Positions 1-64,000 of a stretch of 64,000 nt of DNA are shown in pieces. The stretch's first letter is position 1, and every line of letters begins with the position of its first letter. The notes under the pieces were generated by a model, which was not told the origin of the DNA, searched no databases, and worked only from the letters and a program-made list of their open reading frames with translations. The position numbers were made by a program, and so were the translations under genes. Origin of the DNA: a virus; the IMG/VR virus record IMGVR_UViG_3300028394_002011; one strand, 5' to 3'.

Positions 1-877
1 CTAACGGGACGTCATAACAGCTATACGATCGTTTTACTTCATTACCTCTTATTATAACACTTTGATAACCCGAATTACAAGTCCAATTGGTAAATTCATT
101 AAATCCAAAAGCATTAAACCTTTCAGCTTGGTCAAATAGGTATTCGTCACCTTGTGAATCGTATAACGCCACTTGATAAACTTCCTCATCATCGGTACGT
201 TGAGGAAACCCTGTTTGCATTTTATATATCATATCCTCATTATACCCCTCTACAATTGCGGTTGCTGACGGATTGCTTTGCGGTTTCAATGTAACGTTGA
301 TGCCTCGGCTATGAAATCGTTCCATGCGGTCGTATAACTCATAAAACTTTTCAGGCACCATTACTTGATTGATTGTAACATGTACTAGTTCATACATTAA
401 CTGTAAACACTTGTCGCCAAACTCTTGCTCTTTGGCAAACTCATCGTGATAACTGGCCGTGATACTCCTGCGTTGTAGCATTTCAGTATTAGTACACCAA
501 GTGTTCCACCACTTACTTCCTGGCGACAAATTAGTTGTCATGTGTATACTTTGATAGGGCGTTTGTACTCCGTCATCCAAGTATTTGGTTAGTTCTAGTA
601 AATGTTTATATGCAGTAGGCTCACCTCCACTGAACGACCAGTGGAACTGGTTAAACCCATTGGCTCGTGCTTGACGCTTAATCTCGTCTACAGTAGATTT
701 ATATACTTCAAATGGTTGGTGATCCATTTGGTCACTGCGAGCATAGGGCCAACAGTAACTACAATTATAGTTACAAAACCTACCTAGGATCCAACTGGTA
801 GAAAATAATGGTTTGGTTAACATTGTACGCTGTCCAAAACGTACAATATTCTTGAATGGAATATCTGTAAAGTTCAT
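1..877 (-). CDS. Radical SAM protein, truncated by the left window edge (not in the ORF track)
   Basis: Manual translation from ATG at 877: MNFTDIPFKNIVRFGQR...ILGRFCNYNCSYCWP (CxxxCxxC)...FSGGEP...HMTTN; the frame stays open to position 1. Confidence 0.9.
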   Translation of the reverse strand, partial: MNFTDIPFKNIVRFGQRTMLTKPLFSTSWILGRFCNYNCSYCWPYARSDQMDHQPFEVYKSTVDEIKRQARANGFNQFHWSFSGGEPTAYKHLLELTKYLDDGVQTPYQSIHMTTNLSPGSKWWNTWCTNTEMLQRRSITASYHDEFAKEQEFGDKCLQLMYELVHVTINQVMVPEKFYELYDRMERFHSRGINVTLKPQSNPSATAIVEGYNEDMIYKMQTGFPQRTDDEEVYQVALYDSQGDEYLFDQAERFNAFGFNEFTNWTCNSGYQSVIIRGNEVKRSYSCYDVPL

Positions 878-883
878 CGCGTA

Positions 884-889
884 TATTTA
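884..889 (-). promoter_or_regulatory. Candidate T4-like late promoter core (TAAATA), 6 nt before the ATG, no Shine-Dalgarno
   Basis: TATTTA on the + strand; the same motif recurs before many genes in the window. Confidence 0.5.
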
Positions 890-934
890 ACCGCTATATT
901 ACTAGCCAAAAAATTATGAGGTCACCAAAAGCAT

Positions 935-963
935 TTGACTTTAATCCAAAATGGCTATATAAT
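935..963 (+). promoter_or_regulatory. Sigma70-type promoter for the tRNA-like RNA and downstream genes
   Basis: TTGACT-17 nt-TATAAT. Confidence 0.85.
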
Positions 964-969
964 TACATG

Positions 970-1065
970 GTAGATGTGAGTGGAATCTGGTAGACCTCCA
1001 GCTTGCTGGGAACAGGGCTAGGCTATTAGCTGCCTTTGTAGGTTCGAATCCTACCATCTACACCA
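970..1065 (+). tRNA. tRNA-like RNA (class II/Leu-like frame) with a non-canonical anticodon arm; isotype undetermined
   Basis: Acceptor stem GTAGATG/CATCTAC, discriminator A, encoded CCA; T arm GTAGG-TTCGAAT-CCTAC; Leu-like D loop GGAATCTGGTAGAC; anticodon arm folds as TCCAG-CTTG-CTGGG (4-nt loop); long variable arm. Confidence 0.75.
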
Positions 1066-1094
1066 TTTTTAATTACACACAGAAAGAGGCACAT

Positions 1095-1427
1095 ATGAAA
1101 AAGGCACTGATAGTATTGTTAATGTTTGTGGGAACAGTTCAGGCTAGCGAACAGTTTTCTACAAATTCTAATGTTGTTACAACTAGTACCATCAAGTGGA
1201 TACAAGTTGACAATGTATTCGAAGCTTGCGATACTGAAAGTAAAAATCGTGGCAACGGCGGTTTTGCAAGATTAGGTTCAGGCCAAAAGATGGACGGTTG
1301 TTCTTTTTGGTCTAACACTACTCCAAACAAAACTAATATGTGTACTATTATCACAGCAAAGACTACAGACCACGATACAGTAGGTCACGAAGTCCGGCAT
1401 TGTTTCCAAGGCAATTTCCATAAATGA
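1095..1427 (+). CDS. Small secreted protein with HExxH motif (possible zincin-like metalloprotease)
   Basis: Signal peptide MKKALIVLLMFVGTVQA; GHEVRHC near the C-terminus; SD GAGG. Confidence 0.65.
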   Translation: MKKALIVLLMFVGTVQASEQFSTNSNVVTTSTIKWIQVDNVFEACDTESKNRGNGGFARLGSGQKMDGCSFWSNTTPNKTNMCTIITAKTTDHDTVGHEVRHCFQGNFHK

Positions 1428-1978
1428 AAAAAATAGCATCAAGTCCAGAACGACATACCTTTCAAAAAGAAGGGTATGTTAAACGCTGTGAGGAAGAGGG
1501 TAAACTTCCTAATCCTGAATATGTTGCTATGTATAAATCTTGGCGAGAACAGGAAGCAGAACAACTAAAAGATCCAGAATGGCAACAGGATAATATGGAG
1601 TATGACCTCCGTAGTACCAAATGGATTTGCGATAAAGTCAAGACCAGTGATAACTATGCTCAAAACTTGTATGCCGCAATGTGCAATCAGGAATGGCGCA
1701 AACGAGATCTATGGCCAGAAATGAAAGAAGAAAATTGGGGTTGCAGTTGGCGTAGTGCCGGTGGCATTGTTGCAAACATGCGAGAACAAGGTGACTACAT
1801 CGATTGGTATTGTAGCGGTATTGGCAATCCAGAATTAGGCAATGGTTTAGATGGAACTGTGCCGGATGTCTCTGATGGTCGTACCTATGTTCCAGAAGGT
1901 CAAGTAACTGAAGAAATTGAATTAGATTTAAATCGATTGGGATGGAGACCAGTTCCTTATAAAGACGAAGAACTATAA
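1424..1978 (+). CDS. Hypothetical phage protein
   Basis: 184 aa ORF, ATGA-like overlap with the upstream gene. Confidence 0.8.
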   Translation: MKKIASSPERHTFQKEGYVKRCEEEGKLPNPEYVAMYKSWREQEAEQLKDPEWQQDNMEYDLRSTKWICDKVKTSDNYAQNLYAAMCNQEWRKRDLWPEMKEENWGCSWRSAGGIVANMREQGDYIDWYCSGIGNPELGNGLDGTVPDVSDGRTYVPEGQVTEEIELDLNRLGWRPVPYKDEEL

Positions 1979-1980
1979 AG

Positions 1981-1986
1981 TAAATA
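1981..1986 (+). promoter_or_regulatory. Candidate late promoter core TAAATA, 5 nt before the ATG at 1992
   Basis: TAAATA-CTATT-ATG with no SD. Confidence 0.5.
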
Positions 1987-1991
1987 CTATT

Positions 1992-2162
1992 ATGGAAAAA
2001 CTAACATTTTTAGCAGAAGAAATTTTTGAAGATATTCCTGGAGACCCGGATAATGTCATGATGAAAATTCCACCGGAGATTTGCGAAGCACAAGGATGGG
2101 TTGAAGGTACTACACTGAATATTCAGGTGGAAAATGGAAAAATGATCATTAGCAAAGCATGA
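1992..2162 (+). CDS. AbrB/MazE/SpoVT-like small DNA-binding protein, 56 aa (not in the ORF track)
   Basis: MEKLTFLAEEIFEDIPGDPDNVMMKIPPEICEAQGWVEGTTLNIQVENGKMIISKA: the IPxEI..xGW.EG.xL.....G...I pattern; ATGA overlap with infA. Confidence 0.65.
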   Translation: MEKLTFLAEEIFEDIPGDPDNVMMKIPPEICEAQGWVEGTTLNIQVENGKMIISKA

Positions 2163-2377
2163 GTAAAGACGACTTACTTGAATTAACTGGACAGGTTACT
2201 GAAGTATTGCCTGGTAACATGTACAGAGTACAGTTGGACGATAATCAACATATCATATTGGCTTATCTAGGTGGCAGATTAAAACAACACAAAATTAAAA
2301 TTATTTTAGGCGATAAAGTCCGAGTGGAAGTAAGCACTTATGATTTATCAAAAGGTCGCGTAACGTATAGGTTATAA
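2159..2377 (+). CDS. infA: Translation initiation factor IF-1
   Basis: G.V.EVLPG.MYRV.L......LAY..G......IKI..GD.V.VE.S.YDL.KGR..YR, 72 aa. Confidence 0.93.
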   Translation: MSKDDLLELTGQVTEVLPGNMYRVQLDDNQHIILAYLGGRLKQHKIKIILGDKVRVEVSTYDLSKGRVTYRL

Positions 2378-2378
2378 A

Positions 2379-3047
2379 ATGAATGCCGTAATGGAAACTG
2401 TCAGTGCTGTTTGCAATCAAGTTAGACGCAAAAGTAAACTCGGTTCCAGTTTCCAAAATCTAGTAGTATCTCTTCGTAGAGAATTTAGGTTGGCAAAATT
2501 TAATTTAAAAATTAAATCCACTAGAGATAAAGTACTAGGGCCCGAAGAATTTTATGTTAACGCATATTATGATGCCGAAGAAGATCAAAATAACGAAACA
2601 CCTATAGAAGTAGTTGTGCATCATAATTTTGATAATACAGTTATTTGGGATACTACACAAACTACAGAATTCTTAATTCAAATTTTTGACGCCACTATAC
2701 ATGAATTCAAACACCAACGACAAAGCGTAAAACGAAAATATGTAATCTATTCAGACTACGTTAAAAAACCCTACAAAGATTATTTAGAAGAAGACGACGA
2801 AATTGATGCTTATGCATTTAGCATAGCCGTTGAACTATGTCGTGCTTTAGGAAAATATCGTGCATTACGATATATGCATAGGGTATCTTCTCTAGCCAAA
2901 TTAAAGTTTAATGGCAAATTCGTTAGTCCGTGTTTGGCTTCTTATTTTGGACAGTTTGGAGATTTAACCAATCCTGTAATCAAACGGCTAACCAAAAAGG
3001 TCTATGTACGCCTGCAAAAGATTGACACAGATGCCGTCTTCGTGTAA
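2379..3047 (+). CDS. Hypothetical HExxH protein, paralogue of 10740..11465
   Basis: ATIHEFKHQRQ...Y....DEIDAYAF matches VVLHEIVHQRQ...Y...RDEMGAHAF in the paralogue. Confidence 0.75.
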   Translation: MNAVMETVSAVCNQVRRKSKLGSSFQNLVVSLRREFRLAKFNLKIKSTRDKVLGPEEFYVNAYYDAEEDQNNETPIEVVVHHNFDNTVIWDTTQTTEFLIQIFDATIHEFKHQRQSVKRKYVIYSDYVKKPYKDYLEEDDEIDAYAFSIAVELCRALGKYRALRYMHRVSSLAKLKFNGKFVSPCLASYFGQFGDLTNPVIKRLTKKVYVRLQKIDTDAVFV

Positions 3048-3050
3048 AAT
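3022..3050 (+). promoter_or_regulatory. Sigma70-type promoter embedded in the 3' end of the upstream gene
   Basis: TTGACA-17 nt-TAAAAT. Confidence 0.8.
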
Positions 3051-3083
3051 ACAAAGTATATTAACTCACATACAGAGAGCAAA

Positions 3084-3776
3084 ATGGCTAACAAAGAGTT
3101 TCCAACCCAACAAGTTCTAGAGCTGGCTTGTGCGGCACAACGAGTAAACGGTGCTTATATCAAGGAAGCACAGGCTGTTTACTCGGACGACAATATCTAC
3201 ATGTATTCCAAACAGACCAATAAATTAATGATGTTGTGTACACTCGATCCTGCCATTTGGACTGCCGATCCTAAAGAAGCACCAATGCCTTTAAAGGTAC
3301 TTGCCGAAGATACTGCTCTAGCAGAAGAAATCAAAAAACATTTTCGAAAATTCTTGTTCAGTGCTATCGAAGGTGAGAATGATTTTCAAACTAATATAAA
3401 CACAATACTGTCGGGCGATACAGTTAAACAAAATCAATTTGGTTATGTGGCTTGCTTGCCCAGTGTATATGTAAGAGACATTGCTCAATCTAAAGTTAAG
3501 AAGGCCGCACGGTCAGTTGAAGAAGGTTACTTGTCAGATATTGGTAGTAATCTTAAAGACTTGGATGCAGAAATAATTTCCTCAATCAAGTCAAAAAACT
3601 TTGAAGGTTACAATATAGATGCTATAATCAACAGTAAGATGTGCTCTTGGCTAAACAAAACTAACTTGCAGTTGGGTGCATGTATTATTGTCAAAGCCAA
3701 AGTTAAAGATCACTCTAAACACTGGAAGCACGGCAACGATGTTACTAGACTTAACTACGTAAAGGCGGCACAATGA
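3084..3776 (+). CDS. Hypothetical phage protein, possible C-terminal OB fold
   Basis: 230 aa ORF, SD GAGAG; beta-rich C-terminus ending TRLNYVK. Confidence 0.75.
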   Translation: MANKEFPTQQVLELACAAQRVNGAYIKEAQAVYSDDNIYMYSKQTNKLMMLCTLDPAIWTADPKEAPMPLKVLAEDTALAEEIKKHFRKFLFSAIEGENDFQTNINTILSGDTVKQNQFGYVACLPSVYVRDIAQSKVKKAARSVEEGYLSDIGSNLKDLDAEIISSIKSKNFEGYNIDAIINSKMCSWLNKTNLQLGACIIVKAKVKDHSKHWKHGNDVTRLNYVKAAQ

Positions 3777-3991
3777 CATACTCCTGGATTTTAATCATAG
3801 CAATGTATAGCCCTGCTGGAGACTTCATGGGGAAGAATACTGTAGGCTTCAATAGTCAAAAAGATTGTGAAGCTGTGAAAATACAATTGACTAATTTAGA
3901 TCATCCAATGAAAGTACGTCACAAAGGTTTATGCGTAACTCGAGAACATTGGGAAGGCAAGAAACAAATGCCCGGTGTAGCTTACGATTAG
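3773..3991 (+). CDS. Small hypothetical protein
   Basis: ATGA overlap; 72 aa. Confidence 0.7.
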   Translation: MTYSWILIIAMYSPAGDFMGKNTVGFNSQKDCEAVKIQLTNLDHPMKVRHKGLCVTREHWEGKKQMPGVAYD

Positions 3992-3998
3992 GATTAAT

Positions 3999-4166
3999 AT
4001 GAAAATCAAATTTGATAAAAATACCATGCCCGACGAGTTGTACAATTCACTGTTACAACATTTTGTAAATGAAGCAGTTGGGTTAGGTATCGAAGTTAAT
4101 AAGTTTACACAATTCAACAATTGGGTTGTTGAATGTACAGTAGACGCAAAGGAATCGGTACATTAA
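3999..4166 (+). CDS. Small hypothetical protein, 55 aa (not in the ORF track)
   Basis: MKIKFDKNTMPDELYNSLLQHFVNEAV...; SD AGGA; fills the gap between neighbours. Confidence 0.65.
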   Translation: MKIKFDKNTMPDELYNSLLQHFVNEAVGLGIEVNKFTQFNNWVVECTVDAKESVH

Positions 4167-4167
4167 T

Positions 4168-4608
4168 ATGAACAATGAAGATCAAGAATTTATAGATTAT
4201 GAAACATTTGCCCAACGTTTGGAGAAGTCCTATCCTAAAATGTATGAGGGCAAGTACGGCGGGTTTGCTGTAGGCAAGGGCTGGTATCCAATCATTGAAC
4301 GATTAAGTTCTAGCATCCAGCAACACATTGAATTTGCTAACAGGGAAACTGAAGTTTGCCCACAAGTTGTTGTAATGCAAGTTAAAGAAAAATTTGGCGG
4401 ACTACGATTCTACTATGAAGGCGGAGATGACTATGTTCATGGGCTAGTTAGTATGGCAGAATCTTGGGCAGATATTGCCTGCGAGGTTTGTGGCGGTATT
4501 GGTAAACGCCGTAGTGGTGGCTGGGTGCGTACATTGTGTGATGTACATGAAGCAGAGCGTAATGCTCGAATTGAAGAACAATGTAGAAAGGATGGATTAG
4601 AGTTATGA
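4168..4608 (+). CDS. Hypothetical phage protein
   Basis: QVKEKFGGLRFY motif and C-terminal CxxC...TLCxxH. Confidence 0.8.
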   Translation: MNNEDQEFIDYETFAQRLEKSYPKMYEGKYGGFAVGKGWYPIIERLSSSIQQHIEFANRETEVCPQVVVMQVKEKFGGLRFYYEGGDDYVHGLVSMAESWADIACEVCGGIGKRRSGGWVRTLCDVHEAERNARIEEQCRKDGLEL

Positions 4609-4766
4609 TTAAACTTAAACAAATTTTATCAATTGCAATTTTAATAATGTGCGTTTTTCAAGTATTTGCCACTTGGGAAACTCCTGCAAACGCAGGCTGG
4701 CTGGTGGCCTTGATTGGCTGGATTGAAGTTACTTTTTATCAACGTAAAGAAGGATTAGTACAATGA
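4605..4766 (+). CDS. Small two-helix membrane protein, 53 aa (not in the ORF track)
   Basis: Hydrophobic ORF with ATGA overlaps at both ends. Confidence 0.6.
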   Translation: MIKLKQILSIAILIMCVFQVFATWETPANAGWLVALIGWIEVTFYQRKEGLVQ

Positions 4767-5365
4767 TTACAATGAAAGAATGGATGGAATTGGTTGACTA
4801 TAAAATTACCGAAGGCAGTGAATATGGTTGGAGTTGTTACGGCCCAAACGCCTATACACTAGATTCTTGGAATGGTGTCCATGGTGCAGGCGGCTACAGT
4901 TTCAGTATTGTGTTCAGTACCAAGAGCCAAAAAGTATACGAAGTCAGTATGTGCGACTATACTAATGACCGTGCTTATCGTATGATCAATCCAAAAAATC
5001 AGGAAAAACATCGCAAGGAAGCACTAGCTCGTGATGTTAATTTGAATGAAGCGTGGGATTGCGTTGACTATGTTGATTTGGATATAGTGGATGACTTCAT
5101 CCAAAAGGCACTGGCAATTCGTGCTGGTGAGACTTATGATACACGGGTGCAGGTTCCGGTTGACTTTTCGGATGAAGAACTGTTACAATATATGAAACTA
5201 GCGCATGAGCGTGATATGACTTTTAACGAGCTTGTTGAAGAAGCATTGCGTCATGCTATTGCAGAAGTTGAAGCGGGGCGTCTCACTAAAAAAGATGCTC
5301 AAAATTTTGTTTTGGAAAGTCAAGGTACATCTTGGCCATTTGAGAAAGAAGACGATGAGGATTAA
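4763..5365 (+). CDS. Hypothetical protein with C-terminal ribbon-helix-helix-like segment
   Basis: VPVDFSDEELLQYMKLAHERDMTFNELVEEALR. Confidence 0.7.
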   Translation: MITMKEWMELVDYKITEGSEYGWSCYGPNAYTLDSWNGVHGAGGYSFSIVFSTKSQKVYEVSMCDYTNDRAYRMINPKNQEKHRKEALARDVNLNEAWDCVDYVDLDIVDDFIQKALAIRAGETYDTRVQVPVDFSDEELLQYMKLAHERDMTFNELVEEALRHAIAEVEAGRLTKKDAQNFVLESQGTSWPFEKEDDED

Positions 5366-6209
5366 ACTTGTATCGGATCTCCATTTGGAGTTTTCCGATA
5401 TCATGATTCCAAATGATCAAAACTATGATGTTTTGATTCTTGCCGGCGACATTATGGTTGCCACGGATCTTCACGATCATCCTGAGATGGACTATAGCAT
5501 GTATTCCAATGTTAACTTGGAAGGGCTCGGACGCAGACAACAAACTGCTCAGCGATTTCGTGACTTTTTGAAGCGTTGTAGTTTCCAGTTTCCACATGTT
5601 ATATACGTTGCCGGTAACCATGAGTTCTATCACGGTAAGTGGAATCAAAGTTTAACTACACTTAGCAATGAGTGTGCCAAGTTTCCCAACGTCTACTTTC
5701 TTGAAGCAGGCTCAAAGAAAATTGATGATGTAACTTTCATTGGTGGTACATTGTGGACTGACATGAACAAAGGCGACCCGCTGACACTTCATTCAGTACG
5801 TGACATGATGAATGACTTCCGTGTTATCAAAAAGGATCTTGAAGGTTATACTAACCTCAAGCCTCACGACACAGTGGTTCGTCATCGTCATATGCTTGGC
5901 TACATTAAAACTGTAGTGGCAGAACGGCCTGATGAAAAGTTTGTTGTTGTAGGACATCACAGTCCAAGTTTCCAAAGTGTCCATGAAGGATACAAACATG
6001 AAACTTTGATGAACGGTGCTTACCACAGTGACTTGAGTGAATTCATCCTGGATCGTCCACAGATCAAACTGTGGGTACACGGACACACCCATCATCCGTT
6101 TGATTACATGATTGGTGAAACTAGAGTTGTATGTAACCCACGTGGTTACGAAAACGATGGTTACAGCGAAGATACAGGCTGGAACCCAAATATTTTATTG
6201 GAAGTGTAA
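5355..6209 (+). CDS. Calcineurin-like metallophosphoesterase (start reassigned to 5355)
   Basis: MRIKLVSDLHLEF, LAGD, GNHE, VVGHH, HGHTH motifs. Confidence 0.92.
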   Translation: MRIKLVSDLHLEFSDIMIPNDQNYDVLILAGDIMVATDLHDHPEMDYSMYSNVNLEGLGRRQQTAQRFRDFLKRCSFQFPHVIYVAGNHEFYHGKWNQSLTTLSNECAKFPNVYFLEAGSKKIDDVTFIGGTLWTDMNKGDPLTLHSVRDMMNDFRVIKKDLEGYTNLKPHDTVVRHRHMLGYIKTVVAERPDEKFVVVGHHSPSFQSVHEGYKHETLMNGAYHSDLSEFILDRPQIKLWVHGHTHHPFDYMIGETRVVCNPRGYENDGYSEDTGWNPNILLEV

Positions 6210-6820
6210 TGCTTACAATAACTGAAATTGTTCCATTCAAAGATGCTGTATGGATTGGAGAACTCGGAGGTGTTGATCTTGAAAAATTGTTTGCATTTGC
6301 AAACGAGATAAAACAAGATCAACCTGCTGGAGTTGCTGTATCAAATCGTGGCGGATGGCAAAGCAATTCGTTTTGGCCTCACAATGTTGACCACTACTCG
6401 AATTCAGATGAATTCCAAAAATTGCTTGGAGTATTATCTGGCTTAATTCGAGAAGGTGTGAATCATAGTTATAAAACATCGGAACTGTTTGAAATTGAGC
6501 CAGGAAACTCCTGGTTCAATTTTAATTTGAAAAACGATTATAACATATTGCACAATCATCCGGGATCAGTTTTTTCATCAGTGGTGTATTTGACAGATGA
6601 TAATAGCCCGTTGGTGTTGTCTGATGTAGGGTCTTCGAGAAACACGTCGGTGGCTGTAACCAAAACTGCCAATATATTTCAAACACAATTTAGATACACA
6701 CCAAAAAAAGGCGACTATATAATTTTTCCAGGTTGGTTCTTACATCATGTGGAACAGAACAATAGCGATAATTTGCGGGTTAGCCTTGCAACCAATTTTA
6801 AAATTCATACGGAGAATTAA
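6209..6820 (+). CDS. Putative 2OG-Fe(II) oxygenase (TIGR02466-like)
   Basis: W.N....DYN..HNHPGS..SSVVYL and IFPGW..H.V....S...RVSLATN. Confidence 0.8.
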   Translation: MLTITEIVPFKDAVWIGELGGVDLEKLFAFANEIKQDQPAGVAVSNRGGWQSNSFWPHNVDHYSNSDEFQKLLGVLSGLIREGVNHSYKTSELFEIEPGNSWFNFNLKNDYNILHNHPGSVFSSVVYLTDDNSPLVLSDVGSSRNTSVAVTKTANIFQTQFRYTPKKGDYIIFPGWFLHHVEQNNSDNLRVSLATNFKIHTEN

Positions 6821-7000
6821 ATGACAACAGAAAACAAACAAGAAACAATCAAAGTAGCAGACATGATTAGAATCACTGCGGAAAATCAAACAATTTTTCT
6901 AACTCAAATTGCCGATCATATTGACAAGTTAGAACAATCTATAGTACAATTAACAAATAGAATATCCGATCTGGAAAGCAAAGCCGATGACCTTAAATGA
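6821..7000 (+). CDS. Small coiled-coil protein, 59 aa (not in the ORF track)
   Basis: SD GGAG; heptad pattern IDKLEQSIVQLTNRISDLE. Confidence 0.65.
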   Translation: MTTENKQETIKVADMIRITAENQTIFLTQIADHIDKLEQSIVQLTNRISDLESKADDLK

Positions 7001-7301
7001 AAACGATTTTAAGCTATTTAAAAAATGGCTTAGGTCACATTTGAAATTTGGACCTGTTACAGTTACCTTTACCAAAAAGGACGGTACTGAACGAGTTATG
7101 AAATGCACAACCAATCCTACATATATTATGTTTAAGGAACCAGCATCGGTTGAAGCTAAAAGAGAAAAGAAAATTAACGAAGATGTAATGCCTGTATATG
7201 ACATGGAGGCTGGACATTGGAAGAGTTTTCGTTGGGACTCAATTAAATCTGTTTCATTCACATTAGGTCAAGCATATGAGCACAGTAACGAGACACAGTG
7301 A
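6987..7301 (+). CDS. WYL_2/Sm-like SH3 beta-barrel phage protein (DUF2693-like)
   Basis: VTVTFTKKDGTERVMKCT...VYD.E...WKSFRWD. Confidence 0.75.
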   Translation: MTLNENDFKLFKKWLRSHLKFGPVTVTFTKKDGTERVMKCTTNPTYIMFKEPASVEAKREKKINEDVMPVYDMEAGHWKSFRWDSIKSVSFTLGQAYEHSNETQ

Positions 7302-7515
7302 TAGATGCACAGTTAAACAGGCCGCTACTGGCAAAGAAGTAGATGGTGAAGTTATGGCGTTTAACGAAGGTCGTAACTTGACTGTGGTCATGAATAAATC
7401 AGTCAAATTGTTAATGAACTGGAATGGCCGCACATATGAAGGCCGTGCCGCTGGTATGGACTTTACCAGCGATGGTCCAACTGTTACTAAAACCAAAACA
7501 AGCACAAGAGGCTAA
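7276..7515 (+). CDS. Hypothetical protein
   Basis: 79 aa ORF in operon context. Confidence 0.65.
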   Translation: MSTVTRHSDRCTVKQAATGKEVDGEVMAFNEGRNLTVVMNKSVKLLMNWNGRTYEGRAAGMDFTSDGPTVTKTKTSTRG

Positions 7516-7516
7516 C

Positions 7517-7831
7517 ATGTCAGCTTACATGGCATACTTTGATACATTGGGTTTTGAATGGATCTTTAATGTAACCGAATACGAAAAGAAAAAGTTTTGG
7601 GCGGTGTTAAAAGGTGACGAGAAGGTTGACTTCCCTATACCCAGATATGCTATAATAAGAGCACAAGCTAACCCGCAACGTTTTCCTGAAATTTGGGCTT
7701 TCGAAAGCGAAATCAGTTTGGACGAGTTAAATGAGTATGCCAAAGATCAACCGCAGGAATTGGCAGACGCCATTAGGCGTTGTGGACAGAATGTATTTAA
7801 AACACCTAAAACCGAAAGTGTGATTGTATGA
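7517..7831 (+). CDS. Hypothetical protein (start reassigned to 7517)
   Basis: SD GAGG before the ATG at 7517; ATGA overlap downstream. Confidence 0.65.
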   Translation: MSAYMAYFDTLGFEWIFNVTEYEKKKFWAVLKGDEKVDFPIPRYAIIRAQANPQRFPEIWAFESEISLDELNEYAKDQPQELADAIRRCGQNVFKTPKTESVIV

Positions 7832-8253
7832 AAATTGGTCTAAGCTATAGCCGTTGCGTTTTGGACATTGTTGAAGGTCGTGTGGACATTGACGATGTTT
7901 TGGTTCTTATTACCCGTACGGATTTTGATCCTCGAGTCGATGAAGAGTGGATAGGTATTTGGCAAGGATACACATTGGGTGGATTGAGTAACCCTGAGTG
8001 GGCCAACTATGATTTGAATAACAAAGATCATGAAGACAAATTCCGTAGCATCAGCATCATGCTCTACGAAGATGGTAAGATGCATCAGCCACGCAAATTT
8101 GGTGCTCATCCAAGGCGCCGTCCAGAAATTTGGTTGGAAGCAGTATTACCCAACAGTGAATTGGAAAACAATCCAGCAGTTAAAATGGCTTGGGATAAAT
8201 TCCAAACTTTGGCCAGTTTGTCTGGTGTCGACTTGAATGACAAATATCAATGA
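7828..8253 (+). CDS. Hypothetical phage protein
   Basis: 141 aa, ATGA overlaps at both ends. Confidence 0.75.
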   Translation: MKIGLSYSRCVLDIVEGRVDIDDVLVLITRTDFDPRVDEEWIGIWQGYTLGGLSNPEWANYDLNNKDHEDKFRSISIMLYEDGKMHQPRKFGAHPRRRPEIWLEAVLPNSELENNPAVKMAWDKFQTLASLSGVDLNDKYQ

Positions 8254-8519
8254 AACTTGTTACCATTGTAGTTGCATTAATCTTAGCAGGTTGTTATCCT
8301 GCTAAGTCCTTTGCTGAAGTAAAAATTCTATCGTTAGAAGAATTGCGCAGTTACCCAGTAGATTGCAAACTAAAAGAAAAACAATTGTCTCATCTTCGTC
8401 AGTTACAAAAAATTAAAAAATTTAATTCCGATCCCGACGAATTGAATGATCTCGATAAGGCATACAACAGCAGATTGAAAGCTACTATTTGGTGGTTCTA
8501 TTTTGGATGCGAAAAATGA
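8250..8519 (+). CDS. Putative lipoprotein or secreted protein
   Basis: MKLVTIVVALILAGC (lipobox). Confidence 0.65.
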   Translation: MKLVTIVVALILAGCYPAKSFAEVKILSLEELRSYPVDCKLKEKQLSHLRQLQKIKKFNSDPDELNDLDKAYNSRLKATIWWFYFGCEK

Positions 8520-9082
8520 TTAAACAATCAATTTTAATATCATTGTTGCTGGTTAATCAAATTGCTCTAGCCAATTGTAATGTTAGATACGCAAGTGTGC
8601 TTAACGGACAGAACATTGTTGGTGAAGTTACTAATTTAAAACAGATCATCACTTTGGGCAAATGCACTGTTCAGTTTAAACTTAATGTAAACAATAAATG
8701 GTACAACATTGAGGAAACGCAAGCAGATCAGTGGACCAAAGAATCAGCCCTATGCCGTGATGCTATCAGATACGGCAAGGAAAAACTTTTGGCTAGCATT
8801 GGTGGAAAATTTACAACTGAAGCGATTACAGTTTGTCGTGAAGGATCTGACAAAACAGAACGTATGGCAAATGAATTCGAACCAATCAAGCTAGCAATTG
8901 GTGATACTATTTTGGAAAATGAAGCAGGTCGTAGTAAAATTGAAAATTACTTTACATACAATAACCAAACTTGTAGGATGTTTACCGAAAAATACACTAT
9001 CAAAGGCAACGTCCAAATTTACAATGGTGTTATCTGTAAAAATCGAATAGACGATAATTGGACTGTGGTAGATAGATGGTAA
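8516..9082 (+). CDS. Putative secreted protein (start reassigned to 8516)
   Basis: Signal peptide MIKQSILISLLLVNQIALA; several Cys. Confidence 0.7.
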   Translation: MIKQSILISLLLVNQIALANCNVRYASVLNGQNIVGEVTNLKQIITLGKCTVQFKLNVNNKWYNIEETQADQWTKESALCRDAIRYGKEKLLASIGGKFTTEAITVCREGSDKTERMANEFEPIKLAIGDTILENEAGRSKIENYFTYNNQTCRMFTEKYTIKGNVQIYNGVICKNRIDDNWTVVDRW

Positions 9083-9091
9083 CCAAATGCT

Positions 9092-9120
9092 TTGACATTT
9101 GACTACGAGTACGCTATAAT
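9092..9120 (+). promoter_or_regulatory. Consensus sigma70-type promoter
   Basis: TTGACA-17 nt-TATAAT. Confidence 0.9.
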
Positions 9121-9155
9121 ACTAACATGTTTAACACACATAGAAAGGCAACTTT

Positions 9156-9284
9156 ATGAAGGCATTTATTTTAGGCACAGTCTTTGGACTAGTCCTAGCA
9201 ACTGTTGGATTTTCTGGCATTGCTAAGATGTTGGACAAAGGCGTAGACACAGTTAAAACACACAGTCAGGAGATGGCAAAATGA
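9156..9284 (+). CDS. Small membrane-anchored protein, 42 aa (not in the ORF track)
   Basis: SD AAGG; MKAFILGTVFGLVLATVGFSGIA. Confidence 0.6.
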   Translation: MKAFILGTVFGLVLATVGFSGIAKMLDKGVDTVKTHSQEMAK

Positions 9285-9403
9285 AAATTCTTGTAGCACT
9301 AATTTTGGCTAGTACACTAGCCGCATGTTCGACAGTTTCGGGACTTGGTAAAGACATTTCGTCAACCGCCGAATGGACTAAAGATAAGATGGGTGGAAAA
9401 TAA
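9281..9403 (+). CDS. Entericidin EcnA/B-like lipoprotein, 40 aa (not in the ORF track)
   Basis: MKILVALILASTLAAC-STVSGLGKDISSTAEW resembles the entericidin C.TxxGxGxDI pattern; SD AGGAG. Confidence 0.65.
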   Translation: MKILVALILASTLAACSTVSGLGKDISSTAEWTKDKMGGK

Positions 9404-9954
9404 TGAAAAAGATTTTTATTGTATTGCCAATCGTGGCCGCACTTACTGCATGTGGTACTACAGACGTTTATCAAAAACGTGCAGACAACGAGCGTGAGCG
9501 TTCTGAACGCTATGTTGAAAAAGCTATCGACAAAGCACCTAAATGGTTCCGTGAACCTCCTATTAGCAATAGTGCTGTTTTTGAAGCAGGCACTAGTGTT
9601 AGTGCAGATTGGAGTATGGCTGATCACAAAGCCAAGGCAGATGCTTACGGCAAGATTTGTATGGCGGCCGGTGGAACTGCAAGTCAGCAAACTAAAATCT
9701 ATCGTACAGATAGCGAAACAACCAGCACTGAGTTTAGTGAGATGGCTTTGCGTACCAATTGCAAAAGTGTCGACTTGACTGGTGTTGAAATTAAAGAAAT
9801 CAAACACATTTCAGAAGGTCCACGTTTCCGTACATACGTATTGGTAGCGTTGCCAACAGGTGATGCAAACGTATTGCGTAAGGCCAAAGAAGCCGCACGT
9901 CAGCGTGAAATTGCCGCAGGTCGTTCTACAGAGGCATTCAAGGAACTTCAGTGA
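9403..9954 (+). CDS. Lipoprotein (LPP20-like)
   Basis: Lipobox LTAC; APKW...P; RTYVLVALP. Confidence 0.7.
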   Translation: MKKIFIVLPIVAALTACGTTDVYQKRADNERERSERYVEKAIDKAPKWFREPPISNSAVFEAGTSVSADWSMADHKAKADAYGKICMAAGGTASQQTKIYRTDSETTSTEFSEMALRTNCKSVDLTGVEIKEIKHISEGPRFRTYVLVALPTGDANVLRKAKEAARQREIAAGRSTEAFKELQ

Positions 9955-10091
9955 TACTCGAAGTATTCCTATACGGCTTTATTACTGCTTTTGGTTGGTG
10001 GAGTGCCAATCATTACGTAATAGAGCCTTATTTTCCTCCACCAATTGAAAAAGTAGAATCAAAAAATAAAGAAAAACAAAAGGAAAATTAA
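9951..10091 (+). CDS. Small membrane protein, 46 aa, GTG start (not in the ORF track)
   Basis: GTGA overlap upstream, TAATG overlap with clpP, SD AGGA. Confidence 0.55.
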
Positions 10092-10681
10092 TGCCTAATT
10101 TGGTACCAATGGTTATTGAGCAAGAAGCTCGCGGCGAACGTAGTTACGACATTTACAGTCGTCTGCTCAAAGATCGTATTGTAATGTTAGATACGGATGT
10201 GAACGAACATTCGGCAAGTTTACTAGTTGCACAGTTGCTCTTTTTGGAAAGTCAAGGCAACGAAGACATTACCATGTTCATTAATAGCCCTGGTGGAATG
10301 GTTACTGCTGGTATGGCTATTTACGATACCATGCAATTCATTAAGCCGGATGTGTCCACCGTGGTCATGGGCCAAGCCTGTAGTATGGGTAGTCTACTTG
10401 CTACTGCTGGTGCGGCTGGCAAACGTAAAATGCTTCCTAGTGCTAGACACATGATTCACCAGCCCTCGGGTGGTGCAGGCGGGCAAGCAACAGACATGGA
10501 AATCCAAGTTGAAGAGATTCTCAAAATGAAAAAGAATTTGACACAGATCTATGTTAATCATAATAGCAAGGGCAAAACTTACGAACAGTTTAGGCACGAT
10601 ATGGAACGTGATAAATTTATGAGTGCGCAAGAAGCTTTAGATTACGGTTTGATTGACGAGATCATAACAAAACGCCCATAA
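10091..10681 (+). CDS. clpP: ATP-dependent Clp protease proteolytic subunit
   Basis: [25 protein letters not shown] (catalytic Ser), MIHQP, ERD. Confidence 0.97.
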
Positions 10682-10698
10682 AGTGCGTACATAATGGT

Positions 10699-10736
10699 AC
10701 ACCCTAGTATACTATAAATATACTTACTAGGAGTGT
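10699..10736 (+). promoter_or_regulatory. TATAAATA late promoter inside an RBS-occluding hairpin
   Basis: ACAC-CCTAGTA pairs with TACTAGG-A-GTGT (covers SD AGGAG); TATAAATA at 10713-10720 lies in the loop. Confidence 0.7.
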
Positions 10737-10739
10737 GAC

Positions 10740-11465
10740 ATGACTCAGCTACCGTTCAATTGGTCGGAACTAACACGCAGTAATCTGTACTCTATGTTCT
10801 ATTCACTTAACAGTGAAATAGTGGGCAAAGAACTGAGTCCTAGCCAAATCCAAAAACGCATTTCTAGGCATGTCAAACGGCATATACCCGTTAAGATTAA
10901 GAAATGCATATATGCACCCACTACCAAAGGTTTTGTTTTTATGGGTGGTGTGTATTATAGCGATTTGGATCGAAAAAAAGTGCCCGCTATAGAAGTTAAT
11001 TTCAACTATAATCCTGAGGATAAAAAGTTAAGATTAACCAATCATCGTTTCAAACGAATGGCTGTGAGATTCGCTGATGTGGTACTGCATGAAATCGTAC
11101 ATCAGCGCCAATTCCGTAGCCGTAATTTTAAAAATATTCCCGGATACCAAAGCACCGCAGAATATGCCAAAGAACGTAAACAGCAAGAGTACTATGGTGA
11201 CCGAGATGAAATGGGTGCTCATGCGTTTAACTGTGCTTGCGAATTGATTGATCGGTTTGGTTATGACACATTTACTATTGGACAATACTTGGATTCAAAC
11301 CAATGTCGACGCCATAAAAATTCCACATGGAATGACTATTTGAAAGCATTTGACTGGAATCACAATCATCCAATTATACGCAGGATGAGAAATTTGGTTG
11401 TGCGTAATTTGGAAAATGCACACTTCGGCAAGCCATTTAAGACCACAAATCACTTGACATACTGA
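10740..11465 (+). CDS. Hypothetical HExxH protein, paralogue of 2379..3047
   Basis: VLHEIVHQRQ...DEMGAHAF. Confidence 0.75.
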   Translation: MTQLPFNWSELTRSNLYSMFYSLNSEIVGKELSPSQIQKRISRHVKRHIPVKIKKCIYAPTTKGFVFMGGVYYSDLDRKKVPAIEVNFNYNPEDKKLRLTNHRFKRMAVRFADVVLHEIVHQRQFRSRNFKNIPGYQSTAEYAKERKQQEYYGDRDEMGAHAFNCACELIDRFGYDTFTIGQYLDSNQCRRHKNSTWNDYLKAFDWNHNHPIIRRMRNLVVRNLENAHFGKPFKTTNHLTY

Positions 11466-11482
11466 TAATTACTCTGTATAAT
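11454..11482 (+). promoter_or_regulatory. Consensus sigma70-type promoter for the DNA ligase operon
   Basis: TTGACA-17 nt-TATAAT overlapping the upstream stop codon. Confidence 0.9.
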
Positions 11483-11514
11483 ATAAACTTATACAGTTAA
11501 TCATCGGAGTCAAA

Positions 11515-12840
11515 ATGAGCGTTTGTGCCAGTCATATTTGGAATTTAGAAACCCATAATTCACGTTTAGATAAAGAAGGCATCATTGAAGTCATTGCACA
11601 GGAAAAGTGCGATGAATTTTTCGAAGGTTGTCGACTGGCTCTTGATCCCATGATTACTTTTGGACTCAAACAAATTCCGGAGAAAAAAGATGAGGATGGG
11701 CCTGGCTTACCTTGGAGTAGTTTTACTCTCGCTCTTACTGGTTTCGTTACTCGCAACGTCACCGGTAATACAGCACGTGACATGATTCAAGCAATGATGA
11801 AATCAGCTACCCAAAAAGAATGGAATGGCTGGTACCGTCGTATTTTGATCAAAGACTTGCGCTGTGGTGTAAGCGAAAAAACAATTAATAAAGTTGTGGA
11901 GAAGAAATATGCTGATTATGCTATTCCTGTTTTTGGTTGTCAGCTTGCTCACGATAGTGCTAACCATGAAAGCAAAGTCGCAGGGAAAAAACTTATCGAA
12001 GTTAAACTCGATGGCGTTCGTGTTATCACTATTGTACGTAGTGACGGCCGGGTGGATATGTTTAGTCGCAATGGTAAAGAGCTTGCAAACTTTCCTCACA
12101 TAACAGAACAGATCAGCAATGTGGTCAAAACACATGGCACTGACCAAAATATAGATGTTGTGTTGGACGGCGAGATCATGTCAAGCAGTTTCCAAGACTT
12201 GATGAAGCAGGTACATCGTAAGGACAACGTGGAAGCAGGCGATGCTGTTCTTAATTTGTTTGATGTAATACCACTGGCAGATTTTGAAAAAGGATTTTGG
12301 GACAAAGATCAATCCACTCGTAGTGACATGGTATATTACTGGCACAAGACTTATAAACACTTGTTGCCCAATGTCACAGTCGTTGGACATGAGTTAGTTG
12401 ATTTGGATACTGATGATGGACAAGTGCGTTATAAAGAAATTAATGCACAGGCCGTTGCCGGTGGGTACGAAGGTATTATGATTAAAGATCCTGCGGCACC
12501 TTATGAATGTAAACGTAGTGTGGCGTGGCTGAAGTTAAAGCCTTTTATTGAAGTGTCTTTGGAGGTAGTGGATGTCGAAGAAGGAACAGGAAGAAATATT
12601 GGACGCCTTGGAGCAATTGTATGCCAAGGAGTCGACGACGAAAAAACTATTCGAGTCAATGTCGGTAGTGGTTTTAGCGATAGTGATCGCGATAGTTATT
12701 GGGGTTCACGTGATTCCATACTTGGTCAGATCGTGGAAGTGCGAGCAGATGCCGTTACAAGGAACCAAGACGGAACATACAGTTTGCGCTTTCCAAGGTT
12801 CTTACGGTTCAGGGGCTTTGAAGTAGGAGAAAAACTATGA
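11515..12840 (+). CDS. ATP-dependent DNA ligase
   Basis: EVKLDGVR (adenylated Lys), LDGEI, EGIMIK, WLKLKP, VGSGF, SLRFPRF. Confidence 0.95.
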   Translation: MSVCASHIWNLETHNSRLDKEGIIEVIAQEKCDEFFEGCRLALDPMITFGLKQIPEKKDEDGPGLPWSSFTLALTGFVTRNVTGNTARDMIQAMMKSATQKEWNGWYRRILIKDLRCGVSEKTINKVVEKKYADYAIPVFGCQLAHDSANHESKVAGKKLIEVKLDGVRVITIVRSDGRVDMFSRNGKELANFPHITEQISNVVKTHGTDQNIDVVLDGEIMSSSFQDLMKQVHRKDNVEAGDAVLNLFDVIPLADFEKGFWDKDQSTRSDMVYYWHKTYKHLLPNVTVVGHELVDLDTDDGQVRYKEINAQAVAGGYEGIMIKDPAAPYECKRSVAWLKLKPFIEVSLEVVDVEEGTGRNIGRLGAIVCQGVDDEKTIRVNVGSGFSDSDRDSYWGSRDSILGQIVEVRADAVTRNQDGTYSLRFPRFLRFRGFEVGEKL

Positions 12841-13037
12841 CAGAAATCAGTAGAGTATCTGCACAAAATGCAGAAATGTATCGTCAGACAGAAATTAAAA
12901 AATTGGACAAGCGGCACGAAGAACTTCGCATTGAAGAACAACGTGTTAAATTAAACCTCAGAGCAAATGAACAAGCAAGGCTCGACATGAACCGACGGAT
13001 GAACCGTGCAGGACAAAACGTAGATAGGATGGCATAA
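12837..13037 (+). CDS. Small coiled-coil protein
   Basis: Charged helical 66 aa ORF, ATGA and TAATG overlaps. Confidence 0.65.
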   Translation: MTEISRVSAQNAEMYRQTEIKKLDKRHEELRIEEQRVKLNLRANEQARLDMNRRMNRAGQNVDRMA

Positions 13038-13402
13038 TGACAAACCCATTTAGAGATCAAGAAAAATTTATGAAGGCCTGCGATCAAACCGCAGGAGGTG
13101 AATTTGACCAAGAACAATTTAAAATGTATCTTGGCCTTATTGATGAAGAATACAAAGAACTTAGAGTTGCAGTGGACGACAATGATCAATTGGAAACACT
13201 TGACGCATTGATTGATATTTTGGTTGTCACTATCGGTGCTATCCATAGCATGGGGTCGGATGCAGAAGGTGCATGGAAAGAAGTTATGAAGACAAACTTT
13301 GCCAAAGTTGATCACGACACGGGCAAGGTTCGCAAGCGTGAAGATGGAAAAGTGTTAAAACCTGTGGGCTGGGTGCCGCCCAATCTCAAACCATTTATTT
13401 AA
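13037..13402 (+). CDS. MazG-like NTP pyrophosphohydrolase (all-alpha)
   Basis: LIDEEYKEL...ETLDALIDILVV...TNFAK...REDGKVLKP. Confidence 0.85.
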   Translation: MTNPFRDQEKFMKACDQTAGGEFDQEQFKMYLGLIDEEYKELRVAVDDNDQLETLDALIDILVVTIGAIHSMGSDAEGAWKEVMKTNFAKVDHDTGKVRKREDGKVLKPVGWVPPNLKPFI

Positions 13403-13414
13403 AGGAGAAAAAAA

Positions 13415-14110
13415 ATGTTTGGTGCAAATTATACAAATGGCGGAATTTTAAATTATAGATCCGCCGCTGAAATCAATTCAGCCATGGGCCGTGTGTACGG
13501 ACATATGAGTCTTGCTGTTATTGTTTCTATGATGGTCAGCTACTTTGTTGGCACTAGTCCAGAGTTGCTGGAATTCTTTTTTACAGGTGTACTAAAGTGG
13601 ATTGTGATCTTTGCTCCGCTGGCGGCAATCTTTGGTATTAGCTTTGTGTTAGGTAACAATCCTAGCAAAGGTGTAGCGCAGTTATGCTTACATGGTTTTG
13701 CGGCATTAATGGGTCTGAGCTTTGCCACAATTTTTGCTGTGTTTACCATGGGATCAATTGTGTCGGCCTTTATGGGTGCGGCAATCTTGTTTGGTGTAAT
13801 GAGTGGCTATGGCTATTTTACCAAACGGAGTCTAGATAGTCTTGGTAAGTTTATGTTTGTTGGTTTAATTGCAATTGTTATTGCCAGCATCGTCAATATC
13901 TTTATTGGTAGTACTGTGATGCAGATGGTGATTTCTGCACTAGCCATTATTATCTTTTTAGGACTTACTGCTTATGATACACAACAAATTCGAGAAGAGC
14001 TAAGTGTAGAGACTAGTGACAGCGCAGAAATTCGTGGAGCACTAACTCTGTACATGGACTTTATCAACTTGTTTATCAACTTGTTACAGTTGTTTGGAGA
14101 TAGAAAATGA
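13415..14110 (+). CDS. yccA: BAX inhibitor-1/YccA family membrane protein
   Basis: About 7 TM helices; GLTAYDTQ and ALTLYMDFINLF motifs. Confidence 0.9.
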   Translation: MFGANYTNGGILNYRSAAEINSAMGRVYGHMSLAVIVSMMVSYFVGTSPELLEFFFTGVLKWIVIFAPLAAIFGISFVLGNNPSKGVAQLCLHGFAALMGLSFATIFAVFTMGSIVSAFMGAAILFGVMSGYGYFTKRSLDSLGKFMFVGLIAIVIASIVNIFIGSTVMQMVISALAIIIFLGLTAYDTQQIREELSVETSDSAEIRGALTLYMDFINLFINLLQLFGDRK

Positions 14111-14544
14111 TTCGTGAATACATCAATATTGTAGAAGGTCTGCATATTACTGACGACTGGTTCAAGGACGGTGGATTCAAAGCCTACAAACGTCCTGCCA
14201 AAGAACGTTATGAGATTGCAGATGAACCTGGCACTATTGATACACTGGAAGGACCAGTCAAGTATTCTAAAGGTTTTTATATTATGACTGGGCCCAAAGG
14301 AGAACAATATCCTATCAGTCCAGAACGGTTTGACGATCTTAAAGACGATTTGGGAGATGGAGTTTGTACACCAAAAAAGATCGTCAAATGGGCCAAGTTG
14401 GCGGATCGTTCCGGATCAGTTGACACCAGCTGGGGAGAGAAGCTACACTATAATCCAGGCGAAGATGTTATCGTTCGCCATGGTGAAAATGATTACGGTG
14501 TAGTCAAAAAAGACATCTTTGCACAAACATACGAGAAAATATAA
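14107..14544 (+). CDS. PGDYG-like protein
   Basis: Two repeats: TLEG......GPKGEQYP and TSWG....PGEDVIV...DY.VVK.DIF..TY. Confidence 0.7.
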   Translation: MIREYINIVEGLHITDDWFKDGGFKAYKRPAKERYEIADEPGTIDTLEGPVKYSKGFYIMTGPKGEQYPISPERFDDLKDDLGDGVCTPKKIVKWAKLADRSGSVDTSWGEKLHYNPGEDVIVRHGENDYGVVKKDIFAQTYEKI

Positions 14545-15383
14545 TGGCACAACATAGCACATATTGGAGTTGTACTCCATTTGCAGACTGGATTCGAGGC
14601 ACTAAGAAGTTGAGTGCGGGCACAGCCGAAGAATGGAACGAGTGGACCACTCGGGCTCAAATGAAACACAACTTCCGTTATTGGCTAGCAGAAGAAGCAC
14701 TTGGACACGTTCAAGATTTTGTCACATGGCCTGTAAGGAAAATTTATGATGCAAAGTATTATATCAATAATCGATTCGTTACTCGAACCCACTCACTCAC
14801 TGCTCACCCTCGTGATATTACCCCTGGTAATTGGTGCGATGTTGGCAATCGTTTTCTCCCATGTCTTTTTAACGAACTTGTGGATTTTGTTGAAGTAGAG
14901 TCTGCATGGAGTCACATCGCTTGGGGAAGCAAAGAAGATCGTGCCAAATACAATCCTCCTTTCTGGGCCAGTGGTTGGTGGCGTTGGAGAACTTGGCGTT
15001 GCCCACAAGCAGGACTTGATCATCTCGATTGGGCAATGACTTTGACTAACACTGACTGGTGTGAACCAGATCATCCTGACTACGGCAAACCTACCGGACA
15101 AGCAATTCGTGCCAAAGAAATCAAAGAGCTGTACACTTGGTGGACAGTGACTTATCGCAACCGACCCGATCCATATGAAGCCAGCGGGTGGACTGCGGCC
15201 TGCGAAGCAAGTCGTATCGCCAATGGTGGCAAGTTAAATTGGGGACAAGAAAAAGATCCTACACTTAAAAAGGCCAGCGATAAAGCACACAAGCTACTGC
15301 AAAAGATTGAAGCATCTTACGAAAAAGAAGATACCGAAATGATGATTCGTCTTATCAAAGCTCGCGATAGCCTATGGACATAA
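14544..15383 (+). CDS. Trp-rich hypothetical phage protein
   Basis: 279 aa ORF, TAATG overlap. Confidence 0.8.
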   Translation: MAQHSTYWSCTPFADWIRGTKKLSAGTAEEWNEWTTRAQMKHNFRYWLAEEALGHVQDFVTWPVRKIYDAKYYINNRFVTRTHSLTAHPRDITPGNWCDVGNRFLPCLFNELVDFVEVESAWSHIAWGSKEDRAKYNPPFWASGWWRWRTWRCPQAGLDHLDWAMTLTNTDWCEPDHPDYGKPTGQAIRAKEIKELYTWWTVTYRNRPDPYEASGWTAACEASRIANGGKLNWGQEKDPTLKKASDKAHKLLQKIEASYEKEDTEMMIRLIKARDSLWT

Positions 15384-16736
15384 ATGAAAAACGAAAAACA
15401 AAAATTAACCGATGTTGTTATTAAATTAAAAAATGTAAGTGAAAGTTTTTGTCTAGCTAAATGGTATCAATTGACGTTATACCTTCAGACTGGATTTAAT
15501 CATAGTTGTCACCATCCAAGCCCGCATAAAGTTTCTATAGAAGAACTTAATCAAAATTACAAAGCACTGCATAATACTAAGTTTAAAAAAGAACAAATGC
15601 AAAAGATGCTAGACGGTGAACGTCCTAGCGAGTGCGATTATTGCTGGCGAGCAGAAGACGCAGGTCATATTAGTGATCGATTTTATAAAAGTGCCGGGCA
15701 TTGGGCTATGCCTTACATAGACGATGTTGTTAAAAATAAAACTGCTGACATTGAGCCAAGGTATGTTGAAATTAGTTTTAGTAACGTGTGCAATTTTAAG
15801 TGTGCATATTGCAGTCCAGATTTAAGTAGTCAGTGGCATGAAGAAATTTCAAAACATGGAGCATACCCTACTAGTCAAAATTACAACGGATTTGATTGGT
15901 TTAAACAAGTAGGCAAAATGCCTATTAAACATAGTGATCCAAATCCTTATGTAGATGCATTTTGGACCTGGTGGCCTGAATTATACAAAAATTTACATAC
16001 ATTAAGATTAACCGGCGGCGAACCATTGTTGAGCAAAGACGTGTGGCGCATGTTAGACGCTATCGAAGCTGAACCAAAGAAGGATCTAGTATTTGCTATT
16101 AATTCTAATCTAGGTGTTGGTAGAGATATGATTGACAGAATGATTACTAAAATTAATAACATTAGTAAAAACATTCAAGAAGTACAAATTTTTACTAGCG
16201 GCGAAGCTATGGGTGAGCAAGGCGAGTATATAAGATACGGGCTTGATTATAAAGAGTGGTGTCAAAATTTAGAATATGTATTAGACAATACTAATAATAT
16301 TGTAGCAGTAATGACTACTGTGAATCTAACTAGCATTACCACTTATTGTAATTTTATAAGGTACTTGTTAGATCTACGTGGTCATTATAATAAAACTGCT
16401 ACATTCAATAAAGTTCAATTTATGACTAATACATTGCGTTATCCTGAATTTTTATCATTGACTTTATTGGATCAAACTAGTAAAATAAAATTTGCACAAG
16501 ATGTTGAACAGTTAATAGAAGAACGTGGTAAGTTCGATGGATTAGCCACATTATCATTTAGTGAGATAGATCAACTACGCCGAATGGTTGACTATATGAA
16601 TGAAACTAATCCTAACGAAGAAATGCTACGCAAAGACTTTGCATCGTTTATTACAGAGTATGATAGTAGACGCAATACTGATTTTAATCAAACATTTCCC
16701 GAACTTACTGAATTTTATAAACTATGTCAGAATTAA
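15384..16736 (+). CDS. Radical SAM protein with N-terminal twitch/SPASM-like domain (RS1)
   Basis: FCLAKW...SCHH...ECDYCW; core CNFKCAYC; TGGEP. Confidence 0.92.
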   Translation: MKNEKQKLTDVVIKLKNVSESFCLAKWYQLTLYLQTGFNHSCHHPSPHKVSIEELNQNYKALHNTKFKKEQMQKMLDGERPSECDYCWRAEDAGHISDRFYKSAGHWAMPYIDDVVKNKTADIEPRYVEISFSNVCNFKCAYCSPDLSSQWHEEISKHGAYPTSQNYNGFDWFKQVGKMPIKHSDPNPYVDAFWTWWPELYKNLHTLRLTGGEPLLSKDVWRMLDAIEAEPKKDLVFAINSNLGVGRDMIDRMITKINNISKNIQEVQIFTSGEAMGEQGEYIRYGLDYKEWCQNLEYVLDNTNNIVAVMTTVNLTSITTYCNFIRYLLDLRGHYNKTATFNKVQFMTNTLRYPEFLSLTLLDQTSKIKFAQDVEQLIEERGKFDGLATLSFSEIDQLRRMVDYMNETNPNEEMLRKDFASFITEYDSRRNTDFNQTFPELTEFYKLCQN

Positions 16737-18043
16737 AAAAAACTATCAAAATTATAAATGACATTAGTCCAAGTTTTTGTGCGGCTAAATGGTATAATGC
16801 TACAATATGGTTAGGCAACGGCAGGACTGCAAGTTGCCACTTACCACCAGCACATACTATTCCTTTGAAAGAAATAGCAGTCAATCCTAGTGCGTTGCAT
16901 AATACTGAATTTAAAAAACAACGTAGAGAAGAAATGCTTGCAGGAGTGAGATGTGAAGAATGTGCATATTGCTGGACTGTGGAAGATGCTAACGCTCCTG
17001 ATGTGTTTAGCGATAGAGCTTATAAAAGTAATATCTATTCAGAAACCGATATTAATAATTTAGCAGGATTTACAGGAAATATAAATCCTAAGACTTTAGA
17101 AATTAGTTTTGATAACTTGTGCAATTTAAGTTGCAGTTATTGTAATGCAGAATTTAGTACTACTTGGGCAAGTGATATAAAAGAAAATGGGCCGTATGCT
17201 AATTTAAAAACTAGCGGTGGTGGCACATTCCAAAATGCAGGCGAACACGCAATGCCCTATGGAATTAAAAATGAAGATAATCCTTACATTAAAGCATTCT
17301 TTATTTGGTTTAATTCAGGTTTAAAAAACGAACTTCAAGAGTTACGTGTTACCGGCGGCGAACCCACACGAAGTCCGTGGTTTTGGAAATTGCTAGAAGA
17401 GTGCAAAGATACTACATTTGATTTTGCTGTAAATTCCAATTTGATCATGGATCAAAATAAAATGAAACAGCTTATAGAAGCTAGTAAGAAGTTTCAAAAA
17501 TTTGATTTGTATACCAGCGGAGAAGGATACGGTGCTCACGGTGAATTTATACGTGATGGTCTAGACTACACACTATGGCGCAATAATTTAATTCAGTTTG
17601 CTACCGAAGGACATTATAAAATGATCCATGTTATGCTAACTATCAGCGCATTAAGTATATGGACTATTACAGAATTCATGGATGATGTTTTAGATTTGAG
17701 AAAGAAATTCAATGGGCATCAGTTTCATATGAGTGTTAATATATTGAGATTTCCAAGTTTTCAAAATTTAAATGTGTTGCCTGTAGAATTAAAAATTGCA
17801 CAAGCTGACAAAATAGAAACTTGGTTGTCACAGCCCCATAACATTTCAGGACATGAACGCAATCAAATTGAAAGATTAATTGCATATTTACGTAACGTAG
17901 AACGTAGCCAGGAAGATCAAGATAGTTTAGAAAATAAGATAAATGACTTTGTACAGTTTACACGGCAGTATGCTATGAGAAAAAACAAAGACATAGCATC
18001 TAGTTTTCCGGCAGAATTTATTAATTGGATCAATTCAATATGA
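16724..18043 (+). CDS. Radical SAM protein with N-terminal twitch-like domain (RS2)
   Basis: FCAAKW...SCHL...ECAYCW; core CNLSCSYC; TGGEP. Confidence 0.92.
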   Translation: MSELKKTIKIINDISPSFCAAKWYNATIWLGNGRTASCHLPPAHTIPLKEIAVNPSALHNTEFKKQRREEMLAGVRCEECAYCWTVEDANAPDVFSDRAYKSNIYSETDINNLAGFTGNINPKTLEISFDNLCNLSCSYCNAEFSTTWASDIKENGPYANLKTSGGGTFQNAGEHAMPYGIKNEDNPYIKAFFIWFNSGLKNELQELRVTGGEPTRSPWFWKLLEECKDTTFDFAVNSNLIMDQNKMKQLIEASKKFQKFDLYTSGEGYGAHGEFIRDGLDYTLWRNNLIQFATEGHYKMIHVMLTISALSIWTITEFMDDVLDLRKKFNGHQFHMSVNILRFPSFQNLNVLPVELKIAQADKIETWLSQPHNISGHERNQIERLIAYLRNVERSQEDQDSLENKINDFVQFTRQYAMRKNKDIASSFPAEFINWINSI

Positions 18044-18837
18044 AATTTATTTTTTTAAAATCAGGAGATTATTTAGAGTTTACTCCAAGACCTACTAAGT
18101 TTGTTGGAGAGTGGTTTGATTTTTTGTTTAAAAATGGAATTGCTCACCAATTTACTAATCAAGAACAATCGTGGGCGACAACTAGCAGTGAGCAATATAT
18201 GACTGAGATCAATCAGCATATTGATATTGTAAATCATTTTTTAAGAATTTCTTTACCCGTTGTTACTGAATTTAGAAAGAATTCTAATATAAATCAAAAA
18301 TGGTTAAATGGTCTGCACAAATCGTGGGCCTATGCAACTCATCATTATAAAAATGAAATTTTTGTCATACCAAAAAATGTAAAAGAATCTTGGCAGGAGA
18401 TCAATAATCTAATACATAAAATTGAATTAAATTATATCCAAGTGTTTAAAAATTCTGTTGTTACAGAAATTCCTGAACTGGCAAACCTTAAAGTTACAAA
18501 AGAAGATTGCGAATTTGGACAATATGACTTAGTATTAAATTATGGCAATTTGGGACGCCATCAATTTAACCAATGGCAAGTTGGGAAGGATTGCATTGAT
18601 GATGAGACTAATAATTATCAAGTAGTAGGTACAAATTTTAGTTATTTCCAAGGAGTAGATTGCTACCCTCAATTGGAAGCACCGCCCGAATATGTAAAGT
18701 GGTGTAAAAAACAAAACTTAGAAATATTAGGGCCGTGGATTCCGTTTGGAAAATTTAAAATATCAGATTCGTGGACTGTCAAAGAAATAATGCACAGAAA
18801 TCTTAAAGACGACTTGGCAGTTGGATTTGAACGATGA
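18040..18837 (+). CDS. Hypothetical protein inside the radical SAM island (start probably 18040)
   Basis: ATGA overlaps at both ends; no recognised motif. Confidence 0.7.
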   Translation: MKFIFLKSGDYLEFTPRPTKFVGEWFDFLFKNGIAHQFTNQEQSWATTSSEQYMTEINQHIDIVNHFLRISLPVVTEFRKNSNINQKWLNGLHKSWAYATHHYKNEIFVIPKNVKESWQEINNLIHKIELNYIQVFKNSVVTEIPELANLKVTKEDCEFGQYDLVLNYGNLGRHQFNQWQVGKDCIDDETNNYQVVGTNFSYFQGVDCYPQLEAPPEYVKWCKKQNLEILGPWIPFGKFKISDSWTVKEIMHRNLKDDLAVGFER

Positions 18838-20045
18838 GTAAATTTATTTGCGATTTTCCGTGGATACATTTGAGCACATTTCCGCAAGGCAATTGTACTA
18901 TTTGCTGTGTGGCCGAACATACGGGGAAACTCAACGGTCATAGTTGGAACAAAACACCTGATGACAAAACACAAACTTTAACTGTTGCCAATAGTTCTAT
19001 ATCAGAAATTATTAACTGCGATAATTATAAATCTATTAGACTAGACATGCTAGAGGGCCGTATACCTCCTGCTTGCGCAGGATGCCATAAAGTAGAACAA
19101 GCAGGCGGCAAAAGTAAAAGACAAAGCGAAACCAACAGAAACTTAAATCATGCGGAACTTACTAGTGCCGATGGATCGATTGTTCCAGATTTACGTCATA
19201 TTGAATTACGTCTTGGAAATCATTGTAATTTAAAATGTCGAAGTTGTAATGCAGACTCTAGCACTAGTTGGATCCAAGATTATTACAAATTAAAAGATAC
19301 TGTTAAACTAGCGTCAGGCTATCATTGGATTAAAAATAATCCTGACTTTACATTTGACTGGGTCGATGACGAATCTTTTTACGATAAACTAATTGAAGTT
19401 GCTCCTAATTTAGAACAAATTCATATTAGTGGCGGTGAGCCGTTCCTTGTACCTACACATTTTAAATTACTTGAAAGGTTGGTAAAAGAAGGCCGTACCG
19501 ATATTGCTATACATTACCATACTAATTTAAATTATAAGTTTGAAAAAGTTAAGCCTGCATTAGACTTGTTAACTAATTTTAGAGAAGTTCATATTAGTTT
19601 TAGTATCGACGACGTTGCAGAACGTAATACATACATTAGAAGTTTAAGCGACTGGGATTTAATGATCAAAAATCTCAAATTGATTACTGAAAATTATAAA
19701 TTTATTTTCCGTATAACACAAACTATCAGTGTTTATAATTTTTTATATGTTGAAGAGCTTGAACAATATTTAAAAAATGAAGGCATTGATATTCGCATTC
19801 ATCTAAATCACGTACATAGTCCAGACTATTTGATGGCAAATGTATTGCCAAAAGAAGTAAGGCAACAAAAGATCAATTCAATTTACGGATTGATCAATGA
19901 TAAACTTTGGCAGGATTTATACGGACATTATTTTAGTCCGGAGTCAAACGGACTGTGGGACGATTTCAAACATTTTACATCAAACGTTGATTTGATTAGA
20001 AACGAATCACTAAATACTCATTTTAATAAACTAATAACATTATGA
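18834..20045 (+). CDS. Radical SAM protein with N-terminal twitch domain (RS3)
   Basis: ICDFPW...ICC...ACAGC; core CNLKCRSC; SGGEP. Confidence 0.92.
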   Translation: MSKFICDFPWIHLSTFPQGNCTICCVAEHTGKLNGHSWNKTPDDKTQTLTVANSSISEIINCDNYKSIRLDMLEGRIPPACAGCHKVEQAGGKSKRQSETNRNLNHAELTSADGSIVPDLRHIELRLGNHCNLKCRSCNADSSTSWIQDYYKLKDTVKLASGYHWIKNNPDFTFDWVDDESFYDKLIEVAPNLEQIHISGGEPFLVPTHFKLLERLVKEGRTDIAIHYHTNLNYKFEKVKPALDLLTNFREVHISFSIDDVAERNTYIRSLSDWDLMIKNLKLITENYKFIFRITQTISVYNFLYVEELEQYLKNEGIDIRIHLNHVHSPDYLMANVLPKEVRQQKINSIYGLINDKLWQDLYGHYFSPESNGLWDDFKHFTSNVDLIRNESLNTHFNKLITL

Positions 20046-21247
20046 TTCCTGAAAAATTCTGTGTGGTGCCGTGGATACATTTAAATCCAGAACCTAGCGG
20101 CGCTGTTAAACCATGCTGTGCATATTTTGATAATTCAAAACCTGCATTTCAAAATATAAAAGATTTTTCTTTAGAGGAAATTTGGAATAGCGATGATCAA
20201 AAAAATCTGAGAAAACAATTTCTAAACAATCAAACACCTCAAGGTTGTGCTACTTGCACAAAAAAAGAAGGTAGCGGCAACCACAGTTTTAGGATGGCCA
20301 TGAATGAACGATTTGCCAAACACATCGTTCCTGCTATTGAAAATACAGAACCAGACGGTCACTATGAAAATTTCAATTTGGTCTATTGGGATTTTAGATT
20401 CAGCAATGTTTGTAACTTTAAATGCAGAATGTGTGGTCCTACCTGTAGCAGTTCGTGGTATGAAGAGTCGGACAGATCTCGTCCTAAAATTATGGACAAA
20501 GACTTTTACGGACGTGACTTGATGCCGTATGTGGACCAGTCTATTAATGTTGTGGAAGAAGTTTATTTTGCAGGTGGTGAGCCGTTAATGATGCCAGAAC
20601 ACTATCAAGTATTAGATAAACTAATGGAGCACAACCGTTATGATGTGTTTTTAAGATACAACACAAATTTAAGTACTATCAAATACAAATCATATGATTT
20701 GATCAATGTTTGGAAAAAGTTTAAAAAAGTTCAACTGTTTGTGAGTCTTGACGGTTATGGTGAAAACGCAGAATACAGTAGAAGCGGTACTGACTGGCCG
20801 CGTGTTGAAGATAATCTTAAAAAATTAATCGAGCATGATATTTCTCTAGTTATATCATGTACTGTTAATATATTTAATGTGTTTCATTTACCTGATTTTA
20901 TAGATAGATTAATATCACTCAATGTCCCGCTGAAAAAGTTACTGATCAGTAATTTGATATTTCCTACACATTATCAAGTTGCAATACTTAGCGATGAATT
21001 AAAAATTAAATTAAAAGAAAAGTATACTAATCATTTAGCTATGTTGAGCGATTCAGATAGAAATATTATTGTTTCAAAATATGAACAAATCTTTTATTAT
21101 TTAGAAATGCCCGTTACCAACGATGATCAAAAATCATTTGTTAAATCAACGCTAAGATTAGATGCAAGCAGGAACGAAAACATCACAGATGTAATTCCAG
21201 AATACCAAGAATGGTTTTTTGAATTAAAAACAAAATATAATTTATAA
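20042..21247 (+). CDS. Radical SAM protein with N-terminal twitch domain (RS4)
   Basis: FCVVPW...PCC...GCATC; core CNFKCRMC; AGGEP. Confidence 0.92.
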   Translation: MIPEKFCVVPWIHLNPEPSGAVKPCCAYFDNSKPAFQNIKDFSLEEIWNSDDQKNLRKQFLNNQTPQGCATCTKKEGSGNHSFRMAMNERFAKHIVPAIENTEPDGHYENFNLVYWDFRFSNVCNFKCRMCGPTCSSSWYEESDRSRPKIMDKDFYGRDLMPYVDQSINVVEEVYFAGGEPLMMPEHYQVLDKLMEHNRYDVFLRYNTNLSTIKYKSYDLINVWKKFKKVQLFVSLDGYGENAEYSRSGTDWPRVEDNLKKLIEHDISLVISCTVNIFNVFHLPDFIDRLISLNVPLKKLLISNLIFPTHYQVAILSDELKIKLKEKYTNHLAMLSDSDRNIIVSKYEQIFYYLEMPVTNDDQKSFVKSTLRLDASRNENITDVIPEYQEWFFELKTKYNL

Positions 21248-21248
21248 T

Positions 21249-22406
21249 ATGAAAAATATTTGGTTACCCAACAATGTGTCGATGGTACACTGCGAGCTTT
21301 CTACATTTTGTAACGCCGCTTGCCCTAACTGTCCTAGATTTTTTACTGGTACTCATGTTGTGAGATCAGGTGTTACACTAGCTCAAGTAACAATAGATCA
21401 GTTTAAAAACTGGTTTGAAGAAGAATTTATTAAAAATGTAACCCAGTGGAAATTCTGCGGAACGCATGGAGATCCTATGATGGCCAAGGATGTAGTTAAG
21501 ATAATCCGTTACATCTTTGATATTAATCCGCAAACTAATATTACTGTTAATACCAACGGGGGTATACGTAATGAACAAGACTGGCAGACTCTAGGAGAAA
21601 TTTCTTCTAAACATAAATTAAAAATTGTGTTTTCAGTTGATGGATTAGAAGATACCAATCATTTATATCGTAGAAATGTAGAGTGGACTAAGCTAATGGT
21701 AAATGTACAGTCCTACATAAACTCAGGTGGATATGCTCATTGGGAGTTTTTAACTTTTAGACACAACGAACATCAGATTACAGAAGCAAAAGAATTAAGC
21801 AGACAATTAGGATTTGCAGAATTTCTTCAAAAAAGAGCTGTTGGTTTTGAACATGACGGAAATTTAACTGATATGCCTGTATTTAACGCAGATGGAGAAT
21901 ACGATTATTCGATTTTACCTCCTTTAAATTCGGAATATAGAATGTCTAAGATTAGTTTAGAAAAAATCGTCGACAGGCGCCGAGATAATCTTACAAACTA
22001 CTACAGAGAAAATATCGATAAGTTAAAAGATAACTTTGAAGAAACTGTTAGTAATTTTGAAGATACTATCGAATCTGACAATGTTACAATCAATTGCAAT
22101 TCTAAAAAAGATAAAAACAGTGAAATTTATATTAATGTTAACGGCATAGTATTCCCATGTTGTTTTATGGGGAACTCTATAGATGCATTTGATTCGCAAC
22201 CACATGCATTACAACTAAAAACTCGATTAAGAGAATACGGTGTTGATAACTTTGATTTAAATAAAAAATCAATAACTAAAATTTTAAATGAAAATCATTT
22301 AAATCAATTTGCATCTAATGATTGGGAAACTCCTAAGTGTCTTGAATTTTGCAAGAAAACTTGTGGAAATTCACATATAATAAACCGTATATATGATATT
22401 AAATAA
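21249..22406 (+). CDS. Radical SAM protein with C-terminal twitch/SPASM domain (RS5)
   Basis: Core CNAACPNC; GTHGDP; TNG; C-terminal C...G.VFPCC...CLEFCKKTC. Confidence 0.9.
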   Translation: MKNIWLPNNVSMVHCELSTFCNAACPNCPRFFTGTHVVRSGVTLAQVTIDQFKNWFEEEFIKNVTQWKFCGTHGDPMMAKDVVKIIRYIFDINPQTNITVNTNGGIRNEQDWQTLGEISSKHKLKIVFSVDGLEDTNHLYRRNVEWTKLMVNVQSYINSGGYAHWEFLTFRHNEHQITEAKELSRQLGFAEFLQKRAVGFEHDGNLTDMPVFNADGEYDYSILPPLNSEYRMSKISLEKIVDRRRDNLTNYYRENIDKLKDNFEETVSNFEDTIESDNVTINCNSKKDKNSEIYINVNGIVFPCCFMGNSIDAFDSQPHALQLKTRLREYGVDNFDLNKKSITKILNENHLNQFASNDWETPKCLEFCKKTCGNSHIINRIYDIK

Positions 22407-22998
22407 TTTTAAATTACTTGACGATACATGTATTAATAAAATATATAGTAATTGTATTTGGACATTTGATATTATCACCAATATTGATGTATCTGAGCAG
22501 TTGTTCATTTCTGAGTATCAACCTCTGAATAGCTTACTTCCAATTGGTGGTCGAAAAAACTATATAAAAAAATCGTCTGATATTCTCGACACGTTTATTA
22601 ACACGTTAAATGATTTAGTATTTTTAAAAACACAAGAGCTAGTATTCTCGGAAAAAATGAAAGGAACATTCCAATCAAGATGGCCGATTGAAGAAGAGCA
22701 ATTCAACCATAATATGTTTGCAATGACGCATATATTTAAAGATCCGCCAAACTTTAGTATGGGTAAGCATTTAGATAATCAAAGAGTTGTAGGAAACGCT
22801 ATTGTTAATCTTATAGATAATTCCAGTACTACTGAATTTTTTGACTATAGAGATCCAGATAAAGTTATTTTTTCAACTATTGGAGCCAGAAATACTGGAG
22901 TATTGTTTTTAAATACACCTGCCGCTTTACACCACATCAAAAATAAAAATGCAGATCGTTACATTGCTAATTCTTCTATAATGATAAAAAAATGGTAA
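22393..22998 (+). CDS. Putative 2OG-Fe(II) oxygenase-like protein
   Basis: HLD (HxD)...LHH...R in a beta-rich C-terminal half. Confidence 0.55.
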   Translation: MILNNFKLLDDTCINKIYSNCIWTFDIITNIDVSEQLFISEYQPLNSLLPIGGRKNYIKKSSDILDTFINTLNDLVFLKTQELVFSEKMKGTFQSRWPIEEEQFNHNMFAMTHIFKDPPNFSMGKHLDNQRVVGNAIVNLIDNSSTTEFFDYRDPDKVIFSTIGARNTGVLFLNTPAALHHIKNKNADRYIANSSIMIKKW

Positions 22999-24179
22999 CT
23001 AAATCTAAAACTTTTTGCCTGCATCCCTTTACCCATTTGGAAATAGCAAACTCTGGAGAAATTGCACCGTGTTGTAGTTTTGATCGGTACTACAAGTTAG
23101 ACAACGGCAATACGGCAACAATAGCAGATTCTTTTGACAGCATTATTAATAGTCAACATTCATTAGAGTTAAAAAAAGCATTACTCAACGATGAGCAACA
23201 TCCAGGGTGCCGAAGATGTTGGGAAGATGAAGCGGCTGGACGAGCCAGTCAACGACAACGATATACTCGACGTTACATGGAATATCAGGATCAATTTACT
23301 AATTATGATCAATTTAAATTATTATCTTTTGATTTAAAATTAGGAAACACTTGTAATCAGATGTGTGTGATATGTCATCCTGGTAACAGCTCTATGCTGG
23401 TAAACGAATATAAGGTATTATTTCCGCATAGACGAGCCAATTACATTGGATTAGATTGGTATAGATTTTCTGAAAATATGGAAAAGATTGAAAAAGAATT
23501 AGACACAATTTTGCATATTGATTTTTTTGGTGGCGAACCTTGGCTAATTAAGCAACAATGGGAAATTCTTCAAAAGTTAATTAAGATAGGTCGCAGTCGC
23601 GAAGTAACATTAAATTATGCGACTAACGGAAGTATTTTTAGCGAAGAATATTTTGATATTTTTTCTAAATTCAAAAAAGTTAGTATATTGTTTAGTGCTG
23701 ACGGAATTGAAGATACTTTTGAATATAATAGATATCCCGGTAAATGGGATGTTTTTAAAAATAATTTGCAAAAAAGTTTAAGCTATGCAAATCCAAATCT
23801 ATCAATTAATATTAGTTATACTGTGAGTATGTATAGTATCTTCAATGTTATTGAAAGTTTGGAATATTATTCTTCAATATCGAATGAAACTAACAATTTA
23901 AAAGTTTGGTTTAATCTAGTCAATGATGAAGAATATGCAATAAAAAATTTACCTAACGAATTTAAAGAACTGTTGATAAAAAAAATAACACAACATATAA
24001 ATGTTGACTGGCCATTGTTAGATAAAAATAGTTTACAGTCTCTTATTTACGAATTACAAAAATCAAACGACGAATCTAAATGGAAACGATTTAAAAAAAT
24101 TACCAGTGATCGCGACCATCTTCGATCCCAGTCAATATCAACTATAATACCAGAACTATCATGGATCAGCACACATTAG
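22992..24179 (+). CDS. Radical SAM protein with N-terminal twitch domain (RS6)
   Basis: FCLHPF...PCC...GCRRCW; core CNQMCVIC; FGGEP; TNG. Confidence 0.92.
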   Translation: MVTKSKTFCLHPFTHLEIANSGEIAPCCSFDRYYKLDNGNTATIADSFDSIINSQHSLELKKALLNDEQHPGCRRCWEDEAAGRASQRQRYTRRYMEYQDQFTNYDQFKLLSFDLKLGNTCNQMCVICHPGNSSMLVNEYKVLFPHRRANYIGLDWYRFSENMEKIEKELDTILHIDFFGGEPWLIKQQWEILQKLIKIGRSREVTLNYATNGSIFSEEYFDIFSKFKKVSILFSADGIEDTFEYNRYPGKWDVFKNNLQKSLSYANPNLSINISYTVSMYSIFNVIESLEYYSSISNETNNLKVWFNLVNDEEYAIKNLPNEFKELLIKKITQHINVDWPLLDKNSLQSLIYELQKSNDESKWKRFKKITSDRDHLRSQSISTIIPELSWISTH

Positions 24180-24877
24180 AAAAATTAACTGATTTTGCAA
24201 GCCCTTTGTCTGACAATTGCGATTTGGCATTCACTGTGGAAATGTTAAAATTATACAAAACAAAATCTATTTTGGAATTGGGGGCTGGTAACGGAGATTG
24301 GATACGATTTATAGCTAATGCGTTGCAAGACAATGATATTTCGTTTATTGGTTACGAAGACTTTAGATGGAAGATGAATAACTCTTGGGAAACAACCATA
24401 TTGGATTTAAACAAGTTAATACATGATTCGCTATCTAGCATGAAACTTAATAATCAAGTTTTTTTAAAAAATGCTGATATTACAAAAATTGATGCGACAA
24501 CAGAATATAGCGGCCAATTGTTTGATGTAGTAAGACTGGATTGTTTGGCAACCGATGAATCTGATATTGTAAAGGTAATTAGCAATATCTTGCCATACAC
24601 TCATGATAATACAATTTTTTTAGTAGACGATATCGCTGTCAATTATTGCCCTAATAGATTTTTGGCAATGATGCACCTTTCACAAGCAAATATGCTAAAA
24701 CCGTTATGGTTTGGATCTAAGGAAGGTGCATGGGTCAAACCCAATTTTAATTTTGAAAATTTCAAATCAGCAATGGAAAACAAACTTGATACGCATTGGT
24801 ATACTGGCGATTTTTATCAATACAAATTACTAGGACAGCAGTATACTTTTATAACTACACGAATGAATCATAGATAA
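24161..24877 (+). CDS. Class I SAM-dependent methyltransferase-like protein
   Basis: ILELGAGNG (motif I), FDVVRLD, FLVDD. Confidence 0.75.
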   Translation: MDQHTLEKLTDFASPLSDNCDLAFTVEMLKLYKTKSILELGAGNGDWIRFIANALQDNDISFIGYEDFRWKMNNSWETTILDLNKLIHDSLSSMKLNNQVFLKNADITKIDATTEYSGQLFDVVRLDCLATDESDIVKVISNILPYTHDNTIFLVDDIAVNYCPNRFLAMMHLSQANMLKPLWFGSKEGAWVKPNFNFENFKSAMENKLDTHWYTGDFYQYKLLGQQYTFITTRMNHR

Positions 24878-24880
24878 TTG

Positions 24881-24898
24881 TGTTGTAAATTTACAACA
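24881..24898. repeat. Perfect 18-bp palindrome at the right edge of the radical SAM island
   Basis: TGTTGTAAA-TTTACAACA. Confidence 0.85.
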
Positions 24899-24909
24899 TC
24901 AAAAAGTAG

Positions 24910-24938
24910 TTGACATACTGTCGTCTCGATGCTATAAT
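24910..24938 (+). promoter_or_regulatory. Consensus sigma70-type promoter
   Basis: TTGACA-17 nt-TATAAT; SD AGGAG follows. Confidence 0.9.
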
Positions 24939-24968
24939 ATATACATTGTTAAACAAACAGGAGCAGAA

Positions 24969-26165
24969 ATGGCTACTAAAGCACCAGCAACAAAAACCCG
25001 TATAACCAAAAAGCAAGTGATTGCTCACCGCACCAAGGCGGTTAAGGACTACAGCCCAACTTGGGACGGTTGCGAAACTATGGATGCTGATCAGTTCATG
25101 CGCCACTTTCATAGTGCTATGGGCTATTACCGTTTGGAATTTAGCGGCAAAGATTTGAAACCTGCTGTAATCAAATGGATGACAAGTATTAATTGCACTA
25201 AAGAAGACATTGCCGCGTTTAAGCGAACCAAAGATAGTCGTTGTAATGTTACAATGGGTGCCATTGCAAGTTGTCTACTTCGTGGTATGCCTGCTGTTCG
25301 TGAAGATTTTAACAAAGGCCGAGACACTACAGTTTGGTTGCGTAACGAAATTGTACAAATTGTTGCACAAGGTAAAGACGATATTGACGAAGAAGCAGTT
25401 GTTGAAGTAAAGCCTACTGTGGCACAACCCACTATTCAAGAGCGTGTCAAAGAATCTGCCTTGCGTATGACTGAAGAAATTGAAGACGCCATCGAAGGTT
25501 TCCACGTAGATCCAGAAAACTTTGATCCAAAAGCATTTAAGATGCTTAACTTGCTCAAGGGTAAAGAAGTTAAAGCGGCACATGCTAGAATCATTAAAAC
25601 CCTCTACAGCAGGGATTTAGCTGAGCTCGAAGAGTTGGCTAGCGGTAAAGCAGACGAACAGCTTAAAGAGGGCTATAGTCACCGTAGCAAAAAACAAATT
25701 AAGAATTTGATTGCTTTTTATCAAGAAATTATGAGTGCATGTGATATGCTTGCTCAAGAAGCCAAAGTTAATCGTGCTCCACGTAAAACTAAGGCAGTTC
25801 CAAAAGAGAAGTTAGTTGCTAAACTCAAGTACATGAAGTCAAACGAACCTCTTAAACTTGTAAGTATTAATCCCACTGACATCATCGGCGCTGGCGAGCT
25901 GTGGATTTTCAACACAAAAACCCGCAAGTTAGGCAAGTATGTAGCCGCAGAGTTTAACACATTAAATGTCAAAGGTACTACAATTACCAACTTTAACGAG
26001 TTTACCAGTATCCAAAAAACTATCCGTAAGCCCGAGGAAAAGCTCAAAGAGTTTAAGGCGGCAGGTAAGGTACAGTTGCGTAAATTCTTAGACGACATTA
26101 ACGCTACGGATACCAAATTAAACGGCCGTATTAACGAAGATACCATCCTGCTTAAGGTAGCATAA
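24969..26165 (+). CDS. Hypothetical phage protein, basic N- and C-termini
   Basis: 398 aa ORF with own promoter and SD. Confidence 0.85.
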   Translation: MATKAPATKTRITKKQVIAHRTKAVKDYSPTWDGCETMDADQFMRHFHSAMGYYRLEFSGKDLKPAVIKWMTSINCTKEDIAAFKRTKDSRCNVTMGAIASCLLRGMPAVREDFNKGRDTTVWLRNEIVQIVAQGKDDIDEEAVVEVKPTVAQPTIQERVKESALRMTEEIEDAIEGFHVDPENFDPKAFKMLNLLKGKEVKAAHARIIKTLYSRDLAELEELASGKADEQLKEGYSHRSKKQIKNLIAFYQEIMSACDMLAQEAKVNRAPRKTKAVPKEKLVAKLKYMKSNEPLKLVSINPTDIIGAGELWIFNTKTRKLGKYVAAEFNTLNVKGTTITNFNEFTSIQKTIRKPEEKLKEFKAAGKVQLRKFLDDINATDTKLNGRINEDTILLKVA

Positions 26166-26180
26166 TTTGGTAGTTTATTG

Positions 26181-26218
26181 ATGGAGTCTCTGATAAATAT
26201 TAGATAAAGAGACTCCAT
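26181..26218 (+). promoter_or_regulatory. Late promoter core TAAATA inside an 11-bp inverted repeat next to the start codon
   Basis: ATGGAGTCTCT...AGAGACTCCAT; TAAATA at 26194-26199; ATG at 26220. Confidence 0.7.
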
Positions 26219-26219
26219 T

Positions 26220-27431
26220 ATGACAACACAACAATTAACCGTACGAAACGATAGATTATGGGCAGATAGTAACCTAGATCTGTCTGCTGATCATGCTTAC
26301 AAAATTGATAACACTCCAGTATTATCAGCTACCGAGCTTGGCCTTACTGTTACTAAAAGTAATTTAAGAGAAATTGGTACTCTAAAAAGTTTAGAAGTAT
26401 CGGGCACTACAACTCTAGCAGAATTTGCACATTTTAATAGTACAAACGGACGATTAGGTCTAGGAACCTTAGACGCTAATGCCAGCATTAGTATTTTAGA
26501 TAACGATGTTGAAATCGCCATTGGCAGTCCGGAGCCTGGCATTGCACACTTTGGAACATATTCAACTAGTGATGTTGCTATTATTTCTGATAATATTCCA
26601 CGTATACTTGTAAAAAGCAACGGCGAAGTAATTATCGGTAGCGAAGCAGGAAAAACTGGTGTGTTGCGAGTGCATGGATCCTTGCATGTTGACAATTTTG
26701 TTGCCGATACTCGACTTGAACGCAATAGTCCTTTAGAATTTAAAGCCAACAGAGATGGCAGTATTTACGGATTAGGTTTAATTTGGTCTGCAGATCGTAT
26801 TACTCGTCAGTTGATCATGCGTGATGGTCCTGATAGATTATGGGCTAGCACATCCATAGACTTGGATGAGCATCAAACATATTATATAAATGGCAGATCT
26901 GTTCTAAGTGCAACTAGTTTAGGTTCTAGTGTTGTTAACAGTAACTTGGTTACTGTGGGTCCATTACAATCACTAACGGTTACCGGCGACGTAGAAATAC
27001 AAGGCAACTTAACAGCTGGTCAAAGTAATGTTACTTTAAAATCATTGTTTATCAACAACGGTGTTGAAAATGTATTGTTTGACGAAACAGGCACAAATAG
27101 CAATAAAAATTACAGAATTGCCGTTAACCAAGAAGATGTATTCTACGGTAGCAATGATGAAATCATTATTGGTAATCCAAACTTTGCTCGCAGGGCTGTT
27201 AAAGTATTTGGTCCAATATCCACTACTTCAGATTTAACTGTTGACGGTGCTGTTAGTTTAAACAATAAGAAATTTACCAAAGGTAACAATGCACCAACTG
27301 AAGGACAATGTACCAAAGGTGACATTCATTGGAATGAAAATCCAGTCGAAAGCGGTTACATTGGTTGGGTGTGTATTTCGTCTGGTACGCCTGGACAATG
27401 GTTACCGTTTGGTGCTATTGCTCGTCAATAA
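26220..27431 (+). CDS. Probable virion structural or fibre-like protein
   Basis: Repeated S(N)L(R/V)x(I/V)G.L.SL.V.G motifs; C-terminal KGDI.WN..P...GY.GWVC...GTPG.W.PFG; late promoter. Confidence 0.7.
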   Translation: MTTQQLTVRNDRLWADSNLDLSADHAYKIDNTPVLSATELGLTVTKSNLREIGTLKSLEVSGTTTLAEFAHFNSTNGRLGLGTLDANASISILDNDVEIAIGSPEPGIAHFGTYSTSDVAIISDNIPRILVKSNGEVIIGSEAGKTGVLRVHGSLHVDNFVADTRLERNSPLEFKANRDGSIYGLGLIWSADRITRQLIMRDGPDRLWASTSIDLDEHQTYYINGRSVLSATSLGSSVVNSNLVTVGPLQSLTVTGDVEIQGNLTAGQSNVTLKSLFINNGVENVLFDETGTNSNKNYRIAVNQEDVFYGSNDEIIIGNPNFARRAVKVFGPISTTSDLTVDGAVSLNNKKFTKGNNAPTEGQCTKGDIHWNENPVESGYIGWVCISSGTPGQWLPFGAIARQ

Positions 27432-27433
27432 AC

Positions 27434-27461
27434 TTGACCTTGTTGTATAAAAGTATATAAT
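27434..27461 (+). promoter_or_regulatory. Sigma70-type promoter for queD
   Basis: TTGACC-16 nt-TATAAT. Confidence 0.75.
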
Positions 27462-27468
27462 TACTATA

Positions 27469-27528
27469 TGCGGACTTAGGCATTCATCCCGCAATATAAA
27501 CTCTGCATGTCATTGCTTAATCAAGGAG
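27469..27528 (+). ncRNA. Candidate structured 5' leader resembling a preQ1 class I aptamer
   Basis: P1 TGCGG/CCGCA, C immediately 5' of the 3' strand, A-rich tail ATATAAA then CTCT that can pair with SD GGAG. Confidence 0.35.
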
Positions 27529-27534
27529 ATTACA

Positions 27535-28020
27535 ATGGCAAAATTTTATTCAACAAAAACTTACGGAAACGATCGAGGCTTATCATGCTGTTTTAGACAA
27601 TGGCGTGCCACACATAGCCATTGTTCAACGCTACACGGTTACTCTATTGGCATCAAATTAATTTTTGAATGTGATACACTAGATGACAAAAATTGGTGCA
27701 TGGACTTTGGTGGTCTTAAAGAATTCAAAGCATGGGCAGACTATATGTTTGATCATACCCTAGTAATTGCAGAAGACGATCCTCATTTAGAAACATTCCA
27801 AAAACTAAACACTATCGGTGGTGGATTTGAAGACAGCGGACTATGCGACTTACGGATTGTACCCGGAGTAGGTTGTGAAATGTTTGCCAAAATGGCATAC
27901 GATAAAATGGCCGAGCTATTAGCATCTGGCGACATGCGTTATCCAATTAACCCAACAGTAAGAGTTAAATCAGTTGAAGTATTTGAACACGGTGCTAATT
28001 CAGCTACGTACGAAGGTTAA
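27535..28020 (+). CDS. queD: 6-carboxy-5,6,7,8-tetrahydropterin synthase (QueD/PTPS family)
   Basis: HSHCSTLHGY (CxxxHGH-like), DFGGLK, FDHT, VEVFEH. Confidence 0.88.
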   Translation: MAKFYSTKTYGNDRGLSCCFRQWRATHSHCSTLHGYSIGIKLIFECDTLDDKNWCMDFGGLKEFKAWADYMFDHTLVIAEDDPHLETFQKLNTIGGGFEDSGLCDLRIVPGVGCEMFAKMAYDKMAELLASGDMRYPINPTVRVKSVEVFEHGANSATYEG

Positions 28021-28174
28021 CCATTACTGGCGTATTTGGGCAAAAGCCTTAGGTGAAAAATCAGGTAATTCGGACGAGGAATCGGACCGAATTGCTTGTA
28101 TTAGAACGCTAATTGTGTTAATATACATTATCACAAACTTTTTTATAATCGCAGGCGTCATAAGGCATTGGTAA
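27974..28174 (+). CDS. Small membrane protein; true start uncertain
   Basis: WRIWAKALGEK...RTLIVLIYIITNFFIIAGVIRHW; TAATG overlap with uvsE. Confidence 0.6.
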   Translation: MKYLNTVLIQLRTKVNHYWRIWAKALGEKSGNSDEESDRIACIRTLIVLIYIITNFFIIAGVIRHW

Positions 28175-29202
28175 TGGGAAAAATAGGCTTCGCATGTAAA
28201 TGGATCGATCATGCAGATCAAGTAAACGGCATCAAGAAAGATGACGATGCTAAACAATACAACACCGGTACAACTACCATAAGTTGGTTAAATAGACAGA
28301 GCAAAGAAGTTGCAGAGCAAAAACTCTGGGACTTAATGGTTCAAAATTTATCAGCTACACAAAAACTTGTAGACCGTGTAGGAGAGCTTAATGAAAATCT
28401 TAGGATGGTTCGCCTTAGTAGCGACATTCTTCCTGCTTATACCGAGCCTAGTTGGAGTTATTTTTGGCGTAAGCCTGACGTTGTCAGCTATCTCGAGCGC
28501 AATTTTAGCCTTATTGGTAATAGTGCTCGTGCAAGCGGTACCCGTCTTTCTATGCATCCTGGCCAGTTTGTTGTTCTTGCTAGTATTAATCCGGGTATTG
28601 TTCAACGAAGTATAGAAGAATTTGAATATCATGCAGACATGGCACGATATATGGGTTATGGTAAATCCTTTCAGGATTTTAAAATTAACGTACATATCAG
28701 CGGTAAATTAGGGCCCGATGGCATTCGAGATGCGCACAAGAGATTAAGTGACGAAGCACGTAACTGTATTACAATTGAAAACGAAGAAAACTCGTGGGGG
28801 TTAAATGACTGTTTAGCTATTAGCGATATCGTTCCTATTGTGCTCGATATACATCACCATTGGATCCGTGAAGGGGAATATATCCTTCCGGACGATCATC
28901 GCGTTAAGCGTGTTGTGGATAGTTGGCGTGGTATGCGCCCTACTTGTCATTACTCAGTTAGTCGTGAAGATTATCTTGTGGAGCATGACAAACTTGTCGC
29001 ACCTGTTCATACCCAGCTCCTTTTAGATGGGTATAAGAAACAAAAACTGAGAGCACACAGTGACTTTTATTGGAATCAAAAAACAAACGAATGGGCAATA
29101 ACTTTTCTAAACCAGTTCGACATAATGTGCGAGAGCAAGGGAAAAAATCTCGCCAGCATGGAACTGTACAATCAAGCCAAAAGCTATCTCGAGAGCAATT
29201 AA
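28174..29202 (+). CDS. uvsE: UV-damage endonuclease
   Basis: KIGFAC, MVRLSSD, RLSMHPGQF, IENEE, LDIHHH, HSD, DIMCESK.KNLA. Confidence 0.93.
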   Translation: MGKIGFACKWIDHADQVNGIKKDDDAKQYNTGTTTISWLNRQSKEVAEQKLWDLMVQNLSATQKLVDRVGELNENLRMVRLSSDILPAYTEPSWSYFWRKPDVVSYLERNFSLIGNSARASGTRLSMHPGQFVVLASINPGIVQRSIEEFEYHADMARYMGYGKSFQDFKINVHISGKLGPDGIRDAHKRLSDEARNCITIENEENSWGLNDCLAISDIVPIVLDIHHHWIREGEYILPDDHRVKRVVDSWRGMRPTCHYSVSREDYLVEHDKLVAPVHTQLLLDGYKKQKLRAHSDFYWNQKTNEWAITFLNQFDIMCESKGKNLASMELYNQAKSYLESN

Positions 29203-29321
29203 TTTTTCGTATAGAAACTCTCAGAGAAGAGCTGGAGGAAAATCCCAACTTGAACGATCAGCGTCGAGCTAGAATTCAAGAGGATATGGCTAATTACTCT
29301 CAGCAATTAAACAAGTTTTAA
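29070..29321 (+). CDS. Coiled-coil ORF overlapping the uvsE 3' end in the -1 frame; possible frameshift extension
   Basis: Protein-like tail LSREQLIFRIETLREELEENP...; no strong start; the terminator follows this stop. Confidence 0.45.
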   Translation: MESKNKRMGNNFSKPVRHNVREQGKKSRQHGTVQSSQKLSREQLIFRIETLREELEENPNLNDQRRARIQEDMANYSQQLNKF

Positions 29322-29346
29322 TATAAGGGCATTTTGCCCTTATATT
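29320..29346. terminator. Bidirectional intrinsic terminator between convergent genes
   Basis: AATATAAGGGC-ATTTT-GCCCTTATATT. Confidence 0.8.
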
Positions 29347-29575
29347 ATTTTGCTACTTTAGGTGCTTTTGGAGCACGTGGCTTTTTAGCCGCTGGTGCTT
29401 TTTTAGCCGCTGGTTTTTTCTTAGCCGGAGCAACTGACTCAACCATAGCTTCTGAAGCTTGAACAGCAACCGGTGTTGGTTCTGCTACAGGTGCAACTTC
29501 AACTTTATAAGGAGCTTCTGGTTGAACTTCTGCCTTTGGTTTAATACCAAATAATTTTTTAATGTGATGTAACAT
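29345..29575 (-). CDS. Small Lys/Ala/Pro-rich histone-like protein (start reassigned to 29575)
   Basis: C-terminal PAKKKPAAKKAPAAKKPRAPKAPKVAK; SD AAGGA. Confidence 0.7.
   Translation of the reverse strand: MLHHIKKLFGIKPKAEVQPEAPYKVEVAPVAEPTPVAVQASEAMVESVAPAKKKPAAKKAPAAKKPRAPKAPKVAK
29382..29414. repeat. Two copies of a 15-bp sequence at an 18-bp period, encoding the PAAKK repeats
   Basis: TTTTTAGCCGCTGGT at 29382 and 29400. Confidence 0.8.
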
Positions 29576-29699
29576 ATCTTTTTCCTTTAAGGTGTCAAGC
29601 GCCAATTCGCCGTTGAGCTACACTAGCTGTGCCAAGAAGAAATAGGGAAAATTCTTGACTTGCGGATCCTTGGATACCCTATTGATCACTTGACTGAGT

Positions 29700-29715
29700 T
29701 ATTTAACAATAAATA
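29700..29715. promoter_or_regulatory. Back-to-back TAAATA late promoter cores
   Basis: Minus strand 29700-29705, plus strand 29710-29715 (5 nt before the sod ATG). Confidence 0.55.
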
Positions 29716-29720
29716 CAATC

Positions 29721-30281
29721 ATGTATAATTTTATCAAGTATGTAAGCCTAAATGAAGGTAAAACTCCCACTACCTTAGAACAAGCACGATTGCCCTACGC
29801 CGCTGGTGCATTGGGTCGAAGTTTGAGCAAAAAAACTATAGATTATCATTATGGCCAGCTTTATAAAGGCTATGTGGATCGATACAATAAGGGCGAAGGC
29901 GACCCGGATTTCAATGAGGCTGGTGCGTTTTTACACGACATATATTTTAGACAATTTCAATCTCCCACCAACTCTAACAAACCCGAGCACATTGCTGAAA
30001 ACTTTATCAACAAGCACTTCAAAAGTTTTGATAGATTCAAGGATGAGTTTACAAAAACAGCAATGAAAATACAGGGCAGTGGCTGGGCTTACTTGGCTAG
30101 AGATGGCAGTATTAAAACCATTAAGAATCACGAAATTAAAATGGATATTATACTGTTGATCGACTGGTGGGAACATGCGTGGGCCCTTGATTATCAAGCT
30201 GACAAAAAGGGTTATCTTAATAACCAGTGGAAAATTATCAACTGGAATCTAATAAGTTCTAGAATTGGTCGAGTGTCTTAA
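29721..30281 (+). CDS. sod: Fe/Mn superoxide dismutase (short form)
   Basis: All four metal ligands: YHYG (H), FLHD (H), DWWEHAW (D, H); GSGWAYL. Confidence 0.92.
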   Translation: MYNFIKYVSLNEGKTPTTLEQARLPYAAGALGRSLSKKTIDYHYGQLYKGYVDRYNKGEGDPDFNEAGAFLHDIYFRQFQSPTNSNKPEHIAENFINKHFKSFDRFKDEFTKTAMKIQGSGWAYLARDGSIKTIKNHEIKMDIILLIDWWEHAWALDYQADKKGYLNNQWKIINWNLISSRIGRVS

Positions 30282-30546
30282 GACTGCTTACGGGCATGTC
30301 CCACACCTTACGTGCTTCTACGCCCTTTATCTGTGCAAATTTTTTAGGGTCACAGTCTCCGCACACATGATAAAAATTGTTGTTTAATCGCTTGGGATCC
30401 ATTGATCCTTTTTCTCGATTAAACACGCCTTGACAACAATCACATTTAAACACAACCACTGTTACTTTACGGCTGTAAGAATGTGTCTTACCCTTCTTAC
30501 TGGTGCGTATGTGCTGGTTTATTCTAAATTCAGTTCCAATATACAT
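30259..30546 (-). CDS. Small Cys-rich (zinc-finger-like) protein
   Basis: CDCC...CGDC; TAAATA 5 nt before the ATG on the minus strand. Confidence 0.7.
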   Translation of the reverse strand: MYIGTEFRINQHIRTSKKGKTHSYSRKVTVVVFKCDCCQGVFNREKGSMDPKRLNNNFYHVCGDCDPKKFAQIKGVEARKVWDMPVSSLKTLDQF

Positions 30547-30573
30547 AACTGTATTTACATTAAGGTTATAAAA

Positions 30574-30599
30574 TCCTTTGATAAATATTCAATCAAGGA
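30574..30599 (+). promoter_or_regulatory. Late promoter core TAAATA inside an RBS-occluding hairpin (iscA)
   Basis: TCC-T-TTGAT pairs with ATCAAGGA (SD); TAAATA at 30582-30587. Confidence 0.55.
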
Positions 30600-30604
30600 C
30601 AAAT

Positions 30605-30928
30605 ATGATTACTATTTCCGAATCGGCAAAAACAAAAATCAAGGACTTACTACTTGAAGAAAACAATCCCAAATTAGCATTACGTACATTTGTGCAAGGT
30701 GGCGGCTGTAGCGGTTTCAGCTATGGATTTACATTTGATGAAGAAGCCAATGAGGACGATTTTGAAGTTCCTTTAGACGAATTTCGAGTACTTGTAGATA
30801 GTATGAGTATGCAGTATTTAAGTGGCGCAGTAATAGATTATAAAGAAGACTTGCAAGGTAGTTCATTCAGCATAAAAAATCCCAACGCAACAACTACTTG
30901 CGGCTGTGGATCAAGTTTCGGAGTTTAA
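30605..30928 (+). CDS. iscA: Fe-S cluster carrier, IscA/ErpA (HesB) family (start reassigned to 30605)
   Basis: [38 protein letters not shown]. Confidence 0.93.
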
Positions 30929-30934
30929 AGACAA

Positions 30935-33900
30935 ATGACACAACAACTAATTGACATTGGCGTACAAGGTAATGACGGTACCGGTGATAGTATCCGCGAA
31001 TCGTTCCGTAAAGTTAACGAGAACTTTAACGAAATTTATTCTGTCTTTGGACTTGGCGGAACTATTAGATTTACCGATCTAGGAGATACTCCTAACAGTT
31101 ATTCAGCTAATCAAGTAATCATGTCTGATACAACTGGCACAACATTAACTGCCAGAGATTTAGTAGCTGGGGCTGGTATTGCAATTGATAAAACTAACAA
31201 CGCTAGTTTAACTATTAGATCAACTACGGCGGGATTGATTGGCGATAGCGCACCTAGTTTAGGACTGAACTTAAACGCAAATAATTTTACCATTGCTCGA
31301 TTAGCAAATCCTAGCCAAACCCTAGTTGATGCATTTAATGCGTCCTATGCAAGTTTAGGTGTGTCAACTACTCTTTCGCAATTGGCTATTAATAAAGGTT
31401 ATGCAGATAGTCATTATGTTGCTGTTTCAAATGGATATATTACCGATGCTTTGAGAGCAAGAAATGAACCAGCTATTCCTCAAATTAATGATCCAGATTA
31501 CGATAAAACTTTAACTAGTAATTATGTATCTACTGAAGTAATGCAACGTAAAGATACAGTGTATCGCGGTGGCGATAAGATGACAGGAGCGTTGACACTT
31601 AGCGATCACCCAGCTCCATTAGAAGGGTTTGGTACACCTAACGGCGCCAACGATTTACAAGCTGCCACCAAATATTATGTGGATAACAATAGTTATTCTA
31701 GCAATATCAATTTGTTTGTATCAACAACTAGTGGTGACGATAATCAAACAAAAAGCCCAGCGGGTAAAGAAGGACGTTTTTGGCAATATGCTTATAAAAC
31801 AGTTGGCCAAGCCGCATTGGCCGCTGAGAGTTTAATTAATTTAGCAAGCCTTGAGCCGGGCCCGTATAGACAAAAAGTTGCTTATACAGTTGGCGTTAAT
31901 CAAACGTTCAGTACTATTCAAAGTGTGACTCTGACTGGCGGTAATGCTGGAGTTAGTGGTTACGAACACGCAAGTGAACTGTTGCGTCTTAACAAAAGTT
32001 TTATTCAAAGCGAAACAATTGCGTATCTTAATAAAAAATATGTAAATTATATTCCAATTGATTCAGCACGTTACAACTCAATCATAAGCAATATTGTAGA
32101 TGGTATTGGTTACGATTTGGTATTAAACACAAATTACAATTCAGTAACGCAGGCTTCTAAATTGTTCAATCCCATTTACATAGACCTAGTTACAGAACAA
32201 TTAACTCAGCTGTTGGATGGTATTGACTATGCCAAAAACATAATTTTAGCCTACAGTTACAGCACTGTCAATGCACAAAATTACATTGGCGCCGTCATTG
32301 ACGCTATATGTTACGATCTAGTTTTTCAAGGGTCTTTCCAAAGCATACAAATTGCATTGGCGTTTGGTCAATACAATACCGGATTAGACCTTGACGAAAT
32401 CAAAGCTACATTATCAAATTTACAAACTACTCTAGTAGCGATACCATCGGTAGCGTTGAGTACAAACGCTGTGTCATCCATCACTAATAATATCAACTTG
32501 ATTAATAATTTGTTGACTACAGGCGACATACCAGCAGTATCATTTCCAAGCATACAAGGAACTGCATCTGGATTAGTTAGTGCAAGAGATCTGTTGTTGG
32601 CTAACATACCGTTTATTCAAGCTGAAATCACTGCTTACTTAAAAGCAAACTTTCCAACAGTCGCATACAGCAAAACACGCAGTGAACGCGATATAAACTA
32701 CATAGTTTGGAGTGTAGTATACGATTTGATGTATGGTGGGAATCAGCAAAGTGTATACACTGGTTTGCAATACTGGCAGGGCGGAGTTTATCAATTATTA
32801 AGTTCAGAAAAAGAATCATGGGTTGCGGCTATTAATTATATAAACAATTTAGCACAAGCCATTATTATCAACGCTCAGCCTTCAACTGTCTATCAAACTA
32901 GTTTTAGACAATACACAAATGAAACGGTGTTAGGCGGCTCAGCCGCTTCAGGCAGTATTTCAACAAACATAGCTTCTATTGCTAGCATTGTCAATGCAAA
33001 TAGTTTACCAACTCCTACAGTTGTGCTTCCCACAATCAGTGCGGTATCGTCTGTATTGCTAACAGCAAGAACTGATATTGTATCTCAGAAAACAGCATTA
33101 AAAACAGCGGCCACTACATACATTAATTCTAATACAAGTTTTTCTGTTATTAATAACGATGTTATAAATGGTATCATTACTGCTAATTTTGACACAATAA
33201 AAAATATATTGACACTGGGCCTTGGTTCTCGATCTGTCCCTACATATGTTAGTCCATCTGGATTAGCTTCAGGTTATACGTATGCCAGACAAGCACTATT
33301 AGCTAACAGCAATTTCTTAGTAGAAGAGACTTACGCTTGGCAACTGGTACAAACTCCTAGTTTTGTCCCATCAGAAGGAGTTGCATCTTTTAAGCGTAGG
33401 CTTAATTATTTTATAGAAGCAGTTGCATATGACATTACTTATGGCGGTAATTCAGGTAGTTTGCCAACTGGTTACGAATATTGGATTAACGGAGTATCGA
33501 CATTATCAAGCACTGAACGTAGCATCTATGCACAAGCTATTGGTCGTTTACAGAATATAGCATCGTTAGTATCGTCTAATTCTGTAGTAACTCCAACATT
33601 CCAAGGTGTTGTTAGTCAAACATTTAATATTATATGGGTTGGAGGTAACGCGGGCCAATCAATCATAAATGAAAGATTTTCAAACATTTCAACTATTATT
33701 CAAAATAATACGTCATTGGTTTATGTGTATCCATCTTTGGATGGATTTGATAGCGTATACAAAGCCGCAAGAACAACTATTACTGGTAATAAAACATCAA
33801 TATCTGCTAGTGTAATTAATTATTTAACTGCAAAATACAAAGGCGGATTTAACTATAATGAAGTAACTTGTTACAGAGATATTGGTTATATTATTGAAGG

Positions 33901-36900
33901 TATGCGTATTGATTTACTAACAGGTGGTAATTATCAAACTGTTACTGCTGGTAAAAGTTACTACAAAAGTGCCAGTGCTAGACTAGCTATTACAACACAA
34001 TTGACAGAAACTGTTGATGGTTTAACTTTTGCTAAGAACTTGGCATTACAAGTATTGAATCAAACTTCCGCCACTCGCTTTCAAACATTAGTTGCTCAAG
34101 TATTCAACGTGTCATTGACTGCATCTGCTCCGGCAAAAACTACATTTACTAATAATATGAATACTATCCTTAGTATTATTACTAACGGATATGGGTCAGC
34201 TCCTGCGGCATCGTTTGGTACTGGCATCTACACTGTTGTCTTTGGCAATGGCGGCAACGGCTATGTAGATCAAGGATCCCCAGGTAGTGTACATATTATT
34301 CCTGCTAAGATATTGTTAGGCAGTACATCAGGTGCGGCTGGTACTATTGTGAAATATTTGCCAGGTAGCGGCGCAAGTACAGATTCTATTCAAGTTAGAT
34401 TAACTAAACCTGCTTTCTTCCAAACATCTGAGCAAATGGAATTTGGAGAAACTGTCAAAGATCTCAATATTACTATTTTTGTTGAAAGTGGGGTCTATTA
34501 TGAAGACTATCCAATTCGATTGCCAGCTAACTGTAGTATTAAAGGTGATGAATTCCGTCGAACAATTATTCGTCCATTGGATAGAATTTCGCAATCCCCT
34601 TGGAGAAAGATTTTCTTTTATCGAGATGCTGTTATTGACGGATTACAAATTGGATTGACCAATACATCGGTTGATTATGCAACTGCCTCTAGCATTACAT
34701 TAGGCAGTACCACAGATAAAATTATTATCACGTTGGGTTCTGGGCAAGCTCAGGCCAATTGGATTGGAAAAATTGTTCAAGATAATAATGTTCCTCCCGG
34801 TAAAGCTGTAGTTGAATCCGTAGCAGGAAATACCATGAACTGCTCAGTTATCTATCCGTTCGCTGTAAAAACAACTTATGCTTCAGGCAATTGGCATTTG
34901 TATGGAACATATAATTACGGCAGACATTATTTGACCAATCCATTAGACATAACAAGCACTTCTAAAAATAATCGTGATATTGATGTGTTATTATGCGGCG
35001 ATGCAACTCGTGTTAGCAACTTGACATTCCAAGGTCATGGTGGATTTGCTATGGTACTGGATCCAGAAGGTCAAATTAAAACCAAGTCGCCTTATGGTCA
35101 AGTTTGTTCAAGTTTTAGCCAATCGGTAAATCGACAAGCATTCAGGGGCGGACAATTTGTTGACGGTTTTGCTGGTAGATTGTTTGGCACCATTACCAAT
35201 GTGGCCGATGCAGGTATCACTGTAACTGTAACTGGTTCTGTAAATAGTGGATTAGATATTCGTCCACCGCAAGCACCTTGTGTGTTTTATGTACAAGGTA
35301 ATCGTTTCCAAGTTAACGATGTTGTTAGTTTTGATCCAGCCACATACACAGTTGTATTAACATTGGATGTATCAACACCATTCAACACCGTCAACATTTA
35401 TAACACTGCTAATTTTTCAACTGCTGTAGGCTTGCGAATTGACGATTTAACTAATGACTTAGTACTGGGATCTAATTTCCAAAGTATCAAAACAGGATTA
35501 TATTATCTTCAAACTGCAAACGTTGTGGTGGGAATTAAACAGACATATCTGCTGGCCGGATTGAACAAAACTCGAGACTTGATGAATTCGGCTATTTCAA
35601 ATGGCACTTCTCGTGGTATCATAACCAGTCAGATGACCACTATCACTGACATGATATCTTCTGGCTTGGCAGCATTACCTGCGGCAACATTCCCAGAGCC
35701 CCTTGGTGTGGCTACTAACGTATCAGGTGCAGTAAACATATTAAAAGCCAACAAACAATTTATTCGAGACGAGCTAGTTGCATGGGTTGCAACTAATTTT
35801 GCCACTAGAGGATACTTGGGATATAGTGCATTTGATTTGAGTCAGCGCATGGGGTATTTGATCGATGCAATGACTTATGATTTGTTATACGGCGGCAACA
35901 GTGCAACTAGAGATATTGCACAATTTTATTACAGCAACAGTGTTAGTCAAATTGCAGGTTTGGAATATTTGTATTCGTCTGCAATTTCTAAACTAATATC
36001 TTTGGTAAAATCAGTGGCAGTAAATACTACTGTTACACCAACTGTAGGAAACATATCTCCTCAAGTTACTAATTTGCCTGCGGCCACTTCAGCGCAAGGA
36101 ACTATATTGGCCAACTTGGCTAGTTTGGCCATCGATTATATATTGGATGGTAATTTTAATAATTCCATAATTGGTACTATTACATCAGGATCTGCTAACA
36201 TAACCAATGTGTCATATAATCCTGCGCTAATAAATGGAGCAACAATTGCCAGCGCAGTCAATGCTGGTGTACCTGCAGGAACAACTATTGTATCATATGA
36301 TCCAGTAACTAATATTGTTGTTATGAGTGCAACTGCCACGGTAACTAGCACTAACTTAAAATTAACAGTGGGCGGTACTGTACCAAGTAGAATAGCACCT
36401 ACCACAGCTGGACAAAATAGCCAGCGCATAATCGATGCAGGCGCTATTGTGTCTGCAAAAACTTCTATACAAAATGGAGTCATCAGTTACCTAGATTCAG
36501 GTGGCGGCACTGGTATTAACGTTGAGATGGGCGGTAATCGATCAATGCTGGCCAATGACTTTGCTATGATTAACGATTTAGGTTATGCAATTGTGGCCAC
36601 CAACGGCGGTGTAACTGAACAAGTTTCAACATTTACATATTATTGTCATACTCACTATTGGGCCAACAACGGCGGACAAATTCGTTCTGTAGCAGGCTCC
36701 AATGCACATGGCAATTACGGTTTGAGATCTAGTGGCTACGATGTGACTGAATTGCCCGATTCTGTAAAATTGGCCAACGACATGGTCCAGACTGCACAGG
36801 TATACAAGCAGGGATTAGTTTCAACACAGATGGCTCCAACTGCCACTGCTCAGGCATTAGGAATTTGGATTATTGGTTATACATATACTCCTCCAAACAA

Positions 36901-39900
36901 TGCTGAGATTGAGATTGATCATACTGCGTCGGGTGGTTCTATCTATCGATATCTTATCAGTACTGTTGAACATACTACAATCACAGTTAACGGGCAGAAC
37001 GTACTTAAATTGAATTTAAGTACCGCTGGTACAAATAGTACTATTACCACAGGATTGGCATATGCATTATACGATGGGCAAATGCTAACCATTCGTGTTA
37101 ATCAAAATATTAAATTTAATGATATTGACAACGTCAAACCAACAAGACCAAGTACTGCTGTTCAGTACAGCGAAAATTTAGGCGACATTTACAGAATTAT
37201 TGCTTACAATTTGACAGAATCAACAGGAGAATTATTGCCAGCAAACGTTGCTGTTTTACAAAGTGATAGTTCGTTTAGCTATTATAAATTCACAACTGAT
37301 GGCACGAACATTACCCAATTAGATCCTAGTGATTCTAGTAAAACACAAGGTAGTAAAGTTGGTGACAATAAAATAGCAGTGTTGCAAATCAGTCAGCAAA
37401 ACCAAATTGACCAATTGAACAAAGGAATCTTTTTGACTGGTTGGAATGGCCGAGTACACCGTATCACTGGGTATACACCACCGTTGTTTATTGCAACTGG
37501 TGCATTCAGTAGTTATGATGATGCAACCCGCAGATTAATTGTAACCAACGTGGCAGGAAGTATTGACATTGGTGATGTTGTCACTGGTACTGGATTTAGC
37601 AGTGGACAAACTGTTTCAAATGTTACATTTAGTGGAACTGGAACTATAACGGCAACTGTTACATTAAGTGCGGTGGCAAATACCACTCCCGCTGGTACTA
37701 TTACATTTGGTGTTAGTAAAAACGGATATTTGAGTATAGATCCTAATGCTGTACTGAATAACTCAGCTGATGGCTCTGATGTATCATCGCTGAATTACAA
37801 CTCAAAAGCTAGTGGGCCTACTGGTACAAATTATACTCAAGTGTTTTTTGATGTGCCATTTACTACCACATTGCCTGTAGTGGACAGTTATTTAACAATT
37901 GCCAATCAAGCAAACACCAGTTACAACGGCACATATCAAGTGTTGTCGGTTATAAGCAAAACACAAATTTCTATTGCCAGCACTAGTGCATTATCAGTGG
38001 GTATGGTTATTTCTAGTTCTGCAACTGGTACATATGTGCCTAGTACTTGTGTTATTCAAAGCATTGACAGTTCTACATTATTCACAGTCAGTCCAGCGGC
38101 TTGGATTCCAAGCGGAAGTAGCATTGTGTCAACACTGGTAGCATACTTGTCAGGATTGACTATTAGTAATCCCGGAACTAACTATACCGTAGTTCCTCAA
38201 ATTGAAATATCGGGTGGTGGCGCATTGGTGCAAGCTATTGTGACCTGCACAGTTGCCAATGGCAGTATACAATCAGTAACTATTGTTAGCCCAGGATACG
38301 GTTATAGCACTACTCCTAACGTTACTGTTAGCTATGGCGATGCAGTATTAACTCCAGTTCTCTCTGAATCGCCTCAGATTAATTCTACAGTGACAGCAGG
38401 TAACATAACAACTAGATTGGGGTTAATTTATGCTAGTGATCCTGGTGCATTTACTGCGGGTGCTAGCAGGACAGTTAGTGGATTTTCCAGCATTACTGGA
38501 AGCGGCCCATATGCGGTTAACTTAACTATAAATTCTGGTTCAGTACCAACAGCCGGCACGTGGTATCAAGTTACAGGTAATACAAATACACTGTATAATG
38601 GTTTTTATAAAGTTGACACTACCGGCTCAACAACAACTAATATTAGATTAATTTATAATTTTAATCCAGGAACATGGAGTACTAGCACACCTACCACAGT
38701 GATATTGTCAGTGACCAGCGGAACTAGTACTCAATTGGGTATCAGCAAACCATTCAGTACCGGAACCGCAGTGACTTTAAGAGCAGGATATCCTATAAAT
38801 TCATCAGCTCAAGTTACTACACGTATTAGTACTTGTCGTGTTACTGGTCATGATTTACTAGACATCGGAACTGGTAGTTATACCACTACAAACTGGCCAA
38901 CTGTGATTTACGGTAACCCTGCCAAAATTTATCAACAATCTCAAGAAATTAAAGAAGAAGGTGTGGGTCGTGTGTTCTATGTGACCACTGACCAAAACGG
39001 TATCTTCCGTGTGGGACGTTTCTTTACAGTTGACCAGGGAACTGGATCAGTTACATTCTCCGCAAGTATTGCGTTGAGTAACTTGGACGGTTTAGGATTC
39101 AAACGTGGTGTTGTGGTCAGTGAATTTTCAACTGATCCAAGCATGACCAACAACGCCAGTGACACTGTTCCTGTACAAAGTGCTATTAGAAGTTACATTG
39201 ATAAACGTTTGGGCATTGACCACGGAGGCAGTCCGGTTGCACTTGCAAGTTTGATTGGTTCAGGATATGTGCCATTAAACGGCACATTGGCCATGAAATC
39301 CACTTTCAACATGGGCAACTTTAATATTGTTAACTTGGGCACACCAGGTACTGACTACGAAGCCGCAAATAAATTGTATGTTGACAGCAGAGTACTGGCA
39401 TACAATTCTATCAACAAGTTAGTTGATACCACTGTGGTTAGTCCGTCAACAAATAATATTCTTGTGTACGACCAAACAGTGAGCAAATGGAAAAATAAAA
39501 CCATTACTGGTGACGTAAATCTTGATTTTAATACCAGCACTGGAGTGTTGTCTGCTGTTATACAACCAAGTTCAATTGTCAATACACAAATTTCACCCAG
39601 TGCTGGTATTCTGCAAAGCAAGTTGTTAATGACTATTGCCGGAGTATCTGGATCAGCGCCAAGTGGCAATGCGGCTTCAATACAGTCAAGCAATGGCGTG
39701 GCCAGTTTTAACTCTAACGAATTTACATTGTTCAACGGCTGGGCCAGTTTACGAACAAGCTCCAGTGCAAGCACTGGCGTAACGTTGAGTAAAATTCAAC
39801 AGATCAGTAACGGAACCATATTGGGTAACAGAAGTGGGTCCACTGCAAGTCCTGTTGAATTAACTCCTGCACAGGTAGTGGGAGATGCAGGTGGACTTAC

Positions 39901-40807
39901 TAATTCGTTATTCAATGCCAGCGGTGCTGTGACAGTGGCATTTGATGGCGTAAACGTGGCAAACAATGTGTATGCGGTAACAGGCATTACTACCACACGA
40001 GCTGTTAACAGTCTTGTTAAAACAGACAGTTCAGGCGGCATTGATGTCAACTATATAAAGATAGGTGGATATAAAGCATTAGGAATTACATCTTTAACTA
40101 ATACATTTACTACACCTGGCGGATTTGATTACATGACTGTGCTGGGAACAACGTCAAGTAATTCCAACATGACTGTGTTTGGTACATTGGATGTCAGCAA
40201 TGGTACATTAAAAACCAACTTGTTGACCACTGACAAATCAGGAGCGCCAAGTGGCCCTAACGCAGGCAGTGCCAGTATCAACGGCTGGTGGGCCATGCAA
40301 GCATCCAGTCAGATTGACTTTAGTCTTGGTACATTAAAATCTTTGACACTGACCACTGGCGGCGAAACTGTTGCAGGTACAATGACTGGACGTTGGACTC
40401 TCGCAGGTGCAAGTAGACTACAAGCTACTTACGCTGACTTGGCAGAATATTATGAAGGCGATCAGGAGTACGAAGAAGGCACAGTGCTGGTGTTTGGTGG
40501 TGACAAAGAAGTTACCACAACAACACAAATAAATGACACACGAAGTGCTGGCGTAGTCAGTGCTAACCCAGCATATGTGATGAATGGTGAACAAACTGGC
40601 ATCAAGGTTTGTATTGCACTGGCCGGTCGTGTGCCATGCAAAGTAATTGGGCGTGTTAAGAAAGGTGACATGCTGACCACCAGTGCCACTGCTGGTTATG
40701 CTGTTAAGGCTTTGAATCCTACTTTGGGTGCAGTAATTGGTAAGGCACTGGAAGACAAAGACTACGGAGAAGCTGGTATGATACAAGTTGCTGTGGGGAG
40801 AGTATAA
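30935..40807 (+). CDS. Giant virion structural protein (3290 aa); gp9/10-like N-terminus, helical repeats, C-terminal intramolecular-chaperone/peptidase G2-like domain
   Basis: IDIG...NDGTGDSIR..F.KVN.NF; repeated YDL.YGGN units; YADLAEYY...ALAGRVPCKV.G...KGD.L. Confidence 0.85.
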   Translation: MTQQLIDIGVQGNDGTGDSIRESFRKVNENFNEIYSVFGLGGTIRFTDLGDTPNSYSANQVIMSDTTGTTLTARDLVAGAGIAIDKTNNASLTIRSTTAGLIGDSAPSLGLNLNANNFTIARLANPSQTLVDAFNASYASLGVSTTLSQLAINKGYADSHYVAVSNGYITDALRARNEPAIPQINDPDYDKTLTSNYVSTEVMQRKDTVYRGGDKMTGALTLSDHPAPLEGFGTPNGANDLQAATKYYVDNNSYSSNINLFVSTTSGDDNQTKSPAGKEGRFWQYAYKTVGQAALAAESLINLASLEPGPYRQKVAYTVGVNQTFSTIQSVTLTGGNAGVSGYEHASELLRLNKSFIQSETIAYLNKKYVNYIPIDSARYNSIISNIVDGIGYDLVLNTNYNSVTQASKLFNPIYIDLVTEQLTQLLDGIDYAKNIILAYSYSTVNAQNYIGAVIDAICYDLVFQGSFQSIQIALAFGQYNTGLDLDEIKATLSNLQTTLVAIPSVALSTNAVSSITNNINLINNLLTTGDIPAVSFPSIQGTASGLVSARDLLLANIPFIQAEITAYLKANFPTVAYSKTRSERDINYIVWSVVYDLMYGGNQQSVYTGLQYWQGGVYQLLSSEKESWVAAINYINNLAQAIIINAQPSTVYQTSFRQYTNETVLGGSAASGSISTNIASIASIVNANSLPTPTVVLPTISAVSSVLLTARTDIVSQKTALKTAATTYINSNTSFSVINNDVINGIITANFDTIKNILTLGLGSRSVPTYVSPSGLASGYTYARQALLANSNFLVEETYAWQLVQTPSFVPSEGVASFKRRLNYFIEAVAYDITYGGNSGSLPTGYEYWINGVSTLSSTERSIYAQAIGRLQNIASLVSSNSVVTPTFQGVVSQTFNIIWVGGNAGQSIINERFSNISTIIQNNTSLVYVYPSLDGFDSVYKAARTTITGNKTSISASVINYLTAKYKGGFNYNEVTCYRDIGYIIEGMRIDLLTGGNYQTVTAGKSYYKSASARLAITTQLTETVDGLTFAKNLALQVLNQTSATRFQTLVAQVFNVSLTASAPAKTTFTNNMNTILSIITNGYGSAPAASFGTGIYTVVFGNGGNGYVDQGSPGSVHIIPAKILLGSTSGAAGTIVKYLPGSGASTDSIQVRLTKPAFFQTSEQMEFGETVKDLNITIFVESGVYYEDYPIRLPANCSIKGDEFRRTIIRPLDRISQSPWRKIFFYRDAVIDGLQIGLTNTSVDYATASSITLGSTTDKIIITLGSGQAQANWIGKIVQDNNVPPGKAVVESVAGNTMNCSVIYPFAVKTTYASGNWHLYGTYNYGRHYLTNPLDITSTSKNNRDIDVLLCGDATRVSNLTFQGHGGFAMVLDPEGQIKTKSPYGQVCSSFSQSVNRQAFRGGQFVDGFAGRLFGTITNVADAGITVTVTGSVNSGLDIRPPQAPCVFYVQGNRFQVNDVVSFDPATYTVVLTLDVSTPFNTVNIYNTANFSTAVGLRIDDLTNDLVLGSNFQSIKTGLYYLQTANVVVGIKQTYLLAGLNKTRDLMNSAISNGTSRGIITSQMTTITDMISSGLAALPAATFPEPLGVATNVSGAVNILKANKQFIRDELVAWVATNFATRGYLGYSAFDLSQRMGYLIDAMTYDLLYGGNSATRDIAQFYYSNSVSQIAGLEYLYSSAISKLISLVKSVAVNTTVTPTVGNISPQVTNLPAATSAQGTILANLASLAIDYILDGNFNNSIIGTITSGSANITNVSYNPALINGATIASAVNAGVPAGTTIVSYDPVTNIVVMSATATVTSTNLKLTVGGTVPSRIAPTTAGQNSQRIIDAGAIVSAKTSIQNGVISYLDSGGGTGINVEMGGNRSMLANDFAMINDLGYAIVATNGGVTEQVSTFTYYCHTHYWANNGGQIRSVAGSNAHGNYGLRSSGYDVTELPDSVKLANDMVQTAQVYKQGLVSTQMAPTATAQALGIWIIGYTYTPPNNAEIEIDHTASGGSIYRYLISTVEHTTITVNGQNVLKLNLSTAGTNSTITTGLAYALYDGQMLTIRVNQNIKFNDIDNVKPTRPSTAVQYSENLGDIYRIIAYNLTESTGELLPANVAVLQSDSSFSYYKFTTDGTNITQLDPSDSSKTQGSKVGDNKIAVLQISQQNQIDQLNKGIFLTGWNGRVHRITGYTPPLFIATGAFSSYDDATRRLIVTNVAGSIDIGDVVTGTGFSSGQTVSNVTFSGTGTITATVTLSAVANTTPAGTITFGVSKNGYLSIDPNAVLNNSADGSDVSSLNYNSKASGPTGTNYTQVFFDVPFTTTLPVVDSYLTIANQANTSYNGTYQVLSVISKTQISIASTSALSVGMVISSSATGTYVPSTCVIQSIDSSTLFTVSPAAWIPSGSSIVSTLVAYLSGLTISNPGTNYTVVPQIEISGGGALVQAIVTCTVANGSIQSVTIVSPGYGYSTTPNVTVSYGDAVLTPVLSESPQINSTVTAGNITTRLGLIYASDPGAFTAGASRTVSGFSSITGSGPYAVNLTINSGSVPTAGTWYQVTGNTNTLYNGFYKVDTTGSTTTNIRLIYNFNPGTWSTSTPTTVILSVTSGTSTQLGISKPFSTGTAVTLRAGYPINSSAQVTTRISTCRVTGHDLLDIGTGSYTTTNWPTVIYGNPAKIYQQSQEIKEEGVGRVFYVTTDQNGIFRVGRFFTVDQGTGSVTFSASIALSNLDGLGFKRGVVVSEFSTDPSMTNNASDTVPVQSAIRSYIDKRLGIDHGGSPVALASLIGSGYVPLNGTLAMKSTFNMGNFNIVNLGTPGTDYEAANKLYVDSRVLAYNSINKLVDTTVVSPSTNNILVYDQTVSKWKNKTITGDVNLDFNTSTGVLSAVIQPSSIVNTQISPSAGILQSKLLMTIAGVSGSAPSGNAASIQSSNGVASFNSNEFTLFNGWASLRTSSSASTGVTLSKIQQISNGTILGNRSGSTASPVELTPAQVVGDAGGLTNSLFNASGAVTVAFDGVNVANNVYAVTGITTTRAVNSLVKTDSSGGIDVNYIKIGGYKALGITSLTNTFTTPGGFDYMTVLGTTSSNSNMTVFGTLDVSNGTLKTNLLTTDKSGAPSGPNAGSASINGWWAMQASSQIDFSLGTLKSLTLTTGGETVAGTMTGRWTLAGASRLQATYADLAEYYEGDQEYEEGTVLVFGGDKEVTTTTQINDTRSAGVVSANPAYVMNGEQTGIKVCIALAGRVPCKVIGRVKKGDMLTTSATAGYAVKALNPTLGAVIGKALEDKDYGEAGMIQVAVGRV

Positions 40808-43800
40808 TGACTAAATTAAATGTTAATATTGGACAAAGTGTCAACGATAAAACCGGTGACACACTTCGCTCAGCGTTTGATAAAATAAATCAAAACTTTA
40901 CTGAACTGTATACCTTGACAGGTGGCACTAGTGCAGACTTGAGAGAGCTGGCGCAGGACTATGCGGCACCCATGTTCAATCATGCCAGTCACACCAACAT
41001 CACTGTGACCTATGATGATGCCAATAACAAAATATTACTAACTGGGGCGGCGGCACAGGTACAAAGCAACTGGACTGCAACTACTGGTTTGGGTGTTATA
41101 CTTAACAAGCCAACTATACCAGCTAGCTTTGCTGGCTATGACAATGAAATACAGGTTAGTCAAGTGGATGGTGATGACACTACTGGTAATGGTGACTTGC
41201 TGACGCCAGTTGCCACGATTACCAAAGCACTGACTTTGGTAACTGGCGAAAGAAGAACCATAATTATTCACCCAGGCACATATACTGAAAGCCCAACAAT
41301 AACAGTTCAATACACAGTGTTGACTACTCTGGCAACTGTGGGTGGTAGTACTGTTATTTCCGGAACTGTGACCGCAACCACTGGCTGTACTATTTCAGGA
41401 CTAAAAATAACAAACTTGACCAGCACGGCGGCATCTGGTACTGGAAATGTAAACATACTCAACTGCGATATCAGTGGCACACTCACAAAGAGTGGCTCGG
41501 GCTTATACACCCTGGTTCGCTTTACTGACTTCGGTGCCGCAACTATTAGTGGAAGTGGATTGGTTGATATCTATGGTGGCACTACAACATTTGTAACAGT
41601 TAGCAACGCTGCCGCAAATGTGCTGATTAAAAACGGTACTACCGTTGCTCCAGTCGTAACTGCGGGAAGTTTAAGCATAGTACAGATGGTGGTAGTTGCG
41701 GCCGTGACCAATGCTGTGACTACCAATGCTGGAACAGTTATTACCATGGCAAATTGCCAAATAGTAAATTCAGCATTGAATAACGTTGCTCCAGTTTCGT
41801 TAAGTGGTTTCTACTCAATCTTCAACTGTGTATATGACAAGCCTAGTTCAACCTTAGTAGCCCTGTCAGCAACAGGTGGTTCAACCAATTCCGTTGATTA
41901 CTTTCAGTTCATTAATGCTGATAGATTGATTTTGGCATCAGGTGGTAGAATAACATTCCCAGATAGCACAACGCAGACCACAGCCTGGCTTGGCAGTGTA
42001 AGCAGTTTGGTCAACGGTACAAAGACAGTGAGCCTTGGCTCGGATGGCACATTGACGCTACCAGCACAGTCAGCTACACTGACCAATGTGAATCAAATTG
42101 TATCAGCTAAAATCTATCGAGCTGGTGCCAGTACAGATACAGCCACAATACAAACTGCTCTAGATAATTGGATGGAGGCTGAGCAGGCGTGGATAGATAT
42201 ACGTACTGAAGATGCAATATCAAATGCCGCGGTCGGAAAACCTGCAAGACCGTGGGCAGGCATGCCCAGCTATACAGCATATCAACAGATAATGCTGTAT
42301 AACCCAACTGGCGGACAATTATCAGTACCCGGTAATATGGCGCCCACAGCCAAGACCGCAAGCGATAATTACCTAGCATACAAAGAACTGCAACGCAACA
42401 TTGACATTGTGGCAGGCACCAACACATTCAGCTTTGAGAACACTGGCGCCTTGAGAGTTCCAGGTGTAATTACCAAAAACAATAATCTCACATTGGTCAG
42501 TGTAGGCACAACCGTCTATCAAGGGTTATCTGATCAAGGATTACCTGTAGAGGTTCGAAACGATCTAACAGCGGCAGTTGTTGCTGACGGAGAGAATGGC
42601 AGAGTGTTCGTAAGAACAGATGATGGAACAACATTACGCACTTGGCAGTTTGATAAAGATGGCCTCTTGACATTCCCCAACAACACAGTTCAGACCACAG
42701 CCTGGCTTGGCAGTGTAAGCAGTTTGGTCAACGGTGGCAGCACATTGAGTCTTGCTTCAACTGGTGTATTGACATTTCCCAGCAACACCATTAAATCTGC
42801 GGTAGACACTGCGCTTGCAGTTACCACTCAGGAAACAGTGGTTACCACCAGTCCGACCTATAACAATGCAACAGCCTTCTCAACAGGCATAACAGTATAC
42901 GGCACATTTATACAGGGATGGTATCAACGCAATAGTCAACAGATTGAGTTTGCCCTGTTCGGAACCCCTGCGTTTGTGACCTATGTGACTGGACTGGCTC
43001 TAGGCACGGGTATGGGTGTGGTGTATGAAACATCCGGTGGCCAGCCTAATTTGTTTACTGGCACCATAACACAGGCATTCATCGCCCTAGGGCAATACGA
43101 TCCAGCACATCCAACCTGGCAGCGTGTGAGTGGTAGAGTAGACGGCACACTGCCTAACAATACGGGTATCCGTAGTGTATCTTTTTCAACCTCAAGCACA
43201 GTTCCACATAATTTTACATTTGGCACAGATGGTAGTTTAAGATTGCCCAACGATGCTGTGATAAAAGATACTGCTGGCGATGCTGTAGCATTTGGACAAA
43301 ATGCTGGTACAAATGGTCAAGGCGATTATGCAGTAGCAGTTGGTAAAGATGCTGGTATCAACACCCAAGGTACTTTAGCAGTGGCAGTTGGTCTTTCGGC
43401 TGGAGAAACTAATCAGGGCGCAGGGGCGGTGTCGGTTGGTAGGCTTGCTGGCAATTTTAACCAGGGTGCAAATGCAGTAGCAGTTGGAGCATATGCTGGT
43501 AATAACGGTCAAGCTAACAATTCGATCATATTGAATGCTACTGGCTCTGCCTTGAATCAAACTACAGCCAACACATTCACAGTAGCTCCGGTTAGAAATG
43601 CCACTGGTACAAGTGGCATATTACAATACAACTCTACTACCAAAGAAGTCACATACAGCAATACGATCACTGTTAATAGTAGCACCTGGACCTTTGGCAC
43701 AGATGGTAATTTATCATTGCCCAACTCAGCTGTTATTGGTCAAGCAAGTGATGTTGAAATCACTGCCGCGGCCACAGCCTATACTGATAGTTTGACTTTT

Positions 43801-45462
43801 TGGGCTGGTGTACGAGCCAGTTATCAGGCACAGGCCGATAATTTGGGTCTCACATCTTCTAATTGGCCATTTATAGCGTGGAACGTAACCGGCCCAACTG
43901 CCACAGATTTTCAACAACAGCTTACAACAGCGTGGTCAAGACAGAATGCCTCGATATCCAGTCCACCACTGCCGCTGATATTTCAGCCTCCTATCACAAC
44001 CTCAGCGTATGCTGAACTTAGATATGCAATTACAGTTGTTGGAACTGCCTGGGATACTTGGCAAGCATTGCTGACCAGTGTGGAGATTACCTCAGGTAGC
44101 GAATCGATTACATTGTTGAGCAATGGCAAAGTGGTTGTTCCCAATATCATCCAAACTGATCCAGAAGAAGATCTTGTTATTAGAACTAGATATGCTAGTG
44201 CGACCAGCCCACCGAGCACAACAAGCTATACCAATCGAGATTTTACATTTAGTACCAATGGAAACTTAACTATTCCAATTGGCATTGCCAGCACCACAGG
44301 TAATTCACGAATTACACCAAATTCAACTGTGTCTAGTAAATTCTTTAACTTTTTTGTAGACGGCTCAAATGGGGCATATACCAGCTCTTTGTTAGACATG
44401 CCTGTGGCGGAAAATAACAAAACAGTTAGTGTTCAATTCTATCACTCTAATAACACTGTTGGCAATCTTTGGAATCAAGGTACAGATACTATTGGTCTAA
44501 CCAATTTCAACAATGCGTTTAATATCTTGGGATTGCGTACTGATATAAAACTTACGGCAGAGGATAGTTCAAGTAACCGATTTACGTGGACGTTTGATAA
44601 GACCGGAATATTAACAGTACCGGGCAGTGTAGTTGGTACAGCCACACAAAACGTATTCAATACCACATCAACCACAGTCAACGCATTTGGTGCGGCCACT
44701 ACGCTGAACATGGGCGCGGCAGGCGGCACTACTACCATTGCTGGCGACTTGGTTGTTAACGGTACCACAACCACTATCAATTCAACAACTGTCACAGTTG
44801 ATGACAAGAACATTGAACTTGGCAGTGTTGCATCACCAACCAACACCACAGCTGATGGCGGCGGTATCACACTGAAAGGTACTACTGATAAAACCATAGT
44901 CTGGGACAATGCCAATACCAACTGGACTGCAAGTGAACATTGGAACATTGCTTCAGGCAAGTCCTACAAGATCAACAATGTTGCTGTACTAACTGCTACA
45001 GCCGTGTTGAATGATGCAAGTCAAACTTCTGTCACCATTGCTGGCAATGCTACTACTGCATTGACTATCGGTGCTAGCGGTGCACCTATTACTGGCTTTG
45101 CGGCAACTGCTACCACATCAAGTACAGCTTCTAGTCTAGGTTATCTTGGCTTGCCACAAAGTGCTACAGCTACCACTGCCACATTGGCCATAGGTGATGC
45201 TGGCAAACACATTTATGTAACTACAGCAAGTCAGACCATAACCATTCCAGCCAATGCATCAGTGGCTTATCCAATAGGAACCACTCTTACATTCATAGCA
45301 GGACCAAGTGCTACCACAGTCAGCATTGCTATCACATCAGACACACTGAGATTAGCAGGTGGCACAAGCACTGGCACAAGAACACTGGCTGCAAATGGTA
45401 TGGCCACAGCAGTCAAAGTGGCAAGTACCACTTGGTACATCAACGGAACAGGACTAACATAA
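40807..45462 (+). CDS. Long modular tail fibre or receptor-binding protein (1551 aa)
   Basis: gp9/10-like N-terminus (NIG...ND.TGD.LR.AF.KIN.NF); recurring W/F.F..DG.L.xP linkers; Thr/Ala/Gly-rich. Confidence 0.8.
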   Translation: MTKLNVNIGQSVNDKTGDTLRSAFDKINQNFTELYTLTGGTSADLRELAQDYAAPMFNHASHTNITVTYDDANNKILLTGAAAQVQSNWTATTGLGVILNKPTIPASFAGYDNEIQVSQVDGDDTTGNGDLLTPVATITKALTLVTGERRTIIIHPGTYTESPTITVQYTVLTTLATVGGSTVISGTVTATTGCTISGLKITNLTSTAASGTGNVNILNCDISGTLTKSGSGLYTLVRFTDFGAATISGSGLVDIYGGTTTFVTVSNAAANVLIKNGTTVAPVVTAGSLSIVQMVVVAAVTNAVTTNAGTVITMANCQIVNSALNNVAPVSLSGFYSIFNCVYDKPSSTLVALSATGGSTNSVDYFQFINADRLILASGGRITFPDSTTQTTAWLGSVSSLVNGTKTVSLGSDGTLTLPAQSATLTNVNQIVSAKIYRAGASTDTATIQTALDNWMEAEQAWIDIRTEDAISNAAVGKPARPWAGMPSYTAYQQIMLYNPTGGQLSVPGNMAPTAKTASDNYLAYKELQRNIDIVAGTNTFSFENTGALRVPGVITKNNNLTLVSVGTTVYQGLSDQGLPVEVRNDLTAAVVADGENGRVFVRTDDGTTLRTWQFDKDGLLTFPNNTVQTTAWLGSVSSLVNGGSTLSLASTGVLTFPSNTIKSAVDTALAVTTQETVVTTSPTYNNATAFSTGITVYGTFIQGWYQRNSQQIEFALFGTPAFVTYVTGLALGTGMGVVYETSGGQPNLFTGTITQAFIALGQYDPAHPTWQRVSGRVDGTLPNNTGIRSVSFSTSSTVPHNFTFGTDGSLRLPNDAVIKDTAGDAVAFGQNAGTNGQGDYAVAVGKDAGINTQGTLAVAVGLSAGETNQGAGAVSVGRLAGNFNQGANAVAVGAYAGNNGQANNSIILNATGSALNQTTANTFTVAPVRNATGTSGILQYNSTTKEVTYSNTITVNSSTWTFGTDGNLSLPNSAVIGQASDVEITAAATAYTDSLTFWAGVRASYQAQADNLGLTSSNWPFIAWNVTGPTATDFQQQLTTAWSRQNASISSPPLPLIFQPPITTSAYAELRYAITVVGTAWDTWQALLTSVEITSGSESITLLSNGKVVVPNIIQTDPEEDLVIRTRYASATSPPSTTSYTNRDFTFSTNGNLTIPIGIASTTGNSRITPNSTVSSKFFNFFVDGSNGAYTSSLLDMPVAENNKTVSVQFYHSNNTVGNLWNQGTDTIGLTNFNNAFNILGLRTDIKLTAEDSSSNRFTWTFDKTGILTVPGSVVGTATQNVFNTTSTTVNAFGAATTLNMGAAGGTTTIAGDLVVNGTTTTINSTTVTVDDKNIELGSVASPTNTTADGGGITLKGTTDKTIVWDNANTNWTASEHWNIASGKSYKINNVAVLTATAVLNDASQTSVTIAGNATTALTIGASGAPITGFAATATTSSTASSLGYLGLPQSATATTATLAIGDAGKHIYVTTASQTITIPANASVAYPIGTTLTFIAGPSATTVSIAITSDTLRLAGGTSTGTRTLAANGMATAVKVASTTWYINGTGLT
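41974..42018 (+). repeat. 45-bp exact direct repeat, copy 1 (copy 2 at 42691..42735)
   Basis: CAGACCACAGCCTGGCTTGGCAGTGTAAGCAGTTTGGTCAACGGT. Confidence 0.9.
42691..42735 (+). repeat. 45-bp exact direct repeat, copy 2
   Basis: Identical to 41974..42018. Confidence 0.9.
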
Positions 45463-45463
45463 T

Positions 45464-46168
45464 ATGACAGGCGTATCAGCATTAATGACCAGCTATGGCG
45501 GAACGAGTGGACCCGCATTGGTATTAGATCTAGATGCGGCCAATTATTCGGCAGTTCCAGTCAATGGCAGTACAATAGCAGGCACTGGGGCTTTTGCTAT
45601 AACCACAAGCAATACCAACAGCAGTATGGCGTGGGCATCAACTGCTGGTGGCATATTCCGCAAGACCACTGCCAACGACACAGATATGTTGAGGTTTGGC
45701 CCAAATTATTCATCCTCTTCACAGGCCTATACAGTGATGATGGTTTACCGATCACAGTCAGGCACAGCAGGTAGATTGTTGAACGCCAATACTGCTAGTC
45801 CGGACTGGTTAATGGGACTATGGGGTAATTCCGGTGGGGTACAAGATATCTTCTTCAACGGGTCATTTTTAGGCAGTAGTAGCACAGCTCAAACAGGTGC
45901 TTGGAGATTTGCTTGGATGACATCTAACGGCACTACTACCACAAATGCCTATGCGGCCGGCAGTACTGCTCCTACCGGCACTCACGGAACTAGAGCTGGT
46001 GTCAGTGGATTTAACGGCCTAAGATTGTTTGGTAGATATGTCAGTTCCGTCCAAAATACAGAAGTTGTAACTGCTGATGTGGGCTTGGTCAAGGTCTGGG
46101 ACGGCGTATTGACCTTGGCACAGATACAGGCACAGCATGAAGCATACAGAACAAGATTTGGATATTAA
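45464..46168 (+). CDS. Concanavalin A/LamG-like lectin-domain virion protein
   Basis: LVLDLDAANY...; beta-rich; C-terminal VKVWDGVLTLAQIQ.....RTRFG. Confidence 0.65.
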   Translation: MTGVSALMTSYGGTSGPALVLDLDAANYSAVPVNGSTIAGTGAFAITTSNTNSSMAWASTAGGIFRKTTANDTDMLRFGPNYSSSSQAYTVMMVYRSQSGTAGRLLNANTASPDWLMGLWGNSGGVQDIFFNGSFLGSSSTAQTGAWRFAWMTSNGTTTTNAYAAGSTAPTGTHGTRAGVSGFNGLRLFGRYVSSVQNTEVVTADVGLVKVWDGVLTLAQIQAQHEAYRTRFGY

Positions 46169-46941
46169 TGAAAGCATTTGTTATCATACTACAAGAAAGT
46201 GAACACAGCCGTAAGGTTGGTGCTGAAGCCATTGAGGCTGCTCGCAAGTTTGGCATTGAACCCGAAGTACACAACGCGGTACTGGGATACAATGCTCCAG
46301 AACTATTTGCCAAGTATGGCATTACTAGATTCTTAACTAGGGACTTGATTGACAATCCTGGACATCAAGGTTGCTTTCTCAGCCATTTTGAACTGTGGAT
46401 GAAATGTGTCAAGTTGGACGAACCCATTATTATCTTGGAACACGATGGTGTTTTTATTCGCCCACTACCAGATGACTTGTTGGACAAGTTTAGTGGTGTA
46501 CTGAAACTGGAACCATACGATGTGTTTGTGGACAGTTATGAAGGCAAAGTGGATGCCAGTTTGAATGATCCAGTAGATGTATGGCATCCGCCAGCAAGAA
46601 ACACTTGGCACGGTGTGGGAGAGTTCCTCTGGGGTGCTTACGGATACATTATCAAACCACACGCCGCTATGGAACTAATACAGTTTGCCCGTAGAATAGG
46701 TGCGGCTCCCACTGATGTACACATTGGTCGCAACATTGTGGACATTAAAGCAACTACAGCAACAGTGGTTAGAATGAGCAAGACCTATACTGAAAACGAT
46801 GTAAAAGGCATGAGTAGCACCAGCAACTTGCATCAGTACGTGCCGGGACACAATCGCATGGCGCTAGCACCTTATTTGAGCCCTAAAAAGTATGCTGAAC
46901 TCATCAAGACTTTAGAGTTCCTAGAAACGGTAAATATATAA
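46168..46941 (+). CDS. Glycosyltransferase family 25
   Basis: GCFLSHFELW..C......IILEHD; GAYGYII.P.AA. Confidence 0.85.
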   Translation: MKAFVIILQESEHSRKVGAEAIEAARKFGIEPEVHNAVLGYNAPELFAKYGITRFLTRDLIDNPGHQGCFLSHFELWMKCVKLDEPIIILEHDGVFIRPLPDDLLDKFSGVLKLEPYDVFVDSYEGKVDASLNDPVDVWHPPARNTWHGVGEFLWGAYGYIIKPHAAMELIQFARRIGAAPTDVHIGRNIVDIKATTATVVRMSKTYTENDVKGMSSTSNLHQYVPGHNRMALAPYLSPKKYAELIKTLEFLETVNI

Positions 46942-46954
46942 AACGGAGCAGAAC

Positions 46955-47506
46955 ATGCCAATACAACGAATTGAAATAGGTGGATATGCAAATGACGGTA
47001 CTGGTGACGATTTGCGCACGGCATTTAACAAGGTTAATGCTAACTTTGCGCTGTTGGACAGCGATGCACAGATCAATGACGGTGTTAACCTGGGATCTGG
47101 CACTGCTGTACTAAAGGGTAAAACCAGCACTATATTACAGTTTAAAAGTATTACCAGTACAGATAACTCAGTTACACTGACCGCAACTGATAACACAGTA
47201 AATTTAAAAGCCAACACACGATTAGTAGAAGATATTACGCCCGCACTGGGCGGCAATTTAAATTTAAATAACAGAGATATTGTCGGAGCAGGCGATGTAA
47301 AAGCCAGTGTTTATGGAATTGATATTGTAGCTCTTAACTCTATGATAGCCTTGCTGATCGAATCCAACAACAACATTGCTATTGACTTTGGATCATTTAA
47401 CAATCCTACAGGTTACGAAACTAACGCTCGTGGTTATACATTTGACATGGGCACCTTTATTGGTCCGCAATCCGCTAACAGATTTAGTTTTGGCACATTT
47501 GTTTAA
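46955..47506 (+). CDS. Virion protein with gp9/10-like N-terminus
   Basis: IEIGGYANDGTGDDLRTAFNKVNANF; TAAATA at 46931-46936 and SD GGAG. Confidence 0.8.
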   Translation: MPIQRIEIGGYANDGTGDDLRTAFNKVNANFALLDSDAQINDGVNLGSGTAVLKGKTSTILQFKSITSTDNSVTLTATDNTVNLKANTRLVEDITPALGGNLNLNNRDIVGAGDVKASVYGIDIVALNSMIALLIESNNNIAIDFGSFNNPTGYETNARGYTFDMGTFIGPQSANRFSFGTFV

Positions 47507-47518
47507 CAGAGAAAATGC

Positions 47519-50500
47519 ATGGCATTGAATATTTGGTCACAACCGTCAGGCTACTCATTTGGAACATTCCAAGAACAAGCTATTTTTAATAGGCCATTGC
47601 CATTAGTCCCGGCTGCCGGTTATGGCGGTGTTCCTCCGCCTAGTTATGACGGTACTGGGCATCATCCAAATTTTCCATTACGTAACTCAGCAGGCAGTTC
47701 TTTTAGTCGTTATCCGGTAAACAGCTATACAGACGGTATGCATGCCATGCGTACTGATTTACCAAATGCACGTACTGTTAGTAATCAAGTTGTATGGGAT
47801 CAAGTAAATGAAGGTGAAACTACTGATCCAACTGGCTATAGTGGATTTATGTACGCATGGGGTCAATTCATAACTCATGAGCTAGCATTCGAAAGAACTG
47901 GTGGTGCTAATATAGATGTTATAGTACCTGCTGGAGATACTAACCTAACACCAGGAAGTCATATTCCTGTATCTCGTGCGCAAGTTGCCGCAGGCACTGG
48001 GATCAATGGCGTTGTTGCACTACCAATCAACGATGTAACCGGATGGATCGATGGTAGTGTAGTTTACGGTATCGCTTATCCTCCAGATGTTACGCCAGTG
48101 AGTGGATTTACAAATCCACTGCTAATTCGAGAAGGCGGCCAAAATGCAACGACCGGAAAGTTATCAACTTCGGCAGGTGGACAATACGGACCTATTGATC
48201 CTACTACAGGACAATTTATATTCGGTGATCCTCGCGGCGCTGAAAATCCAGATTTAACGTCAATACAAACTTTGTTTATACGTGAACACAATTGGCATGC
48301 TACTAGATTAGCACAACTGCATCCCACTTGGAGTGGGGAACAGATTTATCAACGTGCTCGTAGTATCGTAATCGCCGAAGAACAAGTTATCACATATAAA
48401 GAATGGTTGCCAAAAGTTTTAGGAGCAACGGCTATACCTGCTTACACAGGATTTAAACCCGATGTTGATGCTAGTATTAAAGTTGAATTTGCCGCTGCCG
48501 CGTTAAGATTTGGTCATAGTATTGTTTCGGGCGCACAGGATCGTATAGATGAACAAGGTAATGATACAGAAGCATTAGCGTTAGCCGATGCATTTTTCCT
48601 AACTCCTGCGCAATTTGAACGTAATGGTGGTGCAGACGGATTCTTGCGTAAACTGGCGGCAGACATTTCAAACAAGTTAGACGTACATATTATTGAAGAT
48701 TTGCGTAATTTATTAGATGATCCTCCTGCCGCACTAGATTTAGCCGCAACAAATATTCAACGTGGGAGAGATTTAGGTCTTCCAAGTTTAAATCAAATGC
48801 GTACTGCATTAGGCCTTACCCCTTATACAGCTTTTAATCAGATTACATCTGATATTACTGTATCAACGGCATTACAAACAGCGTATGTCAATATTGATAA
48901 TATAGATTTATGGGTAGGTGGTCTAGCTGAAAATCGTGTAGTCGGATCAATGGTCGGAGAAACTTTCCGTACTATAATGATTGATCAATTTATCCGTCTC
49001 CGCGATGGTGATAATCAATGGTACGAAAATCAACCCTGGGCACCAGGAGACCTTACATGGTTAAGAAATTCTACCCTAGCAGATATTATATTACGAAATA
49101 CAGATACTGTTAAAATACAACCAGATGTATTTGTTGCTGTTGAACGTGCAGATTTATATTCAGGAGTAGTAACTAGCGCCGTTGCAAGAACTGGCGGTGG
49201 TGATATTCCAGGATCAAATACTATCCCGTTTAATCTAAATGTTATATCAGGATCATTACCTCCAGGATTAAACATTGTTGGTAATACAATTACAGGTACT
49301 CCATATTCAGTAGCTGACATCACTGTGTTTACATTTTGTGTGAGAGCAACATCTACCTCAGGCGAAATAGCTGACCGAACATATTCTATAACCATAGACG
49401 GAGCAGATGCTCCAGAATTTATAACTACAACTGGAAGATTGGCAGTTGGCACACATAAGCAAATGTATGTGTTGGACCAGACTTATATCAATTATCAAAT
49501 TGAAGCATTCGACTTAGATACAAGTGCTGGTCAAAAATTAACATATTTTATATCCTCAGGCGATGGAAATCTGCCGCCAGGATTGACCATGTCGTCAGAT
49601 GGAAAAATTAGCGGATTTATTTTACCTGCTATAAAGATTAAACCAGCAGATAATAACGGCACTTACGACGAAACATACTACGATGCGGCAGCTTTTGACT
49701 TTGGTCTACGAGCAACCAACGGATTTGATAGTTACATTTACGATAGAGTTTTTTATGATTATAATTTACCCAATCTTCGACCATCAACACTAAATGTTAA
49801 TTATCAATTTAAAGTAACTGTGTCCGATGGTACCAGTATTGCTCAGAGAATTTTTAAAATATTTGTTGTGGGCGATGGCCAATTTAGAGCAGACACCACT
49901 ACCACAGATGGATTTGCCGATGAGCTATTCACCGCTGACGTTACTTATCTTAGACAGCCAGCATGGCTTACCAACCCCAACATAGGATTATTTAGAGCCA
50001 ATAACTATCTAACTGTACCAGTTGCACTGTATGATGACTCCAATGTGTTTTATAATTTAGAATTGATCAATCAGGAAGTAAAAGCTCAAGCAGTCAATAT
50101 TTTACCTTCAGACAATTTTAAAAACGGAAATAAAATAACTGTAACTAACGTTACTGGAACCATACAGCCTGGATATTATTGCCACTTTGAAGGCATAATC
50201 CCAGGTGCAACTGATCAACTTTATAAAATCAGTGTGGTGGAGAATTTAGGCAATGGGCGTTATCGTCTCACTATCCTAACACCGCTACAAGTAAGCATAC
50301 CAACAGGAACCAGTTTTTATATTGGAACATTGAGTGTGTTACCCAAAGGTACCAATTTTGATATACAGACTGCTACAGTATACGGACTGGTTCCATATCA
50401 GCCAGCTATCACAAAAACTTATAACTTTACTATCACTGCCACCAGATTTGGAGACAAACAAGACAGTGCAACTGCATCCAGAACATTTACTATTGGTATT

Positions 50501-51736
50501 ATTGGCGAGATTGACAGTGTAATAACATGGCTAACTGATGCCGACTTGGGCAACATCAATGCAAACTTTATTTCTAATTTACATGTGGCCGCTTCAAGTA
50601 CCATCCCTGATGCAATTATTTCCTATACGTTAACAAGTGGATCACTGCCTCCAGGGTTATCGCTAAATTATGACGGAGAAATTATAGGCAAGGTCAATCA
50701 ATTTTATGATGCTGTTTCTGGATCAAAAGGCCTTACGAGATTTTACGACACAGTTGGCTCAAGTAGAAAATTTATAACTTTTGATTTTGATACTACCAGT
50801 ATAGACAAGCAATATACGTTTACCGTGCAAGCTAGAGATCAATATGACTATAGTGCAACTACTCGCACATTTACCTTGTACATTGATACCCCAAACGATA
50901 TAAGTTTCAGTAATATCAGAACCAAGCCGTTCTTAAAACAATCACAACGAGCTCTTTGGAAATCATTCATTACTGATACTTCTATTTTTACACCTAGTAG
51001 CATTTATAGAACCAATGATGCTAATTTTGGAGTTCAGACTGATTTAAACATGATGGTATATGCTGGTATAGAAACCAAAGATGCCGCTAGGTTTGTTGGT
51101 GCAATTGGTTTGAATCACAAAAGAAAACGATTTGCTTTTGGCCCAGTTAAATCCGCAGTTGCTATTCAGCCCGGTACTACCGATACAGTATATGAAGTGA
51201 TATATGTCAGTGTTGTGGACCCGCAAGAGCCAAACGGCAACTATTTGCCAAGAAATATTCAATTACCAGGGCTGTCTAGCGATACTATAACTATCGATAG
51301 CAGTACCAATATTTGGAGTAGAACTTTGGATTCATTAGGTGCCGACAGTCCGGAAAACATTAGGCCGGAGCCAATAATCACAGCCGACAGCACAGGTTAC
51401 GAAGTTTCAAATCCCAATGTCAATACCTATTTTCCAAACAGTATTACCAATTGGCGTAGCAGGATTAAAGATACGGGTGCAACAGAGAGGAACTACATGC
51501 CTTTATGGATGCGTAGTATACAACCTGGGAATAGTCAAGAATTAGGATTTGTGTTGGCTATTCCAATTTGTTACTGCGAAGCGGGCAAAAGTGCTGATAT
51601 TTTATTAAATATCCAACACAGCGAATTTGATTTTAAATCTTTAGATTACACAGTGGACAGATACATAATAGATTCTGTCACCGGTTCGATTAACGATAAA
51701 TATCTTGTATTTAGAAACGATAGGATAACAGTATGA
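47519..51736 (+). CDS. Baseplate-type virion protein with inserted animal-type heme peroxidase domain followed by Ig-like repeats
   Basis: Peroxidase motifs at about 47630-49135 (WGQFITHE, GDPRGAEN, LRFGHS, NIQRGRD.GLP, IDLWVGGLAE); then SG.LPPGL Ig-like repeats. Confidence 0.85.
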   Translation: MALNIWSQPSGYSFGTFQEQAIFNRPLPLVPAAGYGGVPPPSYDGTGHHPNFPLRNSAGSSFSRYPVNSYTDGMHAMRTDLPNARTVSNQVVWDQVNEGETTDPTGYSGFMYAWGQFITHELAFERTGGANIDVIVPAGDTNLTPGSHIPVSRAQVAAGTGINGVVALPINDVTGWIDGSVVYGIAYPPDVTPVSGFTNPLLIREGGQNATTGKLSTSAGGQYGPIDPTTGQFIFGDPRGAENPDLTSIQTLFIREHNWHATRLAQLHPTWSGEQIYQRARSIVIAEEQVITYKEWLPKVLGATAIPAYTGFKPDVDASIKVEFAAAALRFGHSIVSGAQDRIDEQGNDTEALALADAFFLTPAQFERNGGADGFLRKLAADISNKLDVHIIEDLRNLLDDPPAALDLAATNIQRGRDLGLPSLNQMRTALGLTPYTAFNQITSDITVSTALQTAYVNIDNIDLWVGGLAENRVVGSMVGETFRTIMIDQFIRLRDGDNQWYENQPWAPGDLTWLRNSTLADIILRNTDTVKIQPDVFVAVERADLYSGVVTSAVARTGGGDIPGSNTIPFNLNVISGSLPPGLNIVGNTITGTPYSVADITVFTFCVRATSTSGEIADRTYSITIDGADAPEFITTTGRLAVGTHKQMYVLDQTYINYQIEAFDLDTSAGQKLTYFISSGDGNLPPGLTMSSDGKISGFILPAIKIKPADNNGTYDETYYDAAAFDFGLRATNGFDSYIYDRVFYDYNLPNLRPSTLNVNYQFKVTVSDGTSIAQRIFKIFVVGDGQFRADTTTTDGFADELFTADVTYLRQPAWLTNPNIGLFRANNYLTVPVALYDDSNVFYNLELINQEVKAQAVNILPSDNFKNGNKITVTNVTGTIQPGYYCHFEGIIPGATDQLYKISVVENLGNGRYRLTILTPLQVSIPTGTSFYIGTLSVLPKGTNFDIQTATVYGLVPYQPAITKTYNFTITATRFGDKQDSATASRTFTIGIIGEIDSVITWLTDADLGNINANFISNLHVAASSTIPDAIISYTLTSGSLPPGLSLNYDGEIIGKVNQFYDAVSGSKGLTRFYDTVGSSRKFITFDFDTTSIDKQYTFTVQARDQYDYSATTRTFTLYIDTPNDISFSNIRTKPFLKQSQRALWKSFITDTSIFTPSSIYRTNDANFGVQTDLNMMVYAGIETKDAARFVGAIGLNHKRKRFAFGPVKSAVAIQPGTTDTVYEVIYVSVVDPQEPNGNYLPRNIQLPGLSSDTITIDSSTNIWSRTLDSLGADSPENIRPEPIITADSTGYEVSNPNVNTYFPNSITNWRSRIKDTGATERNYMPLWMRSIQPGNSQELGFVLAIPICYCEAGKSADILLNIQHSEFDFKSLDYTVDRYIIDSVTGSINDKYLVFRNDRITV

Positions 51737-52824
51737 CCAGTCAAATAAATGTCGGAACAATTAACACATCTTACCCAGTTGCAGGTGTTGACAATAACAG
51801 CCAAGGGTTTCGTGATAATTTTACAGCTATTTCAGCAGGATTAGCCATTGCCAAAACAGAACTTACCGCATTGCAAACCAATGCAGTGTTAAAAGCCAAC
51901 CTCACAACCAACGCAGTTGTTAACAACGACCTAAATGGTAGCACTATAAGCAATGGCTTGTACAATAGATTTTACGGCGTGTATTTTAGCGGAGGCACTG
52001 TTTCAACAGCTTCTAATGTAGATTTAATTAACGGTCCTGTGCAGAGATTCATTCTAGCAGGAGATGCAACTTTAACATTTACAGGATGGCCAACTGCGGG
52101 CAAAATGGGATTAATTCGTGTATTGATTGCCAGCGATCAAAACGGAGTGCGAACACCAGGATTTGCAACTAGTGGTGGCGGATCTATTAGATATGATGTG
52201 GCATATCCCACATTGCCAAACAGCACAACTTATGGATTTAAAGTTGGTGGGGAAAGTGTTAAAAGCGTCACCGTTACTGAACCAGGAAGTAAATATATTA
52301 CTCCCACTACTATTTCTTTTACTAGTCCAACATTAGCTGGTGGTACAGTTGCAACCGCAACTGCCAAGTACAAAGTTCTGTCAGCAACTGCTAGTTCAGG
52401 TTCGCTAGGTTCTAATTATGCCAACGGTGATTTGCTAGTTGTAAATCAAGACACAAGTATTGTGTTATCAGTCACTGGAGTTAACGGTTCAGGTGGTATT
52501 ACCAACGTCAGCGTCAGTACTAACGGCCCGTTGGCAATACCACTGGCTGGTTCAAAAACTGTTACAGCATTAACTGGCATAGGTTCAGGAGCAAGAGTAG
52601 ATTTAGTATGTGCTATTGACAGTATAATTGTTACAGATGGCGGAGACGGCTGGACTACTGTGCCACCGCAAGTTACTATAGGAGCTCCTGCGGTTACTGG
52701 AGTACAAGCAACTGCAACTGCTGTATTAACAACCATAACTAATGATAACGTTAAAGTTATAGAAGCATGGAGTATCGACGGCGGTCTCAATGTATATCTT
52801 CGATATTTAGGCGAATACAATTAA
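51733..52824 (+). CDS. Virion structural protein
   Basis: YPVAG.DN.SQGFRDNF N-terminus; GxGY/T..P.V.I beta repeats. Confidence 0.75.
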   Translation: MTSQINVGTINTSYPVAGVDNNSQGFRDNFTAISAGLAIAKTELTALQTNAVLKANLTTNAVVNNDLNGSTISNGLYNRFYGVYFSGGTVSTASNVDLINGPVQRFILAGDATLTFTGWPTAGKMGLIRVLIASDQNGVRTPGFATSGGGSIRYDVAYPTLPNSTTYGFKVGGESVKSVTVTEPGSKYITPTTISFTSPTLAGGTVATATAKYKVLSATASSGSLGSNYANGDLLVVNQDTSIVLSVTGVNGSGGITNVSVSTNGPLAIPLAGSKTVTALTGIGSGARVDLVCAIDSIIVTDGGDGWTTVPPQVTIGAPAVTGVQATATAVLTTITNDNVKVIEAWSIDGGLNVYLRYLGEYN

Positions 52825-53054
52825 TGCATCCATTAATATCAAATTTAGAAAATTTGAAAGACAGTGAGATTGATTTTAAAATCAACGATCTTACTAAAAA
52901 ATATTTTCAATCCGCAAATCCAGATTTGCGACAACAAGTGTCATTGGCTTTGGATACATATAAAACTGAGCAAGCTAGAAGGCAACGTGCTGAATGGCAA
53001 AAAATGATTGATAATCGCGATAAAAATCTTGACAAGCTAATCAACATACAGTAA
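52824..53054 (+). CDS. Small helical hypothetical protein (start reassigned to 52824)
   Basis: TAATG overlap; MHPLISNLENLKDSEI... Confidence 0.7.
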   Translation: MHPLISNLENLKDSEIDFKINDLTKKYFQSANPDLRQQVSLALDTYKTEQARRQRAEWQKMIDNRDKNLDKLINIQ

Positions 53055-53057
53055 AAT
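53029..53057 (+). promoter_or_regulatory. Sigma70-type promoter; -10 lies 7 nt before the ATG (leaderless)
   Basis: TTGACA-17 nt-TAAAAT; ATG at 53065. Confidence 0.75.
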
Positions 53058-53064
53058 ATAGGCT

Positions 53065-53577
53065 ATGCGCCTAGACAAATACAGTAATCCTATATTTTCA
53101 GAACAAGACCTGTTTGATGCTTTGTATCAAAGTTATCAATTTGATGCAACGGATACCTTACTAGTTGATCAGCGATCTGACGCAATCAAACAACTGGAAT
53201 CCAAAATAGGATTTAAATTCCTAGAACCTTACGATACTCACTTTGAAGTCAGTGACTACGATTTTGCTTGCCAATCAAATTGGTACATGCCCGAAGAATA
53301 CAAAACACTGGATATAGAAGCGTGGATTTGGCAACAAACACCACCCTGGGATCCGCAACACACCAGAGTTACTGAAGAACTATCAGCATTCAAAGAACGC
53401 AATATGCTGGATTTATTGCGTTGGCTCAAATATTTTGTAGATACTTGCGATAAAAACAATGTGGTTTGGGGAGTAGGCAGAGGATCCAGTGTGGCCAGTT
53501 ATATACTCTATTTGATAGGGGTACACCATATCGATAGTATTAAATATAATCTTGACTGGCAGGAATTCCTGAGATAA
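53065..53577 (+). CDS. dnaE: Stand-alone fragment of DNA polymerase III alpha (DnaE-like)
   Basis: RV.EEL..F......D...V.WGVGRGSSVASYILYLIG...ID..KY.L....FL; ends before the PDxDxD catalytic motif. Confidence 0.8.
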   Translation: MRLDKYSNPIFSEQDLFDALYQSYQFDATDTLLVDQRSDAIKQLESKIGFKFLEPYDTHFEVSDYDFACQSNWYMPEEYKTLDIEAWIWQQTPPWDPQHTRVTEELSAFKERNMLDLLRWLKYFVDTCDKNNVVWGVGRGSSVASYILYLIGVHHIDSIKYNLDWQEFLR

Positions 53578-53604
53578 GTACTAGTATAATTAAGGAGATT
53601 TAAA

Positions 53605-53907
53605 ATGGAACAACAACCAAAACAAATATATCGTTCAATGCAGGGCAAAGAAGTCGATATGAATCGATTAGTAAACGTAAACGAACTTACACCAGCTGTG
53701 GGTAATCTTAAAGTTAATGCACGTGGTGACGAACTAGGCGCTGGCGGAAAAATTATCAGAAAACGCGAAGACATCCTAAGAGAAGCAGAAGCCAACAGAA
53801 TTGTACCCGATCAGATTAATGTACGTCAAGTTGAAGAAGTTGCTACTGCAAAACCAGTGATTGCTAAGAAAAATGTAGCAGACATGGATCCAGAAGGCAA
53901 CGAATGA
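53605..53907 (+). CDS. Hypothetical phage protein
   Basis: SD AAGGAG; AVGN.KVNARGDELG.GG. Confidence 0.75.
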   Translation: MEQQPKQIYRSMQGKEVDMNRLVNVNELTPAVGNLKVNARGDELGAGGKIIRKREDILREAEANRIVPDQINVRQVEEVATAKPVIAKKNVADMDPEGNE

Positions 53908-54314
53908 AAAGAACACCAGTATATGCCAGCAAACTAAGACCAATTCGAGATAACATTGTTATTGTTGATATGGATTTTGGTGCGCAAGTAACTAAAGGCG
54001 GAATTGTTCTACCCAGCGATGATGGTAAAAGCGAGGGTGTTAAAAGTCGATGGGGTCGAGTGTATTCCGTTGGGCCGGAACAAATTGATGTAAAAGTAGG
54101 CGAGTGGATCTTGCTTGAACATGGTCGATGGAGTCGTGGATTTACTGTGTTGGACGATGACGGTAATGATATGATTATCCGTCGTGCTGATCCCAACGGT
54201 ATACTGGCCGTTGCTGATGAAAAACCAAATGAAACTATTTTTGGATCACACAGCACAGTAACACACGCAACATTCGATCCTGCATCTTTTTCAAGACCAA
54301 GTTTTGAACAATAA
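53904..54314 (+). CDS. groS: Co-chaperonin GroES
   Basis: LRPIRD.IV......TKGGIVLP......G.V.SVGP......VKVGE.IL. Confidence 0.85.
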   Translation: MKRTPVYASKLRPIRDNIVIVDMDFGAQVTKGGIVLPSDDGKSEGVKSRWGRVYSVGPEQIDVKVGEWILLEHGRWSRGFTVLDDDGNDMIIRRADPNGILAVADEKPNETIFGSHSTVTHATFDPASFSRPSFEQ

Positions 54315-54875
54315 ATGATAATTGAGTCTGTATTTCCAACATTTGTGCTTCAGGACTCAAATATTGAGTTGGCAAACACATTGCTTCCGCTGTGTAATAA
54401 GTATACGTCGCTAACTAAGGACAATTTACTTAATATTGATAATTTTCCGTCAACGCTGGGATCAGATGATCTTAATCCTGTTGTAATGTCGGATCCGGTT
54501 GTACAACAGACATTGAGTATGATCATCATGACCTATGCTGTTCAACTGGCTGAAGCTTCAGAAATGGATTACAATCAAATAGAATTTAAACCTTACGGTT
54601 TTTTTAGTTCTATGAATAAAAATGCTTATCTAAGAAGGCACATGCATCATCGATGTACATTTTCTGGAATCATTTATTTAGAAGTGGGCAAAGATGTTCC
54701 GCCATTAGTGTTGTTTAATCCAAAACCAATATCAGTGTTTAATGGTGAAATACAAAATACAAAATTTATTGAGCCTCAAGCTGGAAAGATTGTAATGTGG
54801 AATTCGTGGATAGAACATGAAGTTCCACAAAAATTAAACGATAATCCTAGAAAAGCATTTTCATTTAATATTTGA
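54315..54875 (+). CDS. Putative 2OG-Fe(II) oxygenase (TIGR02466-like)
   Basis: H.H..C.FSGIIYL; P..G.IVMW.SW.EHEV......R..FSFN. Confidence 0.8.
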   Translation: MIIESVFPTFVLQDSNIELANTLLPLCNKYTSLTKDNLLNIDNFPSTLGSDDLNPVVMSDPVVQQTLSMIIMTYAVQLAEASEMDYNQIEFKPYGFFSSMNKNAYLRRHMHHRCTFSGIIYLEVGKDVPPLVLFNPKPISVFNGEIQNTKFIEPQAGKIVMWNSWIEHEVPQKLNDNPRKAFSFNI

Positions 54876-54887
54876 GTAATATTTTCC

Positions 54888-54916
54888 TTGACTATCGCTA
54901 ACGTTCATAGTACAAT
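54888..54916 (+). promoter_or_regulatory. Sigma70-type promoter for the clamp loader operon
   Basis: TTGACT-17 nt-TACAAT. Confidence 0.8.
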
Positions 54917-54947
54917 TAGAGCAAGAGTTTCTAATTAAGGATATACA

Positions 54948-55862
54948 ATGAAAGAACTATGGGTAGAAAAATATCGTCCTAACACTATCGATGGTTACGT
55001 GTTTAGAGATAACCATCAAAAAGAACAAGTAGAATCTTGGATTAAACAAAAATCAATTCCGCATTTGTTGTTTAGCGGTAACGCTGGCATTGGTAAAACT
55101 ACCCTTGCCAGAGTGTTGTTCAATGAACTACAAATTAATGATCTAGATGTTTTAGAAATCAATGCGTCACGTACCAACTCAGTTGAAGATGTTCGTGATA
55201 AGATTGTAAACTTTGTACAGATGATTCCATTTGGAGACTTTAAGGTTGTGCTGTTAGACGAAGCAGACTATTTGAGTCCCAATGCACAAGCGGCGTTACG
55301 TGGCGTTATGGAAGAGTATCACACAACTGCTAGGTTTATTCTTACTTGTAACTATCCCAATAGGATTATTCCTGCACTACACAGTCGCTGTCAAGGTTTT
55401 CATATTGAACGTGTTGACATTGCAGAATTTACTGCCCGTGTTGCTACTATTCTTATGGAAGAATCCGTAGAGTTTGATTTGGACACGCTAGACACATTTG
55501 TCAAAGCAACTTACCCCGATCTTCGCAAGTGTATTAACACTACACAAATGAACAGTATGGATGGAAAATTGCATACTCCTGAGAAAGCAGATAGCGGACA
55601 AGCTGATTATAAGTTAGACATGGTTCGATTGTTTAAATCAGGAAAAATTACAGAAGGTCGTAAACTTGTGTGTAGTCAAGCACGACCAGAAGAGATGGAA
55701 GAAATCTTCCGTTGGTTATATGATAATGTGGAAATTTTTGGAGATGAAGCCGTTCAAGACAAGGCAATTCTTATTATTAAACAAGGACTGGTAGATCATA
55801 CATTAATTATTGATCCAGAAATTAATCTTGCGGCAACCTTAATTAGACTGAGTCACCTATGA
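54948..55862 (+). CDS. Sliding-clamp loader AAA+ subunit (T4 gp44/RFC-like)
   Basis: WVEKYRP, G.AG.GKTT, EINAS, LLDEAD, SRC. Confidence 0.93.
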
Positions 55863-56182
55863 CATATTTGGTATTAGAGAATTGTATTAAATGCAAACAT
55901 ACTGATTGTGTAGAAGTTTGTCCTGTTGATTGTTTTAAAGAAGGTCCTAACTTTCTTGTTATTGATCCAGACGAATGTATTGACTGTGGTGTGTGCGTTC
56001 CTGAGTGCCCAATCGATGCTATTGTTCCCGATACTGATAAAACTGTTGATGTTGTGTTTTGGACTGAGCTTAATACACGGCTTGCTAAAAAATGGCCTAC
56101 CATTACTAAACGTAAACCTGCGCTACCTGATGCAGAAGAATGGAAGGACAAGCCTAATAAACTTGATCTATTAGAAGAGTGA
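55859..56182 (+). CDS. fdxA: 7Fe ferredoxin (FdxA-type)
   Basis: [18 protein letters not shown]...[17 protein letters not shown]. Confidence 0.93.
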
Positions 56183-56691
56183 AGGATAAATTAAAACAGG
56201 CATACATGAAGACTGCCGAAATATTTGCAGAACTCAGTCATGCTCGTAGGCTTCATGTTGGCGCTATTGTAGTCAAGGATGATAGGATTATCTCTATTGG
56301 CTACAATGGTATGCCTGCGGGTTGGGATAACGATTGTGAAAATGTAGAATGGTGTAGTGCTGGTGGATGGTTAAGTGCAGAAGAAATTGAAGAAGGTTGG
56401 CCATACGAAGGTACTTACATAGATGCCGATGGTATCACAATGCAAGGCCGCTATCGATTAAAAACTAAACCAGAGGTATTACATGCAGAAACTAACGCCA
56501 TTGCAAAACTTGCGAAAAGTACAGAATCTGGTGATGGGGCTGTATTGTTTGTTACTCATAGCCCATGCTTGGACTGTGCAAAACTTATATTTCAAAGTGG
56601 CATTCGCAGTGTATTCTATCGTAACAGTTATCGTAGTACTGATGGTACTACGTTCCTTGAACGATCAGGAATAACTGTAACACAACTGTAA
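56179..56691 (+). CDS. dCMP deaminase family protein
   Basis: IGYNG.P, HAE.NAI, SPCLDC. Confidence 0.9.
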
Positions 56692-56716
56692 AAAAGGACC
56701 CGAAGGTCCTTTTTTT
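56690..56716. terminator. Bidirectional intrinsic terminator
   Basis: AAAAAAGGACC-CGAA-GGTCCTTTTTT. Confidence 0.9.
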
Positions 56717-57449
56717 ATGAATCACCGTATAATGCTAAAACCTCCTTAACAGCATTATGACGTTCAATATCTTTGGCATTAAATTGAACAATGTCAATAT
56801 GTTTCAATCCTGGTTTTCCTCCAAGTAAATTACAAAAATTGATTAATCCATTATCGTTTAATCTATCTGCTTGAGCTAAATCTCCTGTTACTACCATTCT
56901 AGAATTATCTCCAAGTCTGGTCAACAACATTTTCATTTGGTTTACAGTTGTATTCTGACATTCGTCAGCGATAATGTAAGCGTTTTTAAATGTGCGGCCT
57001 CGCATATAAGCGAGCGGGCTTATTTCGATAGTTCCATCCTCCAACATTTTTGCAATGTCTTTTTGCTGGTAATACTCTCCTAAGACGTCAAATATAGGTC
57101 TTGTCCATGGCGCCATTTTTTCATTTAGCGTTCCTGGCAAAAATCCCAAATCTTCATCTACACTCACGGCGGGTCTTGTCACAATGATCTTGTCAACTTT
57201 ACCCTCTTGAAATAATCTAATCCCGTTCTGTACGGCTAGCATAGTTTTACCTGTGCCGGCTGGACCAATGGCTAAAATAATGCTTTTAGCATCATCCTGC
57301 AATTTTCTTACGTATAATTCTTGATTAGAGTTTCTTGGTGATAATTGTACACGTTGCTTCTTTTGAGGCAAGTATGGTTGAAAATCAATTATGTTAACTT
57401 CTGATGTAAAACGTTTTTTCACTCGTTGCGTTACTCGCTGTTTACTCAT
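56715..57449 (-). CDS. phoH: PhoH family ATPase
   Basis: GPAGTGKT, TRP, LGFLPG, YMRGRT, DECQN, GD..Q.D. Confidence 0.95.
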   Translation of the reverse strand: MSKQRVTQRVKKRFTSEVNIIDFQPYLPQKKQRVQLSPRNSNQELYVRKLQDDAKSIILAIGPAGTGKTMLAVQNGIRLFQEGKVDKIIVTRPAVSVDEDLGFLPGTLNEKMAPWTRPIFDVLGEYYQQKDIAKMLEDGTIEISPLAYMRGRTFKNAYIIADECQNTTVNQMKMLLTRLGDNSRMVVTGDLAQADRLNDNGLINFCNLLGGKPGLKHIDIVQFNAKDIERHNAVKEVLALYGDS

Positions 57450-57458
57450 CTAAGTTGC

Positions 57459-57532
57459 TCCTACTTTACTTGGTTAAGTAGGACTTGTAGCGACCGCCCT
57501 TGATAACTACAGAGGTCCTACATTTTTATTTA
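57459..57532 (-). promoter_or_regulatory. Late promoter core plus structured phoH leader with mutually exclusive helices
   Basis: TAAATA at 57527-57532 (minus); 57478-57484 pairs with 57515-57521, or 57476-57483 pairs with the SD-containing 57459-57466. Confidence 0.5.
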
Positions 57533-57613
57533 CTCGATCCGCAGAATAATAAACTGTTATGTTATCGTTTAAAACCAGCTAAATAAGTATAGAAACTTCT
57601 GGGACTTACCATA

Positions 57614-58204
57614 ATGCATGATATAATAGACGTCATTAACAATATACAAACACTGTATGAAAACAACTCTAATCTAGCTGTTTTAAAAGATTTTGAGCGT
57701 GTTCTAGACGAGATGGACACTTATGTATTCGAAAACTGGGTTGACGGCGAGTTGGCATATGGGCCTCGAGTTGACCGTCACTGGATAACTGCTAGTTTTA
57801 TGTGGCCTCAAGACAAGATGCCTGATCCCAATGCAGGCAAGAGACTAATAGATTTAGGTTGCAAAGTAAGATATCAAAAAAGTCATCTACTTGAACCACG
57901 TAAAATCCGCACACATGAAGATATTCGTCCAGGAAGTAAAAAAGGCAAATTAGATCGTAAGCCTATCTGGCTTGTTGAAATTCAGATGCCAAAAAAAGTA
58001 GCGTTTGATGTTTACAAAGGCTACATGGACAAGATGAAAAACGAAAATCAATCAGGAACTGCTCCAAGTGAAGCTCAGGGTCCAGCAACAGCGGCTCCTA
58101 CTACTCCGGCAGCTCCTGGTGGAATGGCTCCGCCGGGCGGCGCTCCAGCAGGTGGCGGTATGCCGGGTGGCGCTCCAGCAGGTGGAATGGCTCCGGTAGC
58201 GTAA
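57614..58204 (+). CDS. Hypothetical phage protein with Pro/Gly/Ala-rich repetitive tail
   Basis: 196 aa; TAAATA at 57580-57585; 30-bp-period repeat at 58132-58185 encoding PGGAPAGG. Confidence 0.75.
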   Translation: MHDIIDVINNIQTLYENNSNLAVLKDFERVLDEMDTYVFENWVDGELAYGPRVDRHWITASFMWPQDKMPDPNAGKRLIDLGCKVRYQKSHLLEPRKIRTHEDIRPGSKKGKLDRKPIWLVEIQMPKKVAFDVYKGYMDKMKNENQSGTAPSEAQGPATAAPTTPAAPGGMAPPGGAPAGGGMPGGAPAGGMAPVA

Positions 58205-58212
58205 GGATCAAT

Positions 58213-58944
58213 ATGAAAATTACTGAAAGTTTGAGAGCAGGCGACTTGCGCCACATGATTAAAAAAGTATTTGGCGTTGACAGCTACAAAAGCAAAGTTG
58301 GCAACGACGAAGAAGTTATTGTTTTAAGTTTTGTAGTGGCCGAAGAAGATCCTGCTAAAGATTTAGAAAATTTTATTGAGATGGGCTACGATTTTGTACT
58401 TGACGCAGATGTCACGCCAGGCGAAACAGACGACGGTGAGTTTTTAGTTTTTGTAGAATTAGAACGCGGTAGGCATGCGGCTGAACAAATTATGGAAATT
58501 ATCAACGGAGTTACTAAGCTAACAGAATTTGATTATATGAGATTCCGTTATTTTAAAAATTTTAAAAGCCAAGAAGCAACTGAAGAAAATATTGCATCGA
58601 TCGTTCCTACAGATAAAAATTCTTATAAAATTGCTACAGAAAGAACTGGTTTGAATAACTTCAGTGAGTTTTTTGCTAAAAGTTATGCTGATAAAGTAAC
58701 AGTACTAGACGAGTCTATTACATTTAGACGATCTGTTAATCAACCAGTATCGTTTAATATCGTTGACAGTGGATCAAGGCAAAATGTATACAATAATATA
58801 CAAGGGCCTATTATGTTAGAAGGAAAAGATATCTCAGAAGTATTATTTCTAACTAAAACAATTGGTAACTATAATATTACCAAAATTAATAGTAAGTTTA
58901 TATTTGAAAACAACGGATGGGCCGTTGCACTTGAAAGGATTTAA
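58213..58944 (+). CDS. Hypothetical phage protein
   Basis: 243 aa; SD AAGGA. Confidence 0.75.
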   Translation: MKITESLRAGDLRHMIKKVFGVDSYKSKVGNDEEVIVLSFVVAEEDPAKDLENFIEMGYDFVLDADVTPGETDDGEFLVFVELERGRHAAEQIMEIINGVTKLTEFDYMRFRYFKNFKSQEATEENIASIVPTDKNSYKIATERTGLNNFSEFFAKSYADKVTVLDESITFRRSVNQPVSFNIVDSGSRQNVYNNIQGPIMLEGKDISEVLFLTKTIGNYNITKINSKFIFENNGWAVALERI

Positions 58945-58946
58945 TA

Positions 58947-59576
58947 ATGTCAAACTTTGATTTTGAATTTACAGAAAATAAATTATCACAAATTATCACA
59001 AATAATCAGTATGTTAATCATTGGTATGAAGCACTAGCATTGCTACTTCCCGATTACGATATCAATACTGTGCCACGTGTTGCGGCATTCTTGGCGCAGA
59101 CCGCACACGAATCCGGCGGTTATAAAGCATTGAAGGAAAACTTAAACTATCGTGCAGAAACATTGATGAAAGTTTGGCCACGTTACTTTCCCAATATTGA
59201 TGTAGCTCGACAGTATGCACAACAACCAGAACGCATTGCAAATCGCGCATATGGCGGGCGTATGGGTAACGGTCCTGAGGCGTCAGGCGACGGTTTCCGT
59301 TATTGTGGGCGTGGTCTAATTCAATTAACCGGCAAAGACAACTATACTCGATTTGCAGAAAGTATTGAAACTCCTGTGGAAGAGATTCCAGAATTTCTTG
59401 GAACATTTGAAGGCGCTGTGCAAAGTGCTTGCTGGTTTTGGGAAACTAATAACTTAAATCAGTTTGCTGATAGCGGAGACATGCTAACATTGACTAAACG
59501 TATTAATGGTGGCACATTGGGTTTAGATGATCGCATCAAGCATTATAATCATGCCATGCACATTTTAGGAAGCTAA
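58947..59576 (+). CDS. Glycoside hydrolase family 19 endolysin
   Basis: AAFLAQTAHES, ENLNY, GRGLIQLTG..NY, SACWFW, TKRINGG. Confidence 0.92.
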   Translation: MSNFDFEFTENKLSQIITNNQYVNHWYEALALLLPDYDINTVPRVAAFLAQTAHESGGYKALKENLNYRAETLMKVWPRYFPNIDVARQYAQQPERIANRAYGGRMGNGPEASGDGFRYCGRGLIQLTGKDNYTRFAESIETPVEEIPEFLGTFEGAVQSACWFWETNNLNQFADSGDMLTLTKRINGGTLGLDDRIKHYNHAMHILGS

Positions 59577-59577
59577 C

Positions 59578-60198
59578 ATGGGCCAACTTGGATGGATGCT
59601 AAGTCTCATTCCAGATAATTTGTTTGTTTGGATTTATTATATAATCCTAACAGCAGGTGTTGCACTTTACATTGCTAGTAAACTGGTAAAGTGGCTTCCT
59701 TTAATGGGTCAATATAAATTACCAGCGGAATTAGTTGGTGTTGTATTGTTAGTAGTAGGAGCGTATTTTTACGGTGGGCACGGCGTACAACAAGCATGGT
59801 TGGCCAGAGTCCAAGAATTAGAAGCCAAAGTTAAAATTGCAGAAGAAAAAAGTCAGCAAGTTAACAAAGTTATAGAAACTAAAATAGTTGAAAAAATTAA
59901 AGTAGTCAAGGAAAATGTTTATGTCAACAGAGAAATCATTAAAGAAGTTGCCGGCAAGCAGTTGGATGCTAGTTGTAGCTTGCCTAAGTCTACTGTCAGC
60001 TTGCACGACAGCGCCAGTCGTAATGAAGTGGCCGGACGTGCCGCCGCAACTGATGGAACCCCCAGCGAAGTTAAAGCCAGTCAACTCCTCGACAGAGTCG
60101 TTGAAAACTACGGAAGCTGTTACGAAAACGCAGCCAAACTAGAAGCATGGCAAGAATGGTACAAGGAACAAAAGAAAATCTTTGAATCAGTTAAATAG
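59578..60198 (+). CDS. i-spanin (Rz-like)
   Basis: N-terminal TM helices, then coiled coil; lies between endolysin and holin. Confidence 0.75.
   Translation: MGQLGWMLSLIPDNLFVWIYYIILTAGVALYIASKLVKWLPLMGQYKLPAELVGVVLLVVGAYFYGGHGVQQAWLARVQELEAKVKIAEEKSQQVNKVIETKIVEKIKVVKENVYVNREIIKEVAGKQLDASCSLPKSTVSLHDSASRNEVAGRAAATDGTPSEVKASQLLDRVVENYGSCYENAAKLEAWQEWYKEQKKIFESVK
59966..60142 (+). CDS. Embedded o-spanin lipoprotein (Rz1-like) in the +1 frame
   Basis: MLVVACLSLLSA-C-TTAPVVMKWPDVPPQLMEPP: lipobox LSAC, Pro-rich, fully inside the i-spanin gene. Confidence 0.75.
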   Translation: MLVVACLSLLSACTTAPVVMKWPDVPPQLMEPPAKLKPVNSSTESLKTTEAVTKTQPN

Positions 60199-60222
60199 TA
60201 GTATAATTTAGGAGCGAACTAA

Positions 60223-60780
60223 ATGTCAGAAGAAGTCAAAAGCGCAAGCGAGCAAAAGAAAGAAGATTGGATGAACAGCAAGTGGCGTCCAATGATGGGT
60301 TGGATGTACATGTTAGTCTGTATGATGGACATGGTTGTATTTCCAATCTTATGGAGTCTATTACAAACATTTACCCACACTCAAATAACACAATGGAATC
60401 CACTAACACTACAAGGTGCTGGATTATTCCACATTGCTATGGGTGCAGTTCTTGGTATTGCGGCATTTGGTCGCACACAAGAAAAACTAAATGGAGCAAA
60501 CAATGGTGGACTTGCACCCGTATCACAGAGCGTCACAACAACATTTGGCTCACCTCAAACAGGATTTGGTGCCTCACCTGGGGGTTTCAGTACTCCAGCA
60601 CCAACAGGATTCAACCAACCAGCGCCAAGTGGCTTTGGCGGAGGCGGGTTTGGAAGCGCACCTTCAGCGCCATCGACAAGTTTTACGCCAGCACCAAGTT
60701 GGGGGACAACTCCAACAGGAGTAACAACAACAGCTGGTGGTAAGAAAATAGTACCTCAGGATCCAGATCCTGTTTTATAA
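60223..60780 (+). CDS. Holin (3TM, GTA-holin-like) with long low-complexity tail
   Basis: WRPMMGW.Y...D...FP.LW...QW.PLTLQG.GLFH.AMGAVLG..A.GRTQEK. Confidence 0.75.
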   Translation: MSEEVKSASEQKKEDWMNSKWRPMMGWMYMLVCMMDMVVFPILWSLLQTFTHTQITQWNPLTLQGAGLFHIAMGAVLGIAAFGRTQEKLNGANNGGLAPVSQSVTTTFGSPQTGFGASPGGFSTPAPTGFNQPAPSGFGGGGFGSAPSAPSTSFTPAPSWGTTPTGVTTTAGGKKIVPQDPDPVL

Positions 60781-60790
60781 GGAAAATAAA

Positions 60791-61003
60791 ATGAAATTAA
60801 TTTTAGCATTGATGATGAGTTTTGGTATTGCTGTATGTGCATATGCCGGTGGCGAGACCAAAGAAGTTTGTAAAGACAAATTGGACAAGGCTGGTAAAGT
60901 TGTAAATGGTAAGGACGGTAAGCCAGTTCAAGTGTGCAAGAAGATCAAAGTACATGAAAAAGCCGAAGGTCACGCAGTTCCAGAGCCAGCTAAAAAGAAA
61001 TAA
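60791..61003 (+). CDS. Small Lys-rich secreted protein
   Basis: Signal peptide; two Cys; SD AAGGA. Confidence 0.7.
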   Translation: MKLILALMMSFGIAVCAYAGGETKEVCKDKLDKAGKVVNGKDGKPVQVCKKIKVHEKAEGHAVPEPAKKK

Positions 61004-61016
61004 TTAGCTCAGACTC

Positions 61017-61045
61017 TTGACGGGTCAAGTCTAATATAGTATAAT
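61017..61045 (+). promoter_or_regulatory. Sigma70-type promoter flanked by a 9-bp inverted repeat
   Basis: TTGACG-17 nt-TATAAT; GGGTCAAGT (61022) and ACTTGACCC (61055). Confidence 0.75.
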
Positions 61046-61069
61046 TACTGTATTACTTGACCCATTATT

Positions 61070-61747
61070 ATGACTGAACAACCGATTATGATTAGCCCTT
61101 TTGGGCCCGTATTTTTAAAATTTCATTTACCTGATGATATACTTACGGCCGTGCTTGCCGAGAGCGAAGCAATGAAGGCAAAGACACAAGACGAAGCATA
61201 TCTTAAAGAATACGACTGGTCAGAATATCTTGTAGGGAAAAATACAAATCAACTGTTGTTGAATTATGATTTTTTTGTTGAATCAAATTTACAATCGTTT
61301 TTAGTAGCATTAGGAGAGTATTATTTACAAAGTCATCATACTGCGGATCAGTCAGTTAAAGAAACAAAATTAGCAATTGCATCTGCTTGGTTAAATATTA
61401 CTCGAAAACACGACTATAATTGTTTACACGATCATAATAAAAGTCCATTATCCGGTATTATATATCTAAAAGAAGATCCTAGCATAGCCAAAGAAATTGA
61501 TGCGTTAGAAGAGCTTTCTAAAATTAAAGGCGGAAGTTATTTGCCGGGCGTGACACATTTTATATACAGTGCAAACAAAAACTTTCTAGATTCAACTAGT
61601 TTTTCTTTTAGAGGAAAACCTGGAGATGTATTAATTTTTCCCGGTTGGATGTCTCATTTGGTTAATCCTTTTACTGCTGATGGTGAAAGAATGACTCTGG
61701 CATTTAACTTTCATAACGATGAAAATGTTATTCATAAATATCCTTAA
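61070..61747 (+). CDS. Putative 2OG-Fe(II) oxygenase (TIGR02466-like)
   Basis: W.N.....DYN.LHDH....LSGIIYL; IFPGW..H.V.PF....ER..LAFN. Confidence 0.8.
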   Translation: MTEQPIMISPFGPVFLKFHLPDDILTAVLAESEAMKAKTQDEAYLKEYDWSEYLVGKNTNQLLLNYDFFVESNLQSFLVALGEYYLQSHHTADQSVKETKLAIASAWLNITRKHDYNCLHDHNKSPLSGIIYLKEDPSIAKEIDALEELSKIKGGSYLPGVTHFIYSANKNFLDSTSFSFRGKPGDVLIFPGWMSHLVNPFTADGERMTLAFNFHNDENVIHKYP

Positions 61748-61759
61748 GGAATTACATCA

Positions 61760-62611
61760 ATGACTGATTATTATCAAACCCTTGGAGTTAATGAACAAGC
61801 AACTCCTGAAGAAATTAAAAAAGCCTACAGAAGTTTGGCCAATAAGCATCACCCGGACAAAGGCGGTGATCAAGCCAAGTTTAAAGATATTAGTGTGGCA
61901 TACGACACACTAAGCGATCAAAATAAACGTGCTGAATACGATCAACAAAGAATGGGTGGCCCACAAGTACGTTTCCATACTGGCGGTTGGGATCCATTTG
62001 AACAAGCGTTTGGGCAGAACAATCCATTTGCTGGGCATCCGTTTGGAGATATTTTTGGCAGACATGGTGGCCGTGGTCGAAATAGAGATTTAAATATCCA
62101 ATGTCAAATTACATTAATGGATTCGTTCGTAGGCAAACAACTAGAAGCAAATTATAAACTGCCCAGTGGACGCACACAAACCGTTGTTATTAATGTGCCG
62201 CCTGGTATTGGACATGCTGAAACTATCAGATATCAAGGACTTGGTGACGACAGTATTCCAAATGCACCCCGTGGTAATTTGAATGTTACTATTGTGATAT
62301 TGCCCGATGCTAACTTTACCCGTGTGGGCGATGACATTTACACAAAAGTATACATTAGTCCTATTGACGCTATGGTTGGTTGCAGAAAACAAGTAAAAAC
62401 ATTATCAGGACAACCATTGGACCTTGATTTACGTGCTGGTATCGAAGACGGTTCAGAATTTGCCAGTCATGGTAATGGATTTCCAAATGTAAGCACTGGG
62501 CACAAAGGTCGTTTTGTATCCGTTGTTAAAATTCGAACACCAGCCGTTACAGACCCGTCATTGGTGGAAAGACTTCGTTCAATTAATAATGAAATTAATA
62601 AAACATCCTAA
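61760..62611 (+). CDS. dnaJ: DnaJ/CbpA-type co-chaperone (no Zn finger)
   Basis: DYYQTLGV...IKKAYR.LA.KHHPD; G/F-rich linker; DnaJ C-terminal domain. Confidence 0.92.
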
Positions 62612-63092
62612 TCCAATATTAAAACAATCAGCAACGCCTTGGCAATTTGAAAGTGCAGAAGATTGTGAACAGGCGGCACGTGTCGAGCAAGAGATGCTTA
62701 GTTTAATGAAGATATCAAACGGTATAGGACTTGCCGCACAACAAGTTGGATTGTTGAAACGTGTATTTGTCATGCGTACTCAGGATGGTCGAGAGTGTGG
62801 GCTGTTTAATCCCGTTATCCTTGAAGTAAATAATGAAAAAGCCGTAGGGGACGAAGGATGTTTGAGTTTTCCAGATTTATGGTTAAAAGTTGAACGCAGT
62901 ACAAGTTTGATTGCAAAATACCTTGACAATACAGGCATAGAGCGTATAATACAATTAGAGGGTCTAGATGCCAGATGTTTCTTACACGAACTAGATCATT
63001 TGGATGGCGTATGTTTTACAGATGGACTAAGTCCACTTAAACTAGCAATGGCAATTAAAAAACAGAGGAAATTAAATGGTAGAACCAAGTGA
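62589..63092 (+). CDS. def: Peptide deformylase (start reassigned to 62589)
   Basis: [20 protein letters not shown]. Confidence 0.95.
62923..62950 (+). promoter_or_regulatory. Consensus sigma70-type promoter inside def, upstream of clpA
   Basis: TTGACA-16 nt-TATAAT. Confidence 0.65.
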
Positions 63093-64000
63093 TAATTTGC
63101 AGGCAGTATTTGAAAAAGCATTAGAGACTGCTAAAAAATTGCATCATGAATATTTAACAATCGAACATATCTTTTTAGCTATGCTGACTGAAGAATCGTT
63201 TGTTAGTTGTTTACAAAGTTTTGGTTCTAAGCCTGAGACAATGAAAACAGAATTAACCGATTATTTGAAAAACAAATGCGGTGAGATTACTGTGCAAGAT
63301 GTTGTTGTTAAACCAAAGAAAACTCAAAGTGTAGAACGTGTGTTAAATCGTGCGTTTACACAAGTGTTGTTCAACGGACGCCAGCGCATTGAGCCCACTG
63401 ATGTGTTTGTTGCAATGATGGGTGAAAAACGCAGTTGGGCATATTTTTATATTGCAAAAGCTGGCATTGATAGAGACAAGTTTGCTGACTTCTTGAATAA
63501 CAGCGTGGATGATCCTGAAGAGGAAGAACCTCAAGAAGGCGGTCAACCAAGTAAAGCTCTGCAAGCGTTTACTACAAACTTAAATGCTCAAGTAGAAAAA
63601 AATAAAATTGACCCAGTTATTGGTCGTGTTGACGAACTAGAAAATATTGCACTTGCAATGGGTCGTCGTAATAAAAATAATGTTATCTTAGTTGGAGATC
63701 CGGGTGTAGGTAAGACTGCCATAGCAGAAGGACTAGCCTACAATATTGTCAAGGGTGCTGTTCCAGACTTCTTAAAAGACTACACTGTTTATAATTTAGA
63801 TATCTCAGCTATGCTAGCTGGATCTAAATATCGCGGAGACTTTGAAGAAAGATTTAAAGCAGTTATCAAAGCTCTTCAAAAGAAAGGCAAGACTGTGTTG
63901 TTTATCGACGAAGCACACATGATCTCTGGTGCAGGATCTGCTGGTAACAGTGCAAACGACCTTGCCAACATGATGAAACCTGCATTGAGCAAAGGCAATA
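63076..64000 (+). CDS. clpA: ClpA-type ATP-binding subunit, truncated by the right window edge (not in the ORF track)
   Basis: MVEPSD...HEYLTIEH; DPVIGR..E; RRNKNN..LVGDPGVGKTA..EGLA; AGSKYRGDFEER; LFIDEAH. Confidence 0.93.
   Translation, partial: MVEPSDNLQAVFEKALETAKKLHHEYLTIEHIFLAMLTEESFVSCLQSFGSKPETMKTELTDYLKNKCGEITVQDVVVKPKKTQSVERVLNRAFTQVLFNGRQRIEPTDVFVAMMGEKRSWAYFYIAKAGIDRDKFADFLNNSVDDPEEEEPQEGGQPSKALQAFTTNLNAQVEKNKIDPVIGRVDELENIALAMGRRNKNNVILVGDPGVGKTAIAEGLAYNIVKGAVPDFLKDYTVYNLDISAMLAGSKYRGDFEERFKAVIKALQKKGKTVLFIDEAHMISGAGSAGNSANDLANMMKPALSKGN

Follow-up and report, generated by a model that had tools for sequence, protein, structure and literature searches.

BtrN, a 2-deoxy-scyllo-inosamine dehydrogenase, is the prototype twitch radical SAM (rSAM) enzyme, and rSAM enzymes of the SPASM and twitch types are most familiar as maturases of peptides or proteins. 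Phage genomes with several rSAM genes and interchangeable rSAM modules are already in print (PMC5332604, PMC2853527). The Campylobacter phages CP220 and CPt10 carry a five-rSAM block that is described as acquired en masse and interchangeable between close relatives, and for which a role in host metabolism was proposed (Timms et al., 2010, PMC2853527). A T4-like marine environmental viral genome has 12 rSAM genes beside Fe-S assembly genes, and viral rSAM loads were tied to Fe-S metabolism (Nishimura et al., 2017, PMC5332604). Furthermore, a family of rSAM proteins in which the twitch precedes the CxxxCxxC core is catalogued as NF033640 (N_Twi_rSAM) and phrog_14086.

The locus described here lies in a 64,000-nucleotide stretch of DNA (the window) from a giant uncultured phage, where nine tightly packed, co-directional ORFs follow one another on the plus strand in the order RS1-RS2-U3-RS3-RS4-RS5-U7-RS6-MT9, exactly where a first-pass annotation had placed them (Table 1). 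Its description of a translationally coupled block stands: from 5' to 3' the junctions measure -13, -19 (or -4, if U3 starts at its ATG), -4, -4, +1, -14, -7 and -19 nt. Neighbouring genes thus overlap by up to 19 nt or lie at most 1 nt apart. The reported direct TAA-ATG fusion to the upstream operon is read as CATAA followed at once by ATG, the stop codon of the 279-aa gene abutting the RS1 start. The island is also more AT-rich than its flanks, as claimed, with a GC content of 0.326, as compared with 0.406 on the upstream and 0.386 on the downstream side; GC3 is 0.24-0.30 in the island genes and 0.36-0.38 in four of the five flank genes checked, the exception being a downstream 403-aa gene (0.25).

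Table 1. Features of the rSAM island and its borders (positions in the window).
Feature	Position	Strand	Remarks
Perfect sigma-70-type promoter, TTGACA-17-TATAAT	11454..11482	+	12/12 match; intergenic gap upstream of DNA ligase gene
279-aa Trp-rich protein	14544..15383	+	Stop codon is left edge of variable slot
RS1, N-terminal-twitch rSAM, RS1 subfamily	15384..16736	+	NF033640 339 bits
RS2, N-terminal-twitch rSAM	16724..18043	+	NF033640 276 bits; CxxxCxxC at residue 133
U3, protein of unannotated phage-associated family	18040..18837	+	ATG 18040 likelier start; TTG 18025 also open
RS3, N-terminal-twitch rSAM	18834..20045	+	NF033640 329 bits
RS4, N-terminal-twitch rSAM, commonest subfamily	20042..21247	+	NF033640 387 bits
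RS5, rSAM in usual domain order with C-terminal SPASM-type domain	21249..22406	+	Pfam
U7, 2-oxoglutarate/Fe(II) oxygenase, prolyl-4-hydroxylase type	22393..22998	+	AF2 model pLDDT 87
RS6, N-terminal-twitch rSAM, divergent lineage	22992..24179	+	NF033640 300 bits
MT9, probable class I SAM-dependent methyltransferase	24161..24877	+	Sub-threshold Pfam; motif I ELGAGNG
18-bp perfect palindrome TGTTGTAAATTTACAACA	24881..24898	.	AT-rich, closes island
Perfect sigma-70-type promoter, next operon	24910..24938	+	12/12 match and TG extension; right edge of variable slot

A plus-strand sigma-70 scan agrees with the earlier claim that the island has no consensus promoter of its own: the best interior matches reach 10/12, promoter-like sites do not outnumber those in shuffles, and the two perfect sites lie outside. 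Between the upstream promoter and position 24881 there is neither a comparable site nor a convincing terminator, and transcription from 11454 probably extends through an operon with the island at its 3' end. A DNA ligase and a MazG-type pyrophosphohydrolase are fellow members of this predicted early operon; queD lies 2.7 kb, and giant fibre genes 6 kb, downstream of the island. The palindrome noticed at the island's end is there but has no T-run after it, and so does not qualify as a canonical intrinsic terminator.

CxxxCxxC is intact in each of the six rSAM proteins, as the first-pass annotation had said. Of the six twitch enzymes that it counted, five (RS1, RS2, RS3, RS4 and RS6) have the N-terminal twitch of NF033640, whose cut-off is 170 bits, while in RS5 the rSAM core leads and a SPASM-type domain is C-terminal; RS5, U3, U7 and MT9 are not family members. 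The five paralogues share invariant C124/C128/C131 of the SAM-cluster motif, the SAM-binding GGEP motif (G178-G179-E180-P181) and twitch cysteines C7/C26/C69/C72 (in RS1 itself, CxxxCxxC begins at residue 136 and the twitch cysteines are 23/42/84/87). They are only 23-29% identical to one another, compared with 40-86% between orthologues. In the tree, the RS1 clade (14 rows, support 96) is sister (support 98) to the RS2 clade (14 rows, support 99), RS3 forms a clade of 6 rows (support 97) with orthologues at 75-77%, and RS6 sits on a long, weakly placed branch (support 86) with no close relative found in IMG/VR; RS4 has 5,233 homologues at E<=1e-5. By this tree and these identities, the five represent old subfamilies, each conserved in its own right: RS1 and RS2 as a sister pair, RS3, RS4 and the divergent RS6.

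The twitch region of RS4 aligns with BtrN residues 169-247 (profile E 1.5e-4), and all four Cys ligand positions of this homologous auxiliary-cluster domain coincide, which suggests a fully ligated auxiliary [4Fe-4S] cluster serving as electron sink, and a sugar-like substrate. However, detectable similarity is limited to the twitch region of roughly 75 residues, the domains are permuted (the twitch is C-terminal in BtrN), the island enzymes end in an additional helical region of about 100 residues, and there is no common pathway context.

RS5 matches Pfam Radical_SAM at residues 17-142 and SPASM (27.2 bits) at 290-372. A profile built from its relatives in viral loci matches three Campylobacter phage CP220 proteins, CPT_0080/0083/0084, at 100-106 bits. 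The CP220 block is like the island in being exchangeable and in its RS5-like members, but its enzymes follow the usual domain order and are accompanied by an amidinotransferase and two GT-A-type transferases. The marine genome likewise comes from an uncultured aquatic phage rich in rSAM genes; the published account of it gives gene counts, and the likeness is one of gene number.

The gene after RS5 had been called oxygenase-like, and its product U7 is confidently modelled as a 2OG/Fe(II) oxygenase of the prolyl-hydroxylase type. Its sequence stays below threshold for every Pfam model, 43% of its Atlas neighbours carry 2OG-FeII_Oxy_3, and its H126-x-D128...H180...R189 motif is invariant in 16 homologues. 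The best Foldseek PDB matches are PolD (E 1.6e-7), PasI, P. putida P4H and PHD2 (E 1e-7 to 1e-5, TM 0.54-0.62), which share the fold and the HxD...H...R metal/2OG motif; sequence identity is only 10-14%, and the substrate is not inferable from these matches. The methyltransferase call for MT9 is retained as probable: motif I is present, but Methyltransf_31 (26.6 bits, GA 27) and Methyltransf_24 (24.6 bits, GA 26.3) fall just below their gathering scores. Close relatives of MT9 were not found in IMG/VR.

U3 belongs to a family of 201 cluster representatives whose annotated relatives are all phage proteins, with invariant H93, N122, H126, E129 and G172, including a His/His/Glu set. It has no Pfam, PHROG or PDB sequence match, and its AF2 model (pLDDT 92) matched nothing in the PDB by Foldseek; its structural neighbours are ten uncharacterised Caudovirales proteins. 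VIA-align gives a Z of about 8 to cyclophilin-like barrels, no higher than background.

Relatives share conserved partners. A five-gene module, RS1-RS2-RS4-RS3-U3, stands alone in 20 IMG/VR loci, with flanks that are unrelated from locus to locus and RS1 orthologues 70-86% identical to that of the window in 18 of them (66% in a 19th). Similarly, the RS5-U7 pair occurs without the remaining island genes in three loci (89-93% and 78% identity). In one of the 20 module loci, L166, the module occupies the same genomic slot as the island, and in the nearest relative of the window, G001, that slot holds an unrelated rSAM cassette, although identity in the flanks is 96% and 87%. The breakpoints between G001 and the window fall at the stop codon of the 279-aa gene on the left and, on the right, within the spacer of the promoter at 24910: G001 has the same -35 and -10 hexamers there but departs from the window in the spacer and in all that lies upstream. 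The 279-aa protein (21 Trp residues; no Pfam or PHROG match) is 97.5% identical in G001 and 59% in L166, with an rSAM cassette directly after it in each; at the two junctions examined, in the window and G001, the cassette overlaps or abuts the stop codon. The five-gene module, the RS5-U7 pair and the G001 cassette are each more AT-rich than the surrounding genome. As judged from these arrangements, the island is a mosaic of smaller, separately occurring modules exchanged by phages and not one fixed nine-step unit; the earlier suggestion of a multi-step tailoring pathway keeps its intact rSAM/oxygenase/probable methyltransferase block and loses the single obligate pathway.

The RS1-RS2-RS4 order is seen again in the majority of 69 distinct viral loci (median 5 rSAMs per locus). 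In other phages, genes that share an operon with such arrays encode, among others, a carbamoyltransferase (29 loci), a nucleotide-sugar epimerase, GT7 and GT2 glycosyltransferases, UDP-glucose dehydrogenase and APS kinase. In cellular genomes the contexts are mixed, and six of the seven PhyH neighbours come from a single Saprospiraceae locus.

The reading I favour, tentatively and at a little under even chances, is that a mosaic cargo cassette of rSAM enzymes, sitting in a variable slot, tailors a sugar- or nucleoside-like cytoplasmic substrate by successive radical steps. Because no NF033640 member has been characterised, every chemical step is inferred. Each rSAM enzyme would cleave SAM to a 5'-deoxyadenosyl radical that abstracts hydrogen from an unactivated C-H bond of a shared substrate, and the auxiliary cluster would accept an electron in a BtrN/anSME-like oxidation, or in related epimerisation, dehydration or C-C chemistry. 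A scaffold made by the conserved RS1-RS2-RS4(-RS3) core would be hydroxylated by RS5/U7 and methylated by RS6/MT9, and the variable product would act in phage-host interaction. A sugar-type substrate (nucleotide-sugar, glycan precursor or nucleoside) is the likeliest class given the operon partners of arrays elsewhere, the two nucleotide-diphospho-sugar transferases adjoining the CP220 relatives of RS5, a cytidylyltransferase/mannose-6-P-isomerase-type cupin fusion in the G001 cassette, and the two best structural matches of U7, PolD and PasI, both Fe(II)/2OG enzymes, of which PasI was solved with a sugar-acid, octanosyl acid phosphate, as ligand. On the other hand, the island has no glycosyltransferase or sugar-activating gene, G001 lacks a GT2 and has its sole GT1 and two epimerases more than 85 kb from its rSAM islands, and U7 matches protein prolyl hydroxylases as well as PolD and PasI (TM 0.55-0.62 for all). 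Predicted sigma-70-type transcription with DNA ligase and MazG also suits early functions better than late virion decoration, and the mixed contexts in cellular genomes count against the reading too. The sugar association is drawn from other loci and may not hold for the window.

Maturation of a full-length phage or host protein, in which the rSAM/SPASM enzymes and U7 would introduce cross-links, epimerisation, formylglycine-type oxidation, hydroxylation or methylation in an anSME-like manner and without a dedicated precursor peptide, is unlikely, for all that the family's reputation, the U7 fold (that of PHD2, P. putida P4H and chlorovirus vCPH), the giant fibre genes nearby and the recurrence of the 279-aa protein before the cassette in the window, G001 and L166 speak for it. 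anSME, PapB, SkfB and PqqE belong to the same superfamily and have an auxiliary-cluster domain, and the weak secondary NCBIfam matches are mostly to PapB, YhhB, XyeB and SCIFF; yet all maturase-model scores are 15-56 bits against cut-offs of 265-720, and the island architecture is permuted. The island has no RRE/PqqD domain and, as first noted, no precursor ORF, there being no room between genes; thus there is no sign of a peptide substrate. The window holds neither collagen-like GXY runs nor a Cys-His-x-Ser/RGRR small protein, in other phages the 279-aa protein shows no linkage to arrays, and the five-gene module moves between unrelated flanks.

I give a similarly low probability to nucleic-acid or nucleotide chemistry, whether phage DNA/RNA hypermodification or a nucleotide analogue for takeover or counter-defence (viperin- or QueE-like logic). 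The operon shared with DNA ligase and MazG and the nearby queD fit it, wholesale cassette replacement between close relatives suits arms-race functions, and the sugar-acid in the PasI structure hints at nucleoside-type substrates, though weakly at best. However, the island lacks glycosylase, kinase, transglycosylase and hydroxymethylase domains, G001 has no TGT/DpdA homologue, and scores for the viperin, QueE and NrdG models (16-34 bits) fall short of cut-offs of 131-260; as first stated, matches to the QueE, NrdG and MoaA models are all far below cut-off. That there is no single pathway, only independent auxiliary metabolic enzymes gathered in a permissive cargo slot (for example, oxygen-independent oxidations for host metabolism or cofactor supply), is improbable: it would suit the separately occurring modules and the roles put forward for other phages (Timms et al., 2010, PMC2853527; Nishimura et al., 2017, PMC5332604), but no known cofactor-pathway model is matched, and the fixed order of RS1-RS2-RS4(-RS3), its co-inheritance across dozens of divergent phages and its tight translational coupling indicate joint action at least within modules.

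The claim of an undescribed system survives insofar as no characterised pathway is matched; the family itself is catalogued and extremely common in uncultured phages, and the island is no isolated oddity. In this jumbo phage the slot closes an operon that is probably expressed early, and the rSAM cassette in it is swappable cargo: at that very position, a close relative has another block.

The island is a mosaic of exchangeable modules in a defined cargo slot, and adds one example to a widespread, uncharacterised class of phage-borne radical SAM (rSAM) arrays. The ORF listing gives nine plus-strand genes at exactly the coordinates reported in the first-pass annotation: six rSAM genes (RS1 to RS6), an unannotated phage-family gene (U3), an oxygenase-like gene (U7) and a methyltransferase gene (MT9). 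Their junctions are as tight as was claimed, ranging from a 19-nt overlap to a 1-nt gap, and the block is indeed fused to the upstream operon, the RS1 start directly abutting the TAA of a 279-aa gene. It is also AT-rich: its GC content of 0.326 compares with 0.406 over the 10 kb before it and with 0.386 downstream. At third codon positions the island genes have 0.24-0.30 GC and four of the five flank genes checked have 0.36-0.38, the exception being a downstream 403-aa gene (0.25). The 18-bp palindrome said to end the island is perfect and lies at 24881-24898.

Genes of the island, as read from the ORF listing
Gene	Position	Strand
RS1	15384-16736	+
RS2	16724-18043	+
U3	18025/18040-18837 (two possible starts)	+
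RS3	18834-20045	+
RS4	20042-21247	+
RS5	21249-22406	+
U7	22393-22998	+
RS6	22992-24179	+
MT9	24161-24877	+

The surroundings are phage-like, with genes for a DNA ligase, a MazG-type protein, a Bax inhibitor, PGDYG, QueD and UvdE, and with large open frames of 3,290, 1,551 and 1,405 aa. A tRNA-Pro (anticodon GGG) predicted at 970-1065 is unusually long, at 96 nt. Megablast searches of phage records with the island and 20 kb of flank returned no match.

The slot is best seen against the nearest relative, G001, a 356-kb IMG/VR genome rated 96% complete. Its slot flanks share 96% and 87% nucleotide identity with the window and enclose 9.3 kb of unrelated sequence. This alternative cassette holds nine genes, including an rSAM gene of the N-twitch type (auxiliary-cluster twitch domain N-terminal to the rSAM core; 37% identical to RS4), a 682-aa rSAM, an RS5-like rSAM, a fusion of a cytidylyltransferase-like domain with a mannose-6-phosphate-isomerase-type cupin (L015 5129-5899, minus strand) and unknowns. 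The fusion adjoins the 682-aa rSAM, which has a long N-terminal extension. On the left, homology ends precisely at the 279-aa gene's stop codon, and on the right it returns within the spacer of the next promoter; both phages retain the -35 and -10 hexamers of that promoter. The G001 cassette is likewise more AT-rich than its surroundings, as is the RS5-U7 pair in another locus (L143). Exchangeable modules in a defined slot, with differing cassettes in close relatives, mark the trait as one under diversifying selection.

Two proteins from the flanks deserve mention. The 279-aa protein (14544-15383) contains 21 Trp and 6 Cys, belongs to no known family and is conserved in G001 (97.5%) and in a further phage locus, L166 (59%), with an rSAM cassette directly after it in all three phages; it could be a substrate, or a mere marker of the recombination boundary. 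The Ser/Gly/Thr/Asn-rich 403-aa protein (26220-27431), which follows an early-type promoter region, has no family match and shares 86.6% identity with its G001 counterpart; to judge from its composition, it may be a fibre- or spike-like structural protein. At the start of the window, a truncated minus-strand ORF (2-877) shares 84.6% identity with the first gene (L016 3434-4405) of a second G001 rSAM island, which comprises at least three N-twitch genes and one RS5-like gene. Because of this identity, the window's phage very probably carries a further rSAM island close by, upstream of the window.

Perfect (12/12) sigma-70-type promoters lie on the plus strand in the intergenic gaps at 9092-9120, 11454-11482 and 24910-24938, with an 11/12 site at 27434-27461, and all four stand just upstream of genes. 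A rough estimate puts three perfect sites in 19.6 kb at some 400 times the chance expectation, which suggests that this jumbo phage uses host sigma-70 for these operons. Nothing comparable occurs inside the island, where the total of weaker sites equals that of shuffled sequence, in agreement with the earlier failure to see an internal consensus promoter there. From 11515 to 24877 the genes stand close together, with no convincing terminator or comparable internal promoter among them, so the island would most simply form the 3' end of a transcript begun at 11454 with the DNA ligase gene; this reading rests on consensus matches and says nothing on timing. Where shuffles predict about 7 copies of the T4 late-promoter motif TATAAATA, the 64 kb have a single one (at 10713), which leaves late transcription of the island without support.

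All six rSAM proteins possess CxxxCxxC, as claimed, but they are not all of one architecture. RS1, RS2, RS3, RS4 and RS6 score 339, 276, 329, 387 and 300 bits against the N-twitch family NF033640 (cut-off 170 bits) and weakly match the catalogued family phrog_14086. RS5, at 52 bits, is a non-member and is arranged in the usual way: in Pfam, its rSAM core spans residues 17-142, and a SPASM-type domain follows C-terminally at residues 290-372. Thus, of the six twitch enzymes originally proposed, five stand as N-twitch enzymes. In RS3, RS4 and RS6 the twitch-first layout is visible in Pfam, with SPASM at residues 6-85 followed by Radical_SAM at about 117-300. Although overall identity among the five N-twitch paralogues is just 23-29%, their alignment places four invariant cysteines N-terminal to C124xxxC128xxC131, and the invariant set in RS4 numbering is C7, C26, C69, C72, C124, C128, C131 and GGEP. 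With CxxxCxxC intact in all six enzymes and GGEP in the five paralogues, they are predicted to be catalytically competent. Residues 7-82 of the RS4-subfamily profile align, cysteine for cysteine, with residues 169-247 of BtrN, the prototype twitch radical SAM enzyme (E 1.5e-4), so that C7, C25/26, C69 and C72 of RS4-type enzymes lie opposite BtrN cysteines at about residues 169, 187, 232 and 235. I take these four to be the auxiliary-cluster ligands of BtrN, and the alignment supports the presence of one fully ligated auxiliary [4Fe-4S] cluster in the N-twitch enzymes. The enzymes do not resemble QueE, NrdG or MoaA, as had been noted by eye; with viperin included, their best scores range from 15 to 38 bits, where the cut-offs are 131-325.

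The oxygenase label given to U7 was correct. Its AlphaFold model is confident (pLDDT 87), and Foldseek places PolD and PasI on top, followed by P. putida P4H and PHD2 (probability 1.00, E 1e-7 to 1e-5, TM 0.54-0.62). An alignment of 16 sequences shows invariant H126-x-D128, H180 and R189, the iron triad and basic 2OG-binding residue of the double-stranded beta-helix 2OG/Fe(II) oxygenase fold (HxD...H...R). Pfam gave no match to U7 at E<=0.01, the gathering score of 2OG-FeII_Oxy_3 not being reached, and that domain is carried by 22-43% of the members of U7's Atlas neighbour clusters and solely there. The model firmly assigns U7 to the small prolyl-4-hydroxylase-type 2OG/Fe(II) oxygenases, a predicted fold equally compatible with small-molecule and protein substrates. 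MT9 is probably a class I SAM-dependent methyltransferase, judging from its motif I (ELGAGNG) and from Pfam scores just under gathering (26.6 versus 27 bits and 24.6 versus 26.3 bits); by sequence it has no match in the PDB. U3 also yields a confident predicted structure (pLDDT 92), and nothing informative came from its sequence in Pfam, PHROGs, NCBIfam and the PDB, from its structure in the Foldseek PDB set, or from the Atlas, nor did a profile of 46 U3 relatives find a relative in Pfam or the PDB. The family numbers 201 representatives at 50% clustering, with invariant H93, N122, H126, E129 and G172, and its sole structural neighbours are ten uncharacterised Caudovirales proteins. A cyclophilin-like barrel with an inserted helical bundle was considered for U3 and rejected, its VIA-align Z of about 8 being at background level.

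Relatives of these enzymes are abundant. RS4 has 5,233 homologues at E<=1e-5 in a collection of 5.8 billion proteins, and IMG/VR contains at least 588 RS4-type stretches; the closest metagenomic homologues reach 90% identity for RS4, 80% for U3 and 81% for U7, and several of them may lie on shared contigs, judging from longest contigs of equal length. The 82 viral loci analysed carry a median of five rSAM genes and a maximum of nine, figures that describe the part of the family near RS4, by similarity to which the loci were picked. The genome scan was seeded with the RS4-subfamily alignment, that of the five paralogues being too divergent as a seed. Conserved partners do exist among relatives: an RS1-like, RS2-like, RS4-like order leads most of 69 distinct loci, but there is not one fixed nine-gene unit. 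A tree of 81 proteins recovers with support RS1 and RS2 as sister clades, to each of which a locus contributes a single member, as well as one RS3 clade and one broad RS4 clade. This regular gene order and these clades show that the N-twitch paralogues are old and have each been maintained separately, a pattern that speaks for distinct roles.

The modules themselves can be traced elsewhere. RS1-RS2-RS4-RS3-U3 recurs as a five-gene module at 20 IMG/VR loci, all without RS5, U7, RS6 and MT9, with identities to the island of 66-86% for RS1 (70-86% in all but one locus), 66-75% for RS2, 75-77% for RS3, about 52% for RS4 and about 38% for U3. At L166 it follows homologues of the ligase (79%), MazG (87%), Bax-inhibitor (89%) and 279-aa (59%) genes and so occupies the window's slot; in the remaining module loci the flanks are unrelated to the window's. 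The gene after U3 in L017-L026 and L166-L183 encodes a 281-287-aa protein (N-terminus MKIYVNGDSFT) with weak GDSL/SGNH-hydrolase matches, which may be an esterase or acyltransferase partner and is absent from the window. RS5 (89-93%) and U7 (78%) form an isolated pair on three contigs, and more distant U7-like oxygenases occur within other N-twitch arrays (L062, L160 and L161). A peptide-pattern scan of IMG/VR found no close relatives of RS6 and MT9. Clusters 1-8, the commonest unknown families beside arrays elsewhere, are absent from the window and were rejected as required partners.

N-twitch members in cellular genomes (Bacteroidota, Bdellovibrionota, Verrucomicrobiota, a Synechococcus and Beijerinckia) usually number 1-4 copies in mixed contexts. 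Cultured phages also have members above the NF033640 cut-off, at 202 and 193 bits in Vibrio phage K566 and at 316 bits in Ralstonia phage RsoM2USA; the family genes there are VPHK566_0303-0306 and gp349. KVP40-like relatives of K566 and, for the RS5 type, Campylobacter phage CP220 (CPT_0080-0087) are further carriers. PhyH dioxygenases were discarded as a general partner of N-twitch enzymes, since their enrichment came almost entirely from one Saprospiraceae locus. That locus (L104, a MAG contig, about 2100-19000) has two N-twitch rSAM genes, six PhyH-family dioxygenases, a WelO5-like 2OG halogenase, a methyltransferase, a GT1 and an ABC ATPase, and by gene content looks like an unusual oxidative/halogenating tailoring locus.

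What might the island do? Each rSAM would make a 5'-deoxyadenosyl radical and take hydrogen from an unactivated carbon, the auxiliary cluster would serve as electron sink, as in BtrN or anSME, U7 would hydroxylate and MT9 would methylate. All the products appear cytoplasmic, and thus the substrate must be available in the cytoplasm. I tentatively favour a sugar- or nucleoside-type substrate, since the closest solved twitch relative acts on an aminocyclitol and arrays in other phages have among their operon partners a carbamoyltransferase (29 loci), a nucleotide-sugar epimerase (11 loci), GT7 and GT2 transferases, UDP-glucose dehydrogenase and APS kinases. The same reading is favoured by the sugar-nucleotide-type cytidylyltransferase/cupin in G001's alternative cassette, by the position of the RS5-type enzymes of CP220 beside two GT-A-type transferases, and by the absence from the island of a Pfam RRE match and of a precursor peptide. 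Against it, the island does not encode a glycosyltransferase, and the few sugar genes of G001 are distant from that genome's rSAM islands; virion decoration would also be unexpected from a predicted early operon, and U7 resembles protein hydroxylases just as well. A bolder version, on balance somewhat unlikely, sees the N-twitch arrays as an uncharacterised biosynthetic machine in which an RS1-RS2-RS4 core performs new radical C-H chemistry on a sugar/nucleoside scaffold and swappable RS5/oxygenase and RS6/methyltransferase pairs diversify the product, like O-antigen loci, giving the phage an exchangeable identity for host interaction or counter-defence.

Protein maturation, with which the fold of U7 would be compatible, is improbable. 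RiPP radical SAM/SPASM maturase systems have an adjacent precursor-peptide gene, whereas the island has none: the first-pass annotation saw no such ORF, and with genes overlapping or abutting throughout there is no intergenic space for one. RiPP maturase models match the island proteins far under their cut-offs, and no Pfam PqqD/RRE match was found in the nine proteins, although divergent RREs can escape Pfam. The window also has no repeat-motif small protein, no collagen-like repeats and no Cys-His-x-Ser/RGRR small protein. DNA or nucleotide chemistry is similarly hard to credit, as neither the nine proteins nor their immediate flanks include a DNA transglycosylase, kinase or glycosylase-like transferase, as might be expected for DNA hypermodification of the 7-deazaguanine (DpdA) or thymidine type, and G001 has no TGT-family match. 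That the genes serve no single pathway is very improbable. The multi-step tailoring pathway first proposed is partly supported: the cluster sites are intact, the genes tightly coupled and the paralogues separately conserved, but the island is a mosaic of modules from a widespread class.

Full-text searches for twitch-domain phage rSAMs yielded a review and one metagenomic survey, and no paper on NF033640 or phrog_14086. Multiple rSAM genes have been described in a T4-like environmental genome, which has 12 (Nishimura et al., PMC5332604), and in Campylobacter phages CP220 and CPt10, which have 11-12, including a five-rSAM block called an interchangeable module acquired en masse (Timms et al., PMC2853527). 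The Campylobacter phage proteins are related to the RS5-like family. New from the present locus are the demonstration of its mosaic nature, the exact cargo slot and its breakpoints, the alternative cassette in the nearest relative, the sigma-70-type operon context and a firm oxygenase fold assignment. Members in cultured phages (K566 and its KVP40-like relatives, RsoM2USA and CP220) make array function open to testing. Thousands of uncultured aquatic, soil and gut phages devote 5-10 kb to four to nine oxygen-sensitive enzymes of this uncharacterised family. Identifying the substrate would account for the Fe-S supply genes in large phages, and would probably bring to light both radical SAM chemistry and a layer of phage-host interaction that are new.
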